In this document: positions 1 through 64,000 of the stretch, piece after piece | How the letters are laid out: each line of letters begins with the position of its first letter | Numbering within the stretch: position 1 is the first letter of the stretch | Origin: Candidatus Azobacteroides sp. | Lineage (GTDB): Bacteria; Bacteroidota; Bacteroidia; Bacteroidales; WRGA01 | Reading direction: 5' to 3' | Assembly (NCBI GenBank): GCA_009787405.1 | Contig: WRGA01000121.1 | Location: 2,709-66,708 of the forward strand | DNA: 64,000 bases | Made by a program: the position numbers and the translations under genes | The notes under the pieces: model-generated | Told to the model about the DNA's origin: nothing | What the model saw: only the letters and a program-made list of their open reading frames with translations | Databases searched by the model: none

Positions 1-999
1 GGATTATACGATTTAAGGCTGAAAGTATCCGAAAAACATCCGATTGTCCATATTAATGAATACCTTTATACAGAAATCGAACCCGACACACGAAAAAGCG
101 GAGAAAAACAATTCGATTATGTCGATCCGAAAAACAGAAAGGTACAAATCGAAATGGAAAAAGCCTGCACCGGACATTTAAAAAGAACCGGCGCTTACCT
201 TCCGCCCGATTTCAAAAACATAACCTTTGATACCGAGAATTTTCCGGTTGAAGCGTCGGTCATCATTCCGGTGCGAAATCGCGCAAAAACCATTGAAGAC
301 GCCATTTGCTCGGTATTGACACAAAAAACGAATTTTCCGTTTAACTTGATTATCATTGATAACCATTCCACAGACGGAACAAGCGAAATCATCCGGAAAT
401 ATACATCAAGCGATAAAAAAATCATTCATATTATTCCGGAAAGAAAAGACTTGGGCATCGGCGGATGTTGGAACGAAGGCATTCATCATCCCGAATGCGG
501 AAAATTTGCCGTTCAACTCGACAGCGACGATATTTACAGCAAAGAAAACACCTTGCAAATCATTGTCAACACCTTTTACGAACAAAAATGCGCCATGGTT
601 ATCGGCACCTATATGATGACCGATTTCAACATGCAGCCTATTTCTCCGGGAATTATCGACCACAGAGAATGGACTCCCGAAAACGGACACAACAATGCGC
701 TTCGCATCAACGGTTTGGGAGCACCGCGGGCATTTTATACTCCGTTGTTGAGAAAAATAAAAGTCCCGAATACAAGTTACGGCGAAGATTATGCGCTCGG
801 ACTCGCTTTTTCCCGCGAATACCGAATCGGCCGCATCTATGATGTCATTTATCATTGCCGCCGCTGGGAAGGAAATACCGATGCGGCACTCGATATTCAA
901 CGTCTCAATGCCAATAACTTATACAAAGACAAGCTGAGAAGTATCGAAATCGAAGCAAGAAAACAGATGAATAAAAGTAAAGTAAAATATCGAAAATAA
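1..999 (+). CDS. Family-2 glycosyltransferase (GT-A fold), 5'-partial at the window edge
   Basis: The track ORF is 154..999, but the same frame has no stop back to base 1 ([21 protein letters not shown]...), so the true start probably lies upstream of the window. Motifs [28 protein letters not shown] and QLDSDD are typical of GT2 enzymes. Confidence 0.75.
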
Positions 1000-1029
1000 A
1001 TAATATAATAACCGAATAAAAACAACATC

Positions 1030-3159
1030 ATGAACGAAATTTTCCCGAAATTAATATCACAAAAGTTAAATATTTCCGAAAAACAAATAGCCAATACCAT
1101 TTTTTTGTTGGATGAAGGCGCCACCATTCCGTTTATCAGTCGATACCGGAAAGAAGCGACAGGAGCGTTGAATGAAGTACAAATCGGGGAAGTCAGGGAA
1201 ATGTACGAAAAGCTTTGCGAACTCGAAAAACGGAAAGAATACATTCTTTCGACCATCGAAGAACAAGGAAAATTAACCGATGAATTGAAATCCCGCATCG
1301 AAAAATCGTGGGAAAGCACCGAAATCGAAGACCTCTACCTTCCGTATAAACCGAAACGTCAAACACGTGCGGAAAATGCCCGAAAAAAAGGACTGGAGCC
1401 GTTGGCAAAATTCATCATGTCTTCGCCGCGTGAAAGTATCGAAGCATTTGCCGGAAAATTCATCCGGGATGATGTAAAAGACACGGACGAGGCATTGCAA
1501 GGGGCGCGGGACATTATCGCCGAATGGATCAGCGAAAACGAAAAAACTCGCAACACCGTGCGGAATATATTTGCACGGGAAGCCGTAATTTCCTCCAAAG
1601 TGGTAAAAGGAAAAGAAGAAGAAGCCGATAAATACCGCGATTATTTCGATTGTACAGAACCCTTGCGCAAATGTTCTTCGCACCGGTTGCTGGCCATGCG
1701 GCGGGGCGAAAGTGAAGGTGTACTCAAAGTTTCTATTGCTCCGGATGACGAAACATGCCTCGAAAAATTGGCCCGTTTTTACATTAAAGACCATTCCGAA
1801 GCTTCGGAACACATCGATAAGTCATTAAAAGATTCGTATAAACGATTGTTGAAACCTTCGATCGAAAACGAATTTGCCTCTCTTTCCAAGGAAAAAGCCG
1901 ATGAAGAGGCTATCCGGGTATTTGCGGAAAATCTGAAGCAATTATTATTGTCGCCCCCTCTCGGACAAAAACGAGTGTTGGCCATAGACCCGGGTTACCG
2001 TACCGGCTGTAAAATCGTATGTTTGGACGATCAGGGAAATCTGTTGCACAACGAAACCGTTTATCCGCATCCGCCGCAAAACGAAAGCGGACGAGCATCC
2101 GTTAAATTGGCCAATTTAGTATCCATGTATAATATTGAAGCCATCGCCATCGGAAACGGAACCGCAAGCCGGGAAACCGAAAAGCTGGTGACCAATATTC
2201 CGTTTGACCGGAAAATACAGGTATTTGTGGTCAGCGAAAACGGCGCTTCCATTTATTCCGCATCTAAAATAGCGCGGGAAGAATTTCCCGAATATGATGT
2301 TACGGTACGGGGATCCGTTTCGATCGGTCGTCGATTGATGGATCCGTTGTCCGAATTGGTCAAGATCGATCCGAAATCTATCGGTGTCGGACAATACCAG
2401 CACGATGTCGATCAAACAAAGCTGAAAAAATCATTGGATCAAACAGTCGAAAACTGTGTCAATCAAGTGGGCGTAAATCTGAACACGGCAAGCAAACATT
2501 TGCTCACGTATATTTCGGGACTCGGCCCGCAATTGGCTCAAAACATTGTTGATTATCGTGCAAAAACAGGGAATTTCAAAAGCCGGAAAGAATTATTGAA
2601 AGTTCCGCGAATGGGAGAAAAAGCCTTCGAACAATCGGCGGGATTTCTCCGGATCCCCGATGCGGAAAACGCACTCGACAATTCGGCCGTTCATCCCGAA
2701 AGTTATCATGTGGTCGAACAAATGGCGAAAGATTTGTCTTGCACCATTCAAGATTTGATAGTAAATAAAGAACTGAAAAAACAACTCGACTTAAAGAAAT
2801 ATGTTACGGACAAAATCGGAATGCCGACATTAACCGACATCATGGAAGAATTGGACAAACCGGGAAGAGATCCGCGCCGGATCATCAAAGTATTCGAATT
2901 TGATCCGAACATCAAAGAAATCACCGACCTGAAAGAAGGAATGATTTTACCGGGCATCGTCACGAACATCACCAATTTCGGATGTTTCGTCGACATCGGC
3001 ATCAAAGAAAACGGATTGGTGCATATTTCCCAACTTGCCGATAAATTCGTTTCTGATCCCGCGACTGTTGTTTCCGTACATCAACATGTCCAAGTCAAAA
3101 TAATCGGCGTCGATCTGGACAGAAAACGGGTTCAATTAAGCATGAAAGGCTTTCAATAA
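1030..3159 (+). CDS. tex: Tex-like transcription accessory protein (YqgF/HhH/S1 domains)
   Basis: 709 aa. It has the N-terminal Tex signature ISEKQIANTIFLLDEGATIPFISRYRKE, a RuvC/YqgF-like VLAIDPGYRTGCK, and a C-terminal S1 domain GIVTNITNFGCFVDIG...GLVHISQL. Confidence 0.9.
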   Translation: MNEIFPKLISQKLNISEKQIANTIFLLDEGATIPFISRYRKEATGALNEVQIGEVREMYEKLCELEKRKEYILSTIEEQGKLTDELKSRIEKSWESTEIEDLYLPYKPKRQTRAENARKKGLEPLAKFIMSSPRESIEAFAGKFIRDDVKDTDEALQGARDIIAEWISENEKTRNTVRNIFAREAVISSKVVKGKEEEADKYRDYFDCTEPLRKCSSHRLLAMRRGESEGVLKVSIAPDDETCLEKLARFYIKDHSEASEHIDKSLKDSYKRLLKPSIENEFASLSKEKADEEAIRVFAENLKQLLLSPPLGQKRVLAIDPGYRTGCKIVCLDDQGNLLHNETVYPHPPQNESGRASVKLANLVSMYNIEAIAIGNGTASRETEKLVTNIPFDRKIQVFVVSENGASIYSASKIAREEFPEYDVTVRGSVSIGRRLMDPLSELVKIDPKSIGVGQYQHDVDQTKLKKSLDQTVENCVNQVGVNLNTASKHLLTYISGLGPQLAQNIVDYRAKTGNFKSRKELLKVPRMGEKAFEQSAGFLRIPDAENALDNSAVHPESYHVVEQMAKDLSCTIQDLIVNKELKKQLDLKKYVTDKIGMPTLTDIMEELDKPGRDPRRIIKVFEFDPNIKEITDLKEGMILPGIVTNITNFGCFVDIGIKENGLVHISQLADKFVSDPATVVSVHQHVQVKIIGVDLDRKRVQLSMKGFQ

Positions 3160-3170
3160 TTTACGATTCG

Positions 3171-3248
3171 ACAATTTACAATTTACAATTTTGTCGGTAC
3201 TCATACTGATTTCCGGATTCAAAATTGTAAATTGTAAATTTGTAAATT
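3171..3248. terminator. Long AT-rich inverted repeat of ACAATTT/AAATTGT heptamers between convergent tex and uxuB
   Basis: The left arm ACAATTTACAATTTACAATTTT (3171-3192) is the reverse complement of AAAATTGTAAATTGTAAATT(T)GT (3221-3243). This gives a ~21-bp stem with a 28-nt spacer that fills the intergenic gap. Confidence 0.5.
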
Positions 3249-3249
3249 C

Positions 3250-4068
3250 TCAGACTCCGCTGAAAGAACTGAAGCCGCCGTCAACAGGCAGTACAACGCC
3301 GGTGATAAAACCTGCGGCATCGGAACATAAAAATTGAACGGCACCGTTCAACTCACTGATGTCCCCGAAACGTTTCATAGGCGTTTTGGCGAGTACTTTT
3401 TTGCTTCTGTCGGTAAGAGAACCGTCGGGATTGATTAATACCGCTCTGTTCTGATCACCGATAAAAAATCCGGGAGCAATGGCATTTACACGTACTTGGT
3501 CACCGTATTTCAACGCCATTTCCATAGCCAACCATTGTGTAAAATTCGTAACCGCCGCTTTGGCCGCCGAATAACCGGGAACCCTCGTAATCGCTGCATA
3601 AGCAGCCATGGAAGAGATATTCACGATACTTCCTTTTCCTTGTTCGGCCATGACTTTTCCGAACACATAACTCGGATATACCGTTCCGTTTATGTTTAGG
3701 TCAGTCACTTTATTCCAATCGGCAATATTCATTTCAAAAAAACTTTGATCGGGAGCAAGCGTTGCTCCGGGTAAATTTCCACCCGCAATATTCAGCAAAA
3801 TATCGATGCTTCCCCATTGATCGATTATTTTACGGGCCACATTCTCCAAACTCCCGATATCCAAAACATTACCGACAACACCGATGACTTCGCCGCCCAA
3901 GCCCTTTAATTCATCGACCCGGACATCCAAATTTTCCTGACGAATATCGATTGCCGCCACTTTAGCTCCCGCTCCGATAAAACTCCGGGCGATATTTCCG
4001 CCCAACACGCCTCCGGCTCCGGTAATAACCGCTACTTTTCCTTTAATACTGAATAAATTATCCATCAT
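3250..4068 (-). CDS. uxuB: Short-chain dehydrogenase/reductase, probable D-mannonate oxidoreductase
   Basis: 272 aa with the Rossmann motif VAVITGAGGVLGG and an SDR YxxxK (YSAAKAA). It lies directly downstream of uxuA on the same strand, as the SDR-type UxuB does in Bacteroidota. Confidence 0.7.
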   Translation of the reverse strand: MMDNLFSIKGKVAVITGAGGVLGGNIARSFIGAGAKVAAIDIRQENLDVRVDELKGLGGEVIGVVGNVLDIGSLENVARKIIDQWGSIDILLNIAGGNLPGATLAPDQSFFEMNIADWNKVTDLNINGTVYPSYVFGKVMAEQGKGSIVNISSMAAYAAITRVPGYSAAKAAVTNFTQWLAMEMALKYGDQVRVNAIAPGFFIGDQNRAVLINPDGSLTDRSKKVLAKTPMKRFGDISELNGAVQFLCSDAAGFITGVVLPVDGGFSSFSGV

Positions 4069-4108
4069 AATTTGTTTTTAGTTACGCACTACGAATTACA
4101 GCGTAAAA

Positions 4109-5296
4109 TTATAAAAAAGTTTTTAACGCCATCTCATTCCTCACCGTCGCCATAATTCCGTCCACTTGCGCCAACGCATACATGCGTCCGAGAAAAGAAT
4201 ATCCAGGATTATATGATTTATGAATATCGTCCAACATTAATTTGCCGTGATCGACACGCATGGGAAGATTCGGATTTTCTTTTTCGAAAATGCGAACCAA
4301 CTCAATCAAATGCCCTCTTCCGCCCAAATGAGATGCTTCAACGAAATTTCCGTTTTTCTCCACATCCGTACTGCGCAAATGAACAAACCGGGTTCGACCG
4401 GCAAAACGTTTCGCCAAAGCCGGCACATCATTATGTAATCCGGAGCTTAACGAACCGGCACAAAATGTCAAACCGTTATTCGGACTATCCACCGCATTCA
4501 AGAACCAATCGATGTCTTCTTCCGAAGTGACGATACGCGGCAAGCCGAGCACAGGAAACGGCGGATCATCAGGATGTACGCATAAATTGACGCCGTATTT
4601 TTCTGCCGTCGGAATCACCCGTTCCAGAAAATACTTCATATTTTCCCTCAATTGCGCTTTATCGATTCCGTCGTACAATGCCAGCAAACGATTGAAGATA
4701 GCCACCGGATTTTGATCCCCTTCCCGAATGTTTCCGTTGATAAAACCTTGCGTTTTAACAATGATTGTATGAATCAATTCATCTTTTTCCGCTTCGGTAA
4801 TCGTTTTATCCAACGCATATACCTGTTCCATTTCTTCGGAAGAATAATCCTTTTCGGCATTTTTCCGTTTCAAAATAAAACAATCGAAATAAGCAAACCG
4901 TATTTTATCAAAAAACAACGTATAAGTACCGTCGGCATTTTTCCGGTGTAAATCGGTACGAATCCAATCGATCACCGGCATAAAATTGTAGCAGACGGTT
5001 TTAACTCCCGCTTTTCCCAAATTCGCCAAACCGGTGATATAATTTTCGATCAATCGCTCCCGGTCTTTCCCGCCGTATTTAATACTTTCGGAAACGGGCA
5101 AACTTTCCACGACCGACCAGCGCAATCCGCCCGATTCGATATAATTTTTCAGTTCAAGAATGGCATCAAGCGTCCAGACTTCACCGTTCGGGACATCATG
5201 CAACGCCGTCACAATCCCCTCCATTCCTATTTGCCGCAACATCTCGAGCGTAATCGGATCTTTCTTTCCAAACCACCGCCAAGTTTTTTCCATCAT
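4109..5296 (-). CDS. uxuA: Mannonate dehydratase
   Basis: 395 aa. The N-terminus MEKTWRWFGKKDPITLEMLRQIG and the overall length match UxuA. Confidence 0.9.
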   Translation of the reverse strand: MMEKTWRWFGKKDPITLEMLRQIGMEGIVTALHDVPNGEVWTLDAILELKNYIESGGLRWSVVESLPVSESIKYGGKDRERLIENYITGLANLGKAGVKTVCYNFMPVIDWIRTDLHRKNADGTYTLFFDKIRFAYFDCFILKRKNAEKDYSSEEMEQVYALDKTITEAEKDELIHTIIVKTQGFINGNIREGDQNPVAIFNRLLALYDGIDKAQLRENMKYFLERVIPTAEKYGVNLCVHPDDPPFPVLGLPRIVTSEEDIDWFLNAVDSPNNGLTFCAGSLSSGLHNDVPALAKRFAGRTRFVHLRSTDVEKNGNFVEASHLGGRGHLIELVRIFEKENPNLPMRVDHGKLMLDDIHKSYNPGYSFLGRMYALAQVDGIMATVRNEMALKTFL

Positions 5297-5685
5297 TATT
5301 TCCGTTTATAAAAGAATTTGAATCTACCTACACTTTCTCCGGCACAAAAAGGTTGCCGAAAACTAAAATTTTCAACAACCTTTTTGAAACAACCAAATTT
5401 CCAAACCTTATTTTAGCAATCTTAATTACCTCAGATGTCCTTCGACAATCACTTTTATGATATAAACATCCAGAGTTAAATCGGATAAATCAACCCTCTC
5501 GATACGTTTTGTCTCGGAATAAGAAGGCGACCGTTGATATCTTTTAAAATGTATTTTTCCGGAGAATAAAAACCCCTCCTTAAATCGACACAAATGTAAT
5601 ATACAAAAACAACACCATCTATTTCGGCGGTTACAGGTATTTTTCTCCCGGTTACATTCGAAAAAAATGATGGATTTTAAAGAGA

Positions 5686-7719
5686 TCAATTGTGGTGTTC
5701 CAAATCCAATTTTATGTTTTTCAGATCATCCAATTCGTAAATCGGACGTTCGATGTCATACGGAATCGGCCTGTTCGAAAATGTTTGAAAATAAAGCAGG
5801 CAGGCATCTTTCCACCAAACGGCATCGCGGGATTGAATTTTGAGGCGCGACTGTACTTCTTTGAAGCGTTCGGCATCAATATATTTTTCGGATTGATCCC
5901 AGATTCTTTGAAAATTCCGCACTTGTTTGACCCCTGTATCATATTTGTAACACAAATCATCCCAAAGAGAACGTCCGTCTTTCATCAGATAATTCCACGG
6001 AACATGATGAAACCAAAGCAAATACTTTTCGGGACAGGAACGAATATCATTCAATTCGTCACGCAACGGCGGATAATATTGAGAAACAGCATTACTGCCC
6101 GTTTCGGAGCGGTCGAACCCCAACCCGACAGAATCGGCCTGATGATAATATTTCGGCAACCAGTCGGGACGCGCACCGGGAATATCACACCACGGTTCGG
6201 GCCCGTAATGATGGTTCCAAGCAAAAATATGGTGTAACCCCAACGGCATCATATAATTCACTGCGGCTTCGTGGGAATCCATCATCATCTCCTTTACCGG
6301 ATTCAAGAAGCCGGGATTTCCGGAAAAAGTCATCCGGATCCATTCATCAGCAATTTCATCAACGGAAAGCGAATGATTCCACGCCAATCGACCGAATGCA
6401 TACCAATTGGCCTGAGCAAAATGATGTCCGCACCAATTTGCTTCATCGCCGATATTGGCCACACCCGCCATAGCTGTCAACGGATGAGGAAAAAGCGTTC
6501 CGTCGGTTGTTTCGGCGACGGTCGACCCTTCTCCGTTGCAATATGTGTCGCTCTCCAAAAATTCTTTCCATAGAGAAGCCAAGAAAACCAGATGATTGGA
6601 AAAGCCCAAATATTCTTGCGTAATTTGTAATTCGGGCATAACCGCCGTTTTTTTCATGGCTCCGAACAACGGACTAAACGGTTCTCGCGGTTGAAAATCA
6701 ATCGGGCCGTTTTTTATCTGAATAATCACATTGTCACGAAACATTCCGTCCAACGGCATAAATTCTTTGTAAGCCTGTTTTGCCCGGTCTTCTCCGTCGG
6801 GATTATAAACAAATGCCCGCCACATCACCATGCCGTTATGCGGTTTCAACGCATCGGCCAACATGTTTGCGCCATCTACGTGTGTACGACCGAAGTCCTG
6901 TGGACCGGGCAATCCTTCGGAATTGGCTTTGACGAGAAACCCTCCGAAATCGGGAATCAAGCGGTAAATTTCATCCGCTTTATCTTTCCACCATTGACGA
7001 ACATCAGAGTTCAACGGATCGGACGTAGACAGACCGCCTAATGATGCCGGCGACGAAAAATTAATCGACAAATACACTTTGATATGATACGGACGCAATA
7101 TATCAGCCACAATTTTTACTTTTTCGAGCATTTCCTTCGATAACACTCGTGGAGTTGCATTGACATTATTCAACACCGTTCCGTTAATTCCGATCGATGC
7201 GTTTGCCCGTGCATATTCAACATAACGCGGTGAAATACGGTTCGGCAATTCGTCCCATTTCCAAATAGACCGTCCCGCATACCCCCGTTCAACGGTACCG
7301 TCCAAATTATCCCAATGATTCAGGATTCGAATATCATATCCGGGCGATTCTTCAATATTCAATATTCCGGCATCGTTTCCGGTTTCTTGCAAACGCAACA
7401 AATGATAAGCCCCGTAAAGCAGTCCTTGTTCGGTAGATGCCAGAACGGAAACTCCCGTAAGTTTATTTCCCGTAATCCGATAAGCGTCTTTTCCCCGATT
7501 TCGGAGTTCCTTACTGTTAACTATAATCAATTGAATCGGAGCGCCTTTCCATTGCGATTTCAGTTCCTGTTTGGCAATATCAACCGTAGGACTTTGCTTA
7601 TTTGCCGTAACAGTTGCGTTATGCCCCGATTCAGCACGCAACCAAAGTCGGCTTCCATCTTCAGCGTAAAGCCCGGCAGAAAGCAGAAATATGTAAAAGA
7701 TTATAATACTTTGTTTCAC
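5686..7719 (-). CDS. aguA: GH67 alpha-glucuronidase, secreted or periplasmic
   Basis: 677 aa with a signal peptide (MKQSIIIFYIFLLSAGLYAED) and GH67-typical blocks ILNHWDNLDGTVERGYAG and ITQEYLG. It sits in a xylan PUL. Confidence 0.88.
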   Translation of the reverse strand: MKQSIIIFYIFLLSAGLYAEDGSRLWLRAESGHNATVTANKQSPTVDIAKQELKSQWKGAPIQLIIVNSKELRNRGKDAYRITGNKLTGVSVLASTEQGLLYGAYHLLRLQETGNDAGILNIEESPGYDIRILNHWDNLDGTVERGYAGRSIWKWDELPNRISPRYVEYARANASIGINGTVLNNVNATPRVLSKEMLEKVKIVADILRPYHIKVYLSINFSSPASLGGLSTSDPLNSDVRQWWKDKADEIYRLIPDFGGFLVKANSEGLPGPQDFGRTHVDGANMLADALKPHNGMVMWRAFVYNPDGEDRAKQAYKEFMPLDGMFRDNVIIQIKNGPIDFQPREPFSPLFGAMKKTAVMPELQITQEYLGFSNHLVFLASLWKEFLESDTYCNGEGSTVAETTDGTLFPHPLTAMAGVANIGDEANWCGHHFAQANWYAFGRLAWNHSLSVDEIADEWIRMTFSGNPGFLNPVKEMMMDSHEAAVNYMMPLGLHHIFAWNHHYGPEPWCDIPGARPDWLPKYYHQADSVGLGFDRSETGSNAVSQYYPPLRDELNDIRSCPEKYLLWFHHVPWNYLMKDGRSLWDDLCYKYDTGVKQVRNFQRIWDQSEKYIDAERFKEVQSRLKIQSRDAVWWKDACLLYFQTFSNRPIPYDIERPIYELDDLKNIKLDLEHHN

Positions 7720-7738
7720 GTATCGAACCCGGTTTTTA

Positions 7739-9481
7739 TTATTGTTTCAGGATTTTTTTCCCGACTGTTCCGCTCTCTGTTTCCACTTTCAATAAATATA
7801 CGCCTTTTTCCAAACGTTCGATGTTAATATATCCGTCATTATATTGTGTCATCAAGCGTTTTCCCGAAATATCATAGATGTCCATTCGTTTTACTCCGTT
7901 CCCTTTCACAATAAGATAACTTGTTGCCGGATTGGGATATATTTCAATTTCTTCGTCATGAAAAATATTTTTCTGCGAAGCTGCGCTTTCAAATTTGTCA
8001 GGAACTTGACTTGCTTCGGAAGCCATATAATTTTTTAACCAGACCATTGCTTTCCGTTCTTGTCCGTTTGATGCTACAATGCCCGTTCCTTCTTTCCAGG
8101 TTGTTCCCGTTATATATCCCCACAATGTAATGCCTGTCACTGATTCGTGTTCCCATAAAACGGGAAATTTTTCTTTATATATTTGATACTGACTTTCTTC
8201 ATTTCCTGCGGGATTGCCGCTGACATCCAGCTCCGAAACAAAGATCGGAAGCCCTGTTGCACCTAATAGATCAAGTACCGTCTTCATGGTTTGCACTGAA
8301 ACCCCATTGATGTTGAACTCGTGACATTGGATTCCGATGCCGTCAATCAAATTTCTTTCTTTCAGGATATTTACGATTTCAAGATAACGCATCGCCGCAT
8401 TAACATCGCTTATAATGCCGTACTCGTTTATCAGTAATTTACCTTTCGGAAAATATTCTCTTGCTTTTTGGAACGACCAAATGACCCAATCCCACCCCGT
8501 TGCGCCGTCTCCGCCCAATGCTTCCCTGATGCCGGAAGGCGCATGCAGGGGTTCATTCACAACGTCGATGAAGTCAATATCGGGATAACGCACCGCAACC
8601 GCTCTCATAAAATTTTCCATCGCCGCTTTCTGTTCAGCCGGGGAAACAGAACTTATCCATGAAGGTTCCTGACTGCCCCAGACAAATGTGTGGTATTTGA
8701 ACTTGTAACCGTTCTTTTTTGCATAATTGTATGCCTTATCCAAGGCCGTCCAGGTCATATTGCCGCGCCAAGGTTCTACCGATGCCCATTTTCCCGAATT
8801 TTCAGGCGTTATTTGATTCCAGTATAAATCGAAGAATGCAGGAATATCGTTCGGAACAATGTTACCTAAAAATTTTTCATGTTTTTCAGCCAACGGAATT
8901 GTTCCTCCGGCTACAGGTTCCAACGGTTCTTCATACGATAAATCTTCTATTACGATATCGTCTAAATAATATGTTTTACCGGCAACTTTTCCCGCATCAA
9001 TTCGAAGTTGAAGGATGTTCCCGACAGCTTCCATTCTCGAACCGTAAACTGTTTCATACGCATATTGCGTCCATCCGGAACCGATGCTCATATCGGACAG
9101 ATACTGCCTGTCTGCCCCGCCCGTTTCTGCCTTAAGCTGATATGGATCTGCCGTGGAGATACGAATCATTCCGTTTCCGCCTACAGTTCTCGCCCAAAAA
9201 GAGATTCTATAAAAATGCGTGGAATTGACACTGATTTGAGGCGTTTCTAATTGAATATCCCAATAATTTGTGCAGGAAGTACCCGTAACCAACTTGAGCG
9301 AATATTGTCCGTCATGTTTGTCTTCCCGGGTAATCTCAATTTCTCCGTTAATATTTAACTTATTCCAACCGCTCAGATTTCCCGATTCAAAATCAAAGAC
9401 AGTTTTGTCCACACTGTTTTGAGCATATAAACCGGTATATACTTGCAGCGTTAATAAAGTTAAAAATAGTACGTTTTTCAT
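7739..9481 (-). CDS. GH10 endo-1,4-beta-xylanase with an N-terminal CBM4_9/22-like module and a T9SS C-terminal sorting domain
   Basis: 580 aa with a signal peptide and an N-terminal beta-sandwich (FDFESGNLSGWNK...YYLDDIVIEDL). GH10 motifs are WNQITPENSGKW, VVNEP (acid/base Glu) and VSELDV (nucleophile Glu). The last ~70 aa (IEIYPNPATSYLIV...GVYLLKVETESGTVGKKILKQ) look like a type A Por/T9SS sorting domain. Confidence 0.85.
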   Translation of the reverse strand: MKNVLFLTLLTLQVYTGLYAQNSVDKTVFDFESGNLSGWNKLNINGEIEITREDKHDGQYSLKLVTGTSCTNYWDIQLETPQISVNSTHFYRISFWARTVGGNGMIRISTADPYQLKAETGGADRQYLSDMSIGSGWTQYAYETVYGSRMEAVGNILQLRIDAGKVAGKTYYLDDIVIEDLSYEEPLEPVAGGTIPLAEKHEKFLGNIVPNDIPAFFDLYWNQITPENSGKWASVEPWRGNMTWTALDKAYNYAKKNGYKFKYHTFVWGSQEPSWISSVSPAEQKAAMENFMRAVAVRYPDIDFIDVVNEPLHAPSGIREALGGDGATGWDWVIWSFQKAREYFPKGKLLINEYGIISDVNAAMRYLEIVNILKERNLIDGIGIQCHEFNINGVSVQTMKTVLDLLGATGLPIFVSELDVSGNPAGNEESQYQIYKEKFPVLWEHESVTGITLWGYITGTTWKEGTGIVASNGQERKAMVWLKNYMASEASQVPDKFESAASQKNIFHDEEIEIYPNPATSYLIVKGNGVKRMDIYDISGKRLMTQYNDGYINIERLEKGVYLLKVETESGTVGKKILKQ

Positions 9482-10456
9482 TTATTTTCCTCTTCCTTCA
9501 ATTGTTTTAATCGTTCCGTCTTCGTTATATTCCAATTCAACGACTTTCAGACTGCGAAGCCACGTTCTGCCGCCCGAAGGAACACTGTCGTGATGAAACA
9601 GGTACCATTTGCCTTTAAATTCGACAATGGCATGATGCGTCGTCCATCCCTCAACAGGTGTGAGAATCACCCCTTGGTATGTAAACGGCCCGTAAGGGTT
9701 GTCTCCGACCGCATAACACAATAAATGCGTATCCCCTGTGGAATACGAAAAATAATATTTTCCGTTGTATTTATGTATCCAAGATGCTTCGAAAAAACGC
9801 CGTTCGGTATCGCCTGCGGTGAGCGGGTTCCCGTGTTCGTCAAGAACAATCACCTCACGAGGTTCTTCGGCGAATTGCAACATATCGTCGCTTAAACGAA
9901 CCATGAGCGAAGGCAGAGCCGGTTCATGATCTGCGGGAAAACAAGCACTTTCCAACGCTTTGTTGTTGCGATAACGTTGCAGTTGTCCGCCCCAAAGACC
10001 GCCAAAGTACATATAAAAATTGCCGTCACCGTCATCCAAAACAGCCGGGTCGATACTGTAACTACCCCGAACCGGATCGGGACAAGGAGTAAACGGGCCT
10101 TCGGGTTTATCACTCACTGCCACCCCGATGCGGAAAATATCGGTTTTGTCTTTCAACGGAAAATACATGTAATATTTTCCGTTTTTACAGGCCACGTCAC
10201 AATCCCACAATTGACGTCCGGCCCAAGGAATATTTTTCACATCCAGCACAACACCGTGATCGATTAAAGAGCCGTTTTCGATATCATCCGTCGAAAAAAC
10301 ATGATAATCAACCATATCAAAATGATCGCCGTTATCATTTTCCGGAATCCCGCTTTCCCGGTCGTGAGAAGGATAAATATACAACTTATCATTAAAAACA
10401 TGCACGGCAGGATCTGCCATGTAATCGTTCGGAACTAAATATTTCGGTGTTTTCAT
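9482..10456 (-). CDS. GH43 beta-xylosidase/alpha-L-arabinofuranosidase with no obvious signal peptide
   Basis: 324 aa with the GH43 N-terminal catalytic Asp block YMADPAVHVFNDKLYIYPSHD and five-bladed propeller repeats. Its stop codon abuts the start codon of the downstream GH10 with a zero-nt gap. Confidence 0.85.
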   Translation of the reverse strand: MKTPKYLVPNDYMADPAVHVFNDKLYIYPSHDRESGIPENDNGDHFDMVDYHVFSTDDIENGSLIDHGVVLDVKNIPWAGRQLWDCDVACKNGKYYMYFPLKDKTDIFRIGVAVSDKPEGPFTPCPDPVRGSYSIDPAVLDDGDGNFYMYFGGLWGGQLQRYRNNKALESACFPADHEPALPSLMVRLSDDMLQFAEEPREVIVLDEHGNPLTAGDTERRFFEASWIHKYNGKYYFSYSTGDTHLLCYAVGDNPYGPFTYQGVILTPVEGWTTHHAIVEFKGKWYLFHHDSVPSGGRTWLRSLKVVELEYNEDGTIKTIEGRGK

Positions 10457-10519
10457 TTATATATATAATAAATATGAGTATCAAGCAAACAACTTTTATT
10501 CCTTTTAAACTTTATATTA

Positions 10520-10527
10520 CAAAGATA
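10520..10527 (-). promoter_or_regulatory. -7 box TATCTTTG upstream of GH43 (internal PUL promoter)
   Basis: It matches the Bacteroidota sigma-A -7 consensus TAnnTTTG, 64 nt upstream of the ATG at 10456. Confidence 0.45.
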
Positions 10528-10603
10528 CATATTCTATCAGGCTTTCTATATAAAAATCCGAAAGAATTTTCCGGAAATTACCTTAACCCGGCACCTCTGC
10601 CGT

Positions 10604-11758
10604 TTACTGTTCATCTCCTGCCCTACCTGCTATATCTATTATTTGATTAACAATGACTTTGGGCTGATAATTGCGGTCGAACAATAACGGATAATCGGTT
10701 CGGCCATACATAGGCCAGTTGTTTCTCCAACTTTGATTGTCTGTCACTCCCCACAAGGTAACGCGGCTGATTTTATCGCTGTGTTTCAAAAACAACCGGA
10801 AGAAATCATTGTAACGGTTGGTCCATGCTGTGGCAACAGAATCGGGCAATCCGTCGGGATAAGGATTCATCTGTTTTTGATACTCATAATTAAGCGATAC
10901 CTCCGCGCTATTGACTCCGGGTTGAGGCGAAGGCAATATGGTAAGATCCAACTCGGAAACCGCTACTTTCACCCCGCACCCGGCAAAAGCCAGCAGACTC
11001 TTTTCAAATTCATCAACAGAAGGAAAAGACATACTCATATGCCCCTGCATTCCAATCTCATCTATTTTCACTCCCTGCTCCCGGAGGTCTTGAATCATTT
11101 TCACCACACTGTTTCGTCTACCTTCATTGGCCATTGAATAATCATTGTAAGTTAAAACCGCATCCGGATCGGCTTCCCGGGCAAATTCAAATGCCAGGCG
11201 AATATAATCTTCGCCGATGATCGTATAGAACTTACTTTGACGCCAAGAACCATCATCCATAATCGCTTCGTTGACCACATCCCAACTTTTGACTTTGCCT
11301 TTGTAACGGCCGACCAACGTAAAAATATGATTTTTCATCCGCTCTATCAATACATCACGGGAAACGTCATTTCCTTGATCATCGACAAAAAACCAGGCAG
11401 GGGCTTGCGAATGCCAAACCAAAGTATGCCCGTGAATGTACATATTATTTTTCATTCCGAAATCAACGAACCGGTCGGCTTGTGTGAAATCAAAGACTCC
11501 TTCTCGGGGTTGGATAACTTCGCTCTTCATGCAGTTTTCCGCAGTGATGGAGTTGAATTGTTGTGTTATTACTTTGACAGACAATGAGTCTTCTCCCGAT
11601 GCCTGTTCATCATTGATAGCGGTTCCGATCAGGAATTTTCCGCTCAAAGCTTCTTTCAATGTTGTTGCAGATAACCCCTTCGCAGACAAGGAAGATGCGG
11701 ACATGCATGCCAATAAACCTAAGAAAATAATCTTTTTCATCGATAAATTATCATTCAT
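10604..11758 (-). CDS. GH10 endo-1,4-beta-xylanase, catalytic domain only
   Basis: 384 aa with a signal peptide; the start may be the internal MKKIIFLG at 11740. Motifs are [22 protein letters not shown] and VAVSELDL. Confidence 0.88.
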
Positions 11759-11803
11759 ATAATTTCATTTAAGTTATACATAATATGAAATATTTATAAA
11801 TTT

Positions 11804-11872
11804 GAGAAGACAGATAATAGATTTGGAAACCAAAAGACAATCTTTTTACCTTTATAATCTTTCTGTCTTCTC
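11804..11872. repeat. 11-bp perfect inverted repeat in the MFS-GH10 spacer
   Basis: GAGAAGACAGA (11804-11814) and TCTGTCTTCTC (11862-11872), separated by 47 nt. Confidence 0.6.
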
Positions 11873-11895
11873 TTAGTCTTTTTTATCACTTATCT

Positions 11896-13350
11896 TTATT
11901 TAGCTCTTCCTTCTTCAATCTCTCTATTTATTTTGTCGATTACATCATCGTCCAATTCGTATTTTGAGATAATAAACATAGCAAGAAGGAGCAATAACGC
12001 AGGAATAATTGTCATCAACCATAATATTCCTTGTTGCGCTAAAGGTGTTTGTACCGGCAAATCCTTATCGAATTTTACAACGGCAAGTACCAACAACGGA
12101 ATCGCACCGCCCAATGCAAAACCTGCTTTAAAGAAAATACCCGTCAATGCATTGACAACACCCGAAATGCGTTTACCTGTTTTCCTTTCGCCGTATGAAA
12201 TTACTTCAGGAACTAACGCCCACATATAGCCTGTGGCGACGATTACACCCGTGGATTTGATAAATTGTGCAACGCAAATCAACCAAATTTGACTTTTTAA
12301 GGCAGGAATTACCGTGATTACATACAGCATTGCCATTCCAATAATTGCAATTGACAAGAACACATAAAACATTTGTTTTTTGCCGATAGCCCGTTTTATG
12401 GCAGGTACCATAGGCAGGAAAATAAATGCGGGAATTGATCCCAAACCATTAAACCATGGTACAATATCATCTCGGCCGATATTATATCCCAAATAATAGG
12501 AAGAGGCTGTGTTGCCGATAGCCATCATTGCAAATGCCGTGATAAAGAAAAATGCTAAAACACGCAAAGGACGGTTGTAAATAAATTCCTTAAACAAATC
12601 GGCATAATGTACCGATTCGGTCTTGCTTGATTCCATTACAACTCGTTCTTTGGTTTGTGTAAAGCAAAAAACAAGTAACACAAGCCCCGCTACTGCAAAA
12701 ATCAGCAAAACCGTAAACCATGCATCAGCCGCTGAAGCCTGTTTCCAATCATGGTTGGGGGCAAGATACTGAATAAATGCAGGAACGCCGAACTGCACGG
12801 CAAAACCACCGATGTTTGCCATAAGCATACGTACAGACGTAAGTTTTGTTATTTCGTCAGTATCTCTTGTTAATGAAGCATTTAACGCTCCATAGGGAAC
12901 ATTTACCAACGTGTAACACATTGACAGTCCGACATAGGTTACATAAGCGTAAAGCAATTTGTGCGAAAGCGCAAATTTAAGACCGAAAACATTGAAGCTG
13001 AAACTATTTTCCAAACCAACCAATCCGTTCCAATAACAAAGAATAGCAAATACCGTAAGCGGAATGCCCCCAAAAATGAGATAGGTACGATATTTCCCCA
13101 ATTTTGGACTGCGTTTATCAACAAACGCACCGACAAACGGATCCCATAGGACATCTATCAATCTGACAACCAAAATCATAGCCGCAGCAGCACCGGCTGA
13201 AAGTCCAAAAACATTGGTATAAAAAATAGCCAGATAGGTAGAAACCGTTTGATAAATCAAGTTTTGCGCCAAATCGCCGGAACCGAATCCGATCCGCTGT
13301 ACCCAAGACAGTTTGTAAAATCCTCTCGTCTCGTTAATATTAGCATTCAT
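11896..13350 (-). CDS. Glycoside-pentoside-hexuronide (GPH)/MFS cation symporter, probable xylo-oligosaccharide importer
   Basis: 484 aa and polytopic (about 12 hydrophobic segments). It has the GPH-type N-terminus GFGSGDLAQNLIYQTVSTYLAIFYTNVFGL and sits inside the xylan PUL. Confidence 0.8.
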   Translation of the reverse strand: MNANINETRGFYKLSWVQRIGFGSGDLAQNLIYQTVSTYLAIFYTNVFGLSAGAAAAMILVVRLIDVLWDPFVGAFVDKRSPKLGKYRTYLIFGGIPLTVFAILCYWNGLVGLENSFSFNVFGLKFALSHKLLYAYVTYVGLSMCYTLVNVPYGALNASLTRDTDEITKLTSVRMLMANIGGFAVQFGVPAFIQYLAPNHDWKQASAADAWFTVLLIFAVAGLVLLVFCFTQTKERVVMESSKTESVHYADLFKEFIYNRPLRVLAFFFITAFAMMAIGNTASSYYLGYNIGRDDIVPWFNGLGSIPAFIFLPMVPAIKRAIGKKQMFYVFLSIAIIGMAMLYVITVIPALKSQIWLICVAQFIKSTGVIVATGYMWALVPEVISYGERKTGKRISGVVNALTGIFFKAGFALGGAIPLLVLAVVKFDKDLPVQTPLAQQGILWLMTIIPALLLLLAMFIISKYELDDDVIDKINREIEEGRAK

Positions 13351-13383
13351 AACAACATCATGTATTTTTTATTTTTAATTTAA

Positions 13384-15327
13384 TTATTTCTTTACAATAT
13401 CATCTGTTTGAAACGGCGACGCCGGCAAACCTTCTTTATTGTAAAGATTGGCGCCTTCGGGATTATCAGCCCAAGCGTATCGAACCATGACAGGTTGAGT
13501 TATGTCATCACTCCAAACCATTACGTTATTCCCGGTTACGATCGCCTTCGCATTCACAAATTTTTTATTCAATCCGGCTATTGTAAAACCCTTCAATTCA
13601 TCGACGGGTTGCAAGTCATTTGTTCCTTCTTCAAAGGATAAAATAATTTTACCGCCTTCAACAGTCATCGACTTGTAAATCGGGCCGTTACAGATCACAT
13701 TTTTATATCCGTAACTGATATTTTGAGCCAATAACGATAATCTTTTGCCCACCTCTTTTTTATTCAACGGATGAATATCATTCCATTCCCCGATGTCAAT
13801 CGTCACAGCCAATCCCGTATTCGGTACCGCTTGCGACAGTTTCAATTGCACCTCCCTGAGTTCCGCCCAATTGCTTTCGGTCGGATAATCATACGATTTC
13901 ATGAAACTCGCCAATTGCACGATAAAGAAAGGTAAATCGGGTTGATTCAGGCGATGACGCCAATCGGCAATCAAGGTCGACATCAACGAATAATACTCGT
14001 TATATCTTCCCGTATTGGATTCACCCTGATACCAAAGTACACCTTTAAATCCGGCATTCAACAAAGGCGCGATCATGGCGTTATACAATCCTGCCGGTTT
14101 ATATTGAAAAGAAACCTCTCCCTGCAATTGAGGCATTTCGGTTCCGCATTTCCATTTCCATTTGCCCGTAAGGTCTATTTCCGTATTGTCGATGATCATT
14201 TTATACGGCTTATCTTCGACAAATTCGGGATATCCCGAATAACTCATCAACCGCACGGTGATTACATTTCCGCCTTTTTTCAGCAGACCTTCGGGAATCG
14301 GATAGATACGGGGCGGATAACGATAGGAAACCGATCCGACAAAAACACCGTTTACATACACCGAATCGGCATCGACTATGCATCCCAAACGCAAAACGGC
14401 TTGTTTTCCCGCCAAGGATTCCGGAATTTCGACTTTCTTGCGAAACCAAAACGAGCCGTTTATCGGATTCAGTCCGTCTTTTCCCCAAGAGTTGTCGAAT
14501 AAATCGATCGTATTCCATGATTCATCGTCATAGTCGGGGGAATACCATTTTGTCCCGGCATTCAGCCCCTGATCCCGGCTGTAAAGAACGGCATTCCATA
14601 AATCCCGTCTTTTCCGGTCCAACGCTTTTACCTCCGAAACATATTCATCCGACCGGCAAATCATCATATCATTATAACAGGCGGGAAAAGATTTCAATTT
14701 TTCGGCGCTGATCCAAGCTTCGGCAGGCGAACCGCCGACACTTGAGTTAATCAATCCGATCGGAATCTTTATTTTATCGTATAAATCCTTTGCAAAGAAA
14801 TAAGCAGTTGCCGAAAAATCCGGAGCATTGTCGGGAGTCAACGTTTTCCAAGAAGCCGGGTTTACATCGGCTTCCGGTTGATGAAAATTATAATGCAGCG
14901 GAATTTTAATATGTCGAATCATCGGATTTGAATAGGTTTTGATTTCTTCCCGAAACATATCCCCGACTCTCGAAACTTGCAATTCCATATTCGACTGTCC
15001 CGAACACAACCATACATCACCGATCAAAATATCTTTCAGTTCGATATCATTTATTTTCATGATATACGGACCTCCCGCTTTTTGGGGCGGCAATGTAATT
15101 TTCCAATTCCCCGATTCATCTGTATCGGCATGATACGTTTTATTCAAAAAACTCACGGAAACTTTTTCACCCGGCCGGGCAAATCCCCACACCGAAATGT
15201 CCTGATCCCGTTGAAGCACCATGCCGTCGGAAACCAATGCCGGAAGCTCCACCTTTGCTTCACATCCTAATGATGTGAAGCACAAGATGAAACCCATCAA
15301 ACCAACCTTTAAACACCTATCAAACAT
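13384..15327 (-). CDS. SASA/sialate O-acetylesterase-family carbohydrate esterase, probable acetyl-xylan esterase
   Basis: 647 aa with a signal peptide. The SGNH-like nucleophile block is DVWLCSGQSNME, with a second block VLWYQGESN. PUL context supports the xylan role. Confidence 0.75.
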   Translation of the reverse strand: MFDRCLKVGLMGFILCFTSLGCEAKVELPALVSDGMVLQRDQDISVWGFARPGEKVSVSFLNKTYHADTDESGNWKITLPPQKAGGPYIMKINDIELKDILIGDVWLCSGQSNMELQVSRVGDMFREEIKTYSNPMIRHIKIPLHYNFHQPEADVNPASWKTLTPDNAPDFSATAYFFAKDLYDKIKIPIGLINSSVGGSPAEAWISAEKLKSFPACYNDMMICRSDEYVSEVKALDRKRRDLWNAVLYSRDQGLNAGTKWYSPDYDDESWNTIDLFDNSWGKDGLNPINGSFWFRKKVEIPESLAGKQAVLRLGCIVDADSVYVNGVFVGSVSYRYPPRIYPIPEGLLKKGGNVITVRLMSYSGYPEFVEDKPYKMIIDNTEIDLTGKWKWKCGTEMPQLQGEVSFQYKPAGLYNAMIAPLLNAGFKGVLWYQGESNTGRYNEYYSLMSTLIADWRHRLNQPDLPFFIVQLASFMKSYDYPTESNWAELREVQLKLSQAVPNTGLAVTIDIGEWNDIHPLNKKEVGKRLSLLAQNISYGYKNVICNGPIYKSMTVEGGKIILSFEEGTNDLQPVDELKGFTIAGLNKKFVNAKAIVTGNNVMVWSDDITQPVMVRYAWADNPEGANLYNKEGLPASPFQTDDIVKK

Positions 15328-15401
15328 AAAAGTACCTGTTTATCGTCTTCTTTGTGAGTCCTGCCAAATTTAAATCGCGTCTGATCTAAAATAATACCGG
15401 A

Positions 15402-17246
15402 CTAATATTTCAATTCACCCGAAAATTCGGAACTGACATCCTTTCCGGCCAAGCCGTCGGCAAAACCTTTGTAAGCATGTTTACGGGCATAATCAGCATT
15501 CCAGAGACAAGGAGCGTCATTTTTCAACCAGTATTCATGTTCATTTTCATTATCGGAAACGCTCCAAACGGTTATACTGTAACGTTGATTAGCCGGAATA
15601 ATTTTGGTGTATATATCGGCTACATAACGATATAATTCGGCTTGACTCGCAAATTGATCGAGAGTAGGAGACACCGGATTTGCCGGTGACGAACTTCCAT
15701 TCGAGTCACTTGAAATGGCAACATCCAATTCCGAAACTTTTATCAGCTTACCCGTAGCGGCAAGTTTTTGGAACATAGTCTTAATTCCTGTCGTATCACT
15801 CCAATTGATGTTCAAGTGCAATTGAGTGGCGATTCCGTCTACTGTAGCGCCTTGACTTTCGATATACCGTACATAATCGATCAAACCGTCGAGTTTGGCG
15901 CTGTTTGTCGATTCCAAGTTGTAATCGTTGATAAACAATTTAGCGTCAGGATCAGCAGCACGAGCAGCTTTAAAGGCTATTACAGCATAATCTTTACCCA
16001 AATAATCCTGCCAATAAAAATCATCTCCGTCGAGCGTTGCACCCACGCCCGTTTTCAACCCGCTGCCGTTATCATTCATCGGCTCATTGACAACCTCCCA
16101 CGCAGGCACCATTCCTTTGTATTTAGCAGAAGTAGAAAAATGAGTAACTACATCTGTGATATATTTAACCAAAACAGGTTCCAAAATGGCTGCTTTTTCC
16201 TCCGGTGTTTTCTCAATCGTGGTAGGACCGGAGCGCAACACACCTCTTGATTTTAGAGATGCTTCCGACATTACGGGAGCCGCATCAAGGTCTGTGATTT
16301 CTATAGCATCAATGAGGTAAGTTACATTCGGTACAGAAGCGAGCAAAAGGCGAACGTGCATAGCATTATCATCGGTTGTTGCAATCATTACCGGGGAATC
16401 ACCGCCAACTGTTTCAGTATTGTAAATCACTTGCGTCCAAGTGGTACCGACAGGAGCAAATTCTGCCCCATTTACATATGGATATTGATTTCCGAGATTT
16501 CCGTTTGGAAAATCGATCGTTACTTCACCGGGCGCTGAACCTTTAATCCAAAAAGAAATCTGGTAATGATGACCTTTAATAATTGAAAAATCCGGACTGT
16601 TGAGTTGCCCGTGTCCATCGTATTTACCACCTGTGGCATCGCTCGGTATTATAACCTGCAAAGACTGCGTTCCGTCCACGGCATCATTGCTTACAATCGA
16701 ATAATTTTCTTTATAGTAGGCTGCCGCCCAACCGGCCATTCCATTCTCAAAACTACCATCCACGAGGCTTTCGTCCGGAGTGCCGGGAATAATGGTAGGC
16801 GCAATCAAACTGTTCAAATAAGAAGCTTGCTGCTGAGTATGCCACACAAGCACATGTCCGTAAACCGTCAGATTTGCACTTTTCAGTTGATCAAATGTCT
16901 TATCTACATTGTCAAAATTAAGCACGCCGCTGCTGTTCATCAACGACGACTGCTTCATTTCATTCCCGGCTACAATTTCGTCAAAATTTTCGTTTACAAG
17001 ATTACGGTACTCTTCGTTGTTCGTATAGAGATTGAAATCAATCCCCACGCCCAACTTGAAATCGGTGTACGTTTTCAACGCATCGTAGCGGGAAATAGCT
17101 TCCTGTAATTGCAACGGCAATTCCGCCGCTGCAGGATGTGTGTAAGGGTCTCCCCATTCCATTTTTTCATCGTAACACCCATTCAATCCGAAAATTAATG
17201 TTACAAATACAAACGGTATAATATTTTTTAATTTCATAATATACAT
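15402..17246 (-). CDS. Surface lipoprotein GH10 endo-xylanase interrupted by a CBM4_9-like insertion
   Basis: 614 aa with a lipobox (FGLNGCYDE). The GH10 N-terminal part is EIVAGNEMKQSSL...VYGHVLVWHTQ, followed by a ~170-aa beta-sandwich insertion (DGSFENGMAGW...IEITDLD). The GH10 domain then resumes with WEVVNEPMND and IKVSELDVAI. Confidence 0.85.
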   Translation of the reverse strand: MYIMKLKNIIPFVFVTLIFGLNGCYDEKMEWGDPYTHPAAAELPLQLQEAISRYDALKTYTDFKLGVGIDFNLYTNNEEYRNLVNENFDEIVAGNEMKQSSLMNSSGVLNFDNVDKTFDQLKSANLTVYGHVLVWHTQQQASYLNSLIAPTIIPGTPDESLVDGSFENGMAGWAAAYYKENYSIVSNDAVDGTQSLQVIIPSDATGGKYDGHGQLNSPDFSIIKGHHYQISFWIKGSAPGEVTIDFPNGNLGNQYPYVNGAEFAPVGTTWTQVIYNTETVGGDSPVMIATTDDNAMHVRLLLASVPNVTYLIDAIEITDLDAAPVMSEASLKSRGVLRSGPTTIEKTPEEKAAILEPVLVKYITDVVTHFSTSAKYKGMVPAWEVVNEPMNDNGSGLKTGVGATLDGDDFYWQDYLGKDYAVIAFKAARAADPDAKLFINDYNLESTNSAKLDGLIDYVRYIESQGATVDGIATQLHLNINWSDTTGIKTMFQKLAATGKLIKVSELDVAISSDSNGSSSPANPVSPTLDQFASQAELYRYVADIYTKIIPANQRYSITVWSVSDNENEHEYWLKNDAPCLWNADYARKHAYKGFADGLAGKDVSSEFSGELKY

Positions 17247-17258
17247 TATTTTAATTAA

Positions 17259-18572
17259 TTATTCTTCATCGGGAAAATCACTATAAGCAGGCGCACTTAA
17301 CGGCACTATACGAATATTATCAAAATAAATCTTTTCAGTAGCAGCCACCGGATCAAAAACATCTTTTATGCCTGAATTTTCAAAAAATGGCCCTGTCTGC
17401 ATGTATGAAGCCTGGCCCATTTGTGCAATTACGTCGCCCAGCGTTTTATCTGTAAAATCAGCACTTAAACTGAACGGCAATGTAATTGTAAACCAGCAGC
17501 CCGGGTTTACGAACGCTGTAGCATTATAAGAAGTCCCATTGGGGTAAACCGGTTGATAAAGCATACAATATCTATCATTGCCCCAGCCGTCAGCCGCAAC
17601 ATAACGGATTATACCCGAATTCCACGCTCCATCCACATAAATGTCCATTTGAATGCCGCATTGGTCGGTTGGAGTGGAAGCCGGTAATTTTCCCATAATA
17701 TCCATTACAGGACTTGAATTAAGCCAAAATTTCTGTACATTACCTGCAGCAAGATTTCCGTCAGCATTGAAGCATTGATACCCGCCTTGCGATTTGGGCG
17801 AATTGCCTGCCGAAGATGGAATAACAGCCGTTAAAGCCGTATTATCAATACCCGATCCCCAGTTATAATTTTGAACATCGTCGAAATTATGCAAAAGTCC
17901 TTCTTTGTAGTTGAAGTAAGCCGGCGAATATGCTCCGCCGTTTGCACCGATTACCGTTATTGAGCCGCTTGTTGTAATGCCTGCGGGAACCGTAACCAAA
18001 CACCATCTGCCGTCTTCATTATCGGAAGTGATGTTCGTTCCTTCAATATTTCCCGGGAAAAGCACTTGTTTAACGCCTTGCAATCCGGTTCCATAAATAG
18101 TAATTACATCACCTGCTTGCGGCATGGTATGAGAAATGCTCGTAATGGCCGGAGCGGCTGCCCTTATCTCGAAGGGATGTTCATATTGAGTACCGCCTTT
18201 TTCCATGATAATGGTATTGAGCACATCCGGGGCGGCATCTATGATAGGCGTTCCATCGGGAATCTGCACAAAAAGATTGTTATCCGTTGCCAAAGCCGGA
18301 TTGAACGTGGCGCTTTTGCCGTTAAAATACACTTTCTGAACACCGGTGAAGCCTGACCCTTCCAATCGCAACAGTTGCCCGATACGGGCGAATGCTACTT
18401 CACGATCGGTCACGGAAGATTTCGCATCTTCGAGATATACTTTCGTAATGGTCGCAGGCGAATTACTTCCATCGTCGTCGTCCTTGCAGGAACTCCCCCC
18501 CCATGCGACAAGAAACAAGGTAATCAGTACAAACAACGACCCTATATTTTTATACGCTATATTTTTCATCAT
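17259..18572 (-). CDS. PUL-encoded surface glycan-binding lipoprotein (SGBP-like, IPT/TIG-type repeats)
   Basis: 437 aa with a lipobox (WGGSSCKDDDD). Two Ig-like repeats end GSGFTGVQKVYFNG and GTGLQGVKQVLFPG. It lies immediately downstream of susD, the canonical SGBP slot. Confidence 0.6.
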   Translation of the reverse strand: MMKNIAYKNIGSLFVLITLFLVAWGGSSCKDDDDGSNSPATITKVYLEDAKSSVTDREVAFARIGQLLRLEGSGFTGVQKVYFNGKSATFNPALATDNNLFVQIPDGTPIIDAAPDVLNTIIMEKGGTQYEHPFEIRAAAPAITSISHTMPQAGDVITIYGTGLQGVKQVLFPGNIEGTNITSDNEDGRWCLVTVPAGITTSGSITVIGANGGAYSPAYFNYKEGLLHNFDDVQNYNWGSGIDNTALTAVIPSSAGNSPKSQGGYQCFNADGNLAAGNVQKFWLNSSPVMDIMGKLPASTPTDQCGIQMDIYVDGAWNSGIIRYVAADGWGNDRYCMLYQPVYPNGTSYNATAFVNPGCWFTITLPFSLSADFTDKTLGDVIAQMGQASYMQTGPFFENSGIKDVFDPVAATEKIYFDNIRIVPLSAPAYSDFPDEE

Positions 18573-18588
18573 CTCTCTATTTTATTTA

Positions 18589-20265
18589 TTATTCAAACAA
18601 ATCGGTAATTTTTTCTTCGGCGAATGTAAACGGCACAGGAGGATCACTCAGCTTCGGATCCATGATGAGGTCGGTTTCGGGATACGGCAACTTGAATGTC
18701 GATGCATCGGCTTTGCCCACGGCCCGTGTGCCCGGACTCCTGTTTGGATCGTTCCGCAGATTATTGGGAGCGGTGAACAGATATGCCGGAATCGTACCTC
18801 TGTTTTGCCCGTTAATGTAGTTAATCACTTCCTGCTGCTTGTAATAAGCGCGACTGACCAAGTCGTACCAATAGCGGCCTTCCATACAAAACTCGGTACG
18901 TCGTTCATGACGGATGTCTTCCCATGTGATAGAACTTTTCGGATTCAGTCCGGCACGTTCACGTACTTTGTTGAAGTATTCCAACGCTACCACATCGGAA
19001 GTACTCGGCTGATTGCCCAGTATGGCTTCGGCATAATTCAGGTAAACTTCCGCCAGACGCAGCATATAATTATCGAGCGCCGAGTTCATCCGACCGATAG
19101 CCGGATTATCATCCTTTGAGCCTACTACGCCTTTTTTAACGCAAAGGTCTGTACTTGCATTTCCCGAAGCATTGAGTTGACAGAGATAGCCGTTGTCAGC
19201 CTTGTCTATTTCGGGATAAAAATCGCCGTAACCCATCCACGTAGCCTTGCGGCGGATGGTATCATTCAATTCATATTCCTTGAGCACATCGTAGGTACAG
19301 AATACGTAGCCTCCCCACGCCGCGTCGTCGCCGGTAATGGCAGAGTTGGCGGCAAAATAGGCCTGTTGTGAATTAATAACGCCGTATCCTGTGTCATTGT
19401 TCAATCCGGGTATCCACTGAAAAGCAAACATGGATTCGGAGTTGTTGTTGTTTTCGATCATGAACAGGTCGGGATAATTGTTCATCAATTGAAACGAACT
19501 GTGATTGATCACCATTTCGGCAGCTTTTTTGGCCAAGTCGAGATAGGCTTGATCACGTGTTCCCACATTCGGGTTTTCACCGTAATTGGATGCCACGAAT
19601 CCCGAATAAGCCAAATATATTCTCGACAACATGCCGAATGCACTGTATCGGTTTACACGTCCGGCCTGCGATGAGGTTTCGGGCAAATATTTGGCGGCAA
19701 ATTCCAGATCACGGATCGCATATTCGTACACATCTTTTTGCGGATTGGTATTTTGCAGGGGATTTGCAGCCGCTGCAGCAGCATCTTCCACGATAGGCAC
19801 GTCACGCCACAAAGAGGCTAAGTGCCAATAAGCCGTACCACGCATAAAGCGGGCTTCGGCAATGTATTGATCTTTTACCGACCGGGCAGACGAACCGGCT
19901 TCGATCGTATTAATGGCGGCAGTAGATTGCCCGACGACCACATAGAACGAACTCCACGCCGAGTTCAAGGGGCCCGTGAGACCGTTCACCTGCAAATCCA
20001 TAAAAGGATACACATAATCTGAGGTACGCGCCAGCAGATTGTAAGACATTCCGTCACCCAAACCGTAATAGAATTTATCGTTGAAATCGAACCACACTTT
20101 ATTATATAAAGGCGAGACAAGCGCGGGCAGATTGTCGTCGCTTAACGTTTGTCCGGTGATCGTGCTGTTGAAATCGTTGTCTAAGAAATCACTGCAAGAC
20201 ACCGTAAACAACGCCGCCGAAAGCAATAATGCATATATTTTTGTTTTCATATTCATAAATTTCAT
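18589..20265 (-). CDS. susD: SusD/RagB-family nutrient-binding outer-membrane lipoprotein
   Basis: 558 aa with a lipobox (FTVSCSDFLD) and SusD-typical blocks (RFMRGTAYWHLASLW, AEVYLNYAEA). It lies 10 nt downstream of susC. Confidence 0.9.
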   Translation of the reverse strand: MKFMNMKTKIYALLLSAALFTVSCSDFLDNDFNSTITGQTLSDDNLPALVSPLYNKVWFDFNDKFYYGLGDGMSYNLLARTSDYVYPFMDLQVNGLTGPLNSAWSSFYVVVGQSTAAINTIEAGSSARSVKDQYIAEARFMRGTAYWHLASLWRDVPIVEDAAAAAANPLQNTNPQKDVYEYAIRDLEFAAKYLPETSSQAGRVNRYSAFGMLSRIYLAYSGFVASNYGENPNVGTRDQAYLDLAKKAAEMVINHSSFQLMNNYPDLFMIENNNNSESMFAFQWIPGLNNDTGYGVINSQQAYFAANSAITGDDAAWGGYVFCTYDVLKEYELNDTIRRKATWMGYGDFYPEIDKADNGYLCQLNASGNASTDLCVKKGVVGSKDDNPAIGRMNSALDNYMLRLAEVYLNYAEAILGNQPSTSDVVALEYFNKVRERAGLNPKSSITWEDIRHERRTEFCMEGRYWYDLVSRAYYKQQEVINYINGQNRGTIPAYLFTAPNNLRNDPNRSPGTRAVGKADASTFKLPYPETDLIMDPKLSDPPVPFTFAEEKITDLFE

Positions 20266-20274
20266 TTTTAAAGA

Positions 20275-23200
20275 TTAGAAAGTAACATTGAGGCCCACCG
20301 TATAGATCCGTGGAGAAGGATAACGTCCGCTGTCGAACCCGCTCACCCAGTTGCCGTCGATATAGGTGGATCCTATTTCGGGATCATACCCTTTGTATTT
20401 CGTAAAGGTATAAAGGTTCTGGATGTTGGTATATATTTTCAGGCTCTGAATGCCGGCTTTACTGATCAAGCTTTGCGGCAGATTATAACCGAAAGATATA
20501 TTTTGGATGCGCAAGTAGGAACCGTCTTCCACAAAGCGGTCGCTGAAAGCGAAATCATAGTCACTGGCATTTTTTCCCAACGGCAGACGCGGCGCATGCG
20601 AATCTCCGCCAATGATATGAACATTGCGGTAATCGTTTGGTCCGTTTTCATCTATCAATCCGAGTTTGGCATAATTCAACGCGGAAGTAAACAGGTTGGA
20701 ACTGTTATTGAACGGATTTTCCATAAAACGACGGGTATAATTGACCACATCATTCCCGTAAACGCCCGAAAGTTGAATCGTCAAGTCAAATCCTTTGTAA
20801 GAGAAGGTGTTGCCTATCCCGAACGTGAATTTCGGTTCAGGGTTTCCGATGGCGGTACGATCGTTCATATCAATGACGCCGTCACCTGCATCAGGAATAC
20901 CATCGCTATTCGTATCTACGGTTAATTGGTCTTTATAGATATAATCTCCGATCCAAATACCACTTCTTTCGTCAATCGGCAAGTCGAACATTACCGGTGT
21001 ACGTACCACGTCCCCTTTTTCGTTATATCTGTAGAAGTCGGTAGCTTTTTCGAAACGTCCGATCACCTGATAGCCGTAAAACTCACCGATAGGCCGTCCC
21101 ACCATGGAACGGTTGATGGTTACATCTTCGGTTACGCCATAAGCATTGCCGCTAACCGAACGGGTTATGATGCCGGTAGGCGTATTGATGGAAAGAACTT
21201 TATTGCGGTTCAGTGAAAAGACGAAATTGGAACGCCACATAAAGTTTTTGATATCCAAATTCACCGTGTTCAAAGTCAATTCGATCCCTTTATTTTGAAG
21301 AGAACCCACATTTACCCAAGGAGATTGATAACTTCCCTGTCCGTTCGTTCCTGTAAAAGCAGGAACAGCAGACTGCATTAATAAATTTTTGGTCTTTTTG
21401 TAATACAAGTCGGCAATAAATTCAATACGGTTTTTGAACAAATTGAGGTCAATCCCGACATTGCTCGAAGACGTCGATTCCCATGTCAGGTCAGGATTAG
21501 GCATATTACCAGCGAGCAACCCTGCACCCCAATTGGAAGGGTTGACTCCATAAGCGGCGATATAAGCCTCATTAACGGGAATATTCTGATTTCCGACCAA
21601 TCCGTACCCAAAGCGGAGTTTCAGATTGTCGATTACCGGATTGTCTTTCAGGAAGCTCTCGTTCGATAATTTCCAGGCAACCGCAACCGACGGGAACGTT
21701 CCCCAACGTTTGTTTTTCGCAAATTTGGATGATCCGTCACGACGCAGGGTAGCAGTCAGCAAATACCGGTCGTCAAACGAGTAGAACACCCGTCCGAAAT
21801 AAGACATCAACCCTGCCATACCGTCATATCCGTCGTCGTCGGCCGTTTTTTGATCACCCAAACGCAAGGCGTGAGAGCTGTTGGTGAGAAAACCCGTACG
21901 GCTGCCCATCAGGTAATCCCATGTAGACTTCGACATTTCCTGTCCGAGCATGGCAGTCAGGGTATGCTGTTCGCCGAAGGTTTTATTATACGTCAAAACG
22001 TTATTCCAATTCCAATACTTGTTGTATTGTTTGGTGTAACGCCCCGAGCTTACATTATTTAAGCTATACCGTGAAAGGTACCATGTCGGCTCGAAATGTG
22101 CCGTGTTATTCGTATTTATATCAAACGAAAGTTCGGTACGATAGGTCAGTCCGGGAATAAGGGTTGCTTCGGCGTATGCATTGGCGCGCAAATCGGCTAT
22201 TTCAAGAGAATTGTCAATCAAAGCCGCCATGGCCATCGGATTGACCGGTATATATTGATTATCATCCGAAGCGGCAAAAGTACCGTCAACGTTTCGTACC
22301 GGTACGTTGGGCGTAACCCGCATGGCAGTCAATATCAGCGACTGATCGGACACCGTCAGTTTCTGGTGGGTATTGGCGAATGCAAAATTAACGCCGGACT
22401 TAAGCCATGTTTTTACTTGCGAATCAAAATTTCCGCTCAAATTCAGACGTCTGAATCCTGAGCCGGCGGCAATACCCTCCTGGTTCATGTAGCCTGCGCC
22501 CATGGCATACGTCGTTTTATCGCCTGCACCTGATATGGACACGTTATGGCTGTGCATCATGGCCGTATTAAACAATTCGCTTTGCCAGTCGGTACCCGGC
22601 CCCAGCAAGTCGGGACGCACAAAGTTGCTGTTCGAATTAGCGATGCCGTTTTGGGCAAGCACGTTGATATTTGCCGCATACTGCGGCAAATCAAGCAGGT
22701 CTAACTTTTTCGGGATCTGCTGCCAACCGATATATCCGTTGTAGGATACGGCCGCTTCGCCTTTCTGTCCGCGTTTGGTGGTGATAATGATCACCCCGTT
22801 GGCAGCACGCGAACCATAAATGGCCGTTGCCGATGCATCTTTCAGGATGTCTAACGTAACAATGTCGGCGGGATTGATATTTGCCAACGCATTGGTATTG
22901 GTATCATTATCACCAATTCCCCCGCCACTTATCACTACCCCGTCTATGACATACATAGGTTCGTTTGATGAGTTTAACGAATTTATCCCGCGTATGCGGA
23001 TCGAGGCGCTTGCTCCGGGCATCCCCGAATTTTGTTGCACCTGCACTCCGGCCGCACGACCTTGCAACACTTGATCAATAGAGGTCGGTACAGACTTTGC
23101 GATAGCATCCGATTTAACCGAAGTAACCGCTCCCGTCAAGTCTTTCTTTTTCATCGTACCGTACCCGACTACGACCACTTCTTCCAATGCTTTTGTATCT

Positions 23201-23502
23201 TCTTTCAACACCAAATCGATCGTTTTTCTTCCTCTTACCTCCATCGTTGTGGTTTGGTATCCGATAAAAGAAAAAGTCAATTTGGCATTGGAAGCCACCG
23301 TTATTTGATATTTCCCGTCGGCATCGGTAATCGTTCCGTTTGTCGTTCCCGATTCGACAATGGTTACACCGATTAAAACGTCACCGCTTTCATCTTTCAC
23401 GACACCGCTTACGGATACGGATTGTGCAAACGCACAAAACGGAAAGAATAAAATTAATAATAAAAGCCTGAATTGCTTCCTTTTTTGAATAGTGTTACCC
23501 AT
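20275..23502 (-). CDS. susC: SusC-family TonB-dependent outer-membrane transporter
   Basis: The track ORF starts at 23538. I prefer the ATG at 23502 (MGNTIQKRKQFRLLLLILFFPFCAFAQ), which gives a normal signal peptide. It has a carboxypeptidase-regulatory-like N-domain (VSGVVKDESGDVLIGVTIVE), a plug (VVVVGYGTMKKKDLTGAV) and a C-terminal aromatic residue (...GLNVTF). Confidence 0.92.
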   Translation of the reverse strand: MGNTIQKRKQFRLLLLILFFPFCAFAQSVSVSGVVKDESGDVLIGVTIVESGTTNGTITDADGKYQITVASNAKLTFSFIGYQTTTMEVRGRKTIDLVLKEDTKALEEVVVVGYGTMKKKDLTGAVTSVKSDAIAKSVPTSIDQVLQGRAAGVQVQQNSGMPGASASIRIRGINSLNSSNEPMYVIDGVVISGGGIGDNDTNTNALANINPADIVTLDILKDASATAIYGSRAANGVIIITTKRGQKGEAAVSYNGYIGWQQIPKKLDLLDLPQYAANINVLAQNGIANSNSNFVRPDLLGPGTDWQSELFNTAMMHSHNVSISGAGDKTTYAMGAGYMNQEGIAAGSGFRRLNLSGNFDSQVKTWLKSGVNFAFANTHQKLTVSDQSLILTAMRVTPNVPVRNVDGTFAASDDNQYIPVNPMAMAALIDNSLEIADLRANAYAEATLIPGLTYRTELSFDINTNNTAHFEPTWYLSRYSLNNVSSGRYTKQYNKYWNWNNVLTYNKTFGEQHTLTAMLGQEMSKSTWDYLMGSRTGFLTNSSHALRLGDQKTADDDGYDGMAGLMSYFGRVFYSFDDRYLLTATLRRDGSSKFAKNKRWGTFPSVAVAWKLSNESFLKDNPVIDNLKLRFGYGLVGNQNIPVNEAYIAAYGVNPSNWGAGLLAGNMPNPDLTWESTSSSNVGIDLNLFKNRIEFIADLYYKKTKNLLMQSAVPAFTGTNGQGSYQSPWVNVGSLQNKGIELTLNTVNLDIKNFMWRSNFVFSLNRNKVLSINTPTGIITRSVSGNAYGVTEDVTINRSMVGRPIGEFYGYQVIGRFEKATDFYRYNEKGDVVRTPVMFDLPIDERSGIWIGDYIYKDQLTVDTNSDGIPDAGDGVIDMNDRTAIGNPEPKFTFGIGNTFSYKGFDLTIQLSGVYGNDVVNYTRRFMENPFNNSSNLFTSALNYAKLGLIDENGPNDYRNVHIIGGDSHAPRLPLGKNASDYDFAFSDRFVEDGSYLRIQNISFGYNLPQSLISKAGIQSLKIYTNIQNLYTFTKYKGYDPEIGSTYIDGNWVSGFDSGRYPSPRIYTVGLNVTF

Positions 23503-23781
23503 GACTTTAATTCTTTGGATTTTAAGAAATTTATACAAATTACAATTTTATATGTTTGATTTACACATTGATTTTCAAAAACACCGGCCCATGTAAACCA
23601 TAAAACAGGTAAAATTTAAAAGTTTGTGCAGAAAATAGGATCATGTTTTCAATATTCGGTATTATCTTTAATTAAAATGACGGGATCAAGATTTTAACCC
23701 GCTGTCAGTCTGCCATCGGACTTCAGCAGGCCGTAAAACAGGAACAAAGTTATAATATTGTGCCGGAGGAAAGGAAAAAGA

Positions 23782-23806
23782 AACTCCGGGAAGTTTTCCC
23801 GGAGTT
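23782..23806 (-). terminator. Perfect 11-bp hairpin, probable terminator of the HTCS gene
   Basis: AACTCCGGGAA-GTT-TTCCCGGAGTT. On the minus strand it is followed by TCTTTTTCCTTTCC. It lies about 175 nt downstream of the HTCS stop. Confidence 0.55.
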
Positions 23807-23980
23807 ACATCGCTTGCGTGTGTGTTACAAGAGGTTTGCTATTTGATACATAGAAGAGGATAAGGACAGGTCGGGTACATGATTGCCCGGCTGCTGAGTT
23901 TGCTTTTTTAGAATAAGGTTTTTTATCTTACTATATCAATATGAGTAAAAATGATGACGGAATTTGCTTTAATTACTCAA

Positions 23981-26900
23981 TCATTTTCTGTTCCGTTCGG
24001 CATATTCTTTCGGAGACATGCCGTAAAATTCGCGGAAAGAATTGGAAAAATGAGATAAGTTACTGAATCCGAGCGCATACGCAACTTCGGAGACCGTCAG
24101 CTTCTGATTCGAAAGCAATTCACCGGCTTGTTTCAACCGAATCGATCTGATAAAATCGCGCGCCGACATCCCGGTCAGTTCTTTCAGTTTCCGGTGCATG
24201 TGAACCCGACTCATTCCTACACCGGATGCCAGCAATTCGACATTTAATTCGCTTTCCGAAATATTTTCGTTGATGATTTTAATGATCTTTTCATATAAAA
24301 TTTGATCAGAGGAACGCAATACAACCGGTTTTATCAATGCCTTGTTTTCTTCCGAATCACCGGCTTTATGTTTCAACCGCTCGCGATTCTCAATGATGCC
24401 GGCGATAATCCTTTTCAGCAAATCGACATTAAACGGCTTCGACACATACGCATCCGCACCGATGTCGTACCCCTCGGCTTTGTCTTTGTCCGTGGCTTTG
24501 GCCGTCAGCAAAATCACCGGAATACGGTTGATATTGATGTTTGATTTCACTTTTTTGCATAGAGTCACTCCGTCCATTTCGGGCATCATAACGTCGCTGA
24601 TCACCAAATCGGGCTTTTCCCTCAAAATAAAATCCAGCGCTTCTTTTCCGTTAACCGCTTCATATACATGATACATATCCGACAATTCGGACGACAAATA
24701 TCGCCGGATTTCATTTTCATCATCCACAATCAATACCCGGTATTTTGTTTTCGATTTTGTTTTGGCTTGATCAAATCCATCATCCGAATTATACCATTCC
24801 GCCGGAAGTTTATTTCGCGTCCATGCCGGTTGCCGCTCATCTTTTTCCGACAGTTCCGTATCTTTTAAGTGGGCATTTCCCAAAGGCAGACGAATGATAA
24901 ATTCGCTTCCGCTGCGGTCAAGACGGTTGCGCGCATACAACACGCCGTGTTGAAGCTGTACCAACGAGCGGGCCAAATGCAATCCGACTCCTGTGCCGAA
25001 ATCGGAATTTCCGTTTTCGTTATTGATTTGATAAAATCGTTCGAATATTTTTTCGATCTTACTTTCTTCAATGCCGATTCCCGTATCGGCAACAACAATC
25101 TCGAAGAATTTACTCAACGGGCCCGCCACCGTATCATCTGTTCCGGTTCGAAGCGTAATCGTAATTTCGCCGTTATCGGGCGTAAATTTAAACGCATTGG
25201 AAAGAATATTCACCAGTACTTTATCGAAATTATTCATATCCACCCACACTTTCAATTGCTCGTCGGCATGAACAAACGAAAAATGAATATCCCTTTTTGC
25301 AGCCTGATATTCAAATGTTTGCATCAAATCGTCGATAAAACCGACCATATCCGTTTCACGAGCCTTCATGAGCATCAATCCTTTATCGAGCTTCCGAACG
25401 TCCATCAATTGATTGATCAGCCGCAAAATTCGTTGAGCATTGCGGTACATCAGCAAATATACTTTCCGTTTTTCGTCGTTTGTATTTTCCGAAATCAATT
25501 TTTCGAGCGGACTGATAATCAATGTCATCGGAGTACGGATTTCGTGCGAAATATTGATGAAAAACTGTAATTTGGCTTCACTGATTTGCTCTGCATGTTC
25601 CCGGCGCATCAATTCGTTTTTGTGCCGGATTCTCTCGGAAATATACCGTGTAATTCCCCACATCAATGCAATTCCCATCAATACATAAAAGAGCTTGGCC
25701 CACCACGTCAAATACCAAGGCGGCGAAATGATCAGGGTGATGATTTTTTCTTCCGACGAATTGTTATACACAAACGCTTTAATCCTCAAGCGATAAGTTC
25801 CATACCCGAGATTCGTGAAATTAATCCGGTTCACTCCCTGTTCGGTGTTCAACCAATGAGAATTAAGCCCTTCCAACATATAACGATAATACACCCGTTG
25901 AAAACGTCCGAAATCAAATGTTGAAAATTCCAGCGCAAACAGATTATCTTTATAATTCAAATGAATGGTATCGACATCGGAAATAAATCCGTTGAAAATA
26001 ACATGATTCCCCGACTTTTGTCCCGAAACAACCGGATTGCCCATGATATACAACCCGGTCAGATATAAACTGATCGGAACATGCCGGTCATTGATTTCGG
26101 ACGGATAAAAAGAAGAAATTCCTCCCGTCCCGCCGAAAAACATTTCTCCGTCTCCGGCTCTAAAAGCGGCGCCCATGCTGAATTCGTTTCCCTGCAGGCC
26201 GTCGAATCCGTAATAATTGACAAAATGGTCTTCACCGACCGGCAATTTGGAAATTCCGGAATGAGTACTCAACCAAATATTGTCTTTATCATCTTGCAAA
26301 ATACCGCAAACGACATTACTCGACAAACCGTCGGCAACAGTATATATTTTCGATTTCAACGTTTTTTTGTCAAACCGGGACAGCCCTTCCGTCGTGCCGA
26401 TCCATAAATTTCCCGAACGGTCTTCACTGATGCAATACACCACATCCCCGGGCAAAACACCGGGTTTGTCGGAATAATTCACGATTTGATTTCGAAGCGG
26501 ATCAATGCTGCAAATCCCGTTGTACGAACCGACCCATATTAATCCGTCTCTATCGCATATGATGCTGTTTATCCAATCATTCGGGATATGCCGTTCACGA
26601 TTTCCCGACTGCGAATAATGATCGACAAACCGCTGTTCACGCAAATCAAAAACATAAACGCCGGCGCCGTTTGTCCCGATCCAAAGCCTGTTTTGTTTGT
26701 CTTTCACCAGGCAGAATATTTTATTCCCGGCTGTATTATTATCGGAAGGTGTTTGAATGTGATTACTATAATAGGTACAAATCCCCGTCCGTTTATCCAA
26801 TCGAACCAATCCCGACAAATAAGAACCCAACCAGATATTGCCGGCATCATCATCCACCATCGACAGCACAGTGTTGGGCGCCGAACCCGAAACATCGTTC

Positions 26901-28063
26901 GATGCAAAATGCACGGTTTTATTGTTTTTGTCGAGTTTATAAACACCGTCATTGTCGGTCCCTATCCATAAAACATTCGTTTTATCCTTCAACAAGGACA
27001 TGATGCATCCCGACCCGATCAAGTTCCGGTCGAACGATTTAAATCCCCAATAATTAAATTTATTCGGATTTTCGGGATCGAGAAACACTCCTTTTTGAAA
27101 AAGCCCCGCCCAAATGTTGCCGAAATTATCCTGACAAATCGCATGAACTTTCATTCTGGAAAAATCGAACGGCGTGGACAACATCCGGAAATCGTTCAGC
27201 CATCCTTTTTCCTCGTCGTAAATTTTGATCCCCTGCCCGTCCGTACCTACCAACAGTCTGTTTTTATTGTCGACCAGCAGACATTTCACAAATAAAACAG
27301 AATTCCGGACATACGGTACCGCTTCGAATATCCGCATACGTGGATTATATTTATACAGTCCGTCAGTCAACGTTCCGACAAAAATATTACCGTACCGGTC
27401 TTCGCAAATCGTCGAAATCTGATTGCTGCCGATACCGAGAGGTGCTTTAAACTGCACGACTTCATCGGTTCTCGGATTATACATGTTTAACCCCTGATTT
27501 TCCGAGGCGATCCAAAAAACGCCCCGACTGTCTTGAAAAGCATACGTCAAATACATGCTGCTCAATCGGGAAGAAAGCCGGGCGTCGGTCCGGTAAAATG
27601 TATCGCCCTCTTTAATACGGATGACACCCTGTTCCGAAGTGATAATCCAAATTTCATGATCCTTACTTTCGATGATATGCGTAACATGCGGAGTCACCCG
27701 CCTATCGCCGTTATATAAAGCCACTTCTTTAAAGCTGTCCGTAGCCCGGTCGTACAACAACAACCCGTTGATGCAGCCGATCCAGAAACGTCCGAAACTG
27801 TCTTCGAGCAAACATCTCACATAATTACTTTTAATGGATGACGAGTCGTTCGGACGATTCTTGTAAATGGTAAACCGCACCCCGTCGAATTTATTCAATC
27901 CGTCTTCCGTCGCAATCCAAATGTAATTCCGATGGTCTTGATAAATCGAATTAATCAGGCTGCTCGATAAATCTTTATCCGTAGAATAAAAAATTCCGAT
28001 TTGGGCATGCGAGAATGAAAAACAAACAAAGAAGGAAAATAAAAAAAGTAGTGTTTTTTTCAT
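23981..28063 (-). CDS. Hybrid two-component system (HTCS) sensor kinase/response regulator with an AraC-type HTH
   Basis: 1360 aa with periplasmic beta-propeller repeats and a Y_Y_Y-like region, one TM, and an H-box FFINISHEIRTPMTLI. It also has an HATPase (VADTGIGIEE), a receiver (VLIVDDENEI...DLVISDVMMPEMDG) and a C-terminal AraC HTH (LGFSNLSHFSNSFREFYGMSPKEY). Confidence 0.92.
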   Translation of the reverse strand: MKKTLLFLFSFFVCFSFSHAQIGIFYSTDKDLSSSLINSIYQDHRNYIWIATEDGLNKFDGVRFTIYKNRPNDSSSIKSNYVRCLLEDSFGRFWIGCINGLLLYDRATDSFKEVALYNGDRRVTPHVTHIIESKDHEIWIITSEQGVIRIKEGDTFYRTDARLSSRLSSMYLTYAFQDSRGVFWIASENQGLNMYNPRTDEVVQFKAPLGIGSNQISTICEDRYGNIFVGTLTDGLYKYNPRMRIFEAVPYVRNSVLFVKCLLVDNKNRLLVGTDGQGIKIYDEEKGWLNDFRMLSTPFDFSRMKVHAICQDNFGNIWAGLFQKGVFLDPENPNKFNYWGFKSFDRNLIGSGCIMSLLKDKTNVLWIGTDNDGVYKLDKNNKTVHFASNDVSGSAPNTVLSMVDDDAGNIWLGSYLSGLVRLDKRTGICTYYSNHIQTPSDNNTAGNKIFCLVKDKQNRLWIGTNGAGVYVFDLREQRFVDHYSQSGNRERHIPNDWINSIICDRDGLIWVGSYNGICSIDPLRNQIVNYSDKPGVLPGDVVYCISEDRSGNLWIGTTEGLSRFDKKTLKSKIYTVADGLSSNVVCGILQDDKDNIWLSTHSGISKLPVGEDHFVNYYGFDGLQGNEFSMGAAFRAGDGEMFFGGTGGISSFYPSEINDRHVPISLYLTGLYIMGNPVVSGQKSGNHVIFNGFISDVDTIHLNYKDNLFALEFSTFDFGRFQRVYYRYMLEGLNSHWLNTEQGVNRINFTNLGYGTYRLRIKAFVYNNSSEEKIITLIISPPWYLTWWAKLFYVLMGIALMWGITRYISERIRHKNELMRREHAEQISEAKLQFFINISHEIRTPMTLIISPLEKLISENTNDEKRKVYLLMYRNAQRILRLINQLMDVRKLDKGLMLMKARETDMVGFIDDLMQTFEYQAAKRDIHFSFVHADEQLKVWVDMNNFDKVLVNILSNAFKFTPDNGEITITLRTGTDDTVAGPLSKFFEIVVADTGIGIEESKIEKIFERFYQINNENGNSDFGTGVGLHLARSLVQLQHGVLYARNRLDRSGSEFIIRLPLGNAHLKDTELSEKDERQPAWTRNKLPAEWYNSDDGFDQAKTKSKTKYRVLIVDDENEIRRYLSSELSDMYHVYEAVNGKEALDFILREKPDLVISDVMMPEMDGVTLCKKVKSNININRIPVILLTAKATDKDKAEGYDIGADAYVSKPFNVDLLKRIIAGIIENRERLKHKAGDSEENKALIKPVVLRSSDQILYEKIIKIINENISESELNVELLASGVGMSRVHMHRKLKELTGMSARDFIRSIRLKQAGELLSNQKLTVSEVAYALGFSNLSHFSNSFREFYGMSPKEYAERNRK

Positions 28064-28160
28064 GTGAAAATAATTATAAACCGTTTTTTTGCGGCATCCT
28101 TAGCTCATGCCGGTTCTAAATTAACCGGAAAAACAGACATCAAACGGGTGGTTTTCCTTA

Positions 28161-28168
28161 CAAAATTA
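28161..28168 (-). promoter_or_regulatory. -7 box TAATTTTG upstream of the HTCS gene
   Basis: TAnnTTTG match about 98 nt upstream of the ATG at 28063. Confidence 0.35.
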
Positions 28169-28296
28169 TAAAATAAATGCCTTTTCCCTACGCTCAATCA
28201 CAAATTATTATCCTTATTATTCGTGTTAAACGGACAAAAGTAACGAGCGGAAAACATTTTGAAACAAAAACGATAATCGTACAATCATAATCTGAT

Positions 28297-28304
28297 TATT
28301 TTTG
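28297..28304 (+). promoter_or_regulatory. -7 box TATTTTTG upstream of GH43 (28492)
   Basis: TAnnTTTG match about 190 nt upstream. It implies a long leader that contains a 9-bp hairpin at 28382-28406. Confidence 0.35.
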
Positions 28305-28491
28305 TGCATCAAGTAAAAATCCAACTGAATTTTCATTCAAATCCATGTCACATCCAATCCGAATAGTTGAAATTTGACCATCATTTCATCATATCCGGAT
28401 GAAATGTCCATGATGCAAAAGCGCCACCGTGCAAGATGAATCTCATGGACATTCTGATGCAACCATAATTATAAAAATAAAAAATAAACAC

Positions 28492-30171
28492 ATGAAAAAG
28501 ACCCTGTTTTTTGCCGGTTTATCGTTCCTTACAGCTGTCACCTCATGTCGACCCGAAAAAGAACCGACAGCCTGTTTCAATTTTTTCGAATACCGGGGAA
28601 ACGACCAGATTTTCAATTCAAAAATAGATTCGGAAAAACAATATTTCAATCCGATTTTGTGCGGATTTTATCCCGATCCGAGCATCTGCCGTAAAAACAA
28701 GGATTATTATCTGGTAAATTCGAGTTTTGCGTTTTACCCGGGCATTCCGATTTTTACAAGCAAAGATCTCGTCAATTGGGAACAAATCGGACATGTGTTG
28801 GATCGGCCTTCTCAACTTAAATTAGACAGCATCCGGATTTCGGGCGGCATTTATGCACCGGATATCTCGTACAACAAGCACAACGATACATTTTATGTGA
28901 TCACCACCTGCGTGGACGGAATCGGTAATTTCGTGGTGAAAACCAAAGATCCGCGTGCCGGATGGTCTGACCCGATTCTCCTTCCGGAAGTGGGCGGAAT
29001 AGATCCTTCTTTATTTTTCGACGACGACGGAAAAGCATACATCGTCAATAACGACGCACCGGAAGGGCCCCCCGAATGGGACGGGCATCGGGCCATTTGG
29101 ATTCATCAATATGATGTCGATACCGATAAAACATTCGGAAAATCGAAAGTCATTGTAGACGGCGGCGTCGATAAATCGACCCGTCCGGTCTGGATCGAAG
29201 GCCCTCATCTGTACAAGCGGAACGGGAAATACCTGTTGATCGCGGCCGAAGGCGGAACAAGCATCAATCATTCAGAAGTCGCATTTTTAAGTGACAGTGT
29301 TTTCGGCCCGTATATTCCGTCCGACAAGAATCCGATTCTGACCCAACGGAATTTGCTCGAAGACCGCAAAAACAAAATCACGAGCGTCGGACATGCCGAT
29401 ATAATAGAAGATGCAGACGGGAAAACATGGGCGGTTTTTCTGGGCTGCCGGCCTTACGAAAAAAACCTCTACAACACCGGAAGAGAAACATTCCTGCTTC
29501 CCGTGGAAATGCATGACAATATTCCGGTGATTCTGCCGAAAGGCGAACAAGTTCCGCTGATTGTCGAAAAAGAAAATACTCCTTCCGAAAAAAACACATT
29601 CAACGGAAATTTTACATGGCGTGACAATTTCGATCGTACCGATTTAAACATGCGTTGGTTGATGATACGCACTCCCCGCTCCCGATGGTATGACATCGTC
29701 GACGGACAGCTCAACCTGCAAGCTCTCCCGACAAGTATATCTGAAAAATCGCAACCGGCTTTTTTAGGATTCCGTCAGCAACATACCACTTTTGAAGCGA
29801 TTACGGAACTGACATTCACCCCGCGGTCGAATAGGGATATTGCCGGTTTGGCCTGTTTCCAGAATGAAGGATACCACATTGTTTTCGGAAAAACCCGGGA
29901 AAACGGAAAAGATGTTTTGGTCGTGGACAGAACCGAAAAGGGAATCAAACACACCTCCACAGTCGAAATTCCCGACAACTACCGGGAGGTTCCGATTAAA
30001 CTTAAAATAACGGGAGCCGGAAAATTTTACGGATTTTATGTTGCTTACCCTCCGGAAAGCAAATGGCAACCCGTCGTCGAAAACATAGACGGAAGCAACC
30101 TCAGTACCGACAAAGCCGGTGGTTTTACGGGAATGGTAATCGGACCTTATGCTTCTTCGGGAAGAAGATAA
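28492..30171 (+). CDS. GH43 beta-xylosidase-like lipoprotein with a C-terminal beta-sandwich domain
   Basis: The track ORF begins at 28429. The ATG at 28492 gives MKKTLFFAGLSFLTAVTSC, a lipoprotein signal. It has the GH43 Asp block NPILCGFYPDPSICR and a C-terminal concanavalin-like region (FLGFRQQH...GFTGMVIGPYA). It is divergent from the HTCS gene. Confidence 0.85.
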   Translation: MKKTLFFAGLSFLTAVTSCRPEKEPTACFNFFEYRGNDQIFNSKIDSEKQYFNPILCGFYPDPSICRKNKDYYLVNSSFAFYPGIPIFTSKDLVNWEQIGHVLDRPSQLKLDSIRISGGIYAPDISYNKHNDTFYVITTCVDGIGNFVVKTKDPRAGWSDPILLPEVGGIDPSLFFDDDGKAYIVNNDAPEGPPEWDGHRAIWIHQYDVDTDKTFGKSKVIVDGGVDKSTRPVWIEGPHLYKRNGKYLLIAAEGGTSINHSEVAFLSDSVFGPYIPSDKNPILTQRNLLEDRKNKITSVGHADIIEDADGKTWAVFLGCRPYEKNLYNTGRETFLLPVEMHDNIPVILPKGEQVPLIVEKENTPSEKNTFNGNFTWRDNFDRTDLNMRWLMIRTPRSRWYDIVDGQLNLQALPTSISEKSQPAFLGFRQQHTTFEAITELTFTPRSNRDIAGLACFQNEGYHIVFGKTRENGKDVLVVDRTEKGIKHTSTVEIPDNYREVPIKLKITGAGKFYGFYVAYPPESKWQPVVENIDGSNLSTDKAGGFTGMVIGPYASSGRR

Positions 30172-30250
30172 AAGTGAATCGACAGATTTATTTTCCGCAG
30201 AAGCTGTCAAAATGATTGAACGGTTGAATAATAGAATGACCGGATAGTTG

Positions 30251-30892
30251 TTATTCCCGATTATTGGGGCGACTAATTATCGTTCCATTGAGCAGAGTTA
30301 CATTATCGGGTAACATAGATTGATTAAAACGAGCTTTATAATCGGAAAGTTTTCGTTCTCCATCGCAAGAATTAGATAAACTAACGGAATGCCTTAAAGG
30401 TGGAAAGTAAACAAATATTTTATGTGCCGGATTTATTTCCCGTATTAATTCAACGGCAGTTATTATATCACTATCAGCCGAAACAATAATAATTATATCA
30501 CATCTATTTTTATATACATCGTTAATTATTTGTGTAGCTATGCGTACATCCGTTTCTTTTTCCTCATAAGAATGTATAGTATTTTTACAATAATTACATA
30601 GAATATCTTTTTTTAAATACTTGCCTAACACTAATCGAAATTTAGGGTTTAATTTATTGGCACTAAAAAATAAATCCTGCCTTTTTGAAGCGGCATCATC
30701 ATGAAGACGAGCAGAATAATAATTAACTTCTATTAATTCTTGTTTATCATTCAACATTTTTTCAAAAAATGCCACTATATCAAGCCAATAGAATTTTTTC
30801 CATTTGTTATCTTTTGAAGATATTGACTTTAACCCATAATAGAAGTTAAAGCCATCAACATAAACAATTACTTTCTGTTTTTCCATCATCAA
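30251..30892 (-). CDS. NYN/LabA-like (PIN-like) domain protein, putative RNase
   Basis: 213 aa with NYN-type acidic blocks VIVYVDGFNFYY, EKETDVRIATQII and IIIVSADSDI. It is a monocistronic gene with much lower G+C than its neighbours: hand counts of 60-nt lines gave 27%, 27% and 37%, against 43% in a line of the adjacent GH43. Confidence 0.75.
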   Translation of the reverse strand: MMMEKQKVIVYVDGFNFYYGLKSISSKDNKWKKFYWLDIVAFFEKMLNDKQELIEVNYYSARLHDDAASKRQDLFFSANKLNPKFRLVLGKYLKKDILCNYCKNTIHSYEEKETDVRIATQIINDVYKNRCDIIIIVSADSDIITAVELIREINPAHKIFVYFPPLRHSVSLSNSCDGERKLSDYKARFNQSMLPDNVTLLNGTIISRPNNRE

Positions 30893-30983
30893 ACATAATT
30901 AAAAAAGAAAAACCACCAAGAATGGTGGTTAGGATCTTGGCATTTCTCATCCAAGAGGGGCGTGTATTATTTCTAATACTTTG

Positions 30984-30991
30984 CAAATGTA
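30984..30991 (-). promoter_or_regulatory. -7 box TACATTTG upstream of the NYN gene
   Basis: TAnnTTTG match about 92 nt upstream of the ATG at 30892. Confidence 0.4.
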
Positions 30992-31427
30992 AGGTATTTA
31001 TTTTCAAAATGCAAATTTGAAATAATAAAAATCACTATTGACCGACTAAAATCTGAGACGTTGAAAAAGAGGTTGTAAATTTTTAAAGCCGTCAACGTAC
31101 CGTAAGTGTGAAATTCGGATAACCCCATAACTGTCAGAGTCTGTTATGAATAACCCAATCGCTACTCTTCCCCGGTTGCCGTGTGATTATATCGCGTGGT
31201 AATGTGAAGATTGTGATTATAAGATACCACACGATACAACCGTATGGCAACAACAGGTATCCAAGGAAAATTCATTGTAAAAAAAATTATCACTGATTGT
31301 AAAAAAAGTTTACAGTTTTTGATTTTTGTGATTTTATTATCTGCTGATTATCAACTGTATGTGTTTTTGGCATCATTTTCGCATCGTTGTTTGTGTTGAA
31401 ACAAACAGACATAATTACAAAACGATC

Positions 31428-33773
31428 ATGAACACGTTATTTACTAACTTCTTACATGTATTGAAGCACTTTAAGACTTCGTCCTTTATCAACATATTGG
31501 GGCTGTCGGCCGCGTTAATGGTATTCTTTGTGGTACTGATGCAAGTGCATTACGATTTCACTTTCGACAAAGGATATCGAAATGCCAAGAATATCGTGCA
31601 ATTCAACAGATATGATTTCGACGATGGCTATGCAGGTACAAATATCAATTTTAAACTTCCGGCATTAATCGGCAGCCGTCTTCCCGAAGTGGAAGCATAT
31701 TGCATGTCTGCTTATTATTGGGGAGAAAACCAAATGTTCGATATAGACAAAGGAAACACGATAACGGAAACATACGAAATCCCCTATTTACAAACAACGC
31801 AAGGTTTTTGGAAGGTCTTTACTCCGGAAATTATTCTGGGCGATACGACCGGCATCTTCTCTTCGCCCGGGTTCGCCATGCTTTCGGAAAAAACGGCGCA
31901 ACGCTTGTTCGGCAACGAAAATCCCATAGGGAAAGTGATTCGTTCCCATTACGGGACAGACCTATTGACCATTCAAGCCGTGTATCGTGATTTTCCCGAT
32001 AATACTTCACTCAAAAACGGATTATATACTTACCTGCCGGAAAGCCCTGAAACAGAAAATAGTTTTAATGCTTATTTTTTGATTCGTCCCGGAAGCCTGA
32101 AGGATATTAATCAAAAGTTAAATACAGTGGAAGTATTAGGAGAAGATCGTATGAAACGTCGGGAAGAACATCCGGAATTCCGGTTTCAATATCGTTTGTC
32201 GTCCATGAATGACTTGTATTTATACAATAAAATCAATGGAAGTAAACGCATCAATACCACCCTATCGTTATTAGCCATAGGAGTCCTTACACTGTTGATT
32301 GCCTTTGTCAATTTTGTCAACCTTTCATTGGCGATGGCTCCTTCGCGCATCCGAGGCATTAATATCCGTAAGATATTAGGCATCGACAAAACTACGCTTC
32401 GGTTTGCTATAGCCATGGAAAGCGTCTTGTTTACAGCACTTGCTTTGATTGTCGCTTTTGTCGGAATTTATTTACTGAAAGAAAGCGTTTTCGCACAGGA
32501 ACTGTTTCCGATTATCGACATTTCCTTGAGATCTTATGTCGGACTTTTGGCTGCGGCATCGGTTGTCGTTTTGCTTTTGGCTTTTGTACTCGGACTTTAT
32601 GCCATGCGTTACAGCACTTCGGTGAATGAATCGGAGGCTTTGAAAGGCTCGTTTGCTCTTGGGGTCAAAGGCGTTAAATTGCGTAATATTTTGATTGTCA
32701 TTCAATTTACTACCGCTTTTGTTTTGATATGCGTTTCCATATTTATCAAAAAACAGAACGATTACATGCAGAACTACGATTGGGGCATTCCGAAAAAGGA
32801 TATCATTTTTCTTCCATCGGCAGGATTGGGTGAAAGCGTTCAAACGTTCGGACAGGAACTTTTGCGGGATTCACGCATTACCGATTATTGCGTCACCGGC
32901 GCTTTACCCGGGCGATTAAAAATGAGTTGGGGATTCAGCAATTTTGAAGGAAAAGCGGTTGAGTTTAATGTTTGGTCGGTAGACGACCGCTTCTTCGACT
33001 TTTTCAATATCAAAATTATAGCCGGACGAAAACCGGAACGCATGGATTCCATTGTTTCCCAAATGGTGGTCAACGAAGCTTTTTTGAAAAAATACGAATT
33101 TGATGAAAGTATTGTAGGGAAAGATTTCAATACTTTCGGGCCGGGACGCATACAGGCGGTAGCCCAAAACATCAATTACGCATCGTTGCACGATTCGATT
33201 ACTCCGATGGCTTTCGGCGTATTAGCGAAATGGCAAAATTTCCAATACGTATTGGTTAAACTTAATGGAACCGAAATTCCAAACGCTATCAAATCCATTG
33301 AACAAACTTGGAATAAATTCAGTAAAGATCCTTTCGATGCTCATTTTCTGGATGAGGAAATGGACAAACTGTATCAGAAAGAGAGCAATATGGCAAAACT
33401 GATCGGCTTGTTCGGGTTCATTATCGTCATCATCGCCGTAATGGGCGTTTACGGATTGATAGTGTTCAATGTCCGTTACAAAGCCAAGGAAATCGCCATC
33501 CGTAAAGTCAACGGCTCCACCGTTCGGGAAATCATCCTGATGTTGAACCGGAATATGTTGATACAACTCGGCATTGCCTATCTGATCGCCGTTCCGGCAG
33601 CATGGTTCATTACAAAGAAGTGGTTGGAAAATTTTGCCTATAAAATTCCTGTTTATTGGTGGGTATTCCTTTTGGGCGGATTGATTGTTTTGCTGATCAC
33701 TTTACTTACGGTAAGTATGCAAAGCTATCGGGCAGCGGTCAGAAATCCGACAAAAGCATTAAATTTGGAATGA
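31428..33773 (+). CDS. FtsX/MacB-type ABC transporter permease (double FtsX domain) with no adjacent ATPase
   Basis: The track ORF starts at 31359. The ATG at 31428 (MNTLFTNFLHVLKHFKTSSFINILGLSAALMVFF) matches the usual N-terminus and first TM of this family. There are two TM clusters, each followed by a large extracytoplasmic domain. Confidence 0.8.
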   Translation: MNTLFTNFLHVLKHFKTSSFINILGLSAALMVFFVVLMQVHYDFTFDKGYRNAKNIVQFNRYDFDDGYAGTNINFKLPALIGSRLPEVEAYCMSAYYWGENQMFDIDKGNTITETYEIPYLQTTQGFWKVFTPEIILGDTTGIFSSPGFAMLSEKTAQRLFGNENPIGKVIRSHYGTDLLTIQAVYRDFPDNTSLKNGLYTYLPESPETENSFNAYFLIRPGSLKDINQKLNTVEVLGEDRMKRREEHPEFRFQYRLSSMNDLYLYNKINGSKRINTTLSLLAIGVLTLLIAFVNFVNLSLAMAPSRIRGINIRKILGIDKTTLRFAIAMESVLFTALALIVAFVGIYLLKESVFAQELFPIIDISLRSYVGLLAAASVVVLLLAFVLGLYAMRYSTSVNESEALKGSFALGVKGVKLRNILIVIQFTTAFVLICVSIFIKKQNDYMQNYDWGIPKKDIIFLPSAGLGESVQTFGQELLRDSRITDYCVTGALPGRLKMSWGFSNFEGKAVEFNVWSVDDRFFDFFNIKIIAGRKPERMDSIVSQMVVNEAFLKKYEFDESIVGKDFNTFGPGRIQAVAQNINYASLHDSITPMAFGVLAKWQNFQYVLVKLNGTEIPNAIKSIEQTWNKFSKDPFDAHFLDEEMDKLYQKESNMAKLIGLFGFIIVIIAVMGVYGLIVFNVRYKAKEIAIRKVNGSTVREIILMLNRNMLIQLGIAYLIAVPAAWFITKKWLENFAYKIPVYWWVFLLGGLIVLLITLLTVSMQSYRAAVRNPTKALNLE

Positions 33774-33855
33774 TTCATTGCGATTGAATCAAGCACTTTT
33801 TGACACATCGGATTGCACACATTTGAAAAAAATTTTTCTTTTACGAAAAAAGGCG

Positions 33856-33863
33856 TATATTTG
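33856..33863 (+). promoter_or_regulatory. -7 box TATATTTG upstream of the antitoxin-PIN pair
   Basis: TAnnTTTG match 36 nt upstream of the ATG at 33899. Confidence 0.55.
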
Positions 33864-33898
33864 TACAACATTATCTAAAACAATGATGATACAAAACA

Positions 33899-34081
33899 AT
33901 GGCGGCAAAAGAAACAAAAAAAAGGAAAAGAACGCCGAAGGCATACTATTACCCGAATGGCATTAAAACGGAATTTGTTTACGAAAGAAAATCCGACAAG
34001 TTATCTGCATACGGTTTATGGAGAAAAGAGCATCCGGATGGCATAGGAGAAATATTAGATATGAGGGCTGCAATGAAATGA
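33899..34081 (+). CDS. Putative antitoxin partner of the downstream PIN toxin
   Basis: 60-aa basic ORF ending 7 nt before the PIN gene, preceded by a TATATTTG -7 box. I recognise no family, so the call rests on position only. Confidence 0.45.
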   Translation: MAAKETKKRKRTPKAYYYPNGIKTEFVYERKSDKLSAYGLWRKEHPDGIGEILDMRAAMK

Positions 34082-34088
34082 AAGCTCT

Positions 34089-34499
34089 ATGGCTCGTTAT
34101 CTTTTAGACACAAATATTGTGTTGTTTTCGTTATTTTCTCCTAATGAATTAGAGCGAAGAGTAGACGAATTATTGGGCGATTATGGTAATTTGCTATATA
34201 TCAGTACGATTTCCATACAAGAAATAATCTATTTATACAAAAGAAATAAAATCAAGACCAAATGGGAAAAACCGGAAGATATTTTACCAAGCATCGAAAT
34301 GAATTTTGAAATTCTTCCGGTGAAAAAAGAGCATCTTGCAACGTATTCCGGATTATCTATAGTGAGCGATCATAATGATCCGTATGACCATGTGATTATT
34401 TCCCAAGCAATAACAGAAAAGATTACGCTTATCAGTTCCGACCAAAAATTTGAATATTATACGAACCAAAAATTAAATTTCATTTTCAACAGCCGCTGA
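34089..34499 (+). CDS. PIN-domain toxin (VapC-like) of a type II toxin-antitoxin pair
   Basis: 136 aa with the PIN acidic quartet context LLDTNIV, SIQEI, DPYDHVIISQA and LISSDQKF. Confidence 0.8.
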   Translation: MARYLLDTNIVLFSLFSPNELERRVDELLGDYGNLLYISTISIQEIIYLYKRNKIKTKWEKPEDILPSIEMNFEILPVKKEHLATYSGLSIVSDHNDPYDHVIISQAITEKITLISSDQKFEYYTNQKLNFIFNSR

Positions 34500-34520
34500 T
34501 TTTTGCAAAACATATTTCAA

Positions 34521-34565
34521 AGCGTGTAATCCAATAAAATAAAACGGATTGCACGCTTCTTTTTA
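34521..34565 (+). terminator. Rho-independent terminator of the antitoxin-PIN operon
   Basis: A 12-bp stem joins AGCGTGTAATCC and GGATTGCACGCT, with one U-G wobble only on the + strand. It is followed by TCTTTTTAT. Confidence 0.7.
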
Positions 34566-34602
34566 TGTAAAAATTTTTCATCATTAATTAATCTTACAAT
34601 AA

Positions 34603-35496
34603 TCACGCCTTTATGTTCAAATGATCGAGAACCGCCCGAATTTTTTCGAAGGTCGTGATTCGGGTGGGAACAAGCGGCAAACGAAGTTTATTTTCGCAAT
34701 ATCCCATGGCATGAAGCATACATTTTACGCCGGCAGGATTACCGTCGACAAATAATAATTCGAATAACTCGGTAAAATCATGATGGATGCGAAGCGCATT
34801 TTCCCAGTCGCCCGATAGAGCCAACCGCACCATACGGCTGAATTCTTTCGGAAAAGCATTTCCGATGACGGAAATTACACCCACCGCCCCCAAAGCGATC
34901 AACGGATAAGTGATCCCGTCATCACCCGAAATAACCATAAAATCATTCGGTTTGTTTTTAATAATATCGTCCATTTGCACAATATTACCCGAAGCTTCTT
35001 TAATTCCCGCGATATTTTTAAAATCACGCGCCAATCGTAAGGTGGTATCGGCGGTCATATTGACGCCGGTTCTTCCCGGAACGTTATATAACAGAATCGG
35101 CAAATCGGTGGCTTCGGCAATGGCTTGAAAATGCCGGTACATCCCTTCTTGAGAAGGTTTATTGTAATACGGAACAACCGAAAGAACAGCATCTACACCT
35201 GTAAAATCCTTGGTTTTCAAATCATTTACGACAGCGTGGGTATTATTTCCGCCGACACCCAATACGATGGGAAGTTTTCCTTGTACTTTGTTGATGATAA
35301 AATCGGCGACCTCTTTCTTTTCATTGTCGGTAAGCACAGGAGTTTCTGCGGTCGTACCTAAAACGACCAAATAATCCGTACCGTTTTGAAGCTGAAGATC
35401 CACCAGTTTACCAAGCGCTCCGAAATCAATACGGTCATCTTCTTTAAAAGGAGTAACCAACGCCACTCCCATTCCTTTCAAATTTACATTTATCAT
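34603..35496 (-). CDS. dapA: 4-hydroxy-tetrahydrodipicolinate synthase
   Basis: 297 aa with GVALVTPF, VLGTTAETP, LYNVPGRTG and the Schiff-base Lys context AGIKEASG. Confidence 0.92.
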   Translation of the reverse strand: MINVNLKGMGVALVTPFKEDDRIDFGALGKLVDLQLQNGTDYLVVLGTTAETPVLTDNEKKEVADFIINKVQGKLPIVLGVGGNNTHAVVNDLKTKDFTGVDAVLSVVPYYNKPSQEGMYRHFQAIAEATDLPILLYNVPGRTGVNMTADTTLRLARDFKNIAGIKEASGNIVQMDDIIKNKPNDFMVISGDDGITYPLIALGAVGVISVIGNAFPKEFSRMVRLALSGDWENALRIHHDFTELFELLFVDGNPAGVKCMLHAMGYCENKLRLPLVPTRITTFEKIRAVLDHLNIKA

Positions 35497-35536
35497 AACA
35501 ATAAATACAAGAATCGTCTTTATTTTACATCAGACG

Positions 35537-35544
35537 CAAAGATA
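35537..35544 (-). promoter_or_regulatory. -7 box TATCTTTG upstream of dapA
   Basis: TAnnTTTG match 41 nt upstream of the ATG at 35496. Confidence 0.55.
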
Positions 35545-35606
35545 CAAAAAACTCTTTTTATATCGAAACGGAGTAAAGTTTTTGGTGCACGGTACGCAAT
35601 ACACGG

Positions 35607-36101
35607 TTAAAAACTCAGATGATGTTTTTCGCCGAATATTTTTCCGGTCATTTGATCGATTTTCATCACCCAAATTTGAACATTCTTCACCGAAGGCAGG
35701 GAATACGTAAATGTTTTTTCGGAATATTGGGACATGATGATATTCAGCGCTTCCGTTTTTTTGTCGACGTCCTTTTCAAAAACAATCTCCCCCCGGCATA
35801 TCACGCTTTCGGATTTCATGCGGTAACTGCAAGCCACCTGCTCGTGTTGATAGGCCAAACTCGCAGACGAACAAAATGTAATGCAGGCTTTGGGATTTTT
35901 GTTGATCATTTCGACATGACGACCTTCGGGAGCCGAATGCAAATAAATCGTTCCGTCTTTATACCCGAAATTCATCGGAATAACATACGGGATACTCCCT
36001 TCATCAACCAACCCGACGTAACACACCTTACATTTTTTAATGATGGACTCCATCCGTGCGGAATCGCTTATGGAATACGTTTTCATAAATCCGGCATTCA
36101 A
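35607..36101 (-). CDS. Pyridoxamine-5'-phosphate-oxidase-like FMN-binding split-barrel protein (Nim-like size class)
   Basis: 164 aa with the block SIPYVIPMNFGYKDGTIYLHSAPEGRHVEMI, typical of the Pyridox_ox_2/NimA-like family. It overlaps the upstream gene by 4 nt. Confidence 0.65.
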   Translation of the reverse strand: MNAGFMKTYSISDSARMESIIKKCKVCYVGLVDEGSIPYVIPMNFGYKDGTIYLHSAPEGRHVEMINKNPKACITFCSSASLAYQHEQVACSYRMKSESVICRGEIVFEKDVDKKTEALNIIMSQYSEKTFTYSLPSVKNVQIWVMKIDQMTGKIFGEKHHLSF

Positions 36102-37249
36102 AAATCATACGGAAAGCCGGCCCGTTTATACTTTCTCAAATCCGAAAAAGGAACTAAAAATCCGGTTTCGCAATTTCGTGCGGCACGGTAAAAAATCGGC
36201 GTAAACACAATTCCTTCTTCGGTAAAGTGCCAACTCGGAAAATCCCAATATTCCAACTCGGTATAATCGCAATCATCCTCTTCCGGATCGGGCTTTTCAA
36301 ATTTTTCGATCTGATTGACCAATTTAAAAACTCCGGGTCCAAAATAATTGCTCCGGTATTCGCTGAACGCCGAAAAACCGCCTTGAGATTCGGTCGTGAC
36401 ACTTTGATCGAAAGCCAGCACTTCATCGATTTCATATTCTTTACCATTGTTCAGATCCAGCAAATAACCGACTTCGCCGAAATCGGGATGAGCGCCTCCG
36501 CAAAACCAGGACGAAAAAACGGAAAATCCCAATAAATTATCGGTCAAATATTCGATTCGAATGGTATATTCAATACTATTTCCTTCATTGTAATACCATT
36601 GTGCCGAGCACGACAATTGGGAAATGGCATTATACAAATGAATTTCATCTAATTTCGGATTCACCGCCTGCAATGTTTCAGTCGAAAATCCGTTTCCCAA
36701 CCGGAAAAAAGGAGCGTTACAATGCGATTCCTTAAACCAAACGAACGATTTTCCTTTATAATCGGCAACCGAATCCCCGACGAAAGAAATCAACCCCGAC
36801 CGAATGTAATTAAAAGCATCTTCCTGTTTTAAATTTTTGATAAAATCCAACTGTCCGTATGGATGATGATCTATATCTTGTACGGAAGTCGGAACAAGCG
36901 ATACCGAAAGTCGTTTTCCGTTCGCACTGTTCCATGTTCCTTTAAATTCTCCGGCGGCATTTTTACTCAGCACAAACTTCTCGTCATACCCGTTTTCCGA
37001 TTTATTGACGTACAGCACATACTTACCGCCTTCCCGATTTCCTCTCATCACAATATCTTTCAACGAAGAAACATAAAAATACAAGGCATCAAGCGTTTCG
37101 TCATCATCCACATTTCCCGAAGAATAATCATTCACAGACATGTAAATATCGGAATTACCGATTTTACCTTTCAACAGGTAATTTTCAACGGAAAACAACG
37201 ATCCGTGACACCAAAACAATACAATCAAAACAAATACAATTTTTTTCAT
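36098..37249 (-). CDS. Secreted hypothetical protein with a DUF3298/RsiV-like C-terminal region
   Basis: 383 aa with a signal peptide. The block FSSWFCGGAHPDFG resembles the GGAH motif of DUF3298 domains. The assignment is tentative. Confidence 0.4.
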   Translation of the reverse strand: MKKIVFVLIVLFWCHGSLFSVENYLLKGKIGNSDIYMSVNDYSSGNVDDDETLDALYFYVSSLKDIVMRGNREGGKYVLYVNKSENGYDEKFVLSKNAAGEFKGTWNSANGKRLSVSLVPTSVQDIDHHPYGQLDFIKNLKQEDAFNYIRSGLISFVGDSVADYKGKSFVWFKESHCNAPFFRLGNGFSTETLQAVNPKLDEIHLYNAISQLSCSAQWYYNEGNSIEYTIRIEYLTDNLLGFSVFSSWFCGGAHPDFGEVGYLLDLNNGKEYEIDEVLAFDQSVTTESQGGFSAFSEYRSNYFGPGVFKLVNQIEKFEKPDPEEDDCDYTELEYWDFPSWHFTEEGIVFTPIFYRAARNCETGFLVPFSDLRKYKRAGFPYDF

Positions 37250-37290
37250 CTTTTAACTCTTAACTTTTAATTCTTAACTCTTAACTTCTC
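37250..37290 (-). repeat. Heptamer-periodic RARTTAA tract filling the whole GNAT/DUF3298-like spacer
   Basis: The coding strand reads TGA-GAAGTTAA-GAGTTAA-GAATTAA-AAGTTAA-GAGTTAA-AAG-ATG. All 39 nt between the stop and the next start are repeat units. Confidence 0.85.
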
Positions 37291-38359
37291 ATTCCATCAT
37301 CAAGCTCATCACGGCATTTTCGGACGGAAAAATATGGTATTCGGACGGAAGTTCATCAACTCGATATCCCAACAAAAGACGGGTCAATAACCCGACGGAC
37401 AGTTCAAAGTCAGGAACTCCGGCATTTGCTTCAGTACATTTTCCGGAATGCACCCGATACGTTTTATTGTTCCAAGCAAGCTGTTTATCGATGACCTTAA
37501 CGGAGAACTGCAATCGGGGCTGTTTCATCGCATACTGTTCCAGCATTTTTTCCGCATCCACAATACGGGCCATTCCGAGAGGTTGAGCGCCTTCTCCCCC
37601 GCTTTCGGCAACCAAAACAGCGCCAGAAACCCTGTAAGTGTTTGCCACAGACGACAAGAGGCATAACCCGGAAAGTTCATTTTCCGTCAATAAATTTTTA
37701 ATGACGAGACGATTTTCCTCCCTGCGGGTAAAACAAACCCCGGTCAATTGATTTCCATGTCGTGCCATAAATATCTTGCCGTCCGAAAAAAAACAATCCT
37801 CAAAAACAGCTCCCCAGTCTTCGGTTGTTTTCTGAATGGTCAAATCCTTTTTTCCAAAAATCCGGTTACAAAAGTTCGCCACCGCCGGAACATCCTTCAT
37901 CTCCGCTTCTTTTACGACACAACCACCCTCACGCATATTCTCCGGCAATTCGATGATTTGTTCTTTCGTATCGAACATTGCGGTATATCCGAATTTTTCA
38001 TAAAACCCGACCACCCCGTTTCCCTGCGGGATAAGAATTGTCAACGGAATCTGATGCTTTTTCATTTCGGTAAACGCTGCATGCAGCAATTCCTCCATGT
38101 ATCTTTTATTCCGTTCTTCGGGCAACGTGCACGCGCCGGAAATATACGCCGTTTGAATGCGTTTTTTCCCGAATGTCATGTCATACGGAAGCATTTGCAA
38201 CGAGGCAACCGCTTTTTCGTCGACCACCTTCACCAAGGTATTTTCATTACGGTATTTTGTCCGAAAATAAATATCCATAAACTCATCCGAATCCTCAAAG
38301 CAGATTTTCCACATCCGCATGATTTCCGGGAACAATCGATCATCAGCATAAACAACCAT
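37289..38359 (-). CDS. GNAT-family acetyltransferase, Eis-like architecture (GNAT plus a C-terminal SCP2-like domain)
   Basis: 356 aa with the GNAT core ISGACTLPEERNKRYMEELLHAAFTEM...GFYEKFGY. The long C-terminal extension matches the Eis/SCP2 class in length. Confidence 0.6.
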   Translation of the reverse strand: MVVYADDRLFPEIMRMWKICFEDSDEFMDIYFRTKYRNENTLVKVVDEKAVASLQMLPYDMTFGKKRIQTAYISGACTLPEERNKRYMEELLHAAFTEMKKHQIPLTILIPQGNGVVGFYEKFGYTAMFDTKEQIIELPENMREGGCVVKEAEMKDVPAVANFCNRIFGKKDLTIQKTTEDWGAVFEDCFFSDGKIFMARHGNQLTGVCFTRREENRLVIKNLLTENELSGLCLLSSVANTYRVSGAVLVAESGGEGAQPLGMARIVDAEKMLEQYAMKQPRLQFSVKVIDKQLAWNNKTYRVHSGKCTEANAGVPDFELSVGLLTRLLLGYRVDELPSEYHIFPSENAVMSLMME

Positions 38360-38405
38360 ACAAAAGCCTGTAAGTATGTTGTAAAAACCGGTTTATATTT
38401 CAAAC

Positions 38406-38466
38406 GCTAAAGCGCAAAGATACGAAATTTAAATTCTTTGTGACTTTATGTCTTCGCGTTTAAATC
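38406..38466. repeat. Shorter copy of the CAAAG/CTTTG element abutting a heptamer tract; it also carries the -7 box of the GNAT gene
   Basis: The reverse complement reads GATTTAAACGCGAAGACATAAAGTCACAAAGAATTTAAATTTCGTATCTTTGCGCTTTAGC. Confidence 0.6.
38415..38422 (-). promoter_or_regulatory. -7 box TATCTTTG upstream of the GNAT gene
   Basis: TAnnTTTG match 56 nt upstream of the ATG at 38359. Confidence 0.5.
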
Positions 38467-38498
38467 AACTCTTAACTCTTAACTTTTAACTCTTAACC
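38467..38498 (-). repeat. Heptamer-periodic RARTTAA tract overlapping the DUF2156 stop codon
   Basis: The coding strand reads CAG-GTT-AAG-AGT-TAA-AAGTTAA-GAGTTAA-GAGTT. The last codons (VKS) and the TAA stop are themselves repeat units. Confidence 0.85.
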
Positions 38499-39376
38499 TG
38501 AACCAGCCCCTTCTCCAATAAAATTGCAGGATGATAAGACATTTTCGCTTTACGCAACGACTCCAAGTCCAAGTCCTCTTCCCGATTCATATATTTATAG
38601 TTACAGGCGACATGTTCGGCTATTTGTTGATTGATGATGGCATAAACGCCGTTCAACGCTTTTTCGACGTGTACACCGAAAGTATCTTGTCCGATCGCCT
38701 GACCGAAAGAAAAAGCAGTAAGTTTCCCGTCTATTTTAATGACACCTCCTCTCAATTGCAAATCCTCATAGTTGTTCAACGCCGTTCTTACGGCATGCGC
38801 TTCGCTGTGGAGCATGTCACTGTCGGTACAGTCGTTTTCGATGCACCATTGTTTCTGCATTTCCAGACAAGCCGGAATCAATTCTTTTGTAATGGGAACA
38901 AATTCAAAATCGGGATAATCGATTTTGAACCGGTTGATATGATTTCTTTTGCTCTGATATTTTTTCCCGGCCAAATGAATTAAATCTTCGGTCAGATAAA
39001 CATAATCCGAACCTCCACGCATGGGTATAAACTCAAACGTATCCGGCACAGCCTTTTCGAGCAAAGCAAACATGTCGTCCGTAATCGACATCAACCGGAA
39101 CGGAAATCCGTTTTCTTCGGCATCCGCCATCAATATTTCCAGTACTCCGGTCAAATCACCCGTTCCGAGCGGCATGATATAACAAGGCTTTTGATCGTCG
39201 ACAACCACAAAACGAATCACCAAAAAACCGTTTACGATGCCATACGTTGTATGGTAACGCTCTTTCCAGCAGAAAATATTGGAAAAAGAAAAATCACAAT
39301 TCCGATAATCAGACTTTAACAAATAAGAATCAAGCAACGGCTTGTCTTTCAGCTCTACGGTTTTAAATTGTAACAT
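38486..39376 (-). CDS. DUF2156 protein (stand-alone homologue of the MprF aminoacyl-phosphatidylglycerol synthase C-domain)
   Basis: 296 aa. The N-terminus DYRNCDFSFSNIFCWKERYHT and the length are characteristic of free-standing DUF2156/LPG_synthase_C proteins. Confidence 0.6.
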   Translation of the reverse strand: MLQFKTVELKDKPLLDSYLLKSDYRNCDFSFSNIFCWKERYHTTYGIVNGFLVIRFVVVDDQKPCYIMPLGTGDLTGVLEILMADAEENGFPFRLMSITDDMFALLEKAVPDTFEFIPMRGGSDYVYLTEDLIHLAGKKYQSKRNHINRFKIDYPDFEFVPITKELIPACLEMQKQWCIENDCTDSDMLHSEAHAVRTALNNYEDLQLRGGVIKIDGKLTAFSFGQAIGQDTFGVHVEKALNGVYAIINQQIAEHVACNYKYMNREEDLDLESLRKAKMSYHPAILLEKGLVQVKS

Positions 39377-39383
39377 TATATTA

Positions 39384-39428
39384 TTTTAACTTTTAATTCT
39401 TAACTCTTCATTCTTCATTCTTAATTCA
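39384..39428 (-). repeat. Heptamer-periodic tract overlapping the esterase stop codon
   Basis: The coding strand reads ATG-AAT-TAA-GAATGAA-GAATGAA-GAGTTAA-GAATTAA-AAGTTAA-AAT. Confidence 0.8.
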
Positions 39429-40701
39429 TCAAATACATCAACCCGACCGGAAACGTTTTCCTCGTATTCGCCCAATTATGCCACCCATCAAATTCAACAA
39501 ATTCAAATTCATATCCTTTTCTATTCAAAACTTTTACAAATGTCCGATTAGAGCCTAAAACCATATTTTCCTGCAATCCCCAATCGAGAAACAACTTCAG
39601 ATTTCTTTTCACTGCGGTATCGAATTGACGAATCAGCCAATCGTTTCTGACTTCATTCCCGTTCGTATCTTTCAAAATCAAATCACGCCAAAAAGAACCC
39701 GATTGAGACAAAACTTTCCCGAACATACCGGGATGATGAAAGGCGATAAAAGCCGCATTCAGTCCGCCGTAACTCATTCCTCCGATGATATTGTCGGCCG
39801 GATTCGAAGACATCGTATATCTTTCTCTCACAACAGGGACAAATTCCGAAACAAACGCATTCATAAAATCAAAATTCAACGCGTATTCAGTATATCTTGA
39901 TTCCGAAGTCGGATTGTCGAACATCACCGCAATCACCGGACGAATCATCCCATCCGCAATCAAATTATCCAAAACAACCGGCACTTCCACCCGATTCATA
40001 TAAACAAATGCATCAAATAACCACACCGCCGGATATGTTTCCGTCCCGTCATACCCGGGCGGCAAGTAAACATACACATTACGAATATTGTTCAATAACC
40101 GGCTGTTAATATTGAATAAATCAATACGGCTATCCACACCGGCATGCGTTTGTTCGTTCCGGTCGGGATGATTCCGGCTCAAATCCAACACCGAATAACT
40201 GAAATCTTTCCTCTCCCCCTTCGGAATACGGTTATCGTTATACCGGTCCAAATCTTTGACCGTTTTTCCCGTTTTTTTGTCGGTCACGTCAAACCGATAC
40301 GACATACACACATCATCCGGCAACAAATAACACCGATAATATACCCCGGTATTTTTCAGCCGGTACATTTTCAGGTCTCCGAAACGATTCTCGTCGTAAA
40401 TTCCGGGAATAAACAACTTTACGTCGACAGCTGTCTCGGAAGAGTTGTAAATAAACGTAACATACACATAATCATCGTATAACGAATCCTTTTCGACTAA
40501 CGGAAGCCCGTTTTTCGAAGCATTCGTCCAAAAAACATCCAATTCATTGTTCAAAGAAACATCATCCATATTTTCCCATTCGGCAATCGTAGGACTGACC
40601 GTCATGTAGGGCGCCTTTATCTCCGAAAAACAAACGGTGTTTTGAGAAAATATTTGCCGGACAATAAATAAAAAGACAAAAAGACAAAAAGATAGTCTCA
40701 T
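39421..40701 (-). CDS. Secreted alpha/beta-hydrolase of the enterochelin-esterase-like family
   Basis: The track ORF begins at 40821. The ATG at 40701 (MRLSFCLFVFLFIVRQIFSQ) gives a signal peptide and leaves the TATCTTTG -7 box at 40779-40786 upstream. It has an N-terminal Ig-like domain, then the nucleophile elbow GGMSYGGLNA and SQSGSFW. Confidence 0.7.
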   Translation of the reverse strand: MRLSFCLFVFLFIVRQIFSQNTVCFSEIKAPYMTVSPTIAEWENMDDVSLNNELDVFWTNASKNGLPLVEKDSLYDDYVYVTFIYNSSETAVDVKLFIPGIYDENRFGDLKMYRLKNTGVYYRCYLLPDDVCMSYRFDVTDKKTGKTVKDLDRYNDNRIPKGERKDFSYSVLDLSRNHPDRNEQTHAGVDSRIDLFNINSRLLNNIRNVYVYLPPGYDGTETYPAVWLFDAFVYMNRVEVPVVLDNLIADGMIRPVIAVMFDNPTSESRYTEYALNFDFMNAFVSEFVPVVRERYTMSSNPADNIIGGMSYGGLNAAFIAFHHPGMFGKVLSQSGSFWRDLILKDTNGNEVRNDWLIRQFDTAVKRNLKLFLDWGLQENMVLGSNRTFVKVLNRKGYEFEFVEFDGWHNWANTRKTFPVGLMYLMN

Positions 40702-40778
40702 ACAAAAATATTTTTTTGTTAAAGGTCGCATAAGGTACATTTGACCCCGTAATTTAAACAACCTCCAAAAAATAAAAG

Positions 40779-40786
40779 CAAAGATA
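40779..40786 (-). promoter_or_regulatory. -7 box TATCTTTG upstream of the esterase gene
   Basis: TAnnTTTG match 78 nt upstream of the preferred ATG at 40701. It would be inside the CDS if the 40821 start were used. Confidence 0.5.
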
Positions 40787-40807
40787 AAACTCAAAAACAA
40801 AAAATCG

Positions 40808-40815
40808 TACCTTTG
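40808..40815 (+). promoter_or_regulatory. -7 box TACCTTTG upstream of the fumarase gene
   Basis: TAnnTTTG match 52 nt upstream of the ATG at 40867. Confidence 0.55.
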
Positions 40816-40866
40816 CACCAAAAATAAAATTGCACAATTCTAAAACTGACACAAAAAATTCACACT

Positions 40867-42501
40867 ATGCCTACACCTCCCTATAAATATCAAGACCCGT
40901 TTCCGACGGGAAAAGACACGACAGAGTATTATCTGCTGACAAAGGATTATGTGTCTGTATCCCGATTCGAAGGAAAAGAAGTTCTGAAAGTGGAAGCCGA
41001 AGGTCTCACCAAAATGACGAATGTCGCCATGCGGGATGTCTCGTTTTTGCTCCGGCCGGAACATCAGGCCCAAGTTGCCGAAATATTGAAAGACCCCGAA
41101 GCCGGCGAGAATGATAAATATGTGGCATTAACCATGTTGCGCAATGCCGAAATTTCGGCCAAAGGCGTTCTTCCATTCTGTCAGGATACGGGAACGGCCA
41201 TCATCATGGGGAAAAAAGGACAACAAGTATGGACCGACGGTCATGACGAAGAAGCATTGTCTTTGGGCGTATATAAAACATACACCGAAGAAAACCTCCG
41301 TTATTCGCAAAATGCACCGTTGGATATGTACAACGAAATCAATACCGGATGCAATTTACCGGCACAAATCGATTTGTACGCCACACAAGGCAACGAATAT
41401 AAATTTCTGATGATCGCCAAAGGCGGCGGTTCAGCCAACAAAACCTTTTTGTATCAGGAAACCAAGGCTTTGCTGAATCCCGAAACATTGGAAAAATTTC
41501 TGGTCGAAAAAATGCAGTCGTTGGGAACGGCAGCTTGTCCGCCTTATCACATCGCGTTTGTCATCGGCGGCACATCGGCCGAAGTTAACCTGAAAACGGT
41601 AAAATTGGCATCCGCCAAATATTACGATCATCTGCCGACACAAGGAAATGAGTGGGGACAAGCTTTCCGCGACATCGAACTGGAAAAAAAGATTTTGAAA
41701 AAAGCGCAAGAATCGGGCATCGGAGCTCAATTCGGCGGAAAATATTTTGCACACGACATCCGCATCATCCGCCTGCCGCGTCACGGCGCCTCTTGCCCCG
41801 TAGGATTGGGCGTTTCCTGCTCGGCCGACCGGAATATCAAAACCAAAATCAACAAAGACGGAATCTGGATTGAAAAACTGGAAGACAATCCCGGACGTTT
41901 CATCCCCGAAGCATTGCGCAACGCAGGAGAAGGAAATGCCGTGAAAATTGATTTGAACCGTCCGATGAAAGAAATTTTGGCGGAACTGACCAAATATCCT
42001 GTGGCAACACGTTTATCGTTGACCGGTACCATCGTTGTGGGACGAGACATCGCTCACGCCAAATTGAAAGAACGGCTGGACGAAGGCAAGGGACTGCCGC
42101 AATATGTTAAAGATCATCCGATCTATTACGCCGGCCCGGCCAAAACTCCTAAAGGAATGCCTTCGGGCTCATTCGGTCCGACAACAGCCGGACGTATGGA
42201 CAGTTACGTCGATTTGTTTCAGGAAAACGGCGGCAGTCTGATCATGATCGCCAAAGGAAACCGCAGCCGGCAAGTAACCGATGCCTGCAAAAATCACGGC
42301 GGATTTTACTTGGGAAGCATCGGAGGCCCGGCAGCCATTCTGGCGGAACAGAACATTAAAAACGTGGAATGTCTTGAATATCCCGAGCTCGGCATGGAAG
42401 CCATTTGGAAAATTGAAGTGGTGGATTTCCCCGCATTTATTCTGGTGGATGATAAAGGGAATGATTTTTTCACTTTGTTAAAAAACAATAAAAACGGATA
42501 A
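40867..42501 (+). CDS. fumB: Class I (Fe-S) fumarate hydratase
   Basis: 544 aa, a fused alpha/beta type, with the [12 protein letters not shown] cluster-ligand block and a C-terminal GRMDSYVD...AKGNRS region. Confidence 0.88.
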
Positions 42502-42560
42502 ATCACTCCATTTAAATTAAAAACATAAAATTACGGGATGATTCTTAAAAAGTAATAACT

Positions 42561-42568
42561 TATATTTG
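42561..42568 (+). promoter_or_regulatory. -7 box TATATTTG upstream of the OmpH-like gene
   Basis: TAnnTTTG match 32 nt upstream of the ATG at 42600. Confidence 0.55.
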
Positions 42569-42599
42569 CACGCTTAAAAAACATTCTGATGCGACAACG

Positions 42600-43328
42600 A
42601 TGAAAGAAGAAGAAATCACAAGTACAAAAAGCGGGGATGACGAAGCGCAAAAAGCAGGCGTTGACGTTTATCAATCCGAAACAAAATCCATTTCACCCAA
42701 TAAAAAACAGTTTCCTCTATTTATGAAAAATATCAATTATTTGATTAGTGCCGTTTTAGCGGTATGCGTAATCATCCTGTTTATTCTTCATTTTTCATCG
42801 AAAAAAGAATCAGCTCCGACATTTGCAATAAAAGGCTCTTCGGATTCAATCGGTACGGTTTTGCCGGTCGCATACGTAAGACTCGATTCTTTGTTGGTAA
42901 ATTATAATTTCTCGAAAGATGTAAGTGAAGCTCTATTGAAAAAACACGAAGATTCACGATTGGCGTATACCCAACGCGCCCGTCAATTGCAATCGGATAT
43001 GAATAAATTTCAAGAGAAAATCCAAAACAATGCCTTTCTTTCCCGGGAAAGAGCCGAAGCCGAACAACAAGCTCTAATCAGAAAACAGCAAGATTTGCAA
43101 AAAATGGAACAAGATCTTTCCAATGATTTTGCCAAAGAACAGCAAAAGCTGAATGATCAATTGAAAGATTCCATCACTCTTTTCTTGAAAGAGTACAACA
43201 AAATCAAAAAATACCAATTGATACTCACGGGAGAAGCAGTACTACAAGGTGAAGATGCATACGACATCACCAAAGAAGTGGTTGACGGACTGAATGCCCG
43301 TTATCCGGAGAAAGAGAAAAAGAAATAA
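42600..43328 (+). CDS. OmpH/Skp-family periplasmic chaperone-like protein
   Basis: 242 aa with one N-terminal TM/signal anchor, then a coiled-coil Gln/Glu/Lys-rich region (RARQLQSDMNKFQEKIQ...QQDLQKMEQDL) typical of OmpH. Confidence 0.7.
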   Translation: MKEEEITSTKSGDDEAQKAGVDVYQSETKSISPNKKQFPLFMKNINYLISAVLAVCVIILFILHFSSKKESAPTFAIKGSSDSIGTVLPVAYVRLDSLLVNYNFSKDVSEALLKKHEDSRLAYTQRARQLQSDMNKFQEKIQNNAFLSRERAEAEQQALIRKQQDLQKMEQDLSNDFAKEQQKLNDQLKDSITLFLKEYNKIKKYQLILTGEAVLQGEDAYDITKEVVDGLNARYPEKEKKK

Positions 43329-43350
43329 AAACAACGGTAATATTTCCTAC

Positions 43351-43391
43351 AAAAATCCCCGAACAAGTTATCAAAATGTTCGGGGATTTTT
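43351..43391. terminator. Bidirectional rho-independent terminator (OmpH gene / ABC-2 operon)
   Basis: AAAA-ATCCCCGAACA-(11 nt)-TGTTCGGGGAT-TTTT lies between convergent genes. Confidence 0.8.
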
Positions 43392-43424
43392 GTGGAAAAA
43401 CATATAATCATCCAATGGATTTAT

Positions 43425-44633
43425 TCATTTAGCTCTACTTTTCTTGATCAACCGGTCGTACACCAGGCAGGCTGTCAAAAAATAAACACCTGTTTCAAGC
43501 CATAAGATAAAATACTCTTTGGCCACTTCATTCAACCCGGCATTCATGGTGTTGATGCGAATATATCCCTGAATCCCGTGCGTAGACGGGAAAAGATAGC
43601 TGACCGCTTTCCAAAACGCAGGTATTCCGGATTGAGGCCATGAAGCTCCGGCCAAAAACAACAACGGCAAAGTGGAAAATAAAAGCAACAAAAAAGCGCT
43701 TTCCATGTTCCGCATGAAAATAGAAATGGTCATCGCCAAGAATGTGGTCGACAACAAAAAGGGAATCATAAACAAAAATAACGTCCATCCATTTCCGATA
43801 TGAGGCAGATTATAAATGCGCGGAATCAGTCCCGTCAGGTAAAATGCCAACACCATATACAACGAAAAATAACAGAATCCTTTTCCGAAAACAATGTCCA
43901 ATGTTCCGAAACGCCGGTTTTGATGAATTATCAAGTTTTTATATCTGTTTTCTTCCCAATATACCCCTGCCAACATATTTATGCCCAATATTAATGTCTG
44001 ATAAAAAATCAGGATAAACACTGCGGGAAGCAAAAAACTCCCAAATCCGCCGCCACCGTTAAAAATCGACATACCTTCACACGGCAAGGGATTTACCGAC
44101 ACGGCAGCCTGTTGCGTCGTCAATCCTGTACTAAGCAGATTCTGATATTGAATTTGAGCTCCGACCTCTCTTGATACAATACTTACGGCTGTCAGAGTCG
44201 CTTTATAATACAAAAAACTGCTCATATCCAAATAAACCGACACAAAAGATTGAGTTCCCCGATAAATATTTTTATCGAAATCACTTGAAATAAAAATGAT
44301 TCCGTGTATTTGATGCCGATAAAAAAGTTCTTCGGCTTCCTTCAGTGACTGAGGTTTAAAAGCGACATACAATTCGGGGGTTGCGTCCAATGCTTGAATA
44401 TATTTGCGACTCATGGACGATTGCGACATATCGATCACGGCCACCGGAATCTCCCTCAATACTTCATTTCCGTAAATAATGCCATACAGCAGCGGATACA
44501 AAAGCGTTGCCGCGAAGAAAATAATCAATACACCCGGCTCCCGCATAATATTCAAATATTCCTGTTTCCAAATATGAAACACAGACATCAGCCGTTGTTT
44601 GAATATATTTGATTGCATATCTGTACTCATCAC
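43425..44633 (-). CDS. ABC-2-type transporter permease (YhhJ/YbhS-like)
   Basis: 402 aa with an N-terminal TM, a large extracytoplasmic domain, then 5 clustered TMs. It is the last gene of the efflux operon. Confidence 0.75.
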   Translation of the reverse strand: MMSTDMQSNIFKQRLMSVFHIWKQEYLNIMREPGVLIIFFAATLLYPLLYGIIYGNEVLREIPVAVIDMSQSSMSRKYIQALDATPELYVAFKPQSLKEAEELFYRHQIHGIIFISSDFDKNIYRGTQSFVSVYLDMSSFLYYKATLTAVSIVSREVGAQIQYQNLLSTGLTTQQAAVSVNPLPCEGMSIFNGGGGFGSFLLPAVFILIFYQTLILGINMLAGVYWEENRYKNLIIHQNRRFGTLDIVFGKGFCYFSLYMVLAFYLTGLIPRIYNLPHIGNGWTLFLFMIPFLLSTTFLAMTISIFMRNMESAFLLLLFSTLPLLFLAGASWPQSGIPAFWKAVSYLFPSTHGIQGYIRINTMNAGLNEVAKEYFILWLETGVYFLTACLVYDRLIKKSRAK

Positions 44634-44649
44634 GAATTACAAATCTTTT

Positions 44650-45813
44650 TTATTTTATCGGATAATCTTGAAAAATCATGGCCTTTTTTAATCGTAAGAT
44701 TACGACGAAGGGCAATAACAGAAACAGCAGCAACGCCAAATACGATATCCAATAGTATGAAATCGGAGAACCGATCAGCGCACTGTCTTGGTATATTTTA
44801 AAAAAATGCTGCATCGGAAACAATTGTGCCAATGACCGGACAGACAATGGCATTTGTTCGACGGGAAATGTAAAACCCGAATAACTGATTCCCAAAATAC
44901 CGAAAACCGAGGCAAAACTCAACGCATTTCTCAAGACAGGCAACGTTCCTATAAGCGTAATTCCGATGGCTTGACCTGCCAACACAAACAATACGGAAGC
45001 CGTAATCATGGTGATGAGACTATTATGCAACGGAAATCCTAACAAACGAAATAAAAACACATTCTGAAAAATAACCAATGCAGTAAAAATCACGGTATAA
45101 GGAAACAGTTTTCCCGACAATGCAACAAATATGGATTTATTGCCGGTTCGCAACCATTCAATCGAAGTTCTTTCTTTCAGTTCAAGTCCGATTGCAAAAA
45201 CGGTAATCAGCACAATCATCAATTGTAAAATACCGGGCATCAATACGTTCGACAAATAAACAGAATAATTGACATACGGATTTCCGATCATGTGAGCATC
45301 CACGACAATCGGTTGCAACTGCCCCATCAATTCTTCGGTGGTTTTGCCTTTGGCCAATCCGGTCGATAACCCGACGGAAGCGGAAAACAGGGAAGTAATC
45401 AAACTCAAATCTTTGAATAACAGCCCTCCCGGAATAAAATACGCATTATTATAATAAAACGCAAGTTTCGGCTGCCGACCCATTAACAAGTCCGACTGCA
45501 TATTCGGCGGAATAACCAAAAAAGCATAAATATTCCCTTTTTTCATTTCATGTTCCGCTTCGCTGAAATCGGCACAATGCATCACAATATGTGTCATCTG
45601 CATAGCATCGGTTTGACGAATAAAATCACGTGACAGCGATGACCGATCGCCATCCACCACACCCACCGGAAGTTCGGTCGGCAGCCCTTCAGCAAATACC
45701 GTCGCAAAAAGCAGGTAGGAAGATATCGGAATGACCAATGCAGCCACCACATAAATCCGACGGGAAACAATCCGATTCAATTCCCGCCAAACGACTCTTG
45801 CAAAACAATTCAT
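44650..45813 (-). CDS. ABC-2-type transporter permease (YhhJ/YbhR-like)
   Basis: 387 aa with the same architecture as its neighbour, 17 nt upstream of it. Confidence 0.75.
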   Translation of the reverse strand: MNCFARVVWRELNRIVSRRIYVVAALVIPISSYLLFATVFAEGLPTELPVGVVDGDRSSLSRDFIRQTDAMQMTHIVMHCADFSEAEHEMKKGNIYAFLVIPPNMQSDLLMGRQPKLAFYYNNAYFIPGGLLFKDLSLITSLFSASVGLSTGLAKGKTTEELMGQLQPIVVDAHMIGNPYVNYSVYLSNVLMPGILQLMIVLITVFAIGLELKERTSIEWLRTGNKSIFVALSGKLFPYTVIFTALVIFQNVFLFRLLGFPLHNSLITMITASVLFVLAGQAIGITLIGTLPVLRNALSFASVFGILGISYSGFTFPVEQMPLSVRSLAQLFPMQHFFKIYQDSALIGSPISYYWISYLALLLFLLLPFVVILRLKKAMIFQDYPIK

Positions 45814-45829
45814 ATCCTGTAATTCGTAA

Positions 45830-46822
45830 CTATAATTCAGCTTGTACGCTCATTCCGGGACGTAGTCCTTCGACAGGAGAAACGGGTTTAGCTCTTACGG
45901 AGAAACTTTTCAAATCGAACTCTCCCGATACTTTCGTGGCTTTCCAAGTGGCATAACTGCCCAATGCTTTAATGTGGGTGATTTTCAGTTCGATTTCTTT
46001 ATTCCCTAAAGCAGGAACAAGGGCTTTGAAGATTTGTCCCTGCTTAATTCCCGCAAGTAAATCTTCCCGTACATTGAATATAATCCAAATATCATTCAAA
46101 TCAAGCACATTCATAATCGGAGCGCCGGTTCCGACCAGTTCCCCCCGCTTCGGGAATATATCCGAAATCTCGCCCGAAATCGGCGACAACAGACAGGTTT
46201 CATTCAAATAAGCTTCCACTTCGCTGACCGCACCACGCGCCTGATTCAACAATGCTTTTGCAGCATCCTTATCTTCTTGTCGGGCGCCGGCCAACGCCAA
46301 GCTGTACTGAGACTCGGCCGCTTTCGCCAAAGCCGTCGAAGCTTTATAATTCGCTTCGGCTTCGTCCCTTTTCTGAGCAGGAAGCACTCCTTTTTCATAT
46401 AAATTTTGCACCCGTTCAAATGTCTTTCGCGCAATATCGGCACCCGCTTCGGCCCGTTGCCATTGCTCATAAGCTCCTTCTATCTGCTGGCTTCTCGCAC
46501 CCTTTTCCGCTTTCCGGTTTTGGGCCGAAGCCGCCTCTTCAACAGCCGAAGCTTGCATCAACTTGGCATCGACTTCGGGACTGCTCAACAGCACCAATGT
46601 ATCTCCTTGTTTCACCGATTGCCCTTCCTCGGCATAAAAACGCACAACTCGTCCCGGTACTTTCCCCGAAACCCGCACTTCAGCGGCTTCCACTTCACCC
46701 TGCCATCTTGTCGGCTCGGGCCGAAATATAAAAATTCCGATAAGCGATACCATCAAAATCACGGCAACCACTATAATCAATGCCGTTATCAACGATTTAT
46801 TTTTATTTTTACTGCCGGCCAT
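45830..46822 (-). CDS. HlyD-family membrane-fusion (periplasmic adaptor) protein
   Basis: 330 aa with an N-terminal TM, a lipoyl-like hairpin (VKQGDTLVLL) and an alanine-rich coiled coil. Confidence 0.85.
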   Translation of the reverse strand: MAGSKNKNKSLITALIIVVAVILMVSLIGIFIFRPEPTRWQGEVEAAEVRVSGKVPGRVVRFYAEEGQSVKQGDTLVLLSSPEVDAKLMQASAVEEAASAQNRKAEKGARSQQIEGAYEQWQRAEAGADIARKTFERVQNLYEKGVLPAQKRDEAEANYKASTALAKAAESQYSLALAGARQEDKDAAKALLNQARGAVSEVEAYLNETCLLSPISGEISDIFPKRGELVGTGAPIMNVLDLNDIWIIFNVREDLLAGIKQGQIFKALVPALGNKEIELKITHIKALGSYATWKATKVSGEFDLKSFSVRAKPVSPVEGLRPGMSVQAEL

Positions 46823-46882
46823 AAATCCAAAATTGAAAGGTTACAAACTAAATCACTGAAAACAAGACAAATATTCATCATA

Positions 46883-46922
46883 TTTTAATCCTAACTCTTA
46901 ATTCTTAACTCTTAATTCTTAA
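46883..46922 (-). repeat. Heptamer-periodic tract overlapping the TolC stop codon
   Basis: The coding strand reads ACC-ATT-AAG-AAT-TAA-GAGTTAA-GAATTAA-GAGTTAG-GATTAAAA. Confidence 0.85.
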
Positions 46923-48405
46923 TGGTCAACAGCCCTGTCACTTTTTTTAAGTAAAGGTTGTCGATCCTCAAACCGATCAGAGCATCCTCTTTTTCCGAAT
47001 AAGCGGCATACCAAGCGGCTTGAGCGTCCAAAACGTCTGTCACCGCAACAAGACCTTCATCAAAAGACAATTGGGCATACCGTAAGTTCTCATCCGCCTG
47101 ATCCAAATTATTTTCCGCGGCGATAAGCCGTTTTTTCGTTTCTTCAATTTTGTACGCCGCCTGCCTGAACTGAAGTTCGATTTTTTCCTTGGCATCGTCC
47201 AATTTCACTTCATTGATGTGCCGTTCGCTTTTGGCCGCACGTATTTTCTGTTTTTGCTCTCCCCAGTGAAGAATCGGAATTTTCATGACCACACCGACAT
47301 TCCACGAACCGGAAAATTTTTTTTCAAATCCGTTGAAAAGATCCGGATTGGAATACAAATAGTTTGCCGTCAATCCGATTTCCGGAAGATAATCGGCAAA
47401 CGCGATTTTTTCTTTTGACTCGGACAAGTCGATCAATTTTCGCAGGCTTTTCAGTTCCGAGCGATTTTCCATTGCCCGGTCCAATCCGATATTTTCATCG
47501 GATACAAACCCGGAATCCTTTTGCGATATTTCATCCGACAACAGCACATCAGTATTCACAGGCAATCCGATGTATTGACACAACTGCATTTTCGCCAGAC
47601 TCAATCCGTTTTGCGCTTTGGTGAGATTCATATCAACCTCGTTCAGTTTTACCCGAACCTTTAAAATATCAGCCCGCGTAGCCATGCCTTCATTAGAAAG
47701 TTCCGTCACGTTTTTCGCCAATTGTTCGAGCAGCGTTTTGTAATCAGCGGCGGTTTTCACCTTGTTGCTGACCGAAATAACCATCCAATAAGCGCTTTCG
47801 GTTTGATATAATACCTCCGATTGCTCCAATGACTCCTGTTGCTTGGCAATATCGATGCCGATTTTCGCCATTTTGTTGGTTTCCCGGATTTTTCCCCCGG
47901 TATAAATCGGCTGCATCAACGACAACGCCCCAATAAATGTATTTCGGACATCAATGGACAATTCGTCGCGAGGAATGGTCGTATAATCTTTCCATTGAAT
48001 CTTCTCGGGATTAGTTTTCGGATTAAACGGGTTTCCGTCGGCATCCAATGGTACCGGATTTCCGTCAACCATGGTCCACCCGTTATATATCTGATCCTGC
48101 CGAAACCCGAAGCTCCCGTCGGTCATTTTCGTACCGACAGGCAAAAACTTATCATCCGGCAACAAATAAATCTTATTGCTCATCCGAAGATAAGAAAGCT
48201 CCGCATTTACTTTCGGCAAATAAGCCGTTTTTGCCTGAGCTTTTTTATACTCGGCCATTTTCACCTCTTCACGTTTAATCTGCAAATCATTACTTTGATT
48301 CAACGCCAAATCAAGACATTCTTGAAGCGACAAAATTCTCGTCTGTGAAAAAACAGACATCATACAAAAAAACAGGCAAAAAATAAGACAAAATCTTTTC
48401 ATCAT
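46912..48405 (-). CDS. TolC-family outer-membrane efflux protein
   Basis: 497 aa with a signal peptide and the duplicated OEP repeat architecture (LSLQECLDLALNQSNDLQ...). Confidence 0.85.
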   Translation of the reverse strand: MMKRFCLIFCLFFCMMSVFSQTRILSLQECLDLALNQSNDLQIKREEVKMAEYKKAQAKTAYLPKVNAELSYLRMSNKIYLLPDDKFLPVGTKMTDGSFGFRQDQIYNGWTMVDGNPVPLDADGNPFNPKTNPEKIQWKDYTTIPRDELSIDVRNTFIGALSLMQPIYTGGKIRETNKMAKIGIDIAKQQESLEQSEVLYQTESAYWMVISVSNKVKTAADYKTLLEQLAKNVTELSNEGMATRADILKVRVKLNEVDMNLTKAQNGLSLAKMQLCQYIGLPVNTDVLLSDEISQKDSGFVSDENIGLDRAMENRSELKSLRKLIDLSESKEKIAFADYLPEIGLTANYLYSNPDLFNGFEKKFSGSWNVGVVMKIPILHWGEQKQKIRAAKSERHINEVKLDDAKEKIELQFRQAAYKIEETKKRLIAAENNLDQADENLRYAQLSFDEGLVAVTDVLDAQAAWYAAYSEKEDALIGLRIDNLYLKKVTGLLTIKN

Positions 48406-48488
48406 AAAGTGCTATTGCTTACTTTTATATTTTATTTTGAACAACAATGATTGCCTAAACAACTATACACTGTATAAATAAAACAAAA

Positions 48489-48932
48489 TTACGTCAGATT
48501 TTCAAAAATTTTCTTCAACACATTTCTACAAATCATAATCTCATCCCCGGACATTTTCGACAACGTTCTTTCAACCACATCCTGCACAATTTGAGTCGCT
48601 TGTTTTTCCAAATCCATACCCTTTTGCGTCAGATAAATAAGATTCACTCTCCTATCGGTTGAATCAGGAACTCTGACCGCCAGATTCTGTTTTTCCAGAT
48701 TATCGATCAACCTCGTCATGCTCGGTTTATCCCTGAATGTAATATCCGACAACGTCTGTTGCGTCACTTTATCCTTTTGCCACAAACAAGCCAATACCGT
48801 CCACTGCTCTACCGTGATTCCCAAATTCGCTTCTTTAAAACGATTAAAAAGATACCGGTTAATCAGTTTCGATATTTTTCCGTTCAAAATTCCGAAAAGT
48901 TCGATCTGATTCAGCTTTTGCGACAAATCCAT
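48489..48932 (-). CDS. MarR-family transcriptional regulator
   Basis: 147 aa with the winged-helix block ITVEQWTVLACLWQKDKVTQQTLSDITFRDKPSMTRLIDNLEKQNLAVR...DRR. It is the first gene of the efflux operon. Confidence 0.88.
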   Translation of the reverse strand: MDLSQKLNQIELFGILNGKISKLINRYLFNRFKEANLGITVEQWTVLACLWQKDKVTQQTLSDITFRDKPSMTRLIDNLEKQNLAVRVPDSTDRRVNLIYLTQKGMDLEKQATQIVQDVVERTLSKMSGDEIMICRNVLKKIFENLT

Positions 48933-49003
48933 AGTTGAAATTTATTACGAATAAATACATGGCAGATTTTTTTTAGTATCTATTTATTTTGAATATCCAT
49001 TAT

Positions 49004-49085
49004 TTTGAACGCGAAAATACAAAAACACAAAGTCGCAAAGAATTTAAACTTCGTCTCTTTCCGTCTTTGTAACCCGACGTTAAAA
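49004..49085. repeat. Second copy of the CAAAG/CTTTG palindromic element (upstream of marR)
   Basis: TTTGAACGCGAAAATACAAAAACACAAAGTCGCAAAGAATTTAAACTTCGTCTCTTTCCGTCTTTGTAACCCGACGTTAAAA aligns with the 54887 copy by eye. Confidence 0.65.
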
Positions 49086-49244
49086 TAGATACCGTTTTTT
49101 GAGACATATTTATTCCCAATCAGGATTAATTGCATAAACAACGATGTAAAAATACAACCATTTATTAAAATAACAAGTACAATATCTATTTTTAACATAA
49201 ATAATCACTCATTAACTGATGTTCACGATGCACAAAGCACGGTA

Positions 49245-49659
49245 AACGAGTAGACGAGGTTGGCTTTATGGTATCCGAAACCTATTTATTAAAGTTTATT
49301 CCGATTTATCGGGCGTAGCACAGTTCAGCGTAAGGAAAACCTGCCCGTACCCGTACCTCAACCCCATAACGGGTTGAACTACTTCGGAGTTCTATAATGC
49401 CGGGTTGTGCCGCCTTACCCCGATTGCATTTCGCTTACTTGGGGTTATCCATGTTTGCCTCCTACAGAGGCTTTACCGATCTTAATAACCGGTCATTTCA
49501 TGCTCCGAAAGAGTAAAATCAAACAGCGCGGAAATCGTTCTGCGTCGAAAATGACGATAATAAACAGAAAGCCCTGAGGGGGCGTAATCATTATATTATC
49601 AATTGATTACGACCCCTCAGGGCTTCCAATACCCACTTGGTTTTACTTGTCTACTCGTT
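49245..49659. ncRNA. Candidate large structured non-coding element (~415 nt), family unassigned
   Basis: No ORF of 60 aa or more occurs in any frame from 49199 to 49691. An 11-bp perfect closing helix joins 49245-49255 and 49649-49659. A 22-position hairpin joins 49569-49590 and 49604-49625, and at least six further 5-7 bp helices are present, including a cUUCGg-capped hairpin at 49377-49391. Two wobble positions and the UUCG loop favour the + strand. A T-rich run after the big hairpin on the - strand favours a terminator reading. The strand is left open. Confidence 0.35.
49569..49625 (-). terminator. Possible intrinsic terminator of the ECF-sigma operon (alternative reading of the large hairpin)
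   Basis: 21 of 22 paired positions with a 13-nt loop. On the minus strand it is followed by CTTTCTGTTTATTAT. It lies about 65 nt downstream of the 49692 stop. Confidence 0.4.
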
Positions 49660-49691
49660 ATTTTTGATTCCTGATGCGGTTAATCCATGAA

Positions 49692-50144
49692 TCACTTTCT
49701 GTCGACTTGGCTTTTGATCAGCTCTTTGTTCATTTTCATTTCCGCCAGACTTATTTTGAACACTTTTTCCGGAGGCAGTATTTTTTTAAACTTAGCATAA
49801 TATTCTTTTACGATCTCAATTTCTTTTGAACGTACTTCAAGTTGACTATCAACCATTTTTGTATATTGTGCATCTGTAATATTTTTACCGGCCATGATGG
49901 TCTTTATTTCCCTCCTGACTTCCCTGTTTATTTCAAATCGTTTCTGCGTCATTTCATGGTAAAGGGGAAAAAACGCACGCGCTTCTTCCGGAGTAAGTTC
50001 CACTTCTTGTAAAATGATCTTTTCCTGCTCCGCCCGAAAAGCTTCTACATCAAATTTTTGTCCGTCTCTCCGAAGTTGATTCTGAGCTGATACGCCTAAC
50101 GAGAATATACTCATTAATGTCAGCAAAAATAGAATAGGTTTCAT
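49692..50144 (-). CDS. Secreted helical protein of unknown function (possibly Spy/CpxP-like), third gene of the ECF module
   Basis: 150 aa with a signal peptide (MKPILFLLTLMSIFSLGVSAQ) and a Lys/Glu-rich helical body. Confidence 0.5.
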   Translation of the reverse strand: MKPILFLLTLMSIFSLGVSAQNQLRRDGQKFDVEAFRAEQEKIILQEVELTPEEARAFFPLYHEMTQKRFEINREVRREIKTIMAGKNITDAQYTKMVDSQLEVRSKEIEIVKEYYAKFKKILPPEKVFKISLAEMKMNKELIKSQVDRK

Positions 50145-50176
50145 ACTGATTTATTTTTTCAATCTTTAGAATTACT

Positions 50177-50542
50177 TTAAAAATTACCGTTTGTTTCATG
50201 AAAATATTCATACAAATCGTAATCATTCACGGCTGAGATCAAGATGTCTTCATCCGACAAAGGGATTGTTTCCGATTGGTTTTGTGCCGTGGAAAAACCC
50301 TTTATTTCATGAGTTCCATATTGTACATATAAACGTATCCCCACCGCAATACCACATATCATAGCCGCCATGTACACCCACGGCAATATTTTTTTCCGCA
50401 ACCCGATTTTAATCGGCTTCGCCGGGTTTTCGGGTAATGAAGCCATTACACAAGCGGTCAGGTTTTCAAAATATCCTTCCGGAACGGTAAACGGATTTTT
50501 GTTCCCTACTTGCTCCAAAGAGGTGATCTTATCGGTTTTCAT
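50177..50542 (-). CDS. Single-pass membrane protein, putative anti-sigma factor
   Basis: 121 aa with one central TM (ILPWVYMAAMICGIAVGIRLYV). It lies between the ECF sigma gene and the secreted protein. The call rests on position only. Confidence 0.45.
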   Translation of the reverse strand: MKTDKITSLEQVGNKNPFTVPEGYFENLTACVMASLPENPAKPIKIGLRKKILPWVYMAAMICGIAVGIRLYVQYGTHEIKGFSTAQNQSETIPLSDEDILISAVNDYDLYEYFHETNGNF

Positions 50543-50671
50543 ATTGTTTTGTTGTTTTATTGTTTTATTTTAACATTTAAGCATCCGTGTACACTGCTTT
50601 TCGCGATACCGATTATTAGACTTGTTCAAAACAAAAAGGTTTAATTTCTTAAAAAGAATGAACATCTATTT

Positions 50672-51229
50672 TTACAACGTATTCGAAAAGTATTCCTCGA
50701 TCTTCTTTACGGCATGATGATATGATGCCTTCAACGCTCCGACCGAGGTTCCCAATATCCGGGACATTTCCTCATATTTCATGTCTTCAAAATAATGCAT
50801 GTTAAATACCAATCGCTGTTTCTCGGGTAAAGTGAGAATTGCTTTTTGCAATTTCAATTGGGCTTCGTCTCCTTCAAAATATTCCTCACTTTCCAAAATA
50901 TTGAGCAAAGGCATTTCATCATCAGAAAGAGAAACCTGATGGCGTGCCTTTTGACGATTCAGAAAGGTAATGCATTCATTTACCGCAATCCGGTAAAGCC
51001 ATGTGGATATTTTTGATTCCCCGCGGAAATTTTCAATGTTTATCCATGCTTTCATAAACGTATTTTGCAGCACGTCATCGGCATCATCATGGGATATCAC
51101 CATCCTTCTGATATGCCAATACAGACTTTCGGAATATTGAGATACAATGCTTCCAAATGCTTCCCGTCGTTTTCTCTCATCTTGCAGTTGAAGTATAATT
51201 TCTTTTTCGTGATATGCAGGCATAGTCAT
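50672..51229 (-). CDS. ECF-type RNA polymerase sigma-70 family factor
   Basis: 185 aa with region 2 (DADDVLQNTFMKAWINIENFRG...TWLYRIAVNE) and region 4 (LPEKQRLVFNMHYFEDMKYEEMSRILGTSVGALKASYHHAVKKI). Confidence 0.9.
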   Translation of the reverse strand: MTMPAYHEKEIILQLQDERKRREAFGSIVSQYSESLYWHIRRMVISHDDADDVLQNTFMKAWINIENFRGESKISTWLYRIAVNECITFLNRQKARHQVSLSDDEMPLLNILESEEYFEGDEAQLKLQKAILTLPEKQRLVFNMHYFEDMKYEEMSRILGTSVGALKASYHHAVKKIEEYFSNTL

Positions 51230-51250
51230 AAATCCGGATGATTAATCTCG

Positions 51251-51258
51251 CAAAGGTA
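51251..51258 (-). promoter_or_regulatory. -7 box TACCTTTG upstream of the ECF sigma gene
   Basis: TAnnTTTG match 22 nt upstream of the ATG at 51229. Confidence 0.5.
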
Positions 51259-51342
51259 ACATTTTATTAAAATAAAAGGGTACACGATTTACGGCTCTCT
51301 TCACCTCTTTGTCCGTCATTTTATTTTTCGACGGAAAAATTC

Positions 51343-51350
51343 TACCTTTG
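51343..51350 (+). promoter_or_regulatory. -7 box TACCTTTG upstream of acnA
   Basis: TAnnTTTG match 34 nt upstream of the ATG at 51384. Confidence 0.55.
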
Positions 51351-51383
51351 TTTAATGTTTTGAACTTAAAATAAAGACTATTT

Positions 51384-53639
51384 ATGATTTTTGACATTGA
51401 TCTGATCCAAAAGGTATATGATTCATATCCCGGCAAAATTGCCACAGCAAGACCAATCATCGGACACCCTTTGACGTTGACCGAAAAAATTTTGTATGCT
51501 CATTTATCCGAAGGAACCATCCTGAAACGATATGAAAGGGGTACGGATTACGTGAATTTCGCGCCGGATCGTGTGGCCATGCAAGATGCCACCGCACAAA
51601 TGGCTTTACTGCAATTTATCACTGCCGGGAAAAATCGTACCGCCGTACCGTCGACCGTTCATTGCGATCATCTGATCCCGGCTCACCACAATGCCGCCGA
51701 AGACCTGAAACAGGCAGAAATAACGAACGATGAAGTTTATACATTTTTACGTTCGGTTTCCCAAAAATACGGCATCGGCTTTTGGAAGCCCGGCGCCGGT
51801 ATTATTCATCAGGTTTTACTGGAAAATTATGCTTTTCCCGGAGGAATGATGATCGGTACCGATTCGCACACTCCCAATGCGGGCGGATCGGGCATGATTG
51901 CCATCGGCGTGGGTGGTGCGGATGCCATGGATGTGATGGCGGGTATGTCTTGGGAATTGAAAATGCCGAAGCTGATCGGTGTAAAACTGACGGGAAAAAT
52001 GAACGGATGGACTTCCCCGAAGGATGTCATTCTCAAACTTGCCGGCATCCTGACCGTAAAAGGCGGAACAAATTCGATCATCGAGTATTTCGGCGAAGGA
52101 ACAAAATCGATTTCCGCAACCGGAAAAGCCACGATTTGCAACATGGGGGCGGAAGTCGGCGCCACCACGTCGGTTTTCCCTTACGACGAAAAGATGAATG
52201 AATATCTCCGGGTTACGGGACGCGAAAAGGTGGCGAAACTTGTCGCCGGAATCGCCGCATGTTTGCAACCTGATCCCGAAATTCTTGCCGATCCCGAAAA
52301 GTACTATGACCGCATCATAGAAATCGACCTCGACCAATTGGAGCCTTACATCAACGGGCCGTTTACTCCGGATGCCGCTTATCCGGTATCCGAATTCGGC
52401 AAAATAGTGAAAGAAAAAGATTACCCGCAAAAGATGGAAGTGGGACTGATCGGTTCCTGCACCAACTCGTCATACGAAGATTTGAGCCGGGCGGCTGCCA
52501 TCGCTCGCCAAGCCCGAAAAGACAACCTGAAAGTAAAAGCGGAATTAATCATCAATCCGGGATCTGAACAAATCCGCCATACCACCGAAAGAGACGGCAT
52601 CATTTCCGATTTCGAGTCGATCGGCGGTGTGATCATGGCGAATGCCTGCGGCCCTTGTATCGGACAATGGCAACGGGATGATCAAATCGGACGTCCTAAT
52701 TCGATCGTCACTTCTTTCAACCGGAATTTTGCCAAAAGAAATGACGGCAATCCGCAAACCCATGCATTTGTGGCATCCCCCGAAATGGTGACGGCGTTGA
52801 CCATTGCCGGTGATTTGTGTTTCAATCCATTGACGGACACTTTAATCAACGAAAACGGACAAAACATCAAGCTGAAAGAACCCGAAGGATTCGAAAGTCC
52901 TCCGAAAGGCTATTCCGTAGATGATCCGGGATACATCGCTCCTCCGGCTGACGGCGGAAACATTACGGTTAAAATCAATCCCGATTCTCAACGCCTGCAA
53001 TTGTTGCAACCGTTTCCCGCTTGGGACGGAAAAGATATCGAACAGCTTCCGTTGCTGATCAAAGCGAAAGGAAAATGTACGACGGATCATATTTCGCCTG
53101 CCGGCCCGTGGTTGAAATTCCGCGGACATCTGGAAAACATTTCGGACAATCTGCTGACCGGCGCCGTCAATGCATTCGACGGCAAAGCCGGTTCGGCATT
53201 GAATCCCCGAAACGGCGAATCTGAAAGTGTATCCGTTTTGGCGAAAGAATACAAAAAAGCAGGCATCGGCTCCATCGTGGTGGGCGAAGAGAACTACGGA
53301 GAAGGTTCTTCCCGCGAACATGCCGCCATGGAACCCCGTTTTTTGAATGTCAAAGCTATTTTGGTGAAATCTTTTGCCCGCATTCACGAAACGAATCTGA
53401 AAAAGCAAGGGATGCTTGCTCTTACTTTTTCCGACAAAAACGATTACGACAAAATACAGGCAGACGATAAAATCAGCATTCACGGATTGACCGCGTTTAC
53501 ACCGGGAAAACCGTTACACGCGACATTGCATCATGCTGACGGAACAACCGATGCTTTTGATGTTTTGCATACGTACAACGAAACTCAAATCGAATGGTTC
53601 AAGGCCGGAAGCGCTCTCAATAAAATGAAATCCGAATAA
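51384..53639 (+). CDS. acnA: Aconitate hydratase, short (~750 aa) mitochondrial-like type
   Basis: 751 aa with [20 protein letters not shown] and Fe-S ligand contexts SCTNSSYED and [10 protein letters not shown]. Confidence 0.92.
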
Positions 53640-53656
53640 CCGGAATAATTGAATAT

Positions 53657-54838
53657 ATGCAAAAAATAATATTGAAAGACAATCAATTGCAGGTTTCCGA
53701 TTTTCCCGTGATTCCTTTTATCGAAGGAGACGGCATTGGAAAAGACATTTGGCCGGCAGCCCGGTCGGTAATGGATCAAGCTGTGGAAAAAGCCTATCAC
53801 GGACAACGTCGAATCGAATGGAAAGAAGTTTTGGCCGGAGAAAAGGCTTTTCTCCAAACGGGTTCCCGGTTACCGGAAGAAACGATGAATGCCTTCAAAG
53901 AATATTTGGTCGGAATCAAAGGCCCGTTGACCACACCGGTCGGTGGCGGCATTCGATCGTTGAATGTCGCATTGAGGCAGGACTTGGATTTATACGTCTG
54001 TTTACGTCCGGTTCGATGGTTCAGAGGGGTCGAATCTCCCATCAAGCATCCGGAAAAAGTCAATATGGTTATTTTCCGGGAAAACACGGAAGATATTTAC
54101 GCCGGCATCGAATGGATGCAGGGAACGGAAGAAGCACAAAAGTTCTACCACTTGTTGGAATCTGAAATGAACGTAAAAAAAGTCCGATTCCCCAAAACTT
54201 CATCATTCGGCGTAAAACCCGTTTCGGTGGAAGGTTCCGAAAGATTGGTGCGGGCAGCAATTAAATATGCGTTAAAAAATAATTTGCCGTCGGTGACATT
54301 GGTTCATAAAGGAAATATCATGAAATTTACCGAAGGCGGTTTCAAAACATGGGGGTATGCATTGGCTGAAAGAGAGTTTGCCGATGAAATCAAATCGGGG
54401 AAACTTGTAATCAAAGATGTGATCGCCGATGCTTTTTTACAAAACACGCTGTTAAAACCCGAAGATTATGCGGTAATTGCCACATTAAATCTGAACGGCG
54501 ATTATATCTCCGATCAGTTGGCAGCCATGGTGGGCGGCATCGGCATTGCGCCGGGTGCGAACATCAATTATCAAACGGGACATGCCATTTTTGAAGCAAC
54601 TCACGGAACAGCCCCCGACATTGCGGGAAAACAAATTGCCAATCCGTCTTCCTTGTTGTTGTCGGGCGTTATGATGCTGGAATATCTGGGTTGGAACGAA
54701 GCCGCCGGACTCATTGAAAAAGCAATGGAAACTACGTTTCTGAGCGGAAAAGCCACCGGCGATCTGGCCCGTTTCATGAAAGACGGTCATACCCTTTCCA
54801 CGAAAGAATTTGCGGCAGAACTGAATGCGAACCTTTGA
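53657..54838 (+). CDS. icd: NADP-dependent isocitrate dehydrogenase (homodimeric Icd type)
   Basis: 393 aa with [30 protein letters not shown] and [26 protein letters not shown]. It starts 17 nt after acnA. Confidence 0.9.
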
Positions 54839-54875
54839 GAGTTAAAAAGTTAAGAGTTAAGAATTTAGAGCATTA
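54838..54875 (+). repeat. Heptamer-periodic tract starting at the icd stop codon
   Basis: TGA-GAGTTAA-AAAGTTAA-GAGTTAA-GAATTTA-GAGCATTAA. Confidence 0.8.
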
Positions 54876-54886
54876 ACAATTTATAT

Positions 54887-54969
54887 TTTAAACGCCAAGT
54901 CACAAAGACGGAAAGGCGCAAAGTTTAAATCCTTTGCGCCTTTGTGTCTTTGCATCTTTGCGTTTGAAA
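54887..54969. repeat. ~83-bp imperfect palindrome of CAAAG/CTTTG units centred on TTTAAA (most complete copy)
   Basis: TTTAAACGCCAAGTCACAAAGACGGAAAGGCGCAAAG-TTTAAA-TCCTTTGCGCCTTTGTGTCTTTGCATCTTTGCGTTTGAAA. The arms are near reverse complements. Confidence 0.8.
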
Positions 54970-55014
54970 TGATTTAATTAAATTCTGCCATGTACCTAAA
55001 AGCCGGAGTTGAAA

Positions 55015-55048
55015 GCAAAAAAGTCCGCATGAATTTGCGGACTTTTTT
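55015..55048. terminator. Bidirectional rho-independent terminator (icd / C10 copy A)
   Basis: An A-run, GTCCGCA, a 6-nt loop, TGCGGAC and a T-run lie between convergent genes. Confidence 0.85.
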
Positions 55049-55065
55049 GCCGGATAAAGGTTCTA

Positions 55066-57288
55066 TCAGTTTTTGATGATCTTTTCTGTTATCACATTGT
55101 TTCCGGTTTGAACGGTAACCAAGTAATACCCGGGTGTTAAGTCATTTACGGGAATATCCACTTGTTTCATTTTACAGAGAACGGATTTCACCGTTCTGCC
55201 CGATAAATCGGTTATCTTAACCGATTGAATGATTGATTCTTCACCGGAAACGGATAATACGTCTTTCACGGGATTCGGATAAAGTGTAAAGGAAGAAACG
55301 GATACATTATTCAATGACGAAAAAATTTCAGGCTCTATTGTAATATCAATATTGTTTAAATAAGACCTATAATTAGAAACCAATTTTCTCTCTCCTGTTG
55401 CTGCTTTTGCATACAAAGCTAATTTGTATGTACCGGCAACTGTCAATGCGGAAGTAGAGAAAGTTGCTTCTGCCACATAATTTTGCTCAATGGAAATGTT
55501 TGTTTTATCAATTAATTGTGCTAACTCTCCGGTGGAAGGAGAATATAATCCTAAGTCCAGTTCACCGATAAATGCCGAGCCCTGATTCCATAATCCTGCT
55601 ATAACACTGAATGGTTCACCTTTTTTTGTAGTTGAAGATGTTACAGTTAATCCGGGATCTTCAGGTCGATAGTAATTATACATCACTAATTTACTGTTAT
55701 CGGCAACAATCCCGTTTTCTACTTCCAAAGGAAGGATATCTGTTGATAAGGCATCTCCCTCAATAACGATCCAATCGCCATCTGTCGGTTTAACCGCTGC
55801 ACGAATTTTATAATTTCCCGGTGAAACATCGGACGAAACAGCACAAGTAACAGTAAATGCGGCTGAGAAAGAATATCCTGCCGGTAATTCCTGTGCATTA
55901 TAACTGCCTATCGGCTCAATGATCTCGTCATTATCATCCACCAAAACAATCCCGTAAAGACCGGAAAAATCTGTAACCCCGGCGTTGGCATAAGTTGCCT
56001 CAACGGTAAAACTTTCTCCTCTATCAACAGATGTCGCAGGAGAACTCAAACTTGTTTTGCTTTTTAACTTCATTTCATAACTCTTTATACCGTTTTGATT
56101 CGGCATAATATTGAGAATGATCCCTTGATTGGTGTTATACACACCGGAACCTGAACCGGCGCCATCGATTCCGGGATTCAACATATTCGACGCAAAATAG
56201 CCGTCATGTAAACCTCCCCATCCCCAATTAAAATGAAAAAGTCCTGTATTGTCGTATCCGTCACAAACAAAGGCATGACCGGCTTCATTAACATCCGAAC
56301 CGGAGTAAAATACCGGCCTTCCCGCGTCAATCTCATTTTTTAACATCCCATTCCACTCCTCATCGTCATAATACACCCGTTGTTTGCCCTGCACGCTTTG
56401 ATCATAACCGAAGTAAGTCATCCAAGCTTTGCCCGCAGCTATACTGCTTGCCGCGCTCCCGCCGTTGGTTGCCAAATTATAATCCATTCCCACACTTACT
56501 CCACAATGATACATCAATGTCGCCACAGCTGCATTTTGTTCGGCTGTGGATGTTCCGTCATACGTATTGGTCATATTGTTCCAATCATAATTGACATTAA
56601 AATCAACAGACGGAATATCTATACTCATCGAATTCGTTGTATAGGGGTCACTGCTTCCCGTTCCCGATGTCGGATAATTATAATACTTCATGATTTGCGC
56701 CATGGCTGTGGCCACACAACCGGTCACGGTTTTTGTTCCGCCGATGGACGGACACAAATCATTATACGGTCCGTATTGATTCCACCGGGTTTGGATCAAT
56801 GGAAGCACCGCCTGAACAGATCTCAAAGATGCTGCATTCCCGGTCAGATAAGCATTCCACGTTGCTTTTGTTTCTTCACTTTGAGGCAGATTATTTTCGA
56901 CGGCATACGCAATTTCCCGTTGCAAATAATCAATCCAATACGCCATATTCGGGGGAAGATTATCCGGGTCGTATCCCCCTTTACCGTATCCCAACACTGG
57001 CGCAGTCGCATCATCGCCCGAAACCATGACAAATCCGTCATTTTCTCCGACATTAAACACATAGTAATAAACCGCCTCCGGGGAGGCTTTTGAATTTCTT
57101 AATCCCGTTTGACTTGCGGCGGTATATACCAATTTTAAATCAACGGATTTACCGCTTCTCAATTGATCTTGAGAACGAACAAGTCCCAAAGCGACTTTTT
57201 CCGCCTTTTCGACATCTACTTTTCCCGCATGCAAAGGAGCAAATAAGAACATCAATGCCGAACCCATTAAGAATACCGATTTTTTCAT
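55066..57288 (-). CDS. Peptidase C10 (streptopain/PrtT-like cysteine protease) with propeptide, Ig-like domains and a T9SS sorting domain, copy A
   Basis: 740 aa with a signal peptide and a Spi-type propeptide. The catalytic Cys context is TGCVATAMAQIMKYY, the His context is GHAFVCDGYD, and NWGWGG is present. The C-terminus FTLYPNPVKDVL...GYYLVTVQTGNNVITEKIIKN is a T9SS CTD. Confidence 0.85.
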   Translation of the reverse strand: MKKSVFLMGSALMFLFAPLHAGKVDVEKAEKVALGLVRSQDQLRSGKSVDLKLVYTAASQTGLRNSKASPEAVYYYVFNVGENDGFVMVSGDDATAPVLGYGKGGYDPDNLPPNMAYWIDYLQREIAYAVENNLPQSEETKATWNAYLTGNAASLRSVQAVLPLIQTRWNQYGPYNDLCPSIGGTKTVTGCVATAMAQIMKYYNYPTSGTGSSDPYTTNSMSIDIPSVDFNVNYDWNNMTNTYDGTSTAEQNAAVATLMYHCGVSVGMDYNLATNGGSAASSIAAGKAWMTYFGYDQSVQGKQRVYYDDEEWNGMLKNEIDAGRPVFYSGSDVNEAGHAFVCDGYDNTGLFHFNWGWGGLHDGYFASNMLNPGIDGAGSGSGVYNTNQGIILNIMPNQNGIKSYEMKLKSKTSLSSPATSVDRGESFTVEATYANAGVTDFSGLYGIVLVDDNDEIIEPIGSYNAQELPAGYSFSAAFTVTCAVSSDVSPGNYKIRAAVKPTDGDWIVIEGDALSTDILPLEVENGIVADNSKLVMYNYYRPEDPGLTVTSSTTKKGEPFSVIAGLWNQGSAFIGELDLGLYSPSTGELAQLIDKTNISIEQNYVAEATFSTSALTVAGTYKLALYAKAATGERKLVSNYRSYLNNIDITIEPEIFSSLNNVSVSSFTLYPNPVKDVLSVSGEESIIQSVKITDLSGRTVKSVLCKMKQVDIPVNDLTPGYYLVTVQTGNNVITEKIIKN

Positions 57289-57315
57289 AAATTTGTAAAT
57301 ATTAATTAAATAAAA

Positions 57316-59544
57316 TCATTCATCTATTTTCACCATTTTTTCCGTTATTGTGCCGGTTTCGGTTTGAACAATCAATAAATAAATTCCCGGATTTATCCCG
57401 CTTACGGGAATATCAGTTTGCTTCGCATCATTGCAAGCAACGAACTTTATCATTTTTCCCGATAAATCGGTTATCTTCACCGATTGAATGGTTGAACTTT
57501 CACCGAAAATATGCAATATATCTTTCACCGGATTCGGATAAAAAGTAAAGGAAGAATTAGTAACCGAAGCAATAGCCGACTGATTCTTCAATATTGTCAA
57601 ATCCATTTCATTTTTATAATCAGTGTATGAAGCAACCATTTCTTTATTGCCGACAACACTTTTTTGATATAACGTCAATTTATACGTTCCGGCAGAGGAA
57701 GTTATTTCAGGTGAAGCTAATGTAAAGGTATAATATTGGTTGTCATTAGGAATCGAAACAGCCGGTTGAGACCCGATCACTTCAATCAGCGTACCGTTTT
57801 GATACAACCCTAATTCCAGTTCTCCGACAAAAGCGCCGGTTCCACTGTTATTGATCCCGAATTCAACCGACAAAGGGCCTCCCTCATACGGGGAAGCGGG
57901 CGTTATAATAAAAGCCGGATCATCCCCGTTATACAATATCAAATCGCTGTTATCGGCAACAATTTCATTATTCACGGTTAATGGAAGAATATCCGTTGAT
58001 GCAGGATCACTTTCAATAACCATCCAGTCACCATCTGTCGGTTTTACCGCTGCACGAATTTTATAATTTCCCGCCGAAACATCGGACGAAACAGCACAAG
58101 TAACAGTAAAAGCAGATGAGAAAGAATACCCCGCCGGTAAATCTTGTTCATTATAAGTGCCTATCGGCTCAATGATCTCGTCATTATCATTTACCAAAAC
58201 AATCCCGTAAAGACCGGAAAAATCCGTAACCCCGGCGTTGGTATAAATTGCCGAAACGGTAAAATCCTCCCCTCTATTAACAGACGACGTAGAAGAACTC
58301 AAATTTGTCCCGCTTTTTAACTTCATTTCATAACTCTTTATACCGTTTTGATTCGGCATAATATTGAGAATGATCCCCTGGCTGTTGTTATACACACCGG
58401 AACCTGAACCGGCGCCGCCGGTTCCGGGATTCAACATATTCGACGCAAAATAGCCATTATGTGAACCTCCCCATCCCCAATTAAAATAAAAAAGTCCTGA
58501 ATCGTCGTATCCGTCACAAATAAAGGCATGACCACCTCCTGCATCATCTATGCCGTAATAAAATATCGGCCTGCGAGCATCGATTTCATTTCTTAACATG
58601 GCATCCCATTCATCCGGAGCATAATACATCCGTTTTTTCCCCTGAATACTCTGATCGTAACCGAAATAAGTTGTCCAGGCACTTGCCGCATCCAAACTGC
58701 CGGCCCCGCTTCCGCCGTTGGCTGCCAAATCAAAATCGGTATTCACACTGACGGCGCAATGATACATCAATGTCGCCACAGCTGCAATTTGTTCGGGTGT
58801 AGATGTTCCGTCATAAATATTGATCATATTATCCCAATCATAATTGACATTAAAATCGACAGACGGAATATCTATACTCGTCGAAGCCGTCGACGTATAA
58901 GGTTCACTGCTTCCCGTTCCCGATGCCGGATAATTATAATACTTCATGATTTGCGCCATGGCCGTAGCTACACATCCCGTAACGGGTTTCGAACCGTTTA
59001 TCAACGGACATGAATTATTGTACGGTCCGTATTGATTCCACCGGGTTTGAGTCAACGGAAGCACCGCCTGAACAGATTTCAAAGATTCTGTATTCCCGGT
59101 CAGATAAGCATTCCACGTTGCTTTTATTTCTCTACTTCGGGGCAGACTATTTTCGACGGCATACGCAATTTCCCGTTGCAAACAATCAATCCAATACGCC
59201 ATATCCGGAGGAAGACTATCCGGGTCGTATCCCCCTTTACCATATCCCAACACCGGCGCAGTCGCATCGTCGCCCGAAATCATGACAAATCCGTCATTTT
59301 CTCCGACATTAAACACATAATAATAAACTGCATCCGAGTAGGCTTTTGAATTTCTTAATCCCGTTTGACTTGCAGCGGTATACACCAACTTTAAATCAAC
59401 GGATTTACCGCTTCTCAATTGATCTTGGGAACGAACAAGTCCTAAAGCGACTTTTTCCGCCTTTTCGACATCCACTTTTCCCGCATATAAAAAAGGAAAA
59501 GAACAAATAAATATAAGTCCTGTCAACAGTCTGCCTTTAATCAT
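57316..59544 (-). CDS. Peptidase C10 cysteine protease with a T9SS sorting domain, copy B (tandem paralogue)
   Basis: 742 aa with the same motifs (TGCVATAMAQIMKYY, GHAFICDGYD, NWGWGG, FTFYPNPVKDIL...). Residues 22-68 are identical to copy A. Confidence 0.85.
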   Translation of the reverse strand: MIKGRLLTGLIFICSFPFLYAGKVDVEKAEKVALGLVRSQDQLRSGKSVDLKLVYTAASQTGLRNSKAYSDAVYYYVFNVGENDGFVMISGDDATAPVLGYGKGGYDPDSLPPDMAYWIDCLQREIAYAVENSLPRSREIKATWNAYLTGNTESLKSVQAVLPLTQTRWNQYGPYNNSCPLINGSKPVTGCVATAMAQIMKYYNYPASGTGSSEPYTSTASTSIDIPSVDFNVNYDWDNMINIYDGTSTPEQIAAVATLMYHCAVSVNTDFDLAANGGSGAGSLDAASAWTTYFGYDQSIQGKKRMYYAPDEWDAMLRNEIDARRPIFYYGIDDAGGGHAFICDGYDDSGLFYFNWGWGGSHNGYFASNMLNPGTGGAGSGSGVYNNSQGIILNIMPNQNGIKSYEMKLKSGTNLSSSTSSVNRGEDFTVSAIYTNAGVTDFSGLYGIVLVNDNDEIIEPIGTYNEQDLPAGYSFSSAFTVTCAVSSDVSAGNYKIRAAVKPTDGDWMVIESDPASTDILPLTVNNEIVADNSDLILYNGDDPAFIITPASPYEGGPLSVEFGINNSGTGAFVGELELGLYQNGTLIEVIGSQPAVSIPNDNQYYTFTLASPEITSSAGTYKLTLYQKSVVGNKEMVASYTDYKNEMDLTILKNQSAIASVTNSSFTFYPNPVKDILHIFGESSTIQSVKITDLSGKMIKFVACNDAKQTDIPVSGINPGIYLLIVQTETGTITEKMVKIDE

Positions 59545-59619
59545 AATAGTAATGTAATATCGGATAAAATAATAAATTTAAGTGAAACATCAAACAAAAA
59601 GATGTTGTTTTTTTCGGCA

Positions 59620-59627
59620 CAAAAATA
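59620..59627 (-). promoter_or_regulatory. -7 box TATTTTTG upstream of C10 copy B
   Basis: TAnnTTTG match 76 nt upstream of the ATG at 59544. Confidence 0.45.
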
Positions 59628-59792
59628 CAAAAAAGAGAGGATTCTTTGACGGTCTGTTAAAAAAGTCCGATATAAAACACCTTATTAAGAAGATTTTTTT
59701 ATAAAAATTATTAAAATCTGGTTGTTTAAGACATTTTTTTATGAAAATGTTACCTTATTTAAAACAAGCATGCCGCAATTAAAAACAAGTAT

Positions 59793-59835
59793 GACGCAAA
59801 GACGTTGAGTTTAAATTTGTTATGATTTTGTATCC
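59793..59835. repeat. Degenerate partial copy of the CAAAG/TTTAAA element
   Basis: GACGCAAAGACGTTGAGTTTAAATTTGTTATGATTTTGTATCC. The similarity is weak. Confidence 0.3.
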
Positions 59836-60062
59836 TGCTTCTTCACAGTTGAAATAACAGACATTTATTTAATGTCGGCGGGTAATCCGGGAATTATCGA
59901 TTTTTACAATAATTCTATTGCATATATTATCATTAAAGCTTAGCTTTGCGAACGATTATTACACTTGTCAGATCATATCTGTTTTTAAATATTACGAAGT
60001 GTTAAATCTATCCATGATACCATCATGGGGTTAAGTTTATTTAACAAAGTTCCGGACGTAAT

Positions 60063-61046
60063 ATGATGAATAAAGATAGTTTTTTCATGAAAACAATTAA
60101 CGGCAAATGGTCGTTAACATTGATTACTCTCGTCACCATACTTTGTTGGAGTCTTGTCATTGCTTTCAAATCAGACGATTTTTCCATCCAACCCAACCAC
60201 AGTTTATTTTTCGGCCCGCTTACAAAGCTCGTTTCCCCCCGAATTTTATTGTTTGTCAATTATCTGTTGGTGTTGGGAACAAGTTTCTTGTTATTATGGC
60301 TTGATCAGGTTTTCTCGATTATCCGAACCAAAACATTTCTTCCGTTTTTATTTTATACCCTTTTTATTACCACTGATCCCGGTTCATTCTTTTCATTGCC
60401 GGGAAATCTGACGACTCTTATTCTGTTGGCGGTTATTTATCAACTCTTCCGGTCATATCAAAAGGAAAAAAACGTGGAAGAAGCATTCAACATCGGCCTT
60501 TTGATCTCCGCGGGAAGTCTCTTCTCGACCCGGATTCTTTTTTTCATTCCTGTTATTTGGATCGGATTATCGTATACACGGGCTTTTTCCCGGAAATCGT
60601 TTTTTGCCTCCATCGTCGGATTATTGACTCCTTATTGGCTGACTTTTTGTTGGTTTTTATATCAAAAAGATATATCCGGATTTATCGAACCGTTTTATCA
60701 TTTTTTTCAGGTCAATCCTTCTTCCGCTCTCGAATACGAAATTTCCGGTTGGATCAGGGTCTGTTTTTCTCTTCTGATCACCATTTTTGCGGTGATTAAT
60801 TTCAGGATGCACAGTTTTAAAGACAAAATCAAAACCCGCACTTATTTTTATTTTATTCTGACACTTATTATTTTTGTCGCTATTTTAATCATTTTTAATA
60901 TTATACCCGTCACAGAATACGCCGGAATCTATTATTTGTCCGTCAGTTTATTTGCCGCACATTTCTTCGTGACAGTCAATTCCCGTTTATCCGCTGTTTT
61001 TTTCTATCTGTCGCTTATCACATTCATCGGTCTGCTGTTTTTTTAA
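60063..61046 (+). CDS. Polytopic integral membrane protein, function unknown
   Basis: 327 aa with about 9 hydrophobic segments and no recognisable motif. Confidence 0.55.
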   Translation: MMNKDSFFMKTINGKWSLTLITLVTILCWSLVIAFKSDDFSIQPNHSLFFGPLTKLVSPRILLFVNYLLVLGTSFLLLWLDQVFSIIRTKTFLPFLFYTLFITTDPGSFFSLPGNLTTLILLAVIYQLFRSYQKEKNVEEAFNIGLLISAGSLFSTRILFFIPVIWIGLSYTRAFSRKSFFASIVGLLTPYWLTFCWFLYQKDISGFIEPFYHFFQVNPSSALEYEISGWIRVCFSLLITIFAVINFRMHSFKDKIKTRTYFYFILTLIIFVAILIIFNIIPVTEYAGIYYLSVSLFAAHFFVTVNSRLSAVFFYLSLITFIGLLFF

Positions 61047-61048
61047 AC

Positions 61049-61086
61049 ATAATCTTAATTTTTAATTCTTAATCTCTTAATTTAAA
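61049..61086 (+). repeat. Heptamer-periodic tract in inverted orientation after the membrane-protein stop and upstream of rpsA
   Basis: ATCTTAA-TTTTTAA-TTCTTAA-TCTCTTAA-TTTAAAA. The units are the reverse complement of those at the other loci. Confidence 0.7.
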
Positions 61087-61095
61087 AAATTAGTA

Positions 61096-61103
61096 TATCT
61101 TTG
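61096..61103 (+). promoter_or_regulatory. -7 box TATCTTTG upstream of rpsA
   Basis: TAnnTTTG match 64 nt upstream of the ATG at 61167. Confidence 0.55.
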
Positions 61104-61166
61104 TGCCAATTTTGAGAAAACTAACATAATGTCCAACCCAATTAATTTTTAATATCAATATTTTTA

Positions 61167-62975
61167 ATGGAAGATAAACAAGTCAATAAAGAAGTAACCG
61201 CAAATCCGGATTTCGATTGGGCAGGTTACGAAAAAGGGGATACTTACGGAAATGTAAGCAAAGAAGATCTCACCAAAGCGTATGATGAAACCCTCAACAC
61301 CGTAAAAGACAAAGAAGTAGTTGAAGGTACCGTTATTTCGATGAACAAACGCGAAGTGGTTGTGAACATCGGTTACAAATCGGACGGAATCGTTTCCATG
61401 AACGAGTTTCGCTACAATCCCGACCTGAAAGTAGGGGATAAAGTGGAAGTTTACATCGAAAGTCAGGAAGATAAAAAAGGACAACTCATTCTTTCTCACA
61501 AAAAAGCGCGTACCACCAAATCTTGGGAACGTGTCAATTCCGCTCTTGAAAAAGACGAAATCATCAAAGGTTTTGTCAAATGCCGTACAAAAGGCGGTAT
61601 GATCGTGGATATATTCGGCATCGAAGCCTTTTTGCCGGGTTCTCAAATCGACGTGAAACCGATTCGCGATTACGATGTGTTTGTAGGCAAAATGATGGAA
61701 TTTAAGGTGGTGAAAATCAATCAAGAATTCAAAAACGTTGTTGTTTCTCACAAAGCTCTTATCGAAGCCGAATTGGAACAACAAAAGAAAAATATTATTT
61801 CCAAACTCGAAAAAGGTCAAGTGCTTGAAGGAACCGTTAAAAACATTACTTCTTACGGTGTATTCATCGATTTGGGCGGCGTAGACGGTTTGATTCACAT
61901 TACGGATCTTTCTTGGGGGCGTGTTTCTCATCCGGACGAAATTCTTCAATTAGACCAAAAACTGAATGTGGTTATTTTGGATTTCGATGACGAGAAAAAA
62001 CGTATCGCTCTCGGGTTGAAACAATTGACTCCTCATCCGTGGGATGCTTTGGACGAAAATTTGAAAGTAGGCGACAAAATGAAAGGACGTGTGGTGGTGA
62101 TGGCTGATTACGGCGCTTTCATCGAAATTGCTCCGGGGGTGGAAGGATTGATCCACGTTTCGGAAATGTCTTGGTCTCAACACTTGCGCAGCGCTCAAGA
62201 TTTTATGAAGGTGGGCGACGAAGTGGAAGCCGTTATCTTGACATTGGATCGCGACGAACGAAAGATGTCGTTGGGTATCAAACAATTGAAACCGGATCCG
62301 TGGGAAAGCATCGAAACCAAATATCCGATTGGTTCTCGTCATACCGCGAAAGTTCGCAATTTCACCAATTTCGGGGTATTTGTGGAAATCGAGGAAGGGG
62401 TTGACGGCTTGATTCATATTTCCGATCTTTCCTGGACCAAGAAAATCAAACATCCGTCTGAATTTACCCAAATCGGTGCGAATATTGATGTTCAAGTACT
62501 GGAAATCGATAAAGAAAACCGCCGCTTAAGCCTCGGTCACAAACAATTGGAAGAAAATCCGTGGGATGTTTTCGAAACAATCTTTACGGTTGATTCGATA
62601 CATGACGGCACCATCATCGAATTGCTCGACAAAGGCGCTGTAATTGCTCTTCCTTACGGGGTTGAAGGTTTTGCCACACCGAAGCATCTGGTGAAAGAAG
62701 ACGGAAGCCAAGCTCAAGTGGACGAAAAATTACCATTCAAAGTCATCGAATTCAATAAAGATGCCAAACGCATCATTCTTTCTCACAGCCGTATTTTCGA
62801 AGATGCCCAAAAAGCAGAAGCCCGCGAAGCATCGGCTGCAAAAAAGGCTGCCAAAAAAGCCAAAAAAGAGGAAGAAGCCGCTTCTGAAGAAAATGCTGCT
62901 CCTAAAGTAGAAAAAACAACACTGGGAGACATCGAAGAATTGGCTGCATTGAAAGAGAAATTATCGGAACAATAA
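61167..62975 (+). CDS. rpsA: 30S ribosomal protein S1
   Basis: 602 aa with six S1 repeats (for example GTVKNITSYGVFIDLGGVDGLIHITDLSW and AKVRNFTNFGVFVEIEEGVDGLIHISDLSW) and an Ala/Lys/Glu-rich tail. Confidence 0.95.
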   Translation: MEDKQVNKEVTANPDFDWAGYEKGDTYGNVSKEDLTKAYDETLNTVKDKEVVEGTVISMNKREVVVNIGYKSDGIVSMNEFRYNPDLKVGDKVEVYIESQEDKKGQLILSHKKARTTKSWERVNSALEKDEIIKGFVKCRTKGGMIVDIFGIEAFLPGSQIDVKPIRDYDVFVGKMMEFKVVKINQEFKNVVVSHKALIEAELEQQKKNIISKLEKGQVLEGTVKNITSYGVFIDLGGVDGLIHITDLSWGRVSHPDEILQLDQKLNVVILDFDDEKKRIALGLKQLTPHPWDALDENLKVGDKMKGRVVVMADYGAFIEIAPGVEGLIHVSEMSWSQHLRSAQDFMKVGDEVEAVILTLDRDERKMSLGIKQLKPDPWESIETKYPIGSRHTAKVRNFTNFGVFVEIEEGVDGLIHISDLSWTKKIKHPSEFTQIGANIDVQVLEIDKENRRLSLGHKQLEENPWDVFETIFTVDSIHDGTIIELLDKGAVIALPYGVEGFATPKHLVKEDGSQAQVDEKLPFKVIEFNKDAKRIILSHSRIFEDAQKAEAREASAAKKAAKKAKKEEEAASEENAAPKVEKTTLGDIEELAALKEKLSEQ

Positions 62976-62993
62976 TTTTTTCAAATTATATCC

Positions 62994-63029
62994 AAAAAAA
63001 CCGGTTCCCGAAAGGAACCGGTTTTTTTT
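62994..63029. terminator. Bidirectional rho-independent terminator (rpsA / rhuM-like)
   Basis: AAAAAAA-CCGGTTCC-CGAAA-GGAACCGG-TTTTTTTT. Confidence 0.9.
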
Positions 63030-63144
63030 ATGACTTCGACACTTTTTCTTGCGTTTTTCCTTCTATGTCTCCATAATAAAGTAATGCATCGGGATTTCCG
63101 ACATACCACTTTCTCATCTGATTTTTCTTTCTTAAATGAAATAT

Positions 63145-64000
63145 CTATTTTTTCAATTTCTTCTGTTCATTCTCGAAATTTTCGATAAAGTGTATTTCTA
63201 CCGGAGAAAGTTGAAAAGGAGTTCTTTTCTTATACCTGTCATATTCTGAATTTGCTTTTTCTTTAGCTGTTTCTGCCGAGATTGTTCCGGCATGAGTAAG
63301 CAACTCTTTTCCTGAAAGTTTCAAAAAATCATCCAATTTCCGGATCCAATCCTTCATATACATAGGGGTATGGCTTTGAGCTTGTAATTCTGCAAAATCA
63401 AGGAACAAACTGACTATGCGGTTTAATGTATCAAGTTCCCTTTCGGTCAAATAATTTTTTGCATATTCGGCATCATTACGTTTAGGCAATGCTCCTGTCC
63501 ATATCGTTAATCCCATGAAGTCTTTTTCTGCATTGGCACGAGTATATATGACTTCGGCAGCAGTATGTCCATGAGCAGAAAAATGCATTTTGTTTTGTAC
63601 CGTCGCAAAAAATGCCTTTGTAGCTTCTGTACGAGGATCATAGTCAATACTTAAAGCGTATATCTCAAGTATTTTTCGGTAGAATATCTTTTCAGATGAA
63701 CGGATGTCACGAATACGCTCCAATAATTCATCGAAATAATTTCCACCACCCGCTCGTTTTAATAAATCATCATTTAAGACAAACCCTTTTGTCAGATACT
63801 CTTTTAATACCTGTGTCGCCCATATCCGGAATCGAACGCCACGATGTGAATTAACACGATAACCTACGCTGATAATCATATCAAGGTTATAGTATGCTAC
63901 TTGATAGGTTTTTTCATCGGAAGCAGTTGTTGCAAAATATGCAACAACTGAATTGGATTGTAATTCTCCCGAATCAAATACATTTTTGATATGACGCGAA
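63145..64000 (-). CDS. RhuM-family protein, 5'-partial at the window edge
   Basis: The track ORF is 63145..63879 (MIISVGYRVNSHRGVRFRIWATQVLKEYL...). The frame stays open to base 64000 and reads ...SRHIKNVFDSGELQSNSVVAYFATTASDEKTYQVAYYNLD immediately before MIISVGYRV. That is the conserved RhuM N-terminal context, so the start lies outside the window. Confidence 0.8.
   Translation of the reverse strand, partial: SRHIKNVFDSGELQSNSVVAYFATTASDEKTYQVAYYNLDMIISVGYRVNSHRGVRFRIWATQVLKEYLTKGFVLNDDLLKRAGGGNYFDELLERIRDIRSSEKIFYRKILEIYALSIDYDPRTEATKAFFATVQNKMHFSAHGHTAAEVIYTRANAEKDFMGLTIWTGALPKRNDAEYAKNYLTERELDTLNRIVSLFLDFAELQAQSHTPMYMKDWIRKLDDFLKLSGKELLTHAGTISAETAKEKANSEYDRYKKRTPFQLSPVEIHFIENFENEQKKLKK

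Follow-up and report, generated by a model that had tools for sequence, protein, structure and literature searches.

Our analysis of the 415 nt at positions 49245–49659 of the window, by which we mean the whole 64 kb stretch of DNA studied here, indicated that this segment is probably not a single element. It is better described as the terminator of an ECF-sigma operon joined to orphan junction DNA that has no demonstrable function, with a closing helix and several small helices that arose by chance. The apparent large structured RNA is thus reduced to one terminator hairpin and chance helices and does not merit listing as a new class of RNA; nothing in our results is in support of a new family of structured RNA. 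A small puzzle remains in the persistence of a 320-nt, 47 % G+C non-coding stretch at the junction, within an AT-rich spacer.

The segment is located in the longest intergenic region of the window (48933–49691, 759 nt), between the start of a minus-strand marR gene at 48932 and the stop of the ECF-sigma operon at 49692 (Table 1). As the initial annotation had claimed, this gap has no ORF of at least 60 aa in 49199–49691. Its description of a G+C-rich core was also borne out, as the richest 300 nt of the gap reach 47.3 % G+C, compared to 32–41 % in all other intergenic regions of at least 300 nt. Typical spacers have 22–37 % G+C and the whole window has 42.1 %. The window otherwise has the content of an ordinary Bacteroidales chromosome, including a xylan utilisation locus, SusC/D genes and T9SS-sorted proteases.

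Table 1. Coordinates of the features discussed in the text. Positions are those of the window unless a relative's locus (L003–L006) is named; a dot marks features without an assigned strand.
Feature	Position	Strand	Remarks
Short intergenic repeat copy	48999–49085	.	Between marR promoter block and marR start codon
Conserved marR promoter/operator block	49127–49176	-	84 % identity to the region 35–83 nt upstream of marR in L008 and L010
Left arm of 11-bp perfect inverted repeat, AACGAGTAGAC	49245–49255	.	One side of the closing helix of the initial annotation
Orphan GC-rich non-coding core	49245–49568	.	~47 % G+C over 300 nt; without coding signal, significant excess structure or homolog
Intrinsic-terminator-like hairpin	49555–49625	-	49569–49590 pairs with 49604–49625, 21/22, 13-nt loop; U-rich tail
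Right arm of 11-bp perfect inverted repeat, GTCTACTCGTT	49649–49659	.	Between stop of 150-aa gene and terminator hairpin
ECF-sigma operon	49692–51229	-	Genes for sigma factor, anti-sigma and 150-aa protein
150-aa secreted protein	49692–50144	-	Signal-peptide-like N-terminus; last gene of operon
Putative anti-sigma, 121 aa	50177–50542	-	Middle gene of operon
ECF sigma factor	50672–51229	-	Pfam Sigma70_r2/r4_2
7-nt-periodic runs	37234–37292, 38465–38497, 39374–39432, 46877–46923, 54845–54883		Adjoin minus-strand gene starts
Relatives' conserved block	L003:4500–4570, L004:4527–4602, L005:2010–2083, L006:4475–4547		Downstream of 150-aa ortholog

The one prominent structure of the segment is a hairpin that lies 67 nt downstream of the operon stop on the minus strand, and from its anatomy we infer an intrinsic terminator of the ECF-sigma operon. 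Read on the minus strand, the hairpin has an energy of –41.1 kcal/mol and its stem ends in UU and runs into UCUGUUUAUUAUCG (49568 down to 49555). This U-rich tail is present on the minus strand only, the + strand going on as CCAAUACCC. Comparable hairpins of 15–23 bp with A/T-run flanks were seen at other gene ends in the window (43343–43399, 55015–55050 and 62994–63028). The order of sigma factor, anti-sigma and 150-aa protein genes is the same in the relatives' loci L003–L006, and a hairpin with a T-run was found 38–190 nt past the orthologous stop in four of four relatives. The initial annotation had mentioned termination of the minus-strand ECF operon as a mundane alternative to an RNA gene, and the position of the hairpin, its minus-only U-tail, the other terminators of the window and the four relatives together favour that alternative.

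It is accepted that Bacteroides transcripts have Rho-independent terminators (PMC7366714). The hairpin resembles those of Bacteroidota in its GC-rich stem-loop, in the U-rich run on the transcribed strand and in its location shortly past the last stop of an operon, but differs from simple examples in its long stem (22 positions), its 13-nt A+U-rich loop and its broken U-run. A simple terminator scan with loops of 3–8 nt did not call it, owing to the 22-position stem and 13-nt loop. Its sequence is unrelated to that of the relatives' hairpin, CCCGGAATTTGTGAAAATTCCGGG. Nearby, at 49659–49666 (+), a perfect –7 box, TATTTTTG, adjoins the right arm of the repeat and faces into the 150-aa gene in the antisense direction; no correctly spaced –33 TTTG accompanies it, and it is probably a chance occurrence.

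The initial annotation had characterized the 415 nt as helix-dense, and this was upheld in so far as all of the complementary segments that it listed were found in place. The closing helix pairs at 11 of 11 positions and the hairpin at 21 of 22 around its 13-nt loop, and the small helices pair at 6/6, 6/7 (plus one G–U pair), 5/5, 7/7 and 5/6 (plus one G–U pair). What did not stand was the density itself, as complementarity beyond chance was found for the 22-bp hairpin only. Compared to shuffled sequences, the full 415 nt generated z values of –6.6 (+ strand) and –6.4 (minus strand), with an energy on the + strand of –145.5 kcal/mol against a shuffle mean of –103.4 kcal/mol. The hairpin by itself contributes –39 to –41 kcal/mol, which matches the whole excess over the shuffles, and so it accounts for the excess of the 415 nt. 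The interior without hairpin and closing helix (49256–49565, 310 nt) gave z values of only –1.64 (+) and –1.56 (minus). In sliding segments of 120 nt, for which the window-wide baseline was –0.37±1.2, the signal was strong only where the hairpin was included (z of –5.5 to –7.8); hairpin-free segments ranged from +0.6 to –1.9, with the exception of 49270–49389 on the minus strand (–3.4).

The ends of the proposed element were examined in the same manner. Perfect 11-bp inverted repeats 100–500 nt apart occur 15 times in the window, mostly within genes, and 4–18 times (mean ~10) in each of 20 Markov simulations. Because such repeats appear at the chance rate, the closing helix that set the ends of the element is no evidence of a unit, and this helix and the internal helices of 5–7 bp are most likely chance complementarity. 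The suggestion of a + strand transcript, drawn from two helices with G–U pairs, was not supported: both G–U pairs are real, yet the minus strand folds slightly better, with energies of –150.9 kcal/mol for the element (+ strand, –145.5) and –90.1 kcal/mol for the interior (+ strand, –84.7).

The initial annotation had not matched this region to a known RNA. A gathering-threshold scan of the whole window against the 4227 families of Rfam 15, whose coverage includes RNase P, tmRNA, 6S, SRP, riboswitches, HEARO, GOLLD, ROOL and Bacteroidales motifs, returned no match. An E-value scan of 48900–49750 returned only sub-threshold miRNA and snoRNA models, which fell on the hairpin, and ARAGORN found no tRNA or tmRNA.

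GC-rich intergenic islands in AT-rich genomes are a recognized signal of structured RNAs, serving as a discovery heuristic and not as a family. The region studied here is like such islands in being a long intergenic region with an ORF-free, G+C-rich core that stands out, but is unlike them in that the core is without excess folding energy, conserved homologs or any match among the 4227 Rfam families. It is unlikely, in our judgement, that the core is a lineage-restricted non-coding RNA gene, whether an independent sRNA or one that arises from the ECF operon by read-through or from the 3′ UTR. In that case the large hairpin would act as terminator of the RNA on the + strand, where it lacks a U-tract, or mark the 5′ boundary of the RNA on the minus strand. 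Such a gene would fit the status of the core as an ORF-free G+C outlier among the intergenic regions of the window, and a + transcript might begin from the weak –7-like box TATTTTTA at 49187 (+); however, on neither strand is a 6/6 TAnnTTTG box or a –33-spaced TTTG positioned so that it could drive the core. The local minus-strand fold at 49270–49389 may also be taken in its favour, but this is 1 of ~22 hairpin-free segments and its z value fails multiple-testing correction, while the interior as a whole reaches only about –1.6. A different 70–75-nt block at the equivalent place in relatives, with a promoter-like sequence and a hairpin, makes a small-RNA locus in the family plausible; against this, there was no Rfam match and no homolog for covariation in the collections, which were searched by exact words. 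If an RNA of the core were true, it would be a lineage-restricted sRNA and not a widespread family. The larger claim of a discrete 415-nt structured RNA, probably transcribed from the + strand, is not supported: only one hairpin is above chance, the ends are at the chance level, the minus strand folds no worse than the + strand, and there was no Rfam match, consensus promoter or homolog.

A decayed coding sequence was also considered. Codon usage in every frame of the core gave a best log-odds of –0.16, compared to +0.30±0.085 (minimum +0.08) for 324-nt pieces of genes of the window, and a six-frame composite of the core had no match at E≤10 among 5.8 billion proteins. The core as a pseudogene was rejected on the basis of this absent codon-usage signal and the lack of a protein match in six frames. 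A tblastx match of 49500–49556 to two C10 peptidase paralogs (E=0.008 window-wide) was judged to be chance, because it involves an antisense frame of those genes and has neither collinear partners nor blastn support. As a separate observation, the window includes tandem paralogs on the minus strand (55066–57288 and 57316–59544) with 81–88 % DNA identity over aligned stretches. The upstream paralog has the Pfam domains Spi inhibitor, Peptidase_C10 and Por_Secre_tail, which make it a T9SS-sorted, streptopain-like C10 protease.

On the marR side, part of the gap could be explained by comparison with relatives. The –7 box of the conserved promoter/operator block reads TATTTTTA and begins at 49154 (minus strand), and the corresponding boxes of L008 and L010 are perfect matches to TAnnTTTG, which is the –7 promoter consensus of Bacteroidota (PMC7366714). 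A palindromic box, TTACAT..ATGCAA (of the TTGCAT..ATGCAA type), overlaps the –7 box and is presumably a MarR box. This block maps outside the core and so sets the marR-side limit of the DNA lacking explanation, which extends from ~49177 to 49568 and consists of 70 AT-rich nt and then the GC-rich core of ~320 nt. The distance from the block to the marR ATG is 35–83 nt in relatives and ~195–245 nt here. A copy of a short repeat at 48999–49085 stretches the marR leader and thereby accounts for part of the unusual length of the intergenic region; other copies, at ~54884–54973 and ~38409–38461, are present in the window (80 % identity over 90 nt and 85 % over 47 nt).

This dispersed intergenic repeat has the form ..CGCAAAGA..TTTAAAT..TTTGCG.., with copies that are 80–85 % identical, and the copy at ~54884–54973 is itself a hairpin (54885–54923 with 54932–54970). 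Runs of a 7-nt-periodic motif (TTAACTC/TTAATTC) were also seen next to minus-strand gene starts and may represent something that the leaders or promoter-proximal regions of these genes have in common. The palindromic box of marR recurs between marR and a TolC-like gene in relatives (L008:4449–4479 and L010:4465–4487), which suggests a second MarR operator inside the operon. A MarR variant that is 99 % identical (P0012) has no contig on record.

Gene order places the core at a junction that is specific to this lineage. The exact 150-aa protein was found on only three contigs, two of which (L001 and L002) show 100 % identity to the window throughout the region and share its orientation. In the next relatives, the 150-aa protein is 61–70 % identical, the sigma factor 77–85 % and aconitase 85 %. 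The loci used for comparison were those of the 150-aa gene orthologs (L003–L007) and of the marR orthologs (L008–L010); blastn and tblastx detected nothing core-like downstream of the former or upstream of the latter, and an Rfam scan of the relatives' loci gave no match. The relatives have a 326-aa gene and/or rpsA downstream of the 150-aa gene and in the same orientation as it; the orthologs of these genes lie in the window at 60066–60995 and 61167–62825, on the opposite strand and ~10 kb away. The marR gene is located elsewhere in the relatives' genomes. This changed gene order, together with the different location of marR, puts the core at a lineage-specific rearrangement junction. The arrangement of 49692–59544 relative to 60063–62975 is consistent with an inversion in this lineage that would span roughly 49.6–59.9 kb.

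Based upon these observations, we propose that the 22-bp hairpin and its minus-strand U-rich tail would end the sigma/anti-sigma/150-aa transcript ~70–140 nt past the stop, and that a rearrangement in the lineage would have set the 3′ end of the ECF operon beside the marR-efflux operon. Approximately 320 nt of lineage-specific non-coding DNA would then fill the junction, with the terminator on one side and the conserved marR promoter on the other. This core would most likely be functionally inert, representing what is left of a decayed gene, or else mobile or foreign DNA that has become unrecognizable. Two points stand against an inert core, namely its 47 % G+C, which would not be expected to persist under neutral decay in a genome with AT bias, and the modestly stable minus-strand fold at 49270–49389 (z=–3.4).

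Four relatives share a conserved block of 70–75 nt downstream of the 150-aa ortholog. It begins with a promoter-like TTTG-N19-TAGATTGG, followed by AAGGTGAAA..., the hairpin CCCGGAaTTTGTGAAAATTCCGGG and a T-run, and the base of its stem covaries (GAAGCCCGG/AAACCCGG/GGCCCGG). This block, which matched nothing in Rfam and is missing from the window, might represent either a regulated terminator or a very small sRNA gene. Alignment of the region downstream of the operon with this block was not convincing, and alignment of sequences upstream of the sigma genes gave no clear conserved promoter motif to seek beside the core. It is quite improbable that the core encodes a regulatory RNA that is confined to the species or genus and arose at the rearrangement junction of the envelope-stress ECF-sigma operon and the MarR-controlled efflux operon; such an RNA might be a replacement for the relatives' promoter-plus-hairpin unit downstream of the same operon.

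The inverted repeats that bound the segment had led the initial annotation to consider a MITE, which our results do not favour. We regard it as distinctly improbable that 49245–49659 is a single-copy MITE, or the relic of another non-autonomous mobile element, with the ends AACGAGTAGAC and GTCTACTCGTT. The segment is like MITEs in its size of ~400 bp, its non-coding nature and its perfect 11-bp inverted termini, which are 393 nt apart. Its G+C content differs from that of the surrounding spacer, its absence from the same site in relatives fits an insertion, and it is positioned at a rearrangement junction. It is unlike MITEs in that its termini are no longer than chance pairs, with 15 such repeats in the window compared to ~10 expected. 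The flanks (...CACGGTA and ATTTTTG...) show GGTA against ATTT and hence no target-site duplication, and there is one copy in 64 kb, with the repeat-spacer-repeat pattern absent from 185,579 species genomes and viral contigs and its two metagenome matches being unrelated arrays of 84/89-nt repeats in which the 11-mer occurs by coincidence. No partner transposase was found either, as transposase, integrase and invertase genes number 0 of 42 in the window, based upon Pfam for 35 genes and a reading of the translations of the other seven. Finally, the right arm lies beyond the terminator hairpin, and so a mobile unit would have to include the terminator of the operon.

A related explanation is that the segment is an inverton of the Bacteroidales type: a recombinase would act on the repeats, and expression of the marR-efflux operon would depend on which way round the segment lies. 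A repeat-flanked segment of a few hundred base pairs (~400 bp) upstream of an efflux operon does fit the general layout of invertons (PMC8748976), but we consider this reading very improbable. The invertons described there have an invertase gene directly upstream and a consensus TTTG/TAnnTTTG promoter (PMC8748976), whereas the neighbours here are the ECF operon and marR, and an invertase or recombinase was found in 0 of 42 genes of the window. There is also no consensus promoter inside the segment, the best internal –7 boxes being 5/6 without a –33 TTTG, and the operon downstream is served by a fixed, conserved marR promoter of its own, located outside of the segment. Two independent assemblies have the same orientation at 100 % identity, and the inverted repeat itself is at the chance level. 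We therefore retain terminator plus orphan junction DNA as the preferred reading of the segment.

Searches for the core elsewhere gave no true match. No second copy was found within the 64-kb window, there was no match in phage and plasmid collections, and words of 20–24 nt from the core had no match in collections of genomes, metagenomes and viruses. Viral contigs also had no match to a 19-nt word taken from the arm of the hairpin. These collection scans need exact 19–24-mers and would miss homologs below ~90 % identity, and sampling of the organism and of its near relatives is very sparse, so that the absence of homologs is weak evidence. Seven patterns in total were scanned against the genome, metagenome and viral collections, and only the inverted-repeat pattern matched. 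The left repeat followed at 375–405 nt by the right repeat was absent from the 185,579 species genomes and from viral contigs, and was matched by two metagenome contigs (L011 and L012). These were rejected as homologs, as they are inverted arrays of 84/89-nt repeats that contain GTAGACGAGT words and have nothing in common with the core. The arrays (L012:3645–4180 and L011:8199–8710) consist of three 89-nt direct repeats facing three inverted 84-nt repeats, with two 41-nt repeats flanking, and the two loci are reverse complements of each other. Much like the iterons of replication origins, their repeat units contain GTAGACGAGT/GTTGACAAGT words in abundance.
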